Source: Perkinsus chesapeaki ATCC PRA-425 (taxonomy: Eukaryota; Protista; Perkinsozoa). From it: a stretch of DNA of 52,721 nucleotides. The position numbers and the translations under genes are program-made. The stretch spans positions 1-52,721 of the forward strand of contig JAAPAO010000205.1 in the NCBI GenBank assembly GCA_013115145.1. Direction: 5' to 3'. The notes beneath the pieces were generated by a model that ran no database searches, had not been told where the DNA came from, and saw only the letters and a list, made by a program, of their open reading frames with translations. Positions 1-52,721 of the stretch are shown here, one piece after another; the stretch's first letter is position 1; each line of letters starts with the position of its first letter.

Positions 1-350
1 TTAGGGTGTTCTGGCATTGTGTGCTATTGACCCAATGGCAAATTGTGTCACTGTGTCTCCATTTCTCTCCACTACGATGTATAAATAATCACGCCTAAAA
101 GAGAATAGCAGCGGTAGAGTTGTTGTCCGTTGAGTTACTGTCGTTGCACCGTTGATCTAGCCCTTGAACACGAGGTTGTGTAGACCGTCACAAATTTATT
201 GCAGTGAATGCTAGTTCACAAAAGGCCGCTGAGCTTAACTGAGGCCAACTGAGGACGCAACATCTCCAATGTGCTGGGACTTCCGATTACCAACACCGCA
301 ACTTCTACGTCACGCTGTCCGCTTTGCGCATGCGTGCATGTACACGCTTT

Positions 351-440
351 CTGCTTTGCCAACACCTCCAGATGCCAAGCTCCCTGCTTCGCCAAGACCT
401 CAAGATACCCAGATTCCTGCTTTGCCAGAACCTCTTGACT
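351..440. repeat. Imperfect 33-bp tandem repeat (about 2.7 copies), possibly coding for Pro-rich PALPxPxD units at the 3' end of an upstream gene
   Basis: CTGCTT(T/C)GCC recurs at 351, 384 and 417; + frame reads ALPTPPDAKLPASPRPQDTQIPALPEP; no complete gene model could be built. Confidence 0.4.
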
Positions 441-1332
441 ATGTAGTGAGGCCTCGGCGCGAGAAAGGGTAGGGTCCTCCGAGGAAGAGCGCACGCATGC
501 GCGCGCACATTTGACCACAGACTGCGCCGCACAGTCCAACTCTGATGTGCACCAGTTAGGGTGGCCAGTTAAGGTACTTTTATTGATGGCGACTATTGAT
601 TGTCCGTCTGGTCAGGAGGTAGGCTCAGCTTAGTTCGGAAACGAGCTGGGCAATTATCCGAGCTGCTAATTATCTGTTTATGACGAAAGCACAGAGGTGA
701 CATGTCTACGATATTTGGGACAATACTAGTGACATTATACCATTATACCCGCCATGCTCAGATTGATACGACTCGTTACTAACGAGCCGTGTCCCATTGA
801 CACATGAAAGTTTGATTATCAAACAAATAATGTCTTATTAGTCTCCGTTCAGAAGAATTTCTCATCGACGGCGCGCCGCGGCGCATCGACATAGCAGAAG
901 ACCGATATCATTCTCTGTGAATAGTATATAAAATTATTTCACCTATCAGTGCACCACTCCCTAAAGGATATTCAACGGCCACTACATATCGCTTGTCATT
1001 CGACAACCCTTACTATGACGTCCACTTCGGGTGCAAGTGGCCTTGTGCAACTTGCACAGTGCAAGTCATGATTTTAGTGGCGAGCGAGAGTACTAACATC
1101 GCGGATATATTTCTCGCTCGCCCAAAAATGCTCTGACCGTTACACTTTCAATGAGGAGTATCTTCACTCGTTTGTATAGCCTGGTAGGTTTCTATGAGCT
1201 ACCTATATTATATTCGAGGGCGATCAACTGTTCGGTCGCTAATCTATACCGTTATCGATGCTTTGCGTGCTTGTTTGTTTGACAATTCAATCCGTTACTT
1301 GGTGTAGATTAATGCTGCCTTTTGAGTAAAGC

Positions 1333-4300
1333 ATGGTGACCTATGCAATACTACTTATAATCTCAGTCTTCATTACCAATAAAGTTGAAGCCGCCGGTAA
1401 GGTTCCAGTTGTGTATATCGGATTTACTTTTGCACTTCAGATCCTGGTTACAACCCATATTGTAATGGACGAGGCCGCATCAATGAAACTGCTCAGACGA
1501 AGGAGAAAACCGTACAGCAAGTGGTTGGCAATATGTGCACCTGCGATCGTGGCTGGAGCTCGATACTCTTCGAGAACTTCACCGTCAGGTTTGCAATCTT
1601 TACTTTTATTTTTGTCATTATGCTGTTAGTTACTGTGTGGTTTGGATTGAGAGTGTGTATGATGCTCAGTTCGACAGCATTTACAGTATGCATTCTTTCA
1701 TTCGAGTTTGTTGTCTATTTCCTTGTTTCAGACTGCGTACCTTTGTCGTCGATAGAGTTCGAGCCCTTCTTCAAGCAGGGAAGTTGGGTGTGAGTGTGCC
1801 ATTGTGAATCTTCGCGGATCACAGCCTATTTCAGTTGCCACGACAAGTATCCAAAGTACGACCTCCTTGCCCCCCACGGTCCGTTAATCTTATGTAAGTA
1901 GCTGCTGTGTTTTACGAATGACACATTCTCTGTCTCAGACGAATACTCCGCGCCGTCTTGGTGTTCAACGAGATGGTTACCGAGGAAGCAAACTTGCCAG
2001 TGCTCGAGGAGCGACACGAGGCCGTAAGTCGAATTGCGTTTTTGTTGATTCTCAGATTTTTGGTCAGGTTGCCCGATTTCTGCAAGAAGGATGCTCGCCG
2101 TGTTATCACCCCGATATTCGCGGAGAACCCACCGGTGGATGTATCTCTCCCGAAGGTTGTCTCGAGCTCCTCATCTGGTAAGCTCTCTGCGACACGTCAG
2201 TTTGCTGAGTGGTGATGCGTTTAGTGAGCTACAATCCGTATTGTAATGGTAGAGGGAGTATAAACGAAACTGCCAGATTGAAGGAGTCCAATGTGACGAA
2301 CTTTGTGACGAACATGTGCAACTGCAATTCTGGGTGGACCTCGTTGATGAACACCGATCTGACAGTGCAGTAAGGGTTCGATTGTAGCACTAGTTGACTG
2401 CCGTTTTGGAAGATACTGTTTGGTTTGGACTCAGCCTACTTATGAGGCGCAACTCGACAATATCTACGGTGAGTTATGCTAATTATTATTGATTGTCATT
2501 TTTATTGGTAGACTGTGTACCCCTTTCAACAGTGGAGCATAGAGGAACCTTCACTGATGGTTACTGGGTGTAAGCTTAAAGGTTCCGAATGGTGAGATCT
2601 GCTAGGTCTTGTCCTACGCAGGTGCTATGACAAGTACCCTAAGTACGAGTTTAACGAGCCTTATTCTCCCCAACCTAAATGTGAGCCTTGCATGTTGCTT
2701 CGGACCTATCAGATGTCATTCATTAGTCGAATTCCGGGCCCCGTCGTGGTGCCCAGAAACATGGCAATCAAGGACACAAAGTTGTTACTGTGATAGCAGT
2801 GCGGATAAAGCGTAAGTCTTGGCAGAGGCTCCTGTGAAGTGTGGCGCGCTTCAGGCCTCCAGCGGTTTGTAAAGCCAGTGGCGGAAAGACTGTATTCCCG
2901 TCTTTCAGGGTGAATGAAGTCCCGAAAACGAACGGTAGGATTGCCGCTGTGAGATCTTCTGTGATGTTCTGTCAGTGGTTACCTTCGAGCCATTCTGCAA
3001 CGGTCGAGGACTATTCAATGAGACGGCTCAGTCGGCCAGCAATGTGGATGAGATGGGCCTTAACTTGTGCACATGTGATTCCGGGTGGACCTCTATGGTC
3101 TTCAAGGACTACAGTGTGAGGTAAGATGTGTTCGGAGGCTTTTTTTGTCGATGATACTCATTTTAGCTATTGTACTGTGTGGATTGGTAAGACCTACGAT
3201 AGCAAGTTCGACGATACATACGGTAGGAAATTTGTCGTATTTTCCTGGTTTTACGACGCTGTTGTTTAGACTGTGTTCGGACATCCACGATGACGTATCA
3301 GAAAGTGTTCCCGGTTGGCGAATGGGCGTGAGTGTCGTCTTCTTCACCTTCGGCTTGAATGTTTGATGCTCGCTCAGATGCTATGACAAGGAGTCCAAGT
3401 ACAAATTAGCTGCGCCACATAGTCCTGAGGTTTTATGTGAGTTGATCAGAATCACAAGGCGAAGAAGGATGTGTTTTCACTGCAGTCCGGTTCCAGGCGC
3501 CGTCGTGGTGCCCGAATAGGTGGTGGGTGAGAAGTCAAAGCTGCTACTGTAAGGATGATACGGACAAGCCGTAAGTTGCACTTGTAGTCTTTCGGTCATG
3601 GTTGTGCTTTAGGCTCGATGCCATTTGTAAAACGAGCAAGCAGAGCATCATATATCCTATCTTCAACGTGCATCTGCCCCCAGCGCCGCCTCGAGAAGTG
3701 ACTACTACGGCGCTGCCCACTGGTGAGTTTCGGATGAGCTCTTGTGGTTCATTGTCGTATATTTTGTGTTGTACAGCTGTGGACTTTGCCTATTATTGTA
3801 ATGGAAACGGCGAGTGGAACGGTACGGCGCAGTATAAGGAAAGCGACGCATCGACACTTGTTTTGAATCTGTGCAAGTGTGACGCGGGGTGGAGTTCAAT
3901 ATTGTACTCCAATATGAGCGCGAGGTGAGCTGTGGTCAAGTTGGTCAAGGCAATTTAGTGGCAACTGAGTTTGGTGGAACTCAGTTTCTGCACGGTGTGG
4001 ACGAAGAAGACCTACGATGAGACGTTTGACAGCAAATACGGTAGACTAGCGGGAATTGGCGGATTGAAGTCAATTGTATCTTTCAGACTGTATACCACTT
4101 TCGTCTGTTGAACATGAAGAGTTCTTCCCCAAAGGAGAGTGGGTGTAAGTACACTACCCTCTGGCAGTTGTTGAGGTATCTGGTATTCGTTCTCAGCTGT
4201 CCGAGGAAATATCCAGAATACGGCTTGTTGCCGCCACACGGGCCGCCGACTTTATGTGAGTCGAGCTGCCGTCAACAATTCTATTCTGGTATTTTAGACC

Positions 4301-5705
4301 ACCTTCAAGCGCCGTCGTGGTGCTCGGATCGATGGAGTGCTCGTACGCAGGTGTGCCGGTGTAAAAGTTCGGGCAGCTCGTAAGTCACTTACGGTTTGGT
4401 GCCGCTCGGTTGAAGGCGTTCGATCAGGCAACCGGAAATCTGTGTCGAAACTGGGCAAGATCACATTTATCCTATATTCGCTAAGATGCCGCCACCACCC
4501 CCTCCGACGACAACAACAACAACTACGACTACTACCACGACAACTACGACGACGACTACAACTACGAGCACCACTACCACAAGGACGACTGAGCGTTCAC
4601 CAGCCGTGGTAGTACCTGTCGAGACTACACGAGGAAGTACATCTACAGTGGTAAGTAGTAGGGCGACAAGCACCACTCGTACCACCACCAGATCGATTAC
4701 CTCCACTACCATTAGTGCCCAGTTTGAGAGAAGTGCACCCGTAGTGAGTAGCACTACTCCCGCTGTTACGAATATCGATTTTATGAGTACCTCTCGAGCG
4801 ATGAGCACTGTTGTTACGACTGGAGTAACGGTGGTTACCACAACGACCGTTACGACTTCGACCAGCTCGTATAGGCCTGCAAGTTCTAGAAACTTCACGA
4901 CTAGCTCATTGACTGAGAGTGTCGTCGATGTTACGACGGTGAATACCACCGCGGTTGGCTCCACGTCCTTGGAGGTGGTCGAGGGCGATTCCGACGAGTC
5001 CCCGGTGCGTCAGGTGGCAACGACGAGTAGACCTTTGTCTGGTGGTAACGACTCCTTAGAGGACCGGGGCGACATTGAAGTGACGACGACTATCGAACCA
5101 GGTATGAGATCGGTCGGTTTTAGTCGATCCTTATTTCAGAACTTTTCGATTGTGGAGAGCACGGCACATGGTCGGCAGAAGATGAGCGGTGCGTATGTGA
5201 AGACGGCTGGGAGAATGCCACGGACGACGAGAATCAGGAGTGAGTTGAAGGACACGTTTGGCGCTTTCACTGTGGCGGTGTTTTAGGCCATGCAGCGGGC
5301 TGGGGTTTGCCAGTGATGAGGGAGATGTAGGGAAGGAAGAACTGTTGTGGTTTATTAGTGCTTTTCAGGGCGGAGAAGCGCGAGCTTCGGGATCGGACGA
5401 CGGTTCGAGCGGTGGTTCCTGGGTTATTGTTTGCCTCTTGGCGGTGTTCGTGTTCGTTGTTGGGATAATACTGATGTAAGGAAGGACATCGTCAGTTGGT
5501 CTGGGTACGGTCGATATTTGTCAGGTTCAAATTCTGCCGAAATCGATGCGTGAAAGGACGTAACGATAGACTGATGTGGTTGTGGGAAATAAAGAAAACT
5601 ATTAAAAAGAAGCTACCACGCACCCACCCTCCGAGGAGATTCTTCTCCAGGCGATCGGCAGTGTCCTCGCCGGAGCCCCAGGGTGACGCCAGTGTGCTTA
5701 GTTGA
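1333..5705 (+). CDS. Type I membrane mucin-like surface protein: signal peptide + 4 Cys-rich modules + Pro/Thr stalk + EGF-like domain + TM + basic cytoplasmic tail (about 1000 aa, about 29 exons)
   Basis: Phase-consistent GT-AG model. SP exon 1333-1396 (MVTYAILLIISVFITNKVEA). Module-start exons 1441-1588, 2225-2369, 2976-3120, 3777-3924 (CNGxG..N-x-T..CxCxxGW), each followed by five exons (YCxVW; DCVP; WxC..KY..PH; APSWC..W..CxC; linker Cys). Stalk exon 4428-5101; EGF-like exon 5140-5239 (CGEHGTW..CVCEDGW..EPC); TM exon 5287-5475 (WVIVCLLAVFVFVVGIILM); last exon 5525-5705 with TGA. Confidence 0.85.
4507..4581 (+). repeat. ACN-codon low-complexity tract encoding poly-Thr of the mucin stalk
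   Basis: acgacaacaacaacaactacgactactaccacg... translates to a long Thr run after PPPPPP. Confidence 0.9.
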
Positions 5706-6129
5706 CTTATTGTTATATAAATTAATAATAAATTGATTAAACTGTCTATAATTAACGTTAATTGAGCTACCATCATGTGGTAGACGCAGCTTTAGTGAAG
5801 TATGAAGTTTTCTCTTTATCACCGGCAATCCGGAGTGGCAATCTGAATGAGTATGTCTCATCTTGTGTTGAGTTTGTTACCTCTGCGAGACATGTTTATC
5901 GGTAGGGTTTCAGTGGTGTTTATTATCTTTGCCAGCGTATAGTTAATCCTGTAGAGATTTATATTTGTACGTATTACATAAAGTACTCTTAAAGTGCTGG
6001 TTTTTGTTTGCCCTTCAGCTTGTCGTTAATTAATATTGTTTAAGTACTTCCAGCTCATCTTTATCTAGAGTTATTGTTGCTGTCCATGATGTATGTTCTG
6101 GGAGAGGTATGATGTGAATGTACTTGTAA

Positions 6130-6335
6130 GTGATAATGTATTTATATATTATTTCATATGTAGATATTTAGATATAATTGATAGAGTAAATAATTAAATA
6201 ATTAAATAATTAAATAATTAAATTAATATATAATCATATAATATATTTATAATATAATTATATATAATATAATATATTAATATATAATTAGTGTATAATA
6301 TATTTAATATAGATATAATTAATAGAGTATTTAGT
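6130..6335. repeat. Very AT-rich low-complexity tract ((TAAATAAT)n and (ATATA)n-like) upstream of the dynein start codon
   Basis: Almost pure A/T, e.g. taaataattaaataattaaataattaaataatt. Confidence 0.8.
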
Positions 6336-6683
6336 ATTTTACCTATTGATCTATTCCTGAGTAATTATTAGTAATCTTATCGTGTAAATCAAAGTCGGAT
6401 CTTAAAGTTTATTTTATTTAAAGTAGCACTGCCCATATCATGTGCGATGTCACCTTCGTACAAAGCATGCAAAGTTAACGGTTATTAGTGTACCATAATT
6501 AGGGCGGCTTAAGCTTGTGACTCGTAGTCAAGCATTATCGTTGCTTGTCGTCTTTTGTAATCAAGCATTATAGTTTTGTATTTTACGACTCAATACGATA
6601 ACTCAGTGGATAGCATTAGAGTTTTAAGTCATTTCACGGTTACACTTGCTATACTTTGTAATAGTACTTTCAACTTGTTTGTT

Positions 6684-9600
6684 ATGACGGTGGCTCCTCC
6701 TAGTGTAAGTAATGATCCGAGGGCATTATGGTTGAGTAAGAAGGTTAAGGAAGTTGTTGGAGTTACCGATGCTGAATGGAAAAAAATGTGAGTTCATCCA
6801 CCCGACTTATGAGGCGATATTGTTGGTGTGAATTTGATCGCGGCTAAGCGTGTTGGACGTGAGAGAGTTCTAGAAAGCGTGTCTGATGTTTGCTCTGGGG
6901 TTTCTGAGATTTATTAAAGTCAACTAGTTAACCGTAATCGTCATTTGCCTCGTGATAGAAGGTAGGGTTCTAAGATAGGAGTGATTTAAGTGAGCTTCGA
7001 GCGACCCCTAAAAGCGAGAACGGAGAAGCTCGTCGATTTAGGTTATCACAGGATGGCTCTGAGGGTAAGATAATAGATTGGCTTGAGGATGTGGGCAAGC
7101 AAGGAGATCTGTTGGTGTTTTATGAGACACCGGACAAGGTCACTGGCGAGAGGGTGGGTGGGTGCTATCTAGGTCGTTCGTTGGGGAGGTTGTTGAAGTG
7201 CTTTTGTGATTTAATGGCATTTTTCCTAAATCAAAGAAGTCAAGAAATCGTATAGTGAAATTCTTTAAGTACTCGGGTGGTCGTCATTTTGTTAATACAG
7301 TACTATACTGTCGAGATTTTGACAGCTTTTAACTGTTTGACAGCTCTTCGACCGCACAGGAACTCTCTCTCGAAATTGGCTTTCGTTTGGTTGCAATATG
7401 CTTGATGAAACTCGTCAGAATTTTAACTAATTTAGTAGTTTGCTTACGTGGTAGGATTGAATATATTCCGTATTAGTTACTTCGTGTATCAGCTGGAGTC
7501 CATGGTGATGTTAGTAGAGAGCTGTCTTCCTGTTTACACGGTGGCATGTACTTCATCAAGACGCTACCGGGGAGGATAGATACGACGGGAAAAGAGGTAA
7601 GAGGGGTATTATTACATTTGGAGTAATTTATTGTTACCTGTGAAAATTTTCGGGTGAGTTGCTTTCATTAGACTCGGGGACGGCGCTTGTATTTGTATTA
7701 TTTGTAAACACTTTAAGAGGACAACTTTTGATAAGGTGAACTTGAACTCTCCGAGAGGGTTTTTTCTGACTGCTTGTGTGCGGAGTGTAGACTTTAAGAT
7801 TGACCTCATCTCCGGCGATATACTGAATTTAGTATTGCTCACCCACCCGTGTGGCGGAGACACCAAGCAGTCGTTTGTGGGATATGCGAGTTGTGGTTTC
7901 AGATTAGCACAGCCATGCTGGACGGATGCACCTTTGGGATGTTAAATGGAGACAGCCGAGCATTGTCTGATGTCCAAGGTGTTATGGAACATCTTTTGTT
8001 ACCAGCGATAGAATACAAGTAGGGAGAATGCGATATTTTGTACTTTACCAACTTGGTGAAATATAAATATATAAGGGCAGTTGGCAATGTTGAGTGTACC
8101 TGTTGATTGATATTATTCTGATAAATCTCAGTGTGATATGTCATGTAGATATGTCTATCTGGTGTGTTGGAAGCTATGTGTTATGTGACTCTCACGTGTC
8201 TGTAATTAAATTCAATTGATTAATTGAATTAATTAGTAATGCAATTAAATTAATTGTGTCGAAGAGAATGTAACAACGTTTAAATAACTGAATTTTCGTA
8301 ATAAAGTGTACACAATCTAGAAGTATGTTCTTTAGGGGGCATTTTTCAAAAGGTCACGTGCTGATCATTCACTGTCTGAACCCTTTGTAGGATAGTGTAA
8401 GTGATTCTCGTCGCGGAGTAATTTTTCAAAGCTCAAATTAAGTGAAATTGCGAAGTTGTGCAGCACAACTTCTTTGTGATGGTTATTCGGTATTAAGCAG
8501 ATTGTTATAAGACATTTTATCAAGCGTTATTATACAGATTATACGACAGTTGTATCTAAGATTATATCTTTCTTGGTAACGGTTATTTAGCTCGGCTCAT
8601 TTTACGACATTTTATCAAATCGGTTAGTATGTAGGAACGATTGTCGCTTATTAGGCCACCCCGCAGCGTAGCTCATGCTGGTCGGAACCGGTCATCATTG
8701 ACAGAATCATTACGGAGTTCAAGAAGGCTGTCTGTGCCGCAAGTTGGGACTGCGGAGATTTCGAGCGTGGGGAGTGCGACAGGTGAGCGGAAGGGGGAGA
8801 GCGGATGGATAATATTTCGGTAGCATATATTACGTAATATCGAAATATTACCTATACGATCATCGTGTCCTGGATGTCGCCGGGCATTAGCGCCCGCATC
8901 GAATGTTATGCGTAAATAACTGCACGGATTTCTGACACTTGAACTTTTCCATATGCTGACCATGATAAGCGATACCAATCATCGGCGTCACATATTAGTG
9001 TGAAGAACAACAGGGGGTGATGTTCCGCGCTTTTAGCTGTGAAATATGAATTTCGCATATTGCGGGTAAAACTCTATAAATGGCTTCCGCATGCACATGA
9101 GTAAGAAGCGCAATCGTTGTGTACACTGAGGGTTATAAATATATAATGTATATCGTAGCATTAGCTGTAGTGATGCATGGATGGTATATCGTAGCGTTAG
9201 CTGTAGTGATGCATGAATGGTATATCGTAGCATTAGCTGTAGTGATGCATGAATGGTATATCGTAGCATTAGCTGTAGTGATGCATGAATGGTATTCATA
9301 TAGGGAATGAGGACGGGGGTTTATACTTGCCGCTTTACAACGGTAGAATGTTGGTTGAAACTTTTGAGGACGTTTAAGGGGCGTTGGGGATGTTGTTCGG
9401 GCATGGTAATTCGAGATATGGTAGCTGATGTGATTTAGTTGGAGATTAGGGATCTACTTTGTCACGATTATTACGTACGGCGTTCTGGGATGATATGGGC
9501 TGCTGCTTATTGTTGAACTCAGATGGTGATGATGGCGAGAGTTTGACTGAGATGTCGGAGGCTTCCGAGAAATCGGTAGAGTCGGAGGCCAACGCGGATG

Positions 9601-12600
9601 AAGAGGATGAGAACGGACGGCTGGTGCAGTTGGGGGGAGAGGTTAAGGAGGATGTTATGATGAATGCTAACAAGTTTAATCAACACTTGGGACAAGTGAC
9701 TAATCAGGTGAGATGGGTAGGAAGACACCTGCCGACGGGAGGGTTCGCAAATAGAAGCTGCCACCCACGACCCATGACTGGTCATACACCAGTCATAAAG
9801 GATGCGACTCATGATATTCTCTCTATTTGCAGCGTGTAACTGCAAATAGAATGACAGACTATCATTGATAGCGAGTTTCGCGCGAACCAAAAATTAATAA
9901 GTTTTATGCCGCTATGTTCAGCACTTGTGTACTAACCCTTCCCCCATAACTTATTCGGAACGTACTTTATAAAATACGACTTGCTTGTAAAGGGTGTATT
10001 CTTTCAGCGGTTTTGTATTCACCATATTTTCCTTATTTGGTTTTTAATAAAAAGGAAATAAGACCTAATGATAACAACTCGGTCTATCTATATAGTACGA
10101 GGCTTATTCAAATAATAGATTCGTAACAGTTTACATCACGTTTCGTGGTTCGTCGAGTTGCCGTTTTCGTTGTTGTTAATGGTGCCTTTACAGGTTTATG
10201 GATCATCTATTATTAATATCCCAGAAGGGATTGACTTTATTGGATTAATGAATAAGTTGGATGATGATGTATCACCTGATAAGGTGATTGAATATGAGAA
10301 GGAAATTAAAGGCTGTATAGATGTGATAGAAGGATGGGTAAGAGGAGAAGAGGGATGGTATGTTTTTATTCGGGTTCTGGGTTTCGGGTTTTGGGTTTTC
10401 GGGTTTTCACCCCTATGTACGATAATATATAATCAATTAAAGTAGTATAAAATATGTAATAGCAATATTATCGTCACGTCTTAGATTATGTACTAATATA
10501 TTGAAGAGTTTCATTGCTCCATAAATAAGGAGTAATGAATGCGCAATGCGAGTTACACGAATCTTCGTATGACCTAAAAAGTGATTCATTATATCGTGGA
10601 ATGATCCGCATACTATCGAAATGCATCGTACTTGCGGCTGCTGCTGGAGCAGCTCTGCGTAACGCTTACTCTGACAGGGCTCGAGAATATCGGATCTCTT
10701 GGAATCGGAATCAGCGATTAGCGGGTCGGCAGACCAGCACCCGATGGCTGAGATACTTTTTTGGCGAGACAGAAGCGGCCGTTTGTCGAGTTTATTTGAG
10801 CAGTTTCAGCTAGGTTCGTGTCAGCAGGTAGAAAGAGATAAATAAGTGGCGCGTGAGATTATACGTAGTAGGTTATCGGAGTAGTTGAGAAGTATGTCGA
10901 GTGTTGTGGTGGGTTGTCTGAGTCGGAGGAGAGAGTTGGAAGGGTTTTGGGGATATTTAAGGAAAAAAGGACGGTATTACACAAACTGCTGTTGGAGGCA
11001 AAAGATAATGTAATATAGGGTGGTAGTGTTAATGTTAGCTTCATATGAGCAGCTCCTACTTGATATTGAATAGTCGCTATATCTATTATGATTATTCACT
11101 TATTACGTTCTCCTGGTATAGTAGTTATTCTGTATGTATTAATGTAAAGAAATAAGTTATCGGCTTAATATAAGGATTATATAGCAAAAGATATAATGTG
11201 ACGTGGAAGCATAGTTGTATTTACGTTAGTATAGCATTTCCGTAACGATAACTGTCACAGATAACTGGCAACATGCTGTCGAACAGCGGCTTGATTAATT
11301 AGGTTAAGTTTCTAATGACGTTGGAGAGGCACTTAAAGAAGCTCACTAACGGGGGTATGTCTGAGATTACGGAGACATTGCCTAACTTGCTGAACGCATT
11401 GAGGATGGTGTGGATAGTTAGCAGGTAGTAGAAGGTGGAGGATGTTATGGATTGGTCGTAGTGCCGAAGTGTGGAGGGTCGCATGTAGGCAATTAGTATG
11501 AGGATCAGTAGTTTACATCACGGTTTAACCGTGAGGACGACTGGCCACCTCGAGGCAGGACACTTGGAATATTTGTGATGGATAAGATCTCCGATTGGGC
11601 AAGCGTTAACGTGAAGCCTGAAGCGATGTGCCTTCATTAAGGTATCCTCTGTTTTTGGGAAGGTGCTGGATTGTATGCTTCCTTCACATCCCTCAACGGG
11701 TGTATTAGCTGCTTGGTTAATGCACCGAATCGGGTGCGGCGTGAATGTTAGTCGAGCCAGGCGGCGGGGCAGCTGGTGGTCTCTTTTAGGTATTATAATA
11801 CTGATGAAAGGATGGAGCCGCTGTTGACGAAGATTGGAGAACAACTGGCAAATAGAGTTGACAAGCAGATAAGTGTGAGAGCATTGTTGAGGAGGAGCCC
11901 GGTGAGGGCGGGAGCGATCGTGAAGGAATGCAAGATTGCTTTGGACGAGTGGGAGAGGAATTATATGCTAACGAGAGCGAGGATCGAGGAGAGCGGATCG
12001 GACCATAGGTGGGATGGCGGATGTATTAATGATGCGGTGCATGAAACGGTTGATCGATTTGAGTGTCGAAGCAGTGCCGGTATAGAAATGTTTCACGTAT
12101 GCTATTTTCTGTAGTCCGATTGAGAGGAGCGTATTTTGGTTGTGTGTGGGTGTTGCTAAGGTTAGAGTGGGGTAGCAATGGTAGAGTCATGGGCCAGTGA
12201 TAGGACTCTGAAGGGTGTAGGAAAAATGAATGATTAGTACATCCGTTAAGCGGGCCTGCATCTGATGTCATCCAGCAAATTCCGGGTAGAGTAGCAGCAG
12301 CAGAAGTCGGTATCATTGAGCTGAGAGCTTGTGAACCTTCTTCCGAGTGGGGTTCACGTCTGACTGTAGGTGGGAGTTTGATCGTATTAAGTTATTCAAG
12401 AGAACAAAGTACATGGCAAAAGTGTGTGGTGATTTGATGGAGATTATGAAGGTATTGGAGCAGTTCTATAAGTTTTTGGGTCCAGAGTTGAAGGAGGTAA
12501 GGGCAGGACTGAAGTTAGCATCGGCTGTGTGGTCTAGTGGTATGATTCTCGCTTAGGGTGCGAGAGGTCCCGAGTTCAATTCTCGGCACAGCCCATGCAT

Positions 12601-15600
12601 TTTATTCAGGTAACTGGCGATCCGATCGGCGTTGACAATCTGCTCGAAGAAGTGAGCGGCTCTGTGATTGGATTCAAAACCTTCAATGAGTGTTTCGATG
12701 AAAAGCATCGGCGGGCGTGGGATAAGGAAATGCTGCAGTTCCGAGAGAAGACTGTAGAAATTGAAGACAAAGCCATTGTGTTTCTGGACACGCGATTCAG
12801 GAAGGTAACGCCTGTATGGGACGGCGAGCAAAGTTGGGGCGGTGTAGATGTTGTGACGTGACGTGTGGTTAATGGTTTGAGACGTGCGAGCTCGGTGTTA
12901 GGGCTCGTGGTGACGCCCTTGTGTTTTATTGGCAGATGTGTTACATTTGTTGCCAAGCCCGTCTAGCTCAGTCGGTAGAGCGCAAGGCTCTTAACCTTGT
13001 GGTCGTGGGTTCGAGCCCCACGGTGGGTGTGCTTATTGTCGCTTGAACTCGTGTAGTTGTATGCCGCAGTTTCCGTAGAGAGTGTACTGCGCGTGAATTG
13101 TCAGATAAACTTCGTGGGTTGTCATCCTGGAAAACTTACCTTTAGAAAGTTAACTTTGAAAGCTAGAATTCGTGGCCGAGTCTGTCTGGCGTTATTAGGA
13201 TTACACTTCTTGAACTTACATAAAGTGGTACATGAAAAGAGTACTCCGATGACGCTGGGACAGCTGTGAATCGATTGTTAGTTGCTATTAGTTTGAATAT
13301 TAAAATGTACCAGGGCCCAGGAATCTTGTTGCTTAGTTACGGTCGGCTGAAGGGGCATTTCAACTGTTGCAAAATTTCAAATCGATTCAAAGCAGGGATA
13401 GAATAAATGACAAAATGAAGGAGAAGTTTGCCGATATTGTCGTGCAGTATGGGAATGAGGTCAAGAAGATGACGGAGGTGTTCCAGAGACATAGTAAGCG
13501 GGGAAGACGATGGCAGCGGCTGCTGCTGCTGATCGGTCATAGAGGAAGGATGACAAATGTTGAGCCTAGCTGCTCGTTAGGGGCGCGTCCGCTTATATTA
13601 TTTGTCAAGGATACCATTTGCTTTGACGTCTACTCACCTCTGAAATTCAACTTCACGTCAAATCTAACCTGCTTATCGGTCAAAAATCGTTACTAAGATT
13701 TGCATTCATTCATATAATTTTCCGCCGTTGTGGAGAATAGGTTTTTTGATTATGCCGATCCTTCGGTCGTATCCTTTATTTTTTCAGAGAACCATCCGCG
13801 TATCGCTAAGAACGCTCCTCCAGTGTCGGGCGCCATAGCATGGGCTCGCAACATCCTGGAACGAGTGAAGCGCCCTATAATGGCGTTCAGGAGTATGCAG
13901 TCCTTGCTGGACAGTCCAACTGGGCAACAGGCTTGCGGGGAGTATATAGAATTGGGGAAAGCAATTTTGAAATATGAAAAGGAGTTATTTGCTGAGTGGC
14001 AAAGGAGTGCTGAGGATAAGGCAACTGAGTGTTTGGGAAGGAGCATCTTGGCGATTGATAAATGTGAAGGCGATGCAAGCTCGTCCACTTATGTGGTCAA
14101 TTTCGCACCGGAGTTGATCGAACTGATGAAGGAGGCGAGGAATTTCGATTTAATTGGCGGTTTTGAGGTCCCTGGAGGAGTACTGAATTTAGCATTACAG
14201 ATGGATAAATATAAGGATTATGCCGAACAGTTGAGGGTTATGTTGCAGAGTTATGAGGAGGCTATTGGAGGCTTGTCAATGGTAGTAGGTGGGGAGGAGC
14301 AGTGTCGTTTGTAGTGCGCTGTCTCATATATTTGATAGGGGGTCCAAAATATTGGCTGTGAATTTTTGGCATCAGTTTGTCATTTAACGGAGGGTTTCTT
14401 ACGTATCAAATAATGACTCGAGTGATTCTGCTTGATCTTTCGGCAAAGTTGATTGTAACTTAGCATTTAGAATGATCATCTACTGATCCAGTTGATAGAG
14501 ATGATAATATTTACTCCCTACGTGGTGATATTAGTATTATATATATTACTGCGGTTATATTCATTATAAGAGGATACATATTATTTTATAATAATTTGTT
14601 CACGTCTTATTATTATTCTCGATTTAGAGTTCATTGCAGTTGCCTATCTTGAAAGTGATGACGGTTGGCGAGCAGCTTTTCATGAGTTCACAATTTATTT
14701 TGCGTACGTAAGTAGAAGGAAGTCTTACTGTTTAGAGATTATCCAGCATGTGCTGCTGTCCGTCATAATCCTGTTTACTGTGCAGGTACAGTGCAAAATA
14801 CTGCATACTCAGATAAGGGATCTTCACAAGTGTCTGAGGCCTGGTTTAACCCCATTAAATTGGAACAGTCTCGGGATCATAGATTTCATCGAGTCGGCCA
14901 GTCGGGGGATAGCGGCATTTAAGAATGTCAGAGAGCAAGTGGAAAAATCGGAGGAAAGAATTGAGGCAGTTGTCGAATCGATCGAACGATCGATTTTGGT
15001 GCGGCCGTTTGATTGGACGAAAACTGACATTAGTCCGTCGGCTTCGACCAGCACACTCGCGGAGGAGTCGGTGGGATCGTCGAGTAGTGACGTATCGAAA
15101 ACGATGGACGTTATGGAATTTTACGACTTTTTTGAGACCCATCGGGTGGCAGAGGTGGAAAAGTTGGTTGATCAATACGAGGCGATCGGACCGTTTTTGA
15201 TAAAGATTGAGGAGACGACGGCGGGAACGAAATCGGGTGCGGCAGAGAGTATGAGAGAATATTATGTTTATTGGGAAAGGAGGATATTTAATGCTATCAC
15301 TACGGCATTAGTGAGAGGGATCAGCACCTTCCAGGTAGGGAGTCTAAATCGATACGGGTTTCAAAATGTAATTGTCTTTGCGCACACAGTAGTACGATTG
15401 AGACGTTTGATTGGGTCTAGGCTGATCACCGATGATGATGTATTAATGAGGTTGTCCATAGGGAAAAACTAGGGTATATGTGGCTCAAAATACCTTTCGA
15501 GGTATTGAAGACGTTTGGATCGGCTTATTATTATGCGCGCTTGTTTCTGGCGATACGACAGTATCGTTTTTCAGGTGTTGTTGGACTCGGCAACGGAGAG

Positions 15601-18600
15601 GCCACCGTTGATAAAAATTCGGGCAGAATTCAACCCTCCGGAAGTTGTGGTTGGTTCACTGCATGGAGTGTTCAAGTTGCTGACGAAGCTTCTACAGAAT
15701 GTGTTGCACAGTGCTGGGTCATTCGTGAGGTGGATGGATGGCACATGTTTGATGGTGAGCCAGACCATACCTATCTGGGTCTTGGGGAGGGAATCCTCCT
15801 CCTTGTATTTGACCTCGTTATTCGTTACGTGCCCCTCTTTAAATTATGAACAGGGTGGTTATCGGACCTGTTGTGGATGAGAAGCTTGGTAAATAGGAAG
15901 TTGAATGATCGCTCAGTTGTAGAATAGTCCGCTCGATTGCGCTGTCCTCGGCTGTTCAGCAATATGTGATTAATCAGGTCCCGACGCAATCTGCTCAACT
16001 TGAGGAGGACAAAGCTTTAGCGTTCACTTTCTATAAGGATGTGTCAGAGAATCCTGTGCTGGTAGAGATGACGATGACCATTCAAAACTCAGTGCAGCAA
16101 GTGTTCCAAATCATAAACAAGTTCATGCGAAGTTGGAAAAAATATGATACCCAGTGGGGGCTGTGGGACGTGAAAAGACGGCAGAATTTGGAGAGATTGG
16201 CGGTGGACAAAAAGCCTTCGCTCCACTATTTCGATGCGCACTTGAGGGTGTATAGGAATCTGATTGATACAATGGTGGCTTATAAAAGGGACCATGATGT
16301 TGCATTTGTCAGAGTCGACTGCAGCGCTGTTATTAATGGTGAGTTTGGCGATTGGATCTCTGAATTTTAGGAGTCTTGGGAAGTGTGATGGTGGCTGCGC
16401 TGTGGTGTAGGTATCCGGTCTCAAGCTCAGGAATGGATGACTGACTATGCGAGGATACTTGGTGATATAGCGTCGAAGGAATTGGAGAAAATACGAGTAG
16501 GAGGGTTTGTACCAGTCATGACAAGACGACCATCAGAAAGCACCTGCCACGGTTAAGCTGTCCTGTCTGTTCTCATTATCTTCTACTTGCTAATATGAAC
16601 ACAGCGCCTTTTGGTCGGATATTATCGACTTGTAGACTGATGCACTTTCCTGTTTTATCGCCCAGCATTCGTTGAGGAGATTTGATGTCTTCTCGAAAGT
16701 AGGACAAAGGAAATCTTTGTCAGCTCGAATAGTTATTCGAACGGCATTTTGATGATATTTTCCTTTAGACGGAGCTGAAGGATTACAGATCCAATATAGA
16801 TTTTATGCCTACTAAGTTGGAGGAACTTAAATCGATGTTGAATACTATAACAACTGTAGAAGCGGTGAATATGGATATGGAGATTAGGATAGGAGAAGTT
16901 AGAGAAAAGTGAGGAGGAATGGCTACTTGAGGGTTGCTGGGAAGAAATTGGGCCTCCGTATAATATATAGTGCATTTGTTTTTATATAAGTGTACTTGGC
17001 CTTGGCACAGTGGTAGTAGGACTTGATCTATGAAGCTAGTAGTGGTAGGAGGACTTCATATTGAGTAGCCGATCTATGAAGATTCGGTTTCTCGGTTTTA
17101 ACGATAATATTTGGTATGTTGTCTCGCATGGAGGATGCGTAGATCGGATGTGACATACTTGTATATATTCATAATAGAGCTTGGAATCTCAAAGCTGTTT
17201 ATGCATACGACTCCTTGACTCCTTGACTGATGACGGTGCATATAGTACAACCCTTGGAATGCTAACAAGCTCTTATTTTCTATGTTCCTTGTGGAGATCA
17301 TTTTCGTAGACCAGATGATTGAATAGGGCCAACTAGCTGTATGTTGCTTACCTGGCTTAGTTACCGCACATTGCTGTTATATAAGTGCAAGATGAAGCCA
17401 GAAGATATGAACTATGCGGAGAGCCTGCCAGAAGTGTGGAGGAGTTTGAAGAAGTATTCTAGAGCGAAGGATGAGGCGTTGGAGAAGAGCAAGATTGAAT
17501 TTGCTGAGATTACTAAACAGGAGGTGCTAAGCAGGGATGGTGTCGTTGGACGGTAGCTGTGATGTTACGACGAGTATGTCACGCTCATTGACGTTCGAGG
17601 AAATGAGACTCTGGGAAATGAGTCAAGAAGTTGGGCAGTCAGAAATTACTAATGTGAATCGATAATTAATGTGCGGAATGCGATGAAGGATGCGTATGCC
17701 CGTCTAAAGTTGTTATAGTAGTGCTGACTATTGTTAACTGAAGTTGTTATAGTAGTGCTGACTATTGTTAACTGAAGTTGTTATAGTAGTGCTGACTATT
17801 GTTAACTGAAGTTGTTTTCAGGTTGTAGACTTCAGTGACCGATGTAGCAAGCTGCTGGATGAGTTCAGTAGCGGAGGCCCAGGTAGGAGCAAAGGGGACA
17901 GAAGTTGTGTTGGAATAAGCACACCCACCGTGGGGCTCGAACCCACGACCACAAGGTTAAGAGCCTTGCGCTCTACCGACTGAGCTAGACGGGCTTATTA
18001 GTGAGGTTTCGCATGCTGCCTCAATTGCTTTTTTCAGGGACGGATGACGTGAGTCTCGAAGAGGGAGCGGAGTTGATGAAAAAATACCAAAATGAGGTCA
18101 ACCAATGCCAGAATCGCAAAGAGGTCCATGAAGCTAATTTCTGGCTTCCTATGGATGTTATGTGTAGGAGCTGGTTAAATCGGAGATGCTGTTCAATCTG
18201 CCAATAACGAGCTACGTCGAACTGGTTATTGTGGAGAAGCATTTAAAGCTGCTGAAGAATGTCTATGACATTTATATGGAGCATAGGAAAATGGTAGTAA
18301 AGGAGGGTTGATTTTTGGGAAGGTTTTCGGGGAAGTGATTTTCTTGTCGTAAAAATATGGGAAATTGGATTTAGTTTGAGCGGCGCAGGGACAGTAGTCC
18401 GTGAACGCAGACGCAGATTTAGCTATGCGGCACGCGGACCGCTGAGTGTTAGACTTTCCCGGTCGTATCTTTGAAGGTTGGAATTCCAGCCGTGGAGTAA
18501 TGTGTTGAGTATGTGGAGGTCGGCTGCTAGAGGTAGCTGGCGCTTCGAGGATGCATGTGTGGGCGCGGGCGTCATCCCTTGGTGAAAAATAATGCACTTG

Positions 18601-21600
18601 ATGAATATAGCCTCAAAAAGCAGATTAATTAGTGCTTAATTTATTATAACAGTGGTTGTTGCTGTTGTTGTGTAGGTTGAGGAGTTTAGTAATATGTTGT
18701 GGTGTAAGATTGATATAGCATTGTTGGAGCGGACATCTGAGGAGTATGATAAGAAGGTTAGGAAGAAGGGGAAAGAGTAATAATTGGTTGGGTAGAAACA
18801 GCAGTGAAGTAGTATACGAGATTTAGTATCATAATTACTAGTACAGAAAAGGTAGGGAGAAGTGTGAGGGAAGCATGGACCGAATGCTAATGACTGATAT
18901 TCATAATTTATAATTAGTAATAAGAATGCGTTTGATGGAAAGCAGACACTATCAACCGAGAAGGTGGCATTTGGGGTGGTTGGTGATTCACTGAATACTC
19001 CCTATCAAAGTCTAGACATTGGGAACACTAGTGGCATGCTGGTGATGTGGTTCAGGTTACCCGATTTGAAGTCCACGTCAGTTTTTAAGAAGCTCGAGCA
19101 AGTTGTATCGGATTTCAAGAACTCAGTGCCGTTAATAGCGAGTTTGAAGACAGACGCTATTAAGCCTGGGCATTGGGGAGAGTTGATGGCGTTGGCTGGG
19201 CAAGCCGCGGAGGAGGACTCGCCGTTGATTGATTTGGCGTCGATGACTCTTAAGTCGGTGTTTGCATTGGAGCTGCAAAGGTTCCCGGAGGAGGTTAATG
19301 AGATAAGTAAGTTGGAATATTAGAAAATAAGCTGAGGAGTTGGGAATTTGTTAATTTGGTTTCCGACTTTGTTGAATATTGTCATTTCGTATTTCAGGGA
19401 CCGCGGCTACAAATGAGATGAACATAGAGAATGAACTGAAGAGGATTGAGGCAGCGTGGAGAGCGCTGAATTTGGATATGGGAATGTATAAAGGTAAGCA
19501 AGCGTAACCTCTTCGTTTGATCGTATTATCTGTTGAAGGGGTGAATCTTGACTCGTTTTTTTTTCTAAAAAAGTGCAAGTGAGGTGACGTTTCAGGCGAC
19601 CGCGGTCATGTTCTTCGTGGAAATGAGGAGTTGAGGCAGACGCTGGAGGACCACGTTTTGTTATTGCAGAGCATGTCGATGAGCAAATATGCGGTGAAAC
19701 TGATGGAGTCGATTAAGAGATGGGAGAAGAACCTTAACGTGGTTAACGAAGTTCTGTCGGCGTGGCTTACTGTACAGAGGAAATGGATGTAGGAGTATCT
19801 TAGGGTCGAGTTGGATGCAAAGGGGGGATTGGGCCGCAGGTATCTTGAGAGCATCTTCCTGGATTCGGACGATATAAGAATGCAGTTGCCGGAGGAGGCG
19901 AAGAAGTTTGATAAGATTCATAAAGTGTTTAAAGAGCTGATGGAGAAGACGTAGGTTGATTGGCACCACGGAAAGAGGGGTGCTTTGGAATGTGTGATTT
20001 TGCGAAGGACTAAGTTTATGCAAAGAAATTAACTTGGAGTTTTATAGGGATTTTACATTTGCTCATTTCACTGTGAAATATAATAAGCTGTGGCAACTGG
20101 TTTGAAGGTAGATGTTAGGATTAATAACTTGAACACTTGCAAGTGTCCTTGATGGGAAGTGCAGGGAATCGTGTAGCGTCCAGCGTTAATCGCAGATAGG
20201 GAATCATTCCTCATGCGGAGATATTAATTTGATAAAGAGGCACTTTAAAGGGGTGTCTTGCGAGGCTTAAAGGCGATTCGGACGATTCGTAATTGTTAGC
20301 CTTATCAGTTCAACCGAGCTATTATATCAGTGGTTTTGCTAGAGGATATAGTTGGATTAACTGCACAATGCAGTCTGCATTATCGTATCTTAAGCGGAGG
20401 GGAATGATAGGTGGCTGCTTTTTATTACGCGTATTTGTCAGCGCGTCGAGCCCGAACGCTATTCAAGCTTGCTGTGCGAATGACAGACTGACGGACTTGA
20501 AGAACTTGACGGCGGAGCTGGACAGAACTCAGAAGAGCCTCACCGACTATTTGGACACGAAACGTGAGACGGAGGGCGTCATTAGTTTTTTATTTCAGTT
20601 GGAGGAAATGGGGAAGTCGGTATGGAATCTGTAAAAATTTAGGAATTTAAGAGAATCTTTCCGTGGCAATCATGAAGAAAGCAATCGAACATTTCAGCGT
20701 TGTGACCGATATTACCGCAGTAATACCACAGCAGTAGGCAGCAGTATGGACACTATTCGATGCCTGTAGAACATCACATACAGGTCCGCGACGGTGAAGG
20801 CTCTTTTTTCTTATTCGGTGCAATCGGATATAATATATCCAAGCTAACACAATTCTTGAACAATATGAAGTTAATATGTTAATCTCGATGGTACTTCAGG
20901 TGCTTCCTTTCCGCGTTTCTATTTTATATCTGATGATGAACTGCTGTCCATATTGGGAAGCTCGGATCCCCAGGCAGTGCAACCTCATTCGTTAAAGCTG
21001 TTTGATAATGCCAAGGAGATTGTATTTAAACCGGGAAGTAAGACAGGAATCCTGTCACGGCATGTTCATGCTTGCATGCTTCAGCTCTCCATTTTCCGTC
21101 ATATGAGCTCACCTTCGTTAATTTCTGGTAGATTGATTCCATTTGTATCCTCGAAATTTATTCAGACCGCCGCCGGCCAATGGCTGTGAATTGATATATA
21201 GTAGTATATATAAGAATATATTAAAGGGATATTATGGTCAAAGATGCTTCCGTATATTAATATAGGATTGGAGTATATTATAATATTGTTATACGCGTAT
21301 TACGCGGGACAGTTATCTTCTTTGAACAGGCTGTGAATTGATAAAGTAGCCGGGTTGTGATGAACGGTTAGGATTATATTATGTATATCGTCCTTCAGCT
21401 GCTAATGTGATTGGTATGGTGTCGGATGAGGGTGAGAGATGGACATTCTGTAATACTGTAAAGGCAGTTGGAGCAGTTGAGGACTGGATGAATAAGGTGG
21501 TGAAAAACAACACTAAGGAGGCGTTCTTCGCCTTCTGGGGGCGTATTCCGCGATGTGAAATATGAACTATGTTTTTCACGGGCGTTTTGCAGATCGCGGT

Positions 21601-24600
21601 TGGAGCGCCAATGCTTTTTATATAACCGATATATAACCTTTATGGGACGGCTGGGAATAAGTCTCTCTGGCAATTGAATCGTAATGCAAGGGGCGACTGG
21701 TCTATTTTTATTGAATGCAAAGACACTGTGAAAAGCCGAAGTTGCGGTTGTAGGAGCGTTTGGGAGTTACTCAAATTTGATATGATAATGGAGGAGTTTC
21801 AGTGCTACTCCTAGGGCCTGTGGGTTGGGATTAGCGTCTTCAGTGACGCTCCTGGCTCATTGTAATGGAATGAATAACTCCATATTTAGGTTGACGACGA
21901 GATGAAAGATTCCCTATTGCGTCTCATGAAAGAAGCGGTTTATCACTATCCTTCTAGCGAGCGAACACAGTGGATCCTATCTCGATTGGGAATGGTCGTA
22001 TTGGCGGGGACGCAGATATGGTGGACGTGGAGCATTGAAGATACGTTCAAAAGAGTTATGGAAAAGGGAGATAAGAACGCGATGAAGAAGGAGCTGCGAA
22101 AGGAGACTCAGCAGCTTAATCAGCTGGTGGAATTGATCAGAACGGATTTGAGTAGCTGCAATAGGAAGTGTGTGAACACGCTGATTATTTTGGATGTTCA
22201 CGCGAGAGATATTGTTGATCGGTTTGTGCGGGACTCGATACTGGACGCGAGGGAGTTTGCTTGGGAAAGCCAGCTTCGTTTTATGTGGGATAGGAAGCTG
22301 GATGATATATTAATTAAACAATGTAAGAGATGTAGGGTGGTAGGATCGAACCTGTGGTATCTGGATAGGTACAGGGTCGTTCCGGTATTGCTACGAGTAT
22401 CAAGGGCTAAATGGACGTTTGGTTATCACGCCTCTAACGGATCGATGCGTGATGACGTTAACAACGGCACTGACCTTCCTGCTCGGCGGCAGTCCGGCTG
22501 GACCTGCTGGTGAGTGGGGGTCGGTTCGGAAATGCCATGAGCTTGTATCTCGTAACTTGGTTTCGAGTGAGGTTGTTAATTAGTATGTAATCCGTAGGGT
22601 TGAAGAGCGTCTTGAATCCTTGGTAGACAGCAAGAGTTGAGAGCACTCTGCGGATGGGAAAGGGTTCAACTTGGTGTGAATATCACGAGCATTTCATCAT
22701 CGAGCTTTGCAGTACGGCTAATATAGCTGCTTCCCAACGCACCTGCCAACGCAAGGCGTGTGGCAGTAATGGTGAACGATTGCCGGGGCGCAGAAACAAA
22801 TAAGAACTAGCTTACCGAAAATGAGGTCGTTTTGTATATTCAACGCACCTGGTTGGTATACCTCGCTAGGGTGATTGATAACGGTTGGAATAGGTACTGG
22901 TAAAACTGAGACCGTGAAGGACTTGGCTAAGAGTTTGGCGATAAGATGTGTTGTATTCAATTGTGGAGAAGGACTTGATTTCAAGGCTATGGGTGGGTAT
23001 GATTGGCAATATGGAAGATGATGGGAACACTGATAATCTAAAAGAACTACTATGATTGTTTTGTGAGCCATTTTGGGATCGATCGGGGAAGTTTAGAAAC
23101 TGTGTTACTAAATTATGCGTTATAACTACTGGTAGGGGTGAAAGGTCTCTCGCCAAAGTCATTCTTGCCAAGAACGTGGCATTTCAAACAGCTAATAGGA
23201 ATATCTCAGTGCTGGTTGTCAAATGCCAATGTGATAGAGGTTTATCTTTACGGTTTTGTGCTGCATAGCGTCCACATCTTCCGGCGCTCCATGGACTTCG
23301 TCAATCCTGTTCAGGTACGATATTTTCGGGGTTGGCAGAAGCTGGGTTTTGGGGATGTTTTGATGAGTTCAATCGTATCAATGCCGAAGTCCTGTCGGTC
23401 GTCAGCGCGCAGATTAAATCGATACAGATGGGATTGGCTCAGCAGAGCAAAACGATTGAACTGCTTGGGAGGGATGTGACGCTTCGCAGCACCATCGGAT
23501 ACTTTATAACTATGAATCCCGGTTACGCTGGTCGAACGGAGCTGCCTGACAATCTCAAGGCGATGTTCCGACCAGTGGTTATGATCGTGCCGGACTTGCT
23601 TATGATTTGTGAAAATATGTTGATGTCCGAGGGTTTCGGTAAGGCGAAGGTCCTCGCTAATAAGATGACCGTTTTGTACTCGTTGGCTCAAGGGCAACTT
23701 TCTAAACAGTAATGGGTGATACTCCGGCTCGGGAAAGGGCGCTGTGTTTTAGGTACCATTACGACTTCAAGCTTCGTGCGTTGAAGTCGGTGCTGGTCAT
23801 GGCTGGCGATTTGAAGAGATCATCGTCGGAGTTGCCGGAGGACGTGGTCCTTATGAGAGCTCTGAGAGATATGAACATGCCTAAGTTTGTTAAGGAGGAT
23901 GTAAGGGTTGAATTGCCCCGCAGAGGATACGCTTTTCGCAATTTTTATCATTCGCGTTTTATGTCGTGGTAGTGGAACTATTGGGCAACAACAGCTCTAA
24001 CACATTTAGGCGCTGAACTGCCAATTGTAATAATTGCCTCGATCTCCCTGTTGTTCTGTTCCACTGTAGAGAATGCCATTGGAATGATCTGATTTCACAA
24101 TGTGAAATCAATGCGACAACTTGGGAGGGGGAAATGGTCGTCTTCAAGCTTCGTCTTCTAACGTTTTTGGTGCCTCAGTAATCCACCAATAGTCCACGGG
24201 ACCTACCGTGGAGTTCATAAGGTCGGCTATGTTGAACCCGTCCTTTCTCAAAACCTAACATTCCCGTCGAACGGGAACGAATACTAGACGAAAGCCAAAG
24301 GCAATCCGACCGTCGCCGAACTCCGCCGAGATATCAACACCCCAATCAACACCGTCAATATTTCCAAAGTGTGATAGACAGAGCGGCTGGAACTTGGAAG
24401 ATCGGGCGACATCATTAGAGTTTCACCTGGTTTGAGTCTAAAACGGGTTTACGCCAAGTGGTTTCCCGATAAACGCGGAGACAAAGTCTCAAGTTATCGA
24501 ACGCACCTGGGTGTACCGTCCTCGAACTGGTACTTAGGAACGGCAACAGAAACAACCGAAGAAGATACCATGCTCGCTGGGAACGAAGCAAGAGTGTAGC

Positions 24601-27600
24601 TGTCTCCTTGAGGGTAGTAAATCTTATACTTGACCGTGTTGTCATCTAAGAAGGTCAACTCCACATTAGAATCAGTGGTAGACCAATTCCTTGGCGAGTA
24701 AACGCCTATAGGGGCCGTGGGCTTAGTGGCAAAAGCTGCCGAAAAGAGTTGAAAGCAGGTGGAAATTGTCAAAATCATGAGTGATGAAAATCGTCAAGAC
24801 ATTCTGATAACAGAATGTCTGGTAGATTTCATGCTGTATTTCAGCTCTTCTAGCAGCCGAAGGTTTCACAGGAGGTTTCAGACATCTCTAAACATCAGCG
24901 ACTAGAGCGCCATCGATAAGATAGGATCGACGATCCCGAGGGAACATCCGATTGTTGCGATAAAACTGTGCAAACACAACAACAGATGATAGACCGAGAG
25001 GCAGAATTTTATATGCGTAACACCATTACAAAATAGCTGCGACAGAAATAGATCAATCGGGTGACCTGTTCAATTGAAGCAACATAACGGTACGCGGTAC
25101 AGAACTCAAGGCAACTGGCCACTGACTGAGGCAATACTATCACGTCACCGATAGTATGCCAGTAGCATGGAGACTGTTTGCCATTACAGAGACAAGATGC
25201 CATAACCTCTGGTAACATCGAGAAGTATGTAGTGTAGGCGAGGGAAGCCTTATTTGGTTGGGGAGGTCCAGCAACTCACAGTGAGTGGTCATCGGGGCTG
25301 TGAACTGGAATGATTTACAAAATTGAGCTTTATATGCCAGTTGGCAGGTACCCCCTGGGGTTATCACGTTCCACGCTGGCACCATCTGAGGCAACATACC
25401 CTTCTCTTGCTTGTGGTAACAGTTGTCGTTGTAGTCGTACTGGTTGGATTGGTGCGAAGGTGAAATGGGTTGTAGTCGATGTAGTTGTAGTCGTCGTGGT
25501 TGGAGTGGTTGTAATCGTCGTGGTTGGAGTGGTTATAGTCGTGCTTGTAGTCGTTGGAGTGGTTGTAGTCGTCGTGGTTGTAGTGGTTGTAGTGGGTGGG
25601 GCGTGGTTCAAAATGATAGGGCACCAATTCTCGAGTAGGAACGTGATCTCGTCTTTAACCGGATCGTAGCCCAGGTTCAAATAGAAGTAGTCCACTGAAA
25701 ATCCGGAGAATCTGCCATGGAGGTTCTGGAGTTGGATCAGAGGTACATGAACCCTGATAAGACTCGAGCTTTTCATCGAGAAGTCGACATCGAACGGGGA
25801 CGAGTAGGATACGCCATCGATGTTGAAGTGATAGACGGCTTGGCCCTTACCGAACTCCATAGTAATATTGATGCCACGCTGCAAAGCCTGGTACACACCA
25901 GCGGGCTGTCTTACGTAGGCAGAACCCTTTGCATCATCTGATGAGTGGAGAATCTCAAAAGAACGGTGCTTCGCGTTCACGGTAATTCTATTATTGGCGG
26001 CGTCGTAGAAGAAGATTTGAAGACCCAAGTCTTCGAATGCATCAGGATGAGCGGTCCTCCAGAATTCCAGTTGATGACCAGGAACCGTTACAGCAAGAAC
26101 AGAAGAGGCCAGCATCTTCACGCGATAAGAATCGAGAGTAGCACTGTCACTGTGAGGGTGTTCAATGAAGTATTTAACAGTGCTATCATCCAGGAAGTTC
26201 AAGTTCACGTTAGCCTCACTGGAAGACTGACCTTGTGGAGAATACACACCCGAGGGGGCTTTGAGCTTGTCAGCCATTGCGGCCAAAAGCATCAGAAAGC
26301 AGGTGAAAAAGATCATGGGATGAATAAAAAATGTTAAGATAATCTGCCCTGCAAAGTGATTGGTGGATTACATCATATATAGTAATCCTACAACCTTACG
26401 GGTATATCATAATCTCCTGTGCAGTAGTTGTAGCCTAAACTAAATACCACGGGAAGAATATTGGTCCTCGAAAGAGAGTAACTGAGCTACTCGGAAAGCA
26501 TTGTGTAGAGGAGAATGCTAGATGCGGAACACGCTAAGCGTTCACTGAACTTTGCAAGTAAAGCGCCATCCTCCATGTACAAGTGTACACAGGTACGATC
26601 AACGGGGACTGCAAGTGAGATCTAACCACGGTATAGCACCAGGCTGCCGATGGGAGGATAGTCTCCGAATCCCACGCAGTTTTGATCCTACTACATTGTG
26701 AAGGTCATTGCTTGATTTAACTCAAAGCAGTTTTTAAACGAGAGACAAGATTGGATGTGGAACCTAAAACGCGCACTATTCTCGTATTTCCTTACCTAGT
26801 TGTTTCTCGTTCTTTGTCCGGTGTGGCGGGTACGAGAAGTGGGACGAGTAAGCAACATCCCTTGGACAAGTCGGTCTGAAGAAATGGGGCTGCGCGGAGC
26901 CTCTTCCTTTCTCTATGCGTACTACAAAACCGATCCGCAGGAGAGGCTCCTTTGTGGAGGCTCCATTACGGAGCACGGTGACGCGCCTTGGGATCATTCT
27001 TCATCTGTTAGTAGCGGCATCGGTCAGCATGTGACCTGGATTGAGCGATTCGGTGAACGCTGAATGCTCTCGGAGAGAAAGGAGTCGAGAATCCATGCCT
27101 TCTCAAAAATGTGCTGCTGGTTGCCTCGGCCGCCCAGATATATTCCCAGGACTTTCGTAGACAGTGACGCCGCTTCACGAAGCTTGCGGATAACTCGTTA
27201 GCGTCAGTCAAGGTAGATCTTGTCGGGGGCGGCGGCCTTCGAGAAGCCTACTCGGTGATCTGTACAGGCGATCTCGGCGATGCAAGCGAGCTGAGATCAT
27301 CTGAGTTGATTGAACTCCCTGCCTGGTATACTGTACTCTTCGGAAGCGCTTGAGGGTGCAGAAAAGGCCCACTGTCCGGTCGCCGCTGCCGAAATATAGG
27401 AAGAGCTGAAAAACTGTATCGGACTGTCCGACCGGTTGGTTAGCCCACTCCTTGTAATAGTCCGTCCACACTATTCGCACTATTCACCGAAAAGTTTCTC
27501 GGCAAATGTTTTGGCGGGCAAATCTTGGCGTTAACACGTACGGTAGTGTTAGCTCAGGCCAGTCACGCTTACGTTCTCTTGGCTTGTTTGGCCTAAGACT

Positions 27601-30600
27601 AGGTAACTCATGAGTGTAGGCGGCCCGGGGCAGATTTTTTCGTGTGGGTAAAGTGTTCGGACTTCGGGTTGAATAACTTGTGACTGCTCGTTTCCTGAGG
27701 TCGTTCTTCACATGAGAATGTATGCCCTCCACATTATTTGTATGAGGTCCATCACCAGCCATGATTGACTGACTTGTAGTGCTTCACGTCAGGTCGTAGA
27801 GTAGAAATGCAGCCGTATGCTGAGAGATGCGCTTCCCAAATACTGGTCCTTACAGAAAGTTGACGTCGATAGTTCCGCACTGGGTGTCTCTAGTAGATCC
27901 AGAATAAGCCATTTTCTGTAGTCCTCTCATATCGTTCCATCTTACTAGCGCATAGAGAACAGGAGCGAGTGCCATTTATGAGGCAATGGCTTTTTAGCCA
28001 CTTTAACTCGAAAATTCCTGCGATGAAGTCTTAGGGACGGTGTCCCCTAACACAATGGAAATCACCACATCTGCGGAGTGTTCATCTGTGATGAAGATCT
28101 GTGAGCACTGCGAGAAGTCAGGTTGAAGATTGAAACTTTGACAAACGGTTTATCGGTCACTTCCTGTCACAAGAAGTGAATACATCCTTGATGGTTCAGC
28201 CCATGTCCGTCTTAAACTCGTGCAGTGGTTTCAAATAAGCCTTCGTTGATGAGAGCCTTCAATCCTTCCCTGAACAGAATGCTCCTCCTTCCCTGAACAG
28301 AATGCTCCTCCTTCCCTGAACAGAATGCTCCTCCTTCCCTGAACAGAATGCTAGGCTATAACGAGTGGCTAACCACAGGCCACGACACCACGACCGGTCC
28401 TAGTGGTGGTCTGCCGTCCTCCATAGCTCCACCAGGTCAACACGTCCTCGAGATAGCGAGTCATGGAGTACAGAGAATCTGTAACAGAATGTGAACGAGA
28501 GAGATAATTGAATTATTGGAAAATTATTGGAACACATTTTAGATTGAATTATAATAATTCACGTGTCGTCCAGAATGTCACATTTCGAATGTGTTCCTGG
28601 TTGCGCCTGTCGCCGAACAATGTAGACAGTAACGACTCTCCTCGAAGCTACTGGGTGGTTTTATGGCATCCTTAAAGGTACCGCTTTTCCAAGGCCTGCT
28701 CGGGGATCTGTTTCCTGGCTTGGAGTGTCCGCGTGTTGGGTACCCGACACTTAAGAAAGCTATCGAGGAGGAGCTGGAGAGTCGTGGAATGAAGCACCGT
28801 TATGAGGAGCTTTATCACCTTCAAGTCGACAAAACTATGCAGTTGTATGAGACCATGCTGACAAGACACACCACCATGGTTGTTGGTAGGGCACGCTTCT
28901 CTCAACGCTGAGCGAATTCGTTGGGCATGTTAGGTAAGACCATGAGCGGTAAATCAACAGTGATCAATTGTCTTGCTGGCGCACAGAAGAGGGCATTCGA
29001 AACGCCAACGCATATCTATCCAATAAACCCAAAAATGGTTACAGTTAACGAACTGTATGGAGTGTTGGATCCGGCGACGAGAGACTGGACGGACGGTTTG
29101 CTGAGCAAGATATTCCGGGATATCAATCAACCAATACCAGCTGGCCGAGGCCTTGAAAAGCGGTATATTTTGTACGACGGTGATGTTGATGCCGTTTGGG
29201 TTGAGAATATGAATTCAGTGATGGACGATAATAAAATCCTCACGTTGAACAATGGCGAGCGAATAAGGCTCGAGAAGCACTGTGCTATGCTGTTTGAGGT
29301 TGATGACTTGCAGTATGCATCTCCGGCGACCATCTCTCGTTGTGGGATGGTTTATGTGGATGATAAGGACCTCGGGCCAGCGCCGTTTTACGATCGGTGG
29401 TCTCGAGGAAAAGGGGGTAAAGTGGAGCCAGTTCTAATGGAAATGTAGGGGAATTGTCATGAGTGATGTAACTGCATTTTTCATAGGTTTGAGAAATGGG
29501 TGCGGCCGTGTTTGGCGCTACTCTGTGATGGAAAAGTCAACGGAGAGCTTTTGGCAGATGGCCCACTTGCTGGCAGCTTACCTAGAAGCCAGGTCGGCAC
29601 TGACTACATAGTTCAGCTTAGCAAGATATTCGATAGCATGGTCGATGATGAGATTGGGCGGATGCAGCCCCTCGAGATTGCTTGTGTATTCTTGTTCACG
29701 ATGATCTGGTCTTTGGGATCAGTCCTGGAGGAGAGGACTCGAGAGCAATTTGATGAGTTCGTGAAGAAGCTGGTTGTCGATCATCCAATTGAAAGTATTG
29801 GAGATTTGACTTTGCCGAAAACTTCGCTATATGAGATGGTATATGATTTGGAAAGTGGTCAGTGGGTGCCTTGGAAGGATAGAGTTATGGCTTATGAGGA
29901 GGGCTCACCAGATAGAGACTTCAACTCTATCTTGGTGCCAACCGTGGACACTACACGGTATTCCTGGCTGAGATCTCAATTCGCTAAAGTGAAGGCACCG
30001 TGCTTGTTTGTTGGGGAGTCGGGTGAGACTCAACATATGGGACTTGGCGACTTTGAAATTTAGGAACTGCGAAATCTGTGACGATCATCAACTCGTTGGA
30101 GAGCGAACCGATTGACACCAGTTTGATGCTACTTATTAATTTCTCAAGTCGAACGAGTGCTGCAGATTTCCAGAGGAACATTGAAGATAATATATTCAAG
30201 CGAACAGGTGGGCCTAGGGAGACGCGGTTCTACATTGAGATGTTAGTTTGGCGATTCTGGCACGCGCATGGATTCCGCTGGCTCAGATACGAGAATGTTG
30301 TGGAACTTTTATACTTGTAATTGTAATGCTTGCTTAACGTATCATTATTGGAAAATAAGTCAATTTGAAGGACTGTGTGTGCCGTACATTCAACAGAAGA
30401 CCTCGATCGCTCGGTGAAGGGTTACAGTTATACTAACTACCAACTACGGACGTTATACACTGGAGCGGGGAACTGGTCTTTTGCTTTCTCTCTACTACTT
30501 TCCGTGCAACTCAGGTCGAATTTTCGGACCGGAACAAGGCAAAACTTTGCGGATCTTCGTTGATGATTTATCCATGCCGAAGATTGATAAGTATGGCACT

Positions 30601-33600
30601 CAGCAACCACTGGCTCTGCTCAAGTTTGTTGTGGAGAAGCAGTTTATGTAGGGTTATCTTGTCGGGATGTATCGAACGAAGAGGTGACGTAGGTACGAAA
30701 GAGGAGGTGATTTGGAGAAGATAGTTATTCAAGACGTGGAGCATATCGCCGCGATGCAGCCGCCAGGGGCTGGTCGGAATTCCATTGACCCTCGAGTGGT
30801 GAGTCTGTACTGCGCTATTGGCATTACGTTCCCATCAACTGAGACGATTGATAAGATCTACAGCTCGATATTGAAGGGTATGTTCGTATTGTTTGGGGAT
30901 GAGGTGAGAGAGCGGTATGAGCGGCAAGAGGAGTGTTTCGGTAGGTCCGGGAAATGGCGCTGAGGCTACCGGAAGTCACATTGTCACTTCATCGCGAAGT
31001 CGTTGAGAACTTACCGAGGAGCCCTTCGAAGTTTCATTACATCTTTAATCTTCGGGACCTTTCTAGAGTGTATCAAGGAGTGTGCCAGGCCGACCCGCAG
31101 GTGGTCAGCACTCCAGCCAAGCTCGTTCGGTTGTGGCGTCATGAGTTCCAGCGGGTCTATGCTGATCGACTAATTGATGAAAATGAACGGGAGTATGTTG
31201 ACGGACAGTTGCTGGCCGGCATGGTGGAGAGGCACTTTTCTGAGTATCGAGATGAAGTTCTCAAGGAGCCGCTGGTGTTTGGCGATTTCAAGGATGTGGT
31301 CAGCATTCTGGAAGCAGACGAGCCGACTGGAGAGATGCGCCTTTACGATGATATGAATGACTGGCAGGGGGTGAACAAAATCCTCCAGGCGGTTTTGGAA
31401 CTTTACAATCTGGACAGGAGCGCGATGAATTTGGTGTTGTTCGTGGATGCCATGCGTCACTTGACGCGAGTCCACAGGATTCTTCGCCTGCCGCAAGGGA
31501 ATGCTTTGCTTGTCGGCATTGGTGGTCTTGGAAAACAAAGTCTGACAAAGCTTGCAACGTTCACTGCTGGACAGACTCTATACGAGATAACCTTGTGTCG
31601 AGGGTACGGCGACAGCAATCTAAAGGACGATCTCAAGGCGCTCTACCAGGCAGCTGTGAAGGGACCGCAGACGTTCCTGTTCACCGATGCCAATGTTGTC
31701 GAAGAAGGGTTCTTAGAATACATCAATAACATGCTCACCGTGGGAATGGTGCCAGCGCTGTTTGCTGATGATGAGAAAGAATCTTTGGTATCGAGTGTGA
31801 GAGCCAAAGCGAAGGCAGAAGGAGTGCAGGAGAGCAGAATGTGGAACTATTGCGTAGGTCCACCTGTCCGTCTTACCAAGCGATATTTAACACACATGAA
31901 ATCCTGACTGTTCGTCCGTGAACTAGCTACGAGAGAGGGAACTCGAATCATGGGAGATTTGATCTTGCCCACCAAGGGGCCTCGATGTGTCTTATTATCA
32001 GGTTAATCACATAAGATCGCAGCTCCACTTGGTGTTGTCAATGAGCCCGGCGGGCAATGCTCTACGATTGCGGTGTCGAAACTTTCCGGGGTTGGTAACA
32101 TGCACTACTATCGATTGGTTCCAGCCATGGCCGACCGACGCATTGCTGGCGGTCGCCACTCAGTTGCTGTCAGAGTAACAAATTGCAATTTCTGAGAGGT
32201 ATGGATTTCGTGGTTCAGATGTGATGTGCCGGCTGAGAACAGAAGTGACATCAACAGGTTTGTGTGCGATGCTCACCTCTCCGTCACAACAAAATATAGT
32301 CCGGAATTCGAAGCAAAGTGAGTGGGAATGATTCGGCATATCAAATTCGGATGCACGATATTTATCATGCGGTATTTTTCAGATTCAAGAGGCGCAACTT
32401 CGCGACACCCAAGAACTACCTAGACTTCTTGTCTAGCTACGAAGATCTGCTCGCCAAGAACCGCAAGACTGTCGATGCTCAAAGTCAACGGCTCGGTGGT
32501 GGTCTGGATAAGCTGGTGCAGGCAGCTAATCAGGTTACCGTTATGAGTAAGAGCTGGCTTCCTCTATGTTCTTTAAAACTATCCTTGTTTGTCGGAATAT
32601 AGTGTTCAAATGTCTTTTAAGTGGCGTTCATGGGAAACTTCGTGACGCATAGGATCTTGTAGAGCGTCTACAGGCTTTGAACGAATATAGAATCTTGTGG
32701 AACCGACTGGTTTTGGTGTAGTATCGTGTTTGCAATATGGTTTCCGAATGAAGCTGGTTGATACCATCAGTGGCTGCTTTGATCTTATAATATATCACGG
32801 TTCATTATGGTAGGTATTCGTGTTTAGGTAAAGACTTGGCGGAGAAGAAGGTTGTGGTGGATGAAAAGGCGTCAGCGGTTGGCAGGTTGATCGAAGAAAT
32901 TAATGAGAAGTCGATAACGGTGTCGAAGAATCAGAAGATAGCGAATGAACAGGCGAAACAGATTGCCGACGATAATGTGATCATCCAACGGGAGAAAGAA
33001 GATGCTGATGCTGCTCTGGCGGAGTAAGATTGAATGGTGACTCGGCGGTGATAGGTTTACTAGGGCGCTGCCGGCACTTGATATGGCGGCCAAAGCTTTG
33101 GAGGAACTTGACAAGAAGGACATTACGGAAGTGAAGTCGATGGCTAGTCCACCGGCACCTGTTATGATAGTCTGCCAATGCGTGCTTATCTTGAAGCCGC
33201 TGGGGAAGGAGGATGAGAATGGCGGTGAGCGAATTTGAATTGAAGGCTTCTTCGATTCACCGGATTTTAAAAGTGTGTATGGGGACATCTATATCTAAGA
33301 GCGACACTGGGAGAGCCGAGGCCTCCGGAAAGACCGGAATTTGTCTAGAATATAGATCGAGGCATGCGAACTGATAGCATTGATAAGGACTGTATCATTT
33401 AGGGTGGGCTGCCGCCAAACAGATGTTGAGTGATGTAAGCCTTTTAAGAGCATTGCAAGAATATAAAAAAGACGATATGAAAGACCGTCAGGTAGGATGA
33501 GCTCTTGATGACCACTTGGGAATTCGCGCGATGTCAGATAAAAAAGATTAAAGAGTTATTGGCGAAGGATAAGGACGTTTTTGAGGGCGATAATATGAAG

Positions 33601-36600
33601 AATATATCAAAAGCAGGCTTTGGGCTGTTGCAGTGGGTGAAGGCAATGATCAAGTACCACGAGGTGGCACGAACAGTGGAGCCGAAGAGGAAGCTGGTGG
33701 CTGAGTTGACACAAAAGAAGGAGGAAGCCGAAGCTAATTTGGCCAGAATTAACGAGGAGCTCGGAACGCTCGCTGAAAATATCCAAAAGTTGAGCGATGA
33801 AGAAGTGAAGCAGAGCGCACTATTGAAAGCTCTTGAAGACGAAGCGGATACGATGCAAAGGAAGCTGGAGGCAGCGTCGAAGTTAATCGACGGGCTCGGC
33901 TCGGAAAGGGAGAGATGGTCGAAAGATATCACATTGCAAGGTGGGCCTGGAAAGACTTCCGCTTCGTACATTGGCAGGGCGAGGAGGGGGTCTTTATAAG
34001 ACTGACGGATGTTAGTGAATTAATAACCTTTTCGCGTGCTCCGCGGAATACGGCTTTGAAATGCCCTTCCGAGCTGATGCCCTCCATGTCATTGTGGGGT
34101 CGCTTTTTTAGGGGAGAAGAAAAAGCGGCTGGTTGGCGACTGTCTGTTGGGCTCTGCGTTCATATCTTATGCTGGTCCGTTTAATCACCAGTTCCGCAAT
34201 GAGATGCTTTATCGTGATTGGCACGCTCGAGTGATGGAGGCGGATATTCCTACGAGCAGCGACTTCAAGTAAAGGGGAGTTCTTTATTCTCTGCGATGCG
34301 TTGATCCAGGCTGGAGACACTTCTTACTTCGGACGTGGAAGTCGCCTTATGGAGCTCGCAGGGGCTTCCAAGCGATGAGCTCAGCGTTCAGAATGGCATC
34401 CTTACGACCAGAACTAATCGGTTTCCGTTGTGTGTGGATCCACAGGTGGGAAGGTGGCATATTAGTCTTATCGTTATGAACTACTTCGCTGGGTTGCTGG
34501 AGATGGTAGTGCTGCATCCGTGGCCAGCATGACGTGGCGCCGAGAAAATTTTTCTGGCTGGATAGGGTTTTGTAATGATCTGTTTATCGAGTAAAGGAAC
34601 GCTAACGATTTAGCGGGTCTGTCTCGCTCGCTTGTTTTGAGGAGGGAGACAAGTTGAACACGACTGGGGATTTAGATGCAAGCTATCCGTTGGTTGAAGA
34701 AGAAAGAAGAAAAATCGAACGGTGGACTGACGGTGAAGACCTTCAACGACGAGTATATAAAGTAAAAGTTTTATGAATTGCTATTAGTAATTATTTTTAT
34801 TAACCGACTGTTAGATATCTTGAGCTCGCCATACAGTACGGCAAGCCGTTCTTGTTTGAGAATCTTGACGAGGAAATCGATCCCATGATCGATCCAGTAC
34901 TCGAGAAAAGGTAAGGCGTATTGAGGAGAGGGGCCGATACTGTTTTCAGGTACGTGATGCAAAATGGACAGAAGATGCTGACTTTGGGAGACAACACAAT
35001 CGAATGTTCGGATTCGTTCGTTATGTTCATGACGACAAGAATATCGAATCCGCGATATTCGCCGGAGATTATGGGGAAGGTTTCTATTATCAATTATACG
35101 GTAAGGAGCCACCACCAGCAGCGGCCATCTAGAAATAGTTCCATTCTTCGTTTCAAGGTCACTATGGACGGGCTCGCGGCGCAGTTGTTAAATGTCGTTG
35201 TTGGTTTTGAGCGCCCTGATTTACAGGAGGAACGTCAGCAGCTTGTCCAGTCGATGAGTGAGAACCGTCAGGTAAGATAGGCAAACGTAACTAGGGTCAA
35301 TGCGACCAATGCTGAGCCTTGAAAGGTCCAGGTATTTAAGCAGATTCCATGGGTCTTTACTGGACTTTTCGACTCGTAACCGTGATCTCTAGCTTTTTCT
35401 TTGGTTGCTGTATCGGCGCAAAATTAAGTTTTCAGATCCAGAAGAATTTGGAAGATACCCTTCTTAGGGAACTAGCAGCCTCGAAAGGTGGGGCGCCGGC
35501 AGAAGGAAGAGCAGATTTACTTGGCAGGTTCGATTCTTGACAATGACGATTTGATACAGACACTGCAGACGGCTAAAACCAAGGCCATTGAGATAACAGA
35601 GGTGAGTTGCTAAACGATTACAGAGTAACAGAGTCGAAGTGATATCCTCAATTGGCAGTGTACTTCGAGTATCATTTTGATGGGCAGAGGGCATTATTAA
35701 TTGTATTCCTCTCAAATGAACAACTTTGCGAATAGAACAAAAACATACGATAGCGAGACTGGACTTTTATGAAAGAGATGTATTCTAGGCATTGGAGACT
35801 GCAGCCCGCACGAGTGCAGAAATCGACAAGATGCGTGAGATATATTCAGAAGTTGCCAAGCGAGGGAGCATACTGTAAGTGTGATATGCGCAGCTGCATA
35901 AGTAGCCAATTCGTTGTGGCTCGGCTTCATTCACACATAGAGTACTCAACACTTTCTAACACTTCAGTAGCGCATTCAACAGTGTATAACAGTAGGGTGG
36001 CTATCTGCTTGAAGTCTATCCCTTCTGGTAGCAACCAGTTTTCCTCTGTATATAGTCTATGATGGGGGAAACACCTCGATCGTCTTGAAGGCGGCAGGCA
36101 TCAGTTAGTTTTCAAATTCGACCGCCTGAGAAAACTACGTTCGACATCCGATACCTACTTGGTCTACTTTCATGTCTACCCGCTGTCTACTTCAGGTACT
36201 TTGCCACTCAAGGCTTGAGTGCAATTTCGGAGATGTATGAGTATTCATTGGGATCGTATCTTTCCGTCTTTGAGCAGGCAAGACTGTTGCTGCTTGATAA
36301 GATTCAGCTTCTAGCAGGCCCTTCGAGAGGCGAAGCCGGACAAGATAATCGATAATAGATTGAAGAATGTCAGAGAGAAGCTTACACAAGTTGTTTATGA
36401 CTTCACTTGCATGGGAGTAGGGAATCGCGGCGGCAGTAGCTGTGGATCGAATAGGGCAATAGGCTTCAGTGTGTACGGCCACGGAGGAACGCGTTTTACG
36501 ATATCTTGCTCCTTGTTGGGAATGACTATGGCATAACAGTTTTGGAAATCTGAAGTTGAAGAATATAGTTCCTCCAGAATGAACCGCTTAGTGATTTTAT

Positions 36601-39600
36601 GGGGGTTGTTACCTAAGCCGATGGAGCGTGTCCTACTGTAGAGTGAAGAGAAATGAAACGGTCTGTCAGCAGTTCGGCCATTCGGAGTGTTTCTTACGGC
36701 CATCTAATTTTCCTCTTGTAGCTGTTTGAACGTCACAAGCTGCTCTACTCGTTCCAAATGACCTGTATGATAATGGATGGGGAAGGCGAGCTTGTCCGTG
36801 ATGATCACGAGTTCTTCCTCAAGGGCAATCCGAGCCTCGAAAAGGTTGGAATCGGCGATCAAGTCTCTCTTGAAAATGGCTTTAGGTTGCCACTCCGAAT
36901 CCGCATCCTGCTTGGTTGCCCGACTCTGGTTGGAAGGATATACAAGTAGGGTCTTTATCGTTGCCTCTGTGGTGCTGGTGGAAGTGTGCCTCAGGTCCTG
37001 CCGAGCCTCAACGAGTGTTTCCAAAATATTATTGCCGATATATCGAGCGGAGAAGGCGGCAGGCTCTGGAAGGTGAGGCTCTTGTGGCTCGCCCGATGCA
37101 GGCTAGGCCGATGATAGGGATGGTTTGACCTGGAGCAGCCGGAGAGTTCACCTATGCCGATGGGATACGATGAGACCTGCGATCCATTCCAGCAGCTACT
37201 CGTTGTGAGCGCCTCGCCACCATGCACGCATCTTTATATTAACTATGCAGATACGATGCTTCCGAACCGATCGAGTTGTCAATGCCATCAAGAACTTCAT
37301 TATGTGGCGTTTGGGAGAATACTTTGTATGTCACTTTTCTAGTGTGATCGCAGCTGGTTCTGAATATGCGAAGAGCCTACCGCTTTCCTCTGGTTTCCAC
37401 TTTACCGTTCGCTGGATATCGACTTGTATCTTTGTGGTAGCTAAAACTCAGCAGACGGATTGCTCAGGTTCAACCCCCGTCCCTGGTTTATGACAAGATA
37501 TTCCAGCAGTCCAATGAGAAGAGCCCAATAGTTTTCATCCTATCACCTGGGGCCGATCCTCAGAGCGACGTATGGCGTCTCTGTGGTACCAGCTAAGACA
37601 TTCGAGTGTAACAGGTCCAGCAACTTGGCGAGAAGCTTGGATTTACCGCGCCTGCTAAATTCCGATTCTTAGCTCTCGGACAAGGCATGGGGCCAGTGGC
37701 TCAATCCTGTATCGAGGCGGGGTAATCATTGTCGGTCGTCATTTACCATTCTGACGATTCACTGCGATCTATTCTAAGGTACCAGAGAGGCCACTGGGTG
37801 ATGCTACAAAACTGTCATCTGCTCACACGATGGTTACGGACCCTCGAGACTATCTTGGAGGGAATGCATAAGCCCCACAAAGACTTCAGGTTGGTCATGG
37901 CATCCCTCTTCAGGGTTACCGTTTCTTTGTAGACTATGGTTAACGACGCAGCCAACACAGGCCTTCCCGTTGGGTATTCTACAGCGCAGCTTGAAGGTCG
38001 TCACTGAACCACCAGATGGACTCAAACTTAATATGAAACAGAGTTATGCCAAGATAACCGACGGTGACCTGGATGAATGTAAATAAGAACTACTGCATGT
38101 TGAGCTCTTCCTTATCGTTGTTGTTTTCGGATTCGCAGGACAGTAAGCTTCTCGCTTGCCCGTCAGGTTCCCATGATGCTTTCAAGCCTTTGATATTCGT
38201 CCTCGCCTTTTTCCATGCGGTGGTTCAAGATCGGAGGAAATATGGCAGCATTGGATGGAACGTACCCTATGACTTCAACGAATCTGACTTCAAGATTTCA
38301 TTTCAACTCCTAAGACTGTAGGACTCGCCTTTCATAAGCTTCAGCGCCCTCCAGATCGGCAATGGCAGGAAGTGTTGCAGGTATATCGATAAGGCGCTGG
38401 AGAATGACGATCCATTGCCGTGGGAAACTATGCGATATCTGATAGGAGAGGCTATGTATGGTGGACGAGTTACTGATAACTACGACCGACGAGTGTTATG
38501 TATGCTTGAGGGTCCATGCTGCTTGATGGGCATTGATGCGTCAGGCACGTATTTGGAGGAATACATGGGCGACTTCCTTTTTGATGAGAACCAGGAATTC
38601 TTCTTTAGTCGATCTGGTCACGACTACTCGGTTCCGAAGGGCAGTCTTGATGTTGAAGCGTACTCGTTTATTCCGTCAAAGATTCACGCTTACTGCTGTT
38701 CCCTCTGCAGATACGTGTCATCCATAGCCTCGTTGCCGATAACTCAGTCACCTGCGGTTTTCGGTCTCCATCCCAATGCCGAGATTACGTGGGATTGTTT
38801 AGTGGGACAGCCTGTGATTGTCCCATTCTTGTTAGGTACTTTTCGAATGCCGCTAAAGATCTCTGGCTCGGGGTCCTCTCGATGCAAACAGGAGACTCAA
38901 GTGGAGGCGGAGGGATGTCGAGGGAAGCCTTTATCCAGCAAACATGTGACGGCGATTCTCGCTGGTTTGAAGAGTGCGATTCTACGATTGTTCAGGTCAG
39001 GATATCATATCGGTCATTCCTAAAAAGGATTTAAAGTTCGTCAAAGACGGAAGTCCTCTCACGCCGACCGAGGTTGTTCTCTCCCAAGAAATTGACCGCA
39101 TGAACGCTCTCGCTAACAGCATGTAATGGACGGCGCTCTTGACGCTCTCACCAGCCGAGCCGCTGCTCAGGTATGATAGTTTGATTGATCTCGGTAAAGC
39201 ATTAGTTGGTGAGATTGGTATGTCCAACGAGCTTGATGAACTCGGTACTTCAATATTCAATGGTTTCCTTCCTAACCAGTGGGTGCGTTTGGCCCCTCGG
39301 AGTGAAAAGCCGCTCGGCAGTTGGATGGACCACTTCAGGCGGCGGTGAGTTATTACTTATCAAGACGAACTCTCATTAGCATCGGTATTTACTGTCAGGT
39401 TAGAACAATACAATGGATGGATCACCAAAGGGGATCCATACGTTATGTGGCTGGCAGGATTACATGTCCCTGAGTCCCTTCTCTCGGCTCTTGTACAAGC
39501 TGCTTGTAGAAAGAGAGGTTGGCCGCTGGATAAGTCTACCCTTTACACTCAAGTGCGGTATTTTGATAAGTGATGTCAGTTACGCCTTATCAGGTCACAC

Positions 39601-40017
39601 GAATGACAAACCCTCAGGAGGTAACTGAGCCACTAGAGTTTGGGACCTACATCGAAGGGCTCTATTTGGAGGGGGCTCGCTGGGACATGGACCATGGCGA
39701 GCTCACATGGCAGAACCCAAAGCAGCTAGTTATATTGATGCCTTTAATACAGGTGGACTCTACAGCTTTTAACTCGAGGATCACTATGTCAGATTATCCC
39801 TGTGGAAGCAGCTAGGCTCAAATTACGAGAGTCTTTGCCGACGCCGGTTTACTTGACCCCTAAGCGTCGAGACGCCATGGGAAATGGCCTTGTGTTCGAG
39901 GCTAACCTCCGTAAGCTTTCCAGCAAATATATATCATCACTTAACTAAGGTACGCGTGAGCATCCCAGTGTATGGATCTTACAAGGAGTGGCTCTATTCC
40001 TGAACACTGATCAATAA
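6684..40017 (+). CDS. DNAH10: Axonemal inner-arm dynein heavy chain (DNAH10 / I1-alpha-like), about 80 exons, apparently intact
   Basis: Exon 1 6684-6787 ([23 protein letters not shown]). Tail exons match DNAH10-type sequence ([61 protein letters not shown]). Linker [17 protein letters not shown]; AAA1 [37 protein letters not shown]; AAA2 [33 protein letters not shown]; AAA3 GESGTAKS; AAA4 [10 protein letters not shown]; AAA5 [19 protein letters not shown]; AAA6 [18 protein letters not shown]; C-terminus [14 protein letters not shown] (TAA 40015-40017). A few small 5' exons near 7150-7520 are uncertain. Confidence 0.95.
9148..9295. repeat. Intronic minisatellite, 36-bp unit x4
   Basis: Unit GTATATCGTAGCATTAGCTGTAGTGATGCATGAATG, near-identical copies, inside dynein intron 8783-9522. 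Confidence 0.95.
12523..12594 (+). tRNA. tRNA-Pro(AGG): tRNA-Pro (anticodon AGG) inside dynein intron 12497-12609
   Basis: GGCTGTG/CACAGCC acceptor stem, TGGTCTAGTGG A-box, CTCGC-TTAGGGT-GCGAG anticodon arm, CCGAG-TTCAATT-CTCGG T-arm, TTTT at 12600-12603. Confidence 0.97.
12957..13029 (+). tRNA. tRNA-Lys(CTT): tRNA-Lys (anticodon CTT) inside dynein intron 12805-13336
   Basis: GCCCGTC..GCTCAGTCGGTAGAGC..CAAGG-CTCTTAA-CCTTG..GTGGG-TTCGAGC-CCCAC-GGTGGGTG; full cloverleaf; G1:U72 wobble. Confidence 0.95.
17707..17816. repeat. Intronic minisatellite, 34-bp unit x3.2, abutting a 3' splice site
   Basis: Unit AAGTTGTTATAGTAGTGCTGACTATTGTTAACTG at 17707, 17741 and 17775; acceptor TTTTCAG ends at 17821. 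Confidence 0.95.
17922..17994 (-). tRNA. tRNA-Lys(CTT): tRNA-Lys (anticodon CTT), antisense, inside dynein intron 17883-18037
   Basis: Exact reverse complement of 12957-13029. Confidence 0.95.
24255..24778 (-). pseudogene. Frameshifted paralog (copy A) of the PxGxY secreted-protein family, nested antisense in dynein intron 23901-28677
   Basis: [55 protein letters not shown] aligns with copies B and C. Frame shifts near 24510 ([11 protein letters not shown] continues in another frame); a second-domain remnant [20 protein letters not shown] survives near 24290-24350. Confidence 0.8.
25330..26316 (-). CDS. Secreted protein (copy B): signal peptide + two PxGxY-initiated domains + Thr-rich stalk, nested antisense in the dynein intron; probable 1-nt frameshift near 25446
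   Basis: Uninterrupted 328-codon ORF; [17 protein letters not shown]; APSGVYSP and RQPAGVYQA domain starts; [13 protein letters not shown] shared with copy C; poly-Thr. Confidence 0.85.
   Translation of the reverse strand: MIFFTCFLMLLAAMADKLKAPSGVYSPQGQSSSEANVNLNFLDDSTVKYFIEHPHSDSATLDSYRVKMLASSVLAVTVPGHQLEFWRTAHPDAFEDLGLQIFFYDAANNRITVNAKHRSFEILHSSDDAKGSAYVRQPAGVYQALQRGINITMEFGKGQAVYHFNIDGVSYSSPFDVDFSMKSSSLIRVHVPLIQLQNLHGRFSGFSVDYFYLNLGYDPVKDEITFLLENWCPIILNHAPPTTTTTTTTTTTTPTTTSTTITTPTTTITTTPTTTTTTTSTTTHFTFAPIQPVRLQRQLLPQAREGYVASDGASVERDNPRGYLPTGI
27480..27900 (-). mobile_element. Degenerate IS1595/ISXO2-type (Merlin-like) DDE transposase remnant
   Basis: Minus strand gives ..[12 protein letters not shown] (27769-27761), a frameshift, then [19 protein letters not shown] (from 27744), matching the VNH...HTNxIEGxWxxxK signature. 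Stops and frameshifts present; no TIR/TSD found. Confidence 0.6.
28263..28352. repeat. Minisatellite, 23-bp unit x3.9
   Basis: Unit TCCTTCCCTGAACAGAATGCTCC, exact copies at 28263, 28286 and 28309, partial at 28332. Confidence 0.95.
36278..36317 (+). other. GC-AG intron (40 nt) in the dynein gene
   Basis: GAGCAG|GCAAGA...TAGCAG|GCCCTT; removal is required to join LSVFEQ to [11 protein letters not shown] in frame; no GT available. Confidence 0.85.
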
Positions 40018-41739
40018 TTGACCCATAATGTGTGCCTGCAAATCAGAGTGTCCTACGGTACCGCGGTGTGTTGAGTTCATACCAGTCCCCCCCCCCGATA
40101 TAGAAAACTTCAGTGTCAAGCGCATATCGCGTAACACAGCGGCGGCCACCTTTTGCCATGTAGCGCGCAACACTGCGGTTGGTAGCACACTCAAGATGGT
40201 AGACACTCTGTAGCCTGTATGGAGGGCGTGAAGCCGATGTTGGGACCGGTCAAAATTGAAGGGTGAAGAAGGCCACTGATTGACTCGATCAGAAGAATAC
40301 CGGAGAAGGAATTCAAATTCTCAAAGCTCATGTGGTAACAACACGTCATAACTGGAGCGAATTTGCAGAACAATGCCAAATGGCACTCGGCAAGTGTTCT
40401 CTGGTACCGAGTCGATGAGATAGTTATACCGGACTCCGACTGAAGACTCCCTTCTGAAGGAGCTGCGATGGTGACGTTTTTGATTACAGTGTCTTTGCCT
40501 TCGCGAGCCGATCCTCAATAAACACAACAGCAAGACGAGTGCATGGGATGATAAATCATCTGGCTCCAGCGGATCGAGTCGTGTCAGACAGATGCCGCTA
40601 AACATATCAATGTTTAAGCGATACTTAAAGATGTACGTGGCGAACGATCCCTTTGCATCAAGTCTGCACACGGAGACGCGAATAAACTGCTGTTCTTCCC
40701 GGTACAGGCTATAGACCGTGAAAGCCCCAAGCAGGAACCTTGGCTAAACACAAGAAATGATCGACATATGGCTGAGCATCATCACGGCCATCCTGTGCTC
40801 TACCACCAGACCCTCCTGCTGATCTGCCCCGGCAGCTCTCGCTGCAGGAGGCTTGCAGCCTATATGTAACCACCAGTGAATAAATGCCTATGGAATGCAT
40901 CAGATAGAACTCACTCTGCATAGGCCATAAAATGTGCAACTCCCGGGAAGTGATATCTCTCAGCCAAGTGCTACGCTTGGAAGGTTCGACGTCTTCAAAA
41001 CATCACCCAATCTCTCTCAGTCCTGGCTTCACCGACCATATTGCCGCCTGCGCCTCGAGTATTAGTAATGGCGCAGCCGAGGATGTTGACGGAAGACCGG
41101 TAGCCAGTGCTATGTAGCGCGGAGCAAGAAAATCTCAACAGAAACTTCCTGTTGAGAGGCTTTTCTGCCTGGCCAAAGGCGCACAGGTACGAAGTAGTGA
41201 GATCCGTAGCCGGTCACATGACATTTACCGAAAGCACCGATTGAAATGCTGAGCCCAGAAAGATACACGAACAGACATTGAAGCCTGGTATTCGGACTTG
41301 TCAACCAACCGCAGATCTGAAACGACCCCAAGCAAGGCGACAGCAACGGCGAGTTCCAGATCAGCGACAAGGATACCGGCATCCAATAGCATCTTATAGG
41401 GCAAACCAACCGGGCCATAAATACGACCACATAGTGATCACCGAAACCCTAGGCGGAACACATGGATCAGTAGAAGAGCCGAGAGACCACAGCAAGATTC
41501 AAATGGCCTCAACAAGCACGAAGCTAAAATCAAACAGTACCCGTAGCATCAACCCTTCTTGACCCAGCACAGCTCCTGGCAGATAGGAGACCCCAACACC
41601 TCCTACACGTTAGTCTTTGTACTAAGATATGTTCACTTGGCGAGCAACAACTAGCTGCAGGAAAATGGACGAAACATGAAAAAAATAAATAAACGGTGCA
41701 AGAGAGAAGGAGAAAAAGAACGTGTGTTTTCACCACAAA

Positions 41740-41761
41740 CTTGAGCCAACATGGCAACAAT
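41740..41761 (-). other. Relict spliced-leader (SL)-like sequence
   Basis: Minus strand ATTGTTGCCATGTTGGCTCAAG vs Perkinsus SL ACCGTAGCCATCTTGGCTCAAG: 18/22 identical, 15/16 at the 3' end; not followed by GT, so not an SL RNA gene. Confidence 0.7.
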
Positions 41762-42906
41762 CTACGTTCCGACAACAATGATCTTGCCATTACAAATATG
41801 AATGTACAATCTAGCTTGCACAGGATTGTGTGGCAGCACAAATATACGGCTCGAACTGTACCAAAGCTTAATAGAAGCATCCGTAACGTACATTGGTGAA
41901 GTCTCCCAGCGCGGGTCGGATTTGCGAAGTGGAGAAGCTTCCCATCTTTGCAAATAGACACTTATCTGTTAGATCATCCAACTTAGATGGGCACTTTGGG
42001 TGATATTTTCGCTTATTACCGTGTTGTGCTGTCGCGGAGCACTTACGGCGCGATAGCATCAACTACTTTTCCGTTATATCTATCAATCTGTCACCATGAC
42101 AGTGTCATGACACTAGGGATGCTATCCGCCGATACCAGTCTTTGCAACAGTAGTCGATGCGACGTAGACGACGCCGAATGTGAGGCTTTGCCCATGCGCA
42201 GCAAACTCGCTGATGATTGGTCTCAATAGCATTCCCCGCACATGAATTCATGTAGGAGTCGCCCCAAAATGTAAAAATTGTAAAGTTTGATTGCTCGGGT
42301 ACGGGGGGGTCGCTTCTGCGTGGGACGTTCTCCGGACGCAGGCGCTGAATTGCATCATGCGCCATGCGTGGCGGCGTGATCGCTTTTTGATTGGGTCGCT
42401 TCAGGCAAACTGAAAAATGTATTTTGAGCACAAGCACCGTAGCTGCTTTGCGTACCAGCCGTCGGTGATCGGTAGGTTCGCACGTATTCGTATCGACTCT
42501 TAAGTTGAGTGCTCACGGAGTGGAGTGCTCAACTGATATAGTTTTATGAGATCATGATTGCCTTCTATGAGAGGAAGCGATACGATTACGCAGACGACGT
42601 TGCGCGCAAAAATGGCGCCACTGACGTTTGGCGAAGGTCATATGACTGTATTGATGTCGGCCTAGACCCATATGGCGCGACCCCATTGGCGTCATATCGC
42701 CTTTCATATGATATGAGGCTGAGACTTCCAAGCGGCGGAGACTTATGAAAAATTCTAGGTAGGAAGTCTGTCTCACCCAGTGTGTGACACCCACCCCTTA
42801 CCTCTTGCCTGCTTTTGTCCAACGAGCCTGGTCAGATTGCGCCGCGTGGGAGCCGTGTCGTAGAACAGACTTTACTTGTATCGTCTCTTTCAGTGTCTCA
42901 TTCGGT

Positions 42907-44169
42907 ATGATCTTAGCGCTAGCCACCTTCTTTCAACTACTTGCGGCCTCCTTTGGTGATGATTTCGAAGCCCCTCTGGGTATATACTCGCCTAGGAGTC
43001 GATCTACGGCTGATTCTAATGTGAAGTTAACGTTCTTAGATAACGGCAGGGTTGAGTATGAGGTTCTCACTCCCCAATCAGAAAGCAGTCCTTTCGCATC
43101 CTTCCCGGCGAGCATGGTGTCTTCTTCCGTTGTGTCTGTAGTCGTTACGCAGTTCCAACTGGACTACTGGAGGATGTACCATCCAGGCTCTTTCGAAGAC
43201 TTGGGCCTTCAAATCTTCTTCTACGACGCCGCTACAGATAGGATTACGGTTAACAGCATCGGCCGGGCTTTTGAGATTCTCCACTCTTCAGACCCAGGAG
43301 AAGGTCCTGGCTCGGTCGCCGATGTAAGGAAGCCCAATGGCATGTATCGAGCTGTGGAGCGCGGCATTGACATTACTATAGAGTTTGTGAACGGTCGAGT
43401 TACCTATAACTTTGAGGTTGGAGACGTCTCATATTCGTTCCCATTTGATGTCGACTTCTCGATGGGAAGCTCAAGTCTTATCAAGGTTTTTGTACCGCGT
43501 AGCCAACTCCACGGGCTTCATGGTAGATTCCCTGGGCTGTCAGAAGATTATTTCTATACGAACCTGGGCTATGATCCTGCTAAAGATGAAATCACTTTTC
43601 TCCTTGAGAGTTGGCGCGCTGTTATATTGAGGTTGACTGAGCCCTCTTCCCCTCCCGCCCGGACTCGCATCCCAACTACCACTAGTACGTCTACAACAAC
43701 TACATCTAATGCAGAGGACCGCCCCCATCGTCCATTCGGTGACTACTGTGTTGATAGGCACACCGCTAAGATGTCTCTAAGCTTCAAGGATCAATATACA
43801 GTGACCTTTGCGGCAGTGTATCGTGATACTCATCTCTTGGCTCGAGGTGCAAGATATGATGTTATTGAGGAGTCTGGTCAAGTGGTAATATCTGTAGATG
43901 CTGTAAACTCGGACTTGAACGGAGAACTCCGTAAAATGGACTGGCATGGTATGACTCGTCTCAACTTCATATTTGATCCAGTCCAGAATGTCGTTATGCT
44001 GGAAGACCGTGGCCTCATCGCTCATATGTACATTGGCCTAGAGTGTGCAGCGGCCATCGAGTCCCCGCCGGCCAAACCCAGCGGTGGTGGGGGCGGTTCT
44101 TCAGGAACTCACTTCGGTGATCTGAGTGAGTTTATTAAGCAAGTATTGGAACAACTCCTTCAGATATGA
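42907..44169 (+). CDS. Secreted protein (copy C, 420 aa): signal peptide + two PxGxY domains + Thr linker + third PxGxY domain; intronless
   Basis: ATG 42907 follows a TCTCTTTCAG acceptor-like site; SP MILALATFFQLLAASFG; APLGIYSP, RKPNGMYRA and HRPFGDYC domain starts; clear homology to copies A and B. Confidence 0.9.
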   Translation: MILALATFFQLLAASFGDDFEAPLGIYSPRSRSTADSNVKLTFLDNGRVEYEVLTPQSESSPFASFPASMVSSSVVSVVVTQFQLDYWRMYHPGSFEDLGLQIFFYDAATDRITVNSIGRAFEILHSSDPGEGPGSVADVRKPNGMYRAVERGIDITIEFVNGRVTYNFEVGDVSYSFPFDVDFSMGSSSLIKVFVPRSQLHGLHGRFPGLSEDYFYTNLGYDPAKDEITFLLESWRAVILRLTEPSSPPARTRIPTTTSTSTTTTSNAEDRPHRPFGDYCVDRHTAKMSLSFKDQYTVTFAAVYRDTHLLARGARYDVIEESGQVVISVDAVNSDLNGELRKMDWHGMTRLNFIFDPVQNVVMLEDRGLIAHMYIGLECAAAIESPPAKPSGGGGGSSGTHFGDLSEFIKQVLEQLLQI

Positions 44170-44704
44170 TTTATATCAAATGAATCTTGGACTCTATGCT
44201 TCACATGTAAATAGCATAATCCAGATAGTTCGACTATCGTAGTTGCCCTTTCAAAGGGCCCCTTGTCCTTCGTTGACCTTTTACTTATTATTATGTAAAT
44301 ATCTCATGATAATCTTTCTGTTTCTCTGAGACTCTGAGCAACTTCCTCGATAACCCGTTTCAACAAAGTCTCCAGCCGCGGTGTTATTAATTGTTTCGAC
44401 GGGTGGGGAGTCTATTTGATCAGATCAATCGGTACTGGAGAGAGTGACGAGGAGAGGAATCACGGTAGAGGGGGTGTCGTGGGTTGTCACCCCGCAGTAT
44501 GTATTGATGCTGCTAATAACCCCAAGAGTCTCTTGTCAAGAGAGTTTATTGTTTTTTTGTCTGTCTTGCAACACAACCCTATTCAAGGAACGTCCGACTG
44601 GTTGACAATGTCAAGCAGAGGAATTGACAACTTGACATCGCGACTAACATGGCACGATGGTCATGCAACATATCAGACCATGTGTGGCAACTTGATTCTT
44701 AGCA

Positions 44705-47105
44705 TCATTCATCGACATGCTTCTCCTGCTCAGTCAACTGTGGGGGCTCTCCACCTTCATTGCCCGAGACGGCTTTCTCACCTTCCTGCGCCGGTTCCTC
44801 CTGTTTAATCTCCTCTTCATCTTCCTGCGCCGGTTCCTCCTGTTTAATCTCCTCTTCATCTTCCTGCGCCGGTTCCTCCTGTTTAATCTCCTCANNNNNN
44901 NNNNNNNNNNNNNNNNNNNNNNNNNNNNNNNNNNNNNNNNNNNNNNNNNNNNNNNNNNNNNNNNNNNNNNNNNNNNNNNNNNNNNNNNNNNNCTTCATCT
45001 TCCTGCGCCGGTTCCTCGGGGCTCGTCTCCTCAACTTCCTGGACAGACTTCTCACATTCGTTTACGTCCTCTCCTTCTGTTTCCGGTAATGCTTCCCCTG
45101 GAGCTTCCTGTGGCGAATCCTCCTGCATAGCTTCCTCCTTAATCGTTGAGAGAAGTCCATCTTGCTCCTGGGTCTGCGGGCTGTCTTCCTCATTTGCTTT
45201 TTGAAGACCTTCGCCTCCCTCAGACTCTCCGCATTCCTCATCCTCCTCCGGTTCACTTTCTTCGTACGACTCTGTGCCGCTACTAAGTCCAGAGTCGTCG
45301 TCTTCAGACATTTCGTCCAGCTGGGGTAACCTAATAATGCCACGGCAATCCGTCTCCTCCCCCGAGTGCACACAATCTACGCGGTCGCATCTCCACTCGC
45401 TCTTGGTGGTGGAGGTGCCTTCAATGCACCCTCAATCTGTGCCCCAAATAAGTCCTTCGACGCTCGGCGCTTCGCTCCTTCCGATACAGCGGTCCTAATT
45501 CGGAGGAAAATGACAAGGCACGGCCCAATATATAACCTACAGAGCATCAGCTTGCTCGTTGGCTAAAGATGCTCTGCGCATGCGTGCGACAATATGCTGA
45601 CGGTCCTGCATGTCCGAGGTAACGACCATGTTTCGTGGTTGTCTGCCCGAACCTGTAGGAGAGTATACCTCCGCTTGTAGGATGTGAGCATTATCACCGC
45701 TGGCGTTACTGTTTTTCCTTGAATTCGTCATTTCCTGACCTGGTGTTTTCAACTTGGCTTTCTTCAGCGTAGCGTCAGCTGCATCGTTAAGACCAGCAAA
45801 ATTCTTATCTATTAATTTCCTCATGAGGAGACTGAATTCCCCAAAATCAATTGCGAGACTGTCGTTCTCGTCGACCTCCCGTATCATGATTATCAGCTCT
45901 TGCATCTGCTCTCGATTTAACTTCAATCCCAAGGTCTCGAAAAGTCTTTTCATTTGCTGCAGTGGTATCTCACCAGTTCCGGATTCGTCTAGAGAATCAA
46001 ACACTTGTCTGAAGCCTTGAAGCTCATCGTCATTGAAACTTGCTCGAGCAATGAGTTCTCGCTCTCTCCTCCTGGAAGTCTCGACTTCGTCGTCCACCAA
46101 GTAGCGGACTACGTGTAGGAAAGTATGAAAGTCTAGGAGTGTATTTTGAGAAGATTCGTTTTCACCATCTTCGCCTTCGACTTGCTTTGATAGCATAAGC
46201 TCGCGCACCCACCCAATCACACGGTCGCGATCTTCGTTCGACGAGGGTTCCCGCCCGATGGCATGCAAGCAGCTCCACAGGTCCCCACCGCGAAGACCCT
46301 TCTGCTGTGTGCCATTTCGAGTGCTGCCTCTTCCCGCGTACTTGTTGAACGTCTCCTGGAACCAGAAAAGATCTTCATCACCGAAACCGGCATTCTCTTT
46401 GAAAAGTGAATCTTCCATATACCGATAAAACTTTAGGAACTTCACGAACTTGTCGAAAGTGATTCGTCCGTTGCTATCAGGTCTGACTTCGTGATGTTTT
46501 ATGCATGCCTTCATAATGCGCTGAGATGGGTTCTTCCCGAGCCAATAGAGACAGTCGGGTATATCCTCGGAACCAATTGTGTCGTGGTAATCGGCGTGTT
46601 TCACAAAACAGGAGGAGAACTCATCAAGTGCGCCTTCCCCAAATAAACGTTCCACTTCTTGAATGACCGCGTCAGGATTAGCAGTCGGTTCGGCCTCGAT
46701 GGTAGCTCTTAAGTGCGACGAACCTGAATCGAAGTAGTAAAAAGAGAACTAGAAAAAGGTATTATAGGACTCCAGATAAATTATAAGCTATATGTAGAGA
46801 TAATCAAAGAATAGCACACATGAGGAATCGGCCGTCGGGCGCAAGCAGCTCACCTCCTTCAGCGCTGGCCCGCCTCGTCTTCGCTTCTTGCATGATGCTC
46901 GCTCTTCTCTGTGCAACTTGATTCTTGAATCCCTCTGCCCATTCTTGGGACAGTTCCGGTACTGAGTCTCCCTATCAATACAGGATCATTTAACCCCATC
47001 GGACACACACTGCATGTTGCTCACCTTCCATATGTGTTTGTTTGGACTCTTTTCCACCAGATCGCTCATAACACCGCGGATCCACCCGTCAATCGAGTCG
47101 GTCAT
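44705..47105 (-). CDS. EF-hand (calmodulin-lobe-like) protein with RRAS motifs and an acidic 13-aa repeat tail; start codon uncertain, may be the cytoplasmic part of the upstream receptor
   Basis: Phase-consistent exons ..47025, 46971-46854, 46723-45541, a short exon near 45494-45383, then the acidic exon through the gap to TGA 44705. EF loops DESGTGEIPLQQ and DENDSLAIDFGE, plus degenerate PDSNGRITFDK. Confidence 0.75.
44782..45017 (-). repeat. 39-bp coding tandem repeat (EEIKQEEPAQEDE)n interrupted by an assembly gap
   Basis: Plus-strand unit CTTCCTGCGCCGGTTCCTCCTGTTTAATCTCCTCTTCAT at 44782, 44821 and 44860, resuming after the Ns. Confidence 0.9.
44895..44992. other. Assembly gap (98 N)
   Basis: Run of n characters within the 39-bp repeat. 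Confidence 1.
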
Positions 47106-47166
47106 TTTGCGAAAGTTGTGCCTTTCCGTAACGCTGCCCACTCCTCAGGGAACACCACAAACATTA

Positions 47167-48898
47167 TCAATCGAAAGCAATACTTCCTGTGGGACTGAGC
47201 ATTCGTTCAGCCAGACTAAATATCAAATTATACGCACACATGTGGCACTTTAAACACTAAGTTAATCATACCATCTCAAAGAGCTTCGGCGATGCGGTTG
47301 AATGACGCATTTCCACCTGAAAATAAGACTCGTCGACGGCGAGTACACCCAATCATTCTTACACCATCCAAAGAGCGAGCAGTATCATAACAACACCAAC
47401 AGCTACGATGATGGCGATCGAGCCACCCTCGTCCTCCTTAGTGACCATCTGAAATCAGTTTACAATGGTAAGTTATCACTCAAACATACCTGGGCTTCGG
47501 CGGTGAAGTCCGAGATGGTACAGTAACTGCACAGAACACACGGCATGACCATTAACATCAATCTTAATTGCCTCACATTTTATCGGCCTTCAAAGACGGA
47601 TCATTCTTCCATCCTTTGGTACACAAGCAAACTGCAAGCTCTTCCGCCCACTGGCCATTCTCACAGACAGGCAGGCCTAGAAGAGTCTAAACTTGTGACT
47701 CATTTGCAATCTTACCAACGTTTGTCGGATTAACATTATTCCTCTTGCTAGCCCCGCTGTCAGTAACTACTTTCGTTGCCGGGGTTTCGACTGTAGGAGT
47801 TGTTGTAGTGGCACGGAAGATACTTGAGGACACTGTCACAGTTCCAGTAGTCTCAGGCAAGTTATCCGTCGTCGTAGCCATCGTAGAAGTACTCATAGTA
47901 GTAGTTGTCAAGGTTGTAGTGATAGTGGTTGTAGTCGTTGCAGTGGTAGTCGTTGCAGTCGTAGTCGTTGTAGTGGTAGTCGTTGTAGTGGTAGTTGAAA
48001 TAGGTAGAGGAAGTGGGGGAGGATTAGTTGGGTTGGTCGAGTTACCAGTTAGCAAAGGCCCTATAGAGAACGATGCGGTACAGGTTGTGACCCTACGATG
48101 AACATTATAAACTCTGGACTCCTTCAGGATCTCAAGCTTACGTCCCCTCGGGGTAGGCAATGAACGTCTTTCCCTCCCGACAAGCGCAGATCTGTGTGTC
48201 GTATCGCCAAAGCCCCGTGCACCAGTCAGGCGTGTGAAATTGAACTGAACAGGGAAACTAGGCATTTTCTCGAGTAGTGGCGGACTTCTTACAAGTGAAG
48301 ATCGGCCCATGCGGAAGCTCCACGTAGAACGTAGGCTTCTTGCGGATAAATCTGTAGAGCAAGTCGCAAAACCGTTTAGATCAGCGACTTACAGTAGCTT
48401 TCCCTGTTCGGTGTAGTCAGGCTCGGCATCCAATGCAGCTGCGTGCTCGCTTACATCAACGACATCTAGACAAATAATATTTTCCAATTTGCCCGTCAAT
48501 CTCTTACAGTAAGTGTCCTCGAGGCCTTTGTCGTAGTCATCGCCACCAGTCCATAGTGCGCAGAAACTGAATCACCAGAGGGACCTCATCAGCGTTGACT
48601 GGCGGTCCCTAACTTACTATATGATACCAAAGACTAGGGCGTCCTTGTTTCGGATACCAACACTTGCCCAACCATCTTTGCACTTGCACATTTTGGGAGC
48701 AAAATCATCCACCGGAATATTTTGTCGATTCTCGATAACAGCCTGGACATACCAGTCTATATTGAACTCGCCTCGGTCTTCGCAAGCCTTGCTCATCCCG
48801 AACTGTCTGAGCTCATTCGCAATCTTGTCCTCTAGCTCACCCGCAAGGATCATCGGGAAAATAACAGGCACCAGTGCGAATACAAATAGAAGCGTCAT
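47167..48898 (-). CDS. Single-module paralog of the 1333-5705 receptor: SP + one Cys-rich module + Pro/Thr stalk + EGF-like domain + TM + tail
   Basis: MTLLFVFALVPVIFPMILA; CEDRGEFN..MCKCKDGWAS; exons FCALWTGGDDYDKGLEDTY, FIRKKPTFYVELPHGPIFT, FQFHTPDWCTGLWRYDTQICAC; poly-Thr; CENGQW..CLCTKGW..YC; TM IAIIVAVGVVMILLALWMVW. Intron positions and phases match the 4-module gene. 3' end uncertain (TGA 47169-47167 if unspliced). Confidence 0.85.
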
Positions 48899-49300
48899 CA
48901 AGTCAACTTTAATCTGAAATAAAACGCAAAGGATGTTGTTTGAGGAGGTTTGCTTCAGTGAATGGTACGAAATGATGAAACGGTCAGCCGTTACCGGAAC
49001 ACGTTTCGTCCGCACCGTAGAGGAAAGCACTACTGCCACGCGGCCATACTCGGCAGATGATGCGAAAGATGGGGATTCTCGAATTCAGAAGCAGCATAGC
49101 GGTCAATTTCAGTAACACTGCACCAAAACGGTGAAAAGGGGACATCGGAGATTCGAACGATGATACTTTAGAAATCGAGCAAGGTGGGAAGCATTATCTG
49201 TCTGCCCAATTTAGGGCGAGCGCGATGTAACATGCGCAGGCGGAGCGATGGAGCAAAAAGCGGCGCACCGACGTCACGACGGTACCTACGAGACGTTTAA
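48899..49300. promoter_or_regulatory. Probable divergent (bidirectional) promoter region
   Basis: About 400 bp between head-to-head ATGs at 48898 (-) and 49301 (+); position-based inference only. Confidence 0.4.
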
Positions 49301-50546
49301 ATGACTACTACTGCCGAGGCCGGTCCACCTCCTCTACCGTGGCCCGCGGGGACATGTGTATTCGTTCTGGAAATGCCGCATCGTATTGATATATCTGGCA
49401 TTTTCGCGACCACAATCGTAAGGCGAATCGCTGGACGATGGTCGTTGAAAATATGAACCATTTTTATCAGTGCCGGGATGGATTCCGAGTTCTGGTCCTG
49501 ACAAGCCAAGGCGAGCTGTACTCTATCTCCGAGACATATCTCCAGCCGATGCCCTGGGTGAAGGGGATGCGAGTTACGTTGACAGGGCTGGCCAAAGCTC
49601 CACAAAGAAATGGCCAAGTACTTTGCCAGCTCCGCCGCCGGTCTCGAGTCTTTCACTTCGCTTTGACAGGTTGGCTGGCTTGTCGGAGAGAAGGAAGGTC
49701 GTTGGGTTATTGAGGTGGTGTCCCAGAACGGATCGGGGGCATCGCTCGCAAGCGTTAGGCCACAAAATATGGTGTAGGTCCGGCGCGGGGCCTTGGGAAA
49801 ATATTTGTACACATTTCGGAGTAGGCCAGTAGGGCATCATCGGTTTTGTAGATGCGTCTAATTATTAGCAGGATAAGATAGATAGACTTTAGATACACCC
49901 CTTCAGCACGCATTAATGAGGCCGCCCAGAAGATGTCGCAAATGGCTACGGAGGCCAGCAGGCAACAACAACCACAGCAAGGGCGACAGGTGCAACTGAC
50001 TCGACAGAGTCATCCCCCTCCTCCGACCCCGAGTATGAGCCCACAGTTTGTCGGAGCCGCAGCCGACTGCATAGACCAGACTCTCCCGGTTTCCAGACGA
50101 ATGCCGGCTCTCCTCACTTTGATCAACATCAGTGCTAAATTCGCTGCGAAATGCGTTTGCACCATGGCATCGCTCCATATGGGTAGGTCCTAGCAAGGTC
50201 GCCGCTCATCGACTGTGGAATGTATGTTAGATCCTCGTTTCCCTGGAATGGGTCTCCAAAGCTCAGTAAGTGAAGCAATACAGCTTTCTGATTGGATAAC
50301 TGGAGGCTTCAATGATGCTATGGTGAGTGCCTCGAATTCCAGTGTGGCAAAAATAGGTCTTTCGCTCAGGTGAGGCTACCTGAGGGGTATGAGCGTGACC
50401 CTCGGAATGAGAATAAGCTGCTACGGTGCAAAGCAATTGCCAAGGAGAGGTCCACAGTTGACCAACTGCTGTGGGGCATTGACAGAAATTACGCCCAGCT
50501 GGCTTCTTGCATCATTCTCCTGGCAAAGGAGGACTATCCAAGTTAA
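49301..50546 (+). CDS. Multi-exon hypothetical protein with two tandem SH3/KOW-like small domains, a Gln/Pro-rich linker and a helical C-terminus
   Basis: Exons 49301-49417, 49471-49617, 49670-~49773, ~49907-50182, 50230-50322, ~50370-50546. PWPAGTCVFV..and PWVKGMRVTLTGLAKAPQRNGQVG..GRWVIEV..SVRPQNM; the junction near 49775-49906 is unresolved. Confidence 0.6.
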
Positions 50547-50712
50547 GGTTTTTTAGCGGGGACGGTGTTGTGTTTCAACTAGTACCTCGTAAAGTCCGAG
50601 TGGCGATTCGCACATTGAGATGCAAGAACGCGACAGTTATGTACCATTACGGAATCAACGGCGGCGGCAAAGAAGTGGAAAGTGATCTAAAGACTCGGGG
50701 ATCCTGCATCCA

Positions 50713-51234
50713 TCACTTGTTTGAAGTAGTTCCAGCAAATGACAAGAAAGAAAGGAGATCTTGCCCAGTGTAGTTGAGATGAATGTAAGACCCACTCCAA
50801 ATAGTATTGTTCAAGAGGATAACTTTGTTAACACCACCTGGTCCCTTCAAAAATGGTATGCTGATGAACTTCTCAGGTGGCAGGTTGCTATCATGGCAGG
50901 CTGTCAACACACCACGGAAAGTCGATCCATCAGGCAGGGTCGCATTAGCATCGAATACGACAGTTGAGCTGACATTGTCCTCATCAATTCCCTCTGTCAT
51001 GTTGAATGGTACATAGGATGCTTGAAATGTACACAAATTCACTGTAATGCCCATATGCATTACCATCAGTTCATCGTTGAAGACAATGAAACCGTAGTTG
51101 TACTTGTCCAAAGATCGATAAGTGCCGCGAGGTGTCGGTACTTGAGTATCGTAGCTTGACATGGTTAAGCCTCCCACCATAGTCACTATGGTTGCATACC
51201 ACACAGTGAGCCCAAAGAAGCCAAAGCGTGTCAT
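50713..51234 (-). CDS. Small secreted protein with a PxGxY-initiated domain (distant relative of copies A-C), several N-glycosylation sequons
   Basis: 173-codon ORF; hydrophobic N-terminus MTRFGFFGLTVWYATIVTMVGG; PTPRGTYRS; NMT, NVS, NAT, NNT, NYT. Confidence 0.65.
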   Translation of the reverse strand: MTRFGFFGLTVWYATIVTMVGGLTMSSYDTQVPTPRGTYRSLDKYNYGFIVFNDELMVMHMGITVNLCTFQASYVPFNMTEGIDEDNVSSTVVFDANATLPDGSTFRGVLTACHDSNLPPEKFISIPFLKGPGGVNKVILLNNTIWSGSYIHLNYTGQDLLSFLSFAGTTSNK

Positions 51235-52721
51235 CGGACTTTTATAACAGAAATGGCCACTGCTGTACGCCGGTTATTTGGCCTAAGTTGGCGTCACGAA
51301 TCAGGATACGCGTACTCACCGCGCTCACTGCGCCGCAGGACCATCGGCAACCGCGGTTTATTTTCGCCCTTATCCCTCGAGTGATCACTCGAAGACGTAG
51401 TGGATTGATACGGAAGAAAAGTAGGAGGCAAACCGAACTCACGGTTAGGGAAACTTTAAGTGCACGCATGAACCCAGACTCATAACTATGCACGCAGTGG
51501 TGCCAGTGGTTGCCAACCACTGGTTGGAGTCATTTGGAGCAACCACGCAAACCTTCGCGGCGGGCTACTACCGGTAAGAGCAAGGAATAGCCGGCTTCGT
51601 CGAAAGTTGTTCAATAACGCCCTACCGATAGGAGCACCATAAGACGGGTGGCGCAAGGAAAATACATCCCGCTGGAGCAAGCTTAATTTAGCTATGCTAG
51701 TAGTGCGATAACAGTGTACCACGGCAACTGTTTTATAACAAACCTCATGGCATGGCCACTACAGAAATCATTGTGTCGGGGTTTAAGAATAGGGCCTCTA
51801 CGAGTGATATGAGGTGTAGGATATCTTGACACTATAATAGCTGCATTGTTATCCGGCGAGACAGACATCACAGTATATTAAGTTTAGTTATTAAACCCTC
51901 TCGGAAGCAGCACGATGCTACTACAACGAGAGCTCTAGTGGAATCTAGCTTAAGTGGTTTAGATGTACCGCTGATACTCTACTGGAACTAGGTTTGATTA
52001 CAGGAATCTGGCTAGTCTGCCATATTGTTGAGGAGAGCTCGTTAACAGGGGCTTACTACTAAAACGCCCTGCGGTAGACCAGCTAAACACTTGTGCAACC
52101 GCTTGCATCATACTTGCTTCATATGCGGGAAGAGTCTTATAGAAATGTGCGATATCTCCGGCCTACGATGGGTGAATCTTCGTCTCGAACTCAGCATCAC
52201 TGAAGGTATAATTTTGATGCACAGCTTCTAGCATGCACATTTTTAGCTTCAAAAGGCTAGCTAGAGGCTTCTACCATACCCTCGTTGCGAGCATAGGCAT
52301 ACGCATACCTAGTTCTCCCACCATAATAACCCCTGAAGAAGAAACAAGTCCCCACGTCTAGCAGTTGTCCAAGCTTCCCTGTTTCCGCAAGATGTGCTGC
52401 AGTCGATTATCTGTTGAACCGAGGAGGGCACAACAGTAATACGAATGGGCACAACCGAAATAATGGCAAAACAGTGGTGGAGAAGTAACAAGACTAAATG
52501 GTAAAACACGTGTACTGGAGTAAGGTCTCATTGTCTTGGGGACCAAGGAAGGTCAACGCAGGTCAATCTCCGTCAGAAACAACAATGAGTTAAACTGATT
52601 GTTGTCCATTGTTAAACTGATTCAAACTGATTCAGTTTGAATGCTGATTGTATATCCCATTCAAGGAGAACGTTCTTGTCAGAACACGGCGACTCTGCGA
52701 AGAGACTGAGAACATCGTAGA

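What the first reader, a model, noticed from the sequence alone, without database searches (positions are those of the whole stretch)
1333..5705. Candidate new surface-receptor family built by duplicating a six-exon, 10-cysteine cassette four times
The ORF track hides this gene. Splicing by phase gives four ~150-aa modules spaced 751-801 bp apart. Each is encoded by six exons with the same alternating phase-1/phase-2 introns, so the cassette is phase-symmetric and can be added or removed in frame. Each module starts with an EGF-like core (CNGxG..CxCxxGW..YC) lacking one canonical Cys and continues into a Trp/Cys-rich part (DCVP, WxC, PH, APSWC..W..CxC) that I do not recognise as a named domain. 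All four keep an N-x-T sequon just after CNGxG (NET, NET, NET, NGT). The modules sit on a long O-glycosylatable Thr stalk above an EGF-like domain and a TM helix. This architecture resembles a parasite adhesin or host-recognition receptor; the function is inference.
Basis: partly seen in the sequence, partly recalled or inferred. Interest (0 to 1): 0.8.

Follow-up and report, generated by a model that had tools for sequence, protein, structure and literature searches.

The report
Four-module cysteine-rich Perkinsus surface glycoprotein
This is a real, heavily spliced gene of a Perkinsus-type shellfish parasite for a membrane-anchored, sugar-coated surface protein carrying four copies of a 10-cysteine module. 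The module is found only in Perkinsus and matches no described domain beyond a weak EGF-like head; its function is still unknown.

Summary
Splicing 28 canonical GT-AG introns (38-60 nt) from 1333-5705 (+) gives an open 1026-aa reading frame. The protein has a signal peptide, four 159-172-aa 10-Cys modules (41-51% identical), a 200-aa Thr/Ser stalk, an EGF-like domain, a TM helix and a basic tail. Each module has the same six exons (148/145, 56, 58, 59, 85/82, then a linker exon) with alternating phase 1/2.

Orthologs exist in P. marinus (XP_002774045.1) and P. olseni. Both are annotated 'hypothetical protein', lie next to the same dynein gene, and have GT..AG at 47 of 48 homologous intron positions. 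The gene is therefore not new, but it is undescribed.

An exon-A profile searched against 1.84 billion representative proteins, and a whole-module profile searched against the 5.8-billion-cluster collection, found only Perkinsus proteins. Pfam gives only marginal EGF hits on the CxCxxGW motif and nothing on exons B-F. A PDB sequence search found nothing. Two AlphaFold runs failed (pLDDT 36 and 41), so the fold is unknown.

The quadruplication is old and the count of four is fixed in all three species. The TM and juxtamembrane tail are the best conserved parts (82% and 75%). An adhesin, receptor or sensor role is inference. The scan also noted a one-module paralog in this window.

Novelty: undescribed genus-restricted module in a familiar mucin-EGF-TM architecture. 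Interest is moderate to low.

The parts
1333..5705 (+). Whole coding region: 29 exons, 28 GT-AG introns, 1026 aa. Introns: 1397-1440, 1589-1629, 1686-1731, 1790-1834, 1894-1938, 2024-2067, 2178-2224, 2370-2412, 2469-2511, 2570-2621, 2681-2726, 2812-2854, 2935-2975, 3121-3166, 3223-3269, 3328-3377, 3437-3485, 3571-3612, 3723-3776, 3925-3984, 4041-4086, 4145-4196, 4256-4297, 4380-4427, 5102-5139, 5240-5286, 5327-5368, 5476-5524.
   Evidence: The spliced frame is open. It is colinear with P. marinus P0014 and P. olseni P0015. GT..AG is found at homologous positions in all three species.
1333..1396 (+). Exon 1: signal peptide (MVTYAILLIISVFITNKVEA|A), ending in phase 1.
   Evidence: Hydrophobic N-terminus read from the sequence. 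The orthologs start the same way.
1441..2177 (+). Module 1 (aa 22-193), exons A-F: 1441-1588, 1630-1685, 1732-1789, 1835-1893, 1939-2023, 2068-2177.
   Evidence: Closest to module 1 of P. olseni (63%) and also to module 1 among the P. marinus modules (56%).
2225..2934 (+). Module 2 (aa 194-354), exons 2225-2369, 2413-2468, 2512-2569, 2622-2680, 2727-2811, 2855-2934.
2976..3722 (+). Module 3 (aa 355-525), exons 2976-3120, 3167-3222, 3270-3327, 3378-3436, 3486-3570, 3613-3722.
   Evidence: Closest to module 3 of the orthologs at 58-59%.
3777..4500 (+). Module 4 (aa 526-684), exons 3777-3924, 3985-4040, 4087-4144, 4197-4255, 4298-4379, plus the first 24 codons of exon 4428-5101 (Cys10 and the IYPIF motif).
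4501..5101 (+). Thr/Ser-rich mucin-like stalk, 200 aa, 34% Thr and 16% Ser, no Cys, 3 N-sequons. It opens with a run of 20 Thr.
   Evidence: Only about 20% identical to the P. marinus stalk, which is 76 aa long.
5140..5239 (+). Membrane-proximal 4-Cys EGF-like domain (CGEHG..CVCEDGW..C; the fourth Cys is in the next exon).
   Evidence: Pfam EGF_Teneurin 25.6 bits, above the 24.3 cut-off, E=1.3e-5.
5287..5475 (+). Acidic/Gly-Ser juxtamembrane segment and TM helix (TM about 5420-5475), interrupted by a probable in-frame 42-nt phase-0 intron at 5327-5368.
   Evidence: Kyte-Doolittle maximum. Removing the intron gives a gap-free alignment to P0014. The TM is 82% identical to P. marinus.
5525..5705 (+). 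Cytoplasmic tail, 59 aa, 16 Lys/Arg. Its membrane-proximal 40 aa (FKFCRNRCVKGRNDRLMWLWEIKKTIKKKLPRTHPP..) are the best conserved soluble part. Stop codon at 5703-5705.
   Evidence: 75% identity to P. marinus over the first 40 residues. No Pfam match.

Best explanation
A conserved, single-copy Perkinsus gene encodes a type I membrane glycoprotein. A signal peptide directs it into the secretory pathway. Four tandem 10-cysteine modules sit at the tip of a long, probably O-glycosylated Thr/Ser stalk. The stalk is followed by a small EGF-like domain, one TM helix and a short basic cytoplasmic tail.

Each module has two parts. The head is a 4-Cys EGF-like unit (CNGRG..CxCxxGW..YC) with a ~24-residue insert carrying a conserved N-glycan site. 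The second part is Trp/Cys-rich (DCVP, WxC, DKYPKY, PHGP, PSWC..RW..R.Q.CxC, C..I.P.F) and has no detectable relative outside the genus.

The four modules arose by tandem duplication of a six-exon, phase 1-1 cassette. This happened before P. marinus and P. olseni split, and probably before the window's species split from them. The count has been kept at four since.

The most likely role (inferred, not shown) is an exposed binding or sensing array held away from the membrane by the stalk. The strongly conserved TM and juxtamembrane tail would serve sorting, lipid anchoring (a Cys pair that could be palmitoylated, a basic amphipathic WLW stretch) or contact with a cytosolic partner.
For: Shown:
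- Open spliced frame with 28 canonical short introns.
- Identical exon lengths and phases in four modules.
- 41-51% identity between modules, with 10 Cys aligned.
- Orthologs P0014 (P. marinus XP_002774045.1) and P0015 (P. olseni) are colinear at 41% and 50% identity.
- The same dynein heavy-chain neighbour lies downstream in P. marinus.
- All module exons recur in both ortholog loci, with GT..AG at 47 of 48 homologous positions.
- P. marinus and P. olseni modules pair by position: M1, M2 and M4 pair with UFBoot/SH-aLRT support of 84/85, 88/86 and 98/98, and M3 pairs by identity at 63%. Window M1 and M3 are closest to M1 and M3 of the orthologs.
- Pfam: the membrane-proximal EGF passes the EGF_Teneurin cut-off, the heads give sub-threshold EGF hits, and exons B-F give nothing.
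- Only Perkinsus proteins were found among 1.84 billion representatives and in the 5.8-billion-cluster collection.
- TM 82% and tail 75% identical, against modules at 48-63% and stalk at about 20%.

Inferred: glycosylation, surface exposure, and a binding or sensing role.
Against: - There is no RNA evidence from this organism.
- There is no structural model (AlphaFold pLDDT 36 and 41), so 'new domain' rests on negative sequence searches only. A profile-profile search against Pfam/PDB could not be run.
- The tail has no recognisable signalling domain.
- There is no evidence for localisation, a ligand, or a link to the host.
- Window modules 2 and 4 do not group clearly with their positional counterparts. 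The age of the quadruplication relative to this species therefore rests on M1 and M3 only.
Confidence: 0.6

Rival explanations
1. Cell-wall or envelope integrity sensor. It would work like the fungal Wsc1/Mid2 sensors: cysteine-rich heads engage the parasite's own wall, the glycosylated Ser/Thr stalk acts as a spring, and the short conserved tail recruits a cytosolic signalling partner.
For: - The order of parts is the same: Cys-rich head, long Thr/Ser stalk, single TM, short conserved tail.
- Perkinsus trophozoites are walled (general knowledge).
- A paralog in the same window joins a one-module ectodomain, stalk, EGF and TM to an ORF with an EF-hand pair. This suggests the family can be wired to signalling.
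Against: - The resemblance is purely architectural.
- There is no sequence similarity to the WSC domain (no Pfam hit).
- The tail has no known motif.
- The stalk length varies from 200 to 76 aa between species. This suits a spacer, but is not specific to a spring.
Confidence: 0.15
2. Mainly a glycan carrier. On this reading the protein matters as a membrane mucin that presents O- and N-glycans on the trophozoite surface. One possible example is the Gal/GalNAc-bearing ligands that oyster galectins CvGal1/2 bind when the parasite is taken up. The modules would then be structural.
For: - A 200-aa stalk with 50% Thr+Ser and 11 N-sequons in the ectodomain, two of them conserved in most modules.
- PMC7053492 reports that CvGal1/2 bind exposed Gal/GalNAc on P. 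marinus trophozoites, and that the parasite-side moieties were still being characterised.
Against: - Purifying conservation of 10 Cys, several Trp and motifs such as PHGP and PSWC..RW across 11 aligned modules of three species argues that the modules themselves are functional.
- Many other mucin-like genes are noted in this genome, so nothing singles this one out as the galectin ligand.
Confidence: 0.12
3. The module is not a new domain. It would be a string of degenerate EGF-like or laminin-EGF-like units: C1..C2xC3..C4, a C5-C6 loop, then C7..C8xC9..C10. The protein would then be an ordinary multi-EGF membrane mucin.
For: - The head and the membrane-proximal domain are both 4-Cys EGF-like.
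- The C7-x10-C8-x-C9-x11-C10 spacing mimics the head's CxC pattern.
Against: - hhalign of the head profile against the tail profile gives a probability of 1%.
- No Pfam EGF model touches exons B-F, even at E<=10.
- The tail is rich in Trp, Pro and His motifs that are not typical of EGF.
Confidence: 0.1
4. Gene-model artefact or pseudogene: the periodic ORF pieces are relics and are not spliced into one message.
For: No transcript data were available here.
Against: - 28 of 28 introns are canonical, 38-60 nt long, and restore one open frame of 1026 codons.
- Independent annotations in two other species splice at the same places.
- Synteny and intron positions are conserved.
Confidence: 0.03

Closest known systems
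EGF-like domains (Pfam EGF clan: EGF_Teneurin PF23106, JAG1-like_EGF2 PF21795, EGF_2 PF07974)
   Same: The membrane-proximal domain passes the EGF_Teneurin cut-off. Each module head carries CNGRG ... CxCxxGW ... C, which is the C2, C4-x-C5 and C6 part of an EGF.
   Different: - The heads have only 4 Cys (the EGF C1 and C3 positions are absent).
- The heads carry a ~24-residue glycosylated insert between 'CNGRG' and 'CxC'.
- Single heads score 11-18 bits, below the cut-offs of 22-27.
- The remaining ~110 residues of the module (exons B-F) match no EGF model.
Perkinsus marinus XP_002774045.1 (Pmar_PMAR011915) and P. olseni FOZ63_030980 / FOZ62_002412 / FOZ63_008880 'hypothetical proteins'
   Same: These are orthologs. 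They have the same four modules, stalk, EGF, TM and tail, the same intron positions, and the same dynein neighbour in P. marinus.
   Different: - Identity is 41% (P. marinus) and 50% (P. olseni).
- The stalk is 76 aa in P. marinus against 200 aa here.
- The public models are flawed: the P. marinus model skips module-1 exons D/E, and the P. olseni model retains an intron and is truncated.
- None of them has been described or named.
Membrane-tethered mucins of animals (MUC3/12/13/17 type: mucin domain, EGF-like domain, TM, short tail)
   Same: Ser/Thr-rich O-glycosylatable stalk, then an EGF-like domain next to a single TM and a short cytoplasmic tail.
   Different: There is no SEA domain and no sequence relation. 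Here the stalk carries four N-terminal Cys-rich modules that animal mucins lack. The comparison rests on general knowledge and was not tested here.
Fungal cell-wall stress sensors Wsc1/Mid2
   Same: Cys-rich N-terminal head, long Ser/Thr stalk, single TM, short conserved cytoplasmic tail.
   Different: No WSC domain was detected (Pfam). There are four heads instead of one, plus an extra EGF-like domain. This is an analogy only.
Apicomplexan micronemal EGF-containing escorter/adhesin proteins (e.g. Toxoplasma MIC6/MIC8 type)
   Same: Alveolate type I membrane proteins with EGF-like domains close to the TM and a short conserved tail used for sorting.
   Different: There is no detectable homology and no mucin stalk in those proteins. 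The Perkinsus tail is basic with WLW rather than acidic. The comparison is recalled from general knowledge and was not tested.

Membership tests
EGF-like domain (Pfam EGF clan) | Score above the Pfam gathering cut-off for an EGF model | tested here: met
   Membrane-proximal exon 5140-5239: EGF_Teneurin 25.6 bits against 24.3. In P0014 the same domain scores 24.9 against 24.3.
EGF-like domain (Pfam EGF clan), module heads | Each head scores above a gathering cut-off | tested here: not met
   Single heads: EGF_2 14.6-16.3 against 22.1, and EGF_Teneurin 10.8-18.3 against 24.3. Only the sum over four heads in P0014/P0015 reaches JAG1-like_EGF2 27.9-28.2 against 27.
EGF-like domain (Pfam EGF clan), module heads | Six cysteines forming the C1-C3, C2-C4, C5-C6 disulfides | tested here: not met
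   The heads have four conserved Cys. The pattern fits C2, C4, C5 and C6. Disulfide pairing itself cannot be tested here.
Any described domain, for exons B-F (Trp/Cys-rich part) | Significant match to a Pfam model or to a PDB sequence | tested here: not met
   No Pfam hit at E<=10 on exon-E pieces or on whole modules in P0002/P0003/P0012/P0014/P0015. A PDB profile search gave one spurious hit at E=0.81. Fold comparison was not possible because the models had pLDDT 36-41.
Perkinsus four-module protein (orthologs of Pmar_PMAR011915) | Colinear full-length similarity, same module number and same intron positions | tested here: met
   blastp gave 41% over 1028 columns to P0014 and 50% over 648 to P0015. 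Exon-by-exon tblastn. 47 of 48 GT..AG at homologous positions.
Perkinsus four-module protein (orthologs of Pmar_PMAR011915) | Conserved genomic neighbourhood | tested here: met
   A dynein heavy chain lies immediately downstream in P. marinus L001. In the window, the scan's own notes (unchecked first-reader notes) place dynein exons downstream; I did not verify this.
Fungal WSC-type wall sensors | WSC domain (Pfam PF01822) in the head | tested here: not met
   No WSC hit in any Pfam scan. This is an architectural analogy only.

The most novel reading that the evidence does not exclude
Exons B-F encode a new disulfide-rich fold confined to Perkinsus. Together with the one-module paralog in the same window, which may be joined to an EF-hand cytoplasmic domain, it would define a parasite-specific receptor family. 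The modules would bind a host (bivalve) or wall ligand, and the signal would pass inward through the conserved basic tail or through Ca2+-binding EF-hands.
Probability: 0.15. Interest if true: 0.6.

Novelty: new variant of a known kind. Interest (0 to 1): 0.35.

Why it matters
Perkinsus species cause Dermo disease and related diseases of oysters and clams. The parasite surface molecules that meet host lectins and hemocytes are largely unidentified (PMC7053492). This gene gives a well-defined, conserved, genus-specific surface glycoprotein candidate with an uncharacterised 10-Cys module. It could be tagged, knocked out or expressed to test adhesion, uptake or wall sensing, and it could serve as a Perkinsus-specific marker.

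It is also a clean example of domain amplification by duplication of a multi-exon, phase-symmetric cassette in an alveolate with very short introns. It also shows that the public gene models of both orthologs need correction. Lineage-restricted Cys-rich modular surface proteins are common in protists, so the finding is useful rather than surprising.

Tried and rejected
1. The spliced window protein has no reference, so it could not be sent to the search or fold tools. I used single-exon references and then the orthologs' protein ids instead.
2. The search for homologous proteins with P0002 was swamped by Thr-run words and returned only itself.
3. P0014 residues 20-660 found only P0015. The module alignment A2 found only Perkinsus fragments.
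5. A degenerate exon-E DNA motif scanned over JGI metagenomes gave 8 loci. All are out-of-frame chance hits, 7 of them in contigs of 60-64% GC.
6. AlphaFold2 on P. marinus module 3 with 12 rows gave pLDDT 36. With 34 rows, including window and P. marinus exon fragments, it gave pLDDT 40.6. I did not run fold search because such models give meaningless matches.
7. hhalign of head against tail and middle found no internal repeat.
8. The PDB sequence profile search found nothing.
9. Literature searches for the ortholog accessions and for Perkinsus EGF/mucin surface proteins found no description.
10. Pseudogene or artefact was rejected on splice-site, frame and ortholog evidence.
11. Recent duplication or gene conversion was rejected. 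Exon nucleotide identity is only 56-73%, introns are no more alike than that (0.47-0.65), and modules pair by position across species.
Full report
**What is in the sequence**

The ORF list for 1-8000 shows only short ORFs, plus one 266-aa Thr-rich ORF. A three-frame read shows the same peptide motifs recurring four times in rotating frames.

I set the splice sites by hand. With ATG at 1333 and the stop at 5703-5705, 27 GT-AG introns of 38-60 nt give a CDS of 3123 nt with no internal stop.

Comparison with the P. marinus ortholog then exposed a 15-residue insertion in the juxtamembrane segment. It corresponds exactly to a 42-nt stretch from GTAGGG to TTTCAG at 5327-5368. Removing it as a phase-0 intron makes the two proteins align without a gap. 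The final model has 29 exons and 1026 aa. Exon GC is 51% and intron GC is 44%.

**The cassette**

- Modules start at 1441, 2225, 2976 and 3777, a spacing of 784/751/801 bp.
- Exon lengths are A 148/145/145/148, B 56 x4, C 58 x4, D 59 x4 and E 85/85/85/82.
- The linker exon F is 110/80/110, and in module 4 it is fused to the stalk exon.
- Phases alternate 1/2, so each cassette starts and ends in phase 1.
- The four modules are 41-51% identical. They share 10 aligned Cys and a set of invariant Trp, Gly and Pro residues.
- At the DNA level, repeat families recur with the same period at 60-83% identity and are confined to exons.
- Equivalent exons are 56-73% identical, and equivalent introns score no higher than that (0.47-0.65 by the same global alignment; no random control was run).
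- A degenerate motif for P.WC..RW..R.Q.C.C hits three modules, against none in 100 shuffles.

**Protein anatomy (numbering of the 1040-aa first model)**

- Signal peptide: residues 1-21.
- Modules: 22-193, 194-354, 355-525 and 526-684.
- Stalk: 685-884, with 34% Thr, 16% Ser and no Cys.
- EGF-like domain: from residue 885.
- An acidic and Gly/Ser juxtamembrane segment follows.
- TM helix: WVIVCLLAVFVFVVGIILMF.
- Cytoplasmic tail: 59 residues with 16 Lys/Arg.
- There are 11 N-x-S/T sequons in the ectodomain. The one just after CNGxG is present in all four modules here.

Across 11 modules from three species, that first sequon is kept in M1-M3. A second sequon just before Cys4 is kept in 9 of 11.

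**Relatives**

A profile of the four exon-A peptides (A1) was searched with HMMER against 1.84 billion representative proteins. It gave 9 hits at E<=1e-3, of which only three are real:

- a P. olseni cluster;
- a P. marinus cluster;
- a Logan fragment whose matching part is identical to P. marinus module 4.

Cluster look-up named them. They are P. marinus XP_002774045.1 / Pmar_PMAR011915 (852 aa; P0014) and several partial P. olseni 'hypothetical proteins'.

Two further searches found nothing outside Perkinsus. P0014 residues 20-660 found only P. olseni FOZ63_030980 (P0015). A 12-row module alignment found only Perkinsus fragments.

A motif scan of JGI metagenomes gave only chance hits. No paper mentions the accessions.

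**Orthology and gene structure**

The window protein aligns end to end with P0014 (41%) and with P0015 (50% over 648 columns). In P. marinus the next gene downstream is a dynein heavy chain. The scan's own unchecked notes place dynein exons downstream of this gene in the window too; I did not verify that.

tblastn of each window exon peptide against the two loci recovers every module exon, in order and at the same sizes. This includes module-1 exons D and E, which the P. marinus annotation skips.

I checked the bases at the positions predicted from the window's phases. GT..AG is present at 47 of 48 internal introns across the three species. The one miss comes from a coordinate that I set one codon off in P. 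olseni M3. This is strong evidence for the junctions that does not depend on transcripts.

**Age of the duplication**

In a maximum-likelihood tree of the 12 modules, P. marinus and P. olseni modules pair by position:

- M1, M2 and M4 pair with UFBoot/SH-aLRT support of 84/85, 88/86 and 98/98.
- M3 pairs by identity at 63%.
- Window M1 and M3 are most similar to M1 and M3 of the others (56-63% and 58-59%).
- Window M2 and M4 are long branches without a clear partner.

The quadruplication thus predates the P. marinus/P. olseni split, and probably also the split from this species. The number four has been kept. The cassette is formally removable in frame, but I see no evidence that it is being gained or lost.

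**What the module is**

- Single heads give sub-threshold EGF hits on CxCxxGW: EGF_2 15-16 bits and EGF_Teneurin 11-18 bits.
- Summed over four heads in the orthologs, JAG1-like_EGF2 just passes its cut-off, at 27.9-28.2 against 27.
- The membrane-proximal domain passes EGF_Teneurin, at 25.6 against 24.3.

The heads have four Cys. Read against the EGF pattern, these are C2 (CNGRG), C4-x-C5 and C6. Two canonical cysteines are therefore missing (the C1-C3 pair), not one.

Nothing in Pfam matches exons B-F, whether as pieces or inside whole modules. A PDB profile search found nothing. hhalign gives no support for the tail being a repeat of the head.

Two AlphaFold2 runs on P. marinus module 3 gave pLDDT 36 and 40.6. 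I made no fold search and the fold remains unknown. The alignment is simply too shallow, with about a dozen modules from three species.

**How it probably works (inference)**

The parts are a signal peptide, Cys-rich modules, a mucin stalk, an EGF-like domain, a TM helix and a short tail. This is the layout of an exposed, glycosylated type I surface protein.

Conservation is uneven:

| Region | Identity to orthologs |
|---|---|
| TM helix | 82% |
| First 40 tail residues | 75% |
| Modules | 48-63% |
| Stalk | about 20%, and 200 aa here against 76 aa in P. marinus |

They fit a variable spacer that carries conserved folded units, anchored by a tail under strong constraint.

The tail has a CxxxC pair next to the membrane that could be palmitoylated, and a basic amphipathic stretch (RLMWLWEIKKTIKKKL). 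It has no Pfam match.

I rank a binding or sensing array first. Whether the ligand is host material, parasite wall or something else cannot be told. The rivals are a Wsc1/Mid2-like wall sensor, a mucin-type glycan carrier for host galectins (PMC7053492), and a string of degenerate EGF units.

**Family context**

On the minus strand at about 48898-47150 there is a paralog with one module. I read its exons A-E. It keeps the intron phases and Cys1-4 and Cys7-10, but has Val and Phe in place of Cys5 and Cys6. It is followed by a Thr run, an EGF-like piece and a TM segment.

A downstream ORF at 46748-45540 has an EF-hand pair (EF-hand_7, 34.7 bits). This agrees with the scan's notes s1-221294 and s1-221133. 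I did not test whether the EF-hand ORF is spliced to the ectodomain.

**Verdict**

This is a real, conserved gene. The module is undescribed and confined to Perkinsus by all the searches I could run. The gene itself is already deposited as a hypothetical protein, the function is inferred, and the fold question stays open. The finding is a new variant of a familiar kind, a membrane mucin with EGF-like and lineage-specific Cys-rich modules. Interest is 0.35.

Noticed in passing
window 5327-5368: An in-frame 42-nt phase-0 intron (GTAGGG..TTTCAG) lies in the juxtamembrane exon. Retaining it adds 14 residues (VGKEELLWFISAFQ) without a stop, so both forms are readable. The ortholog alignment favours splicing.
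   Followed up: yes
window 47150-48898 (minus strand) and 45540-46748 (minus strand): A one-module paralog with the same intron phases lacks Cys5 and Cys6. It is followed by a Thr run, an EGF-like piece and a TM segment. A downstream ORF carries an EF-hand pair (Pfam EF-hand_7, 34.7 bits). The two family members flank the dynein gene on opposite strands.
   Followed up: partly
L001:10526-10709 (P. marinus GG680918.1) and L002 (P. olseni JABANO010008498.1): The public ortholog models are flawed. P. marinus XP_002774045.1 skips module-1 exons D and E, which are intact in the DNA. The P. olseni FOZ63_030980 model retains an intron in module 1 and ends in out-of-frame sequence.
   Followed up: yes
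L001:11206-11208: P. marinus module 2 has Trp (TGG) where all other modules have Cys5, while Cys6 is kept. This is either an assembly error or an unpaired cysteine. It bears on the proposed Cys5-Cys6 disulfide.
   Followed up: no
window 2000-38000 against 44000-48000: GC skew follows the direction of transcription. G exceeds C on the + strand (skew up to 0.39 at 18-20 kb) over this gene and the region the scan's notes assign to the dynein gene. The skew turns negative where the paralog lies on the minus strand.
   Followed up: no
window 12523-12594, 12957-13029, 17922-17994: tRNA-Pro(AGG) and two tRNA-Lys(CTT) genes, the Lys genes in opposite orientation, lie inside the span that the scan's notes assign to the dynein gene.
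   Followed up: no
window 6160-6340: A very AT-rich low-complexity block (taaataat / tatataat repeats) lies in the intergenic region downstream of this gene. There is also a run of N (an assembly gap) near 44890-45000.
   Followed up: no
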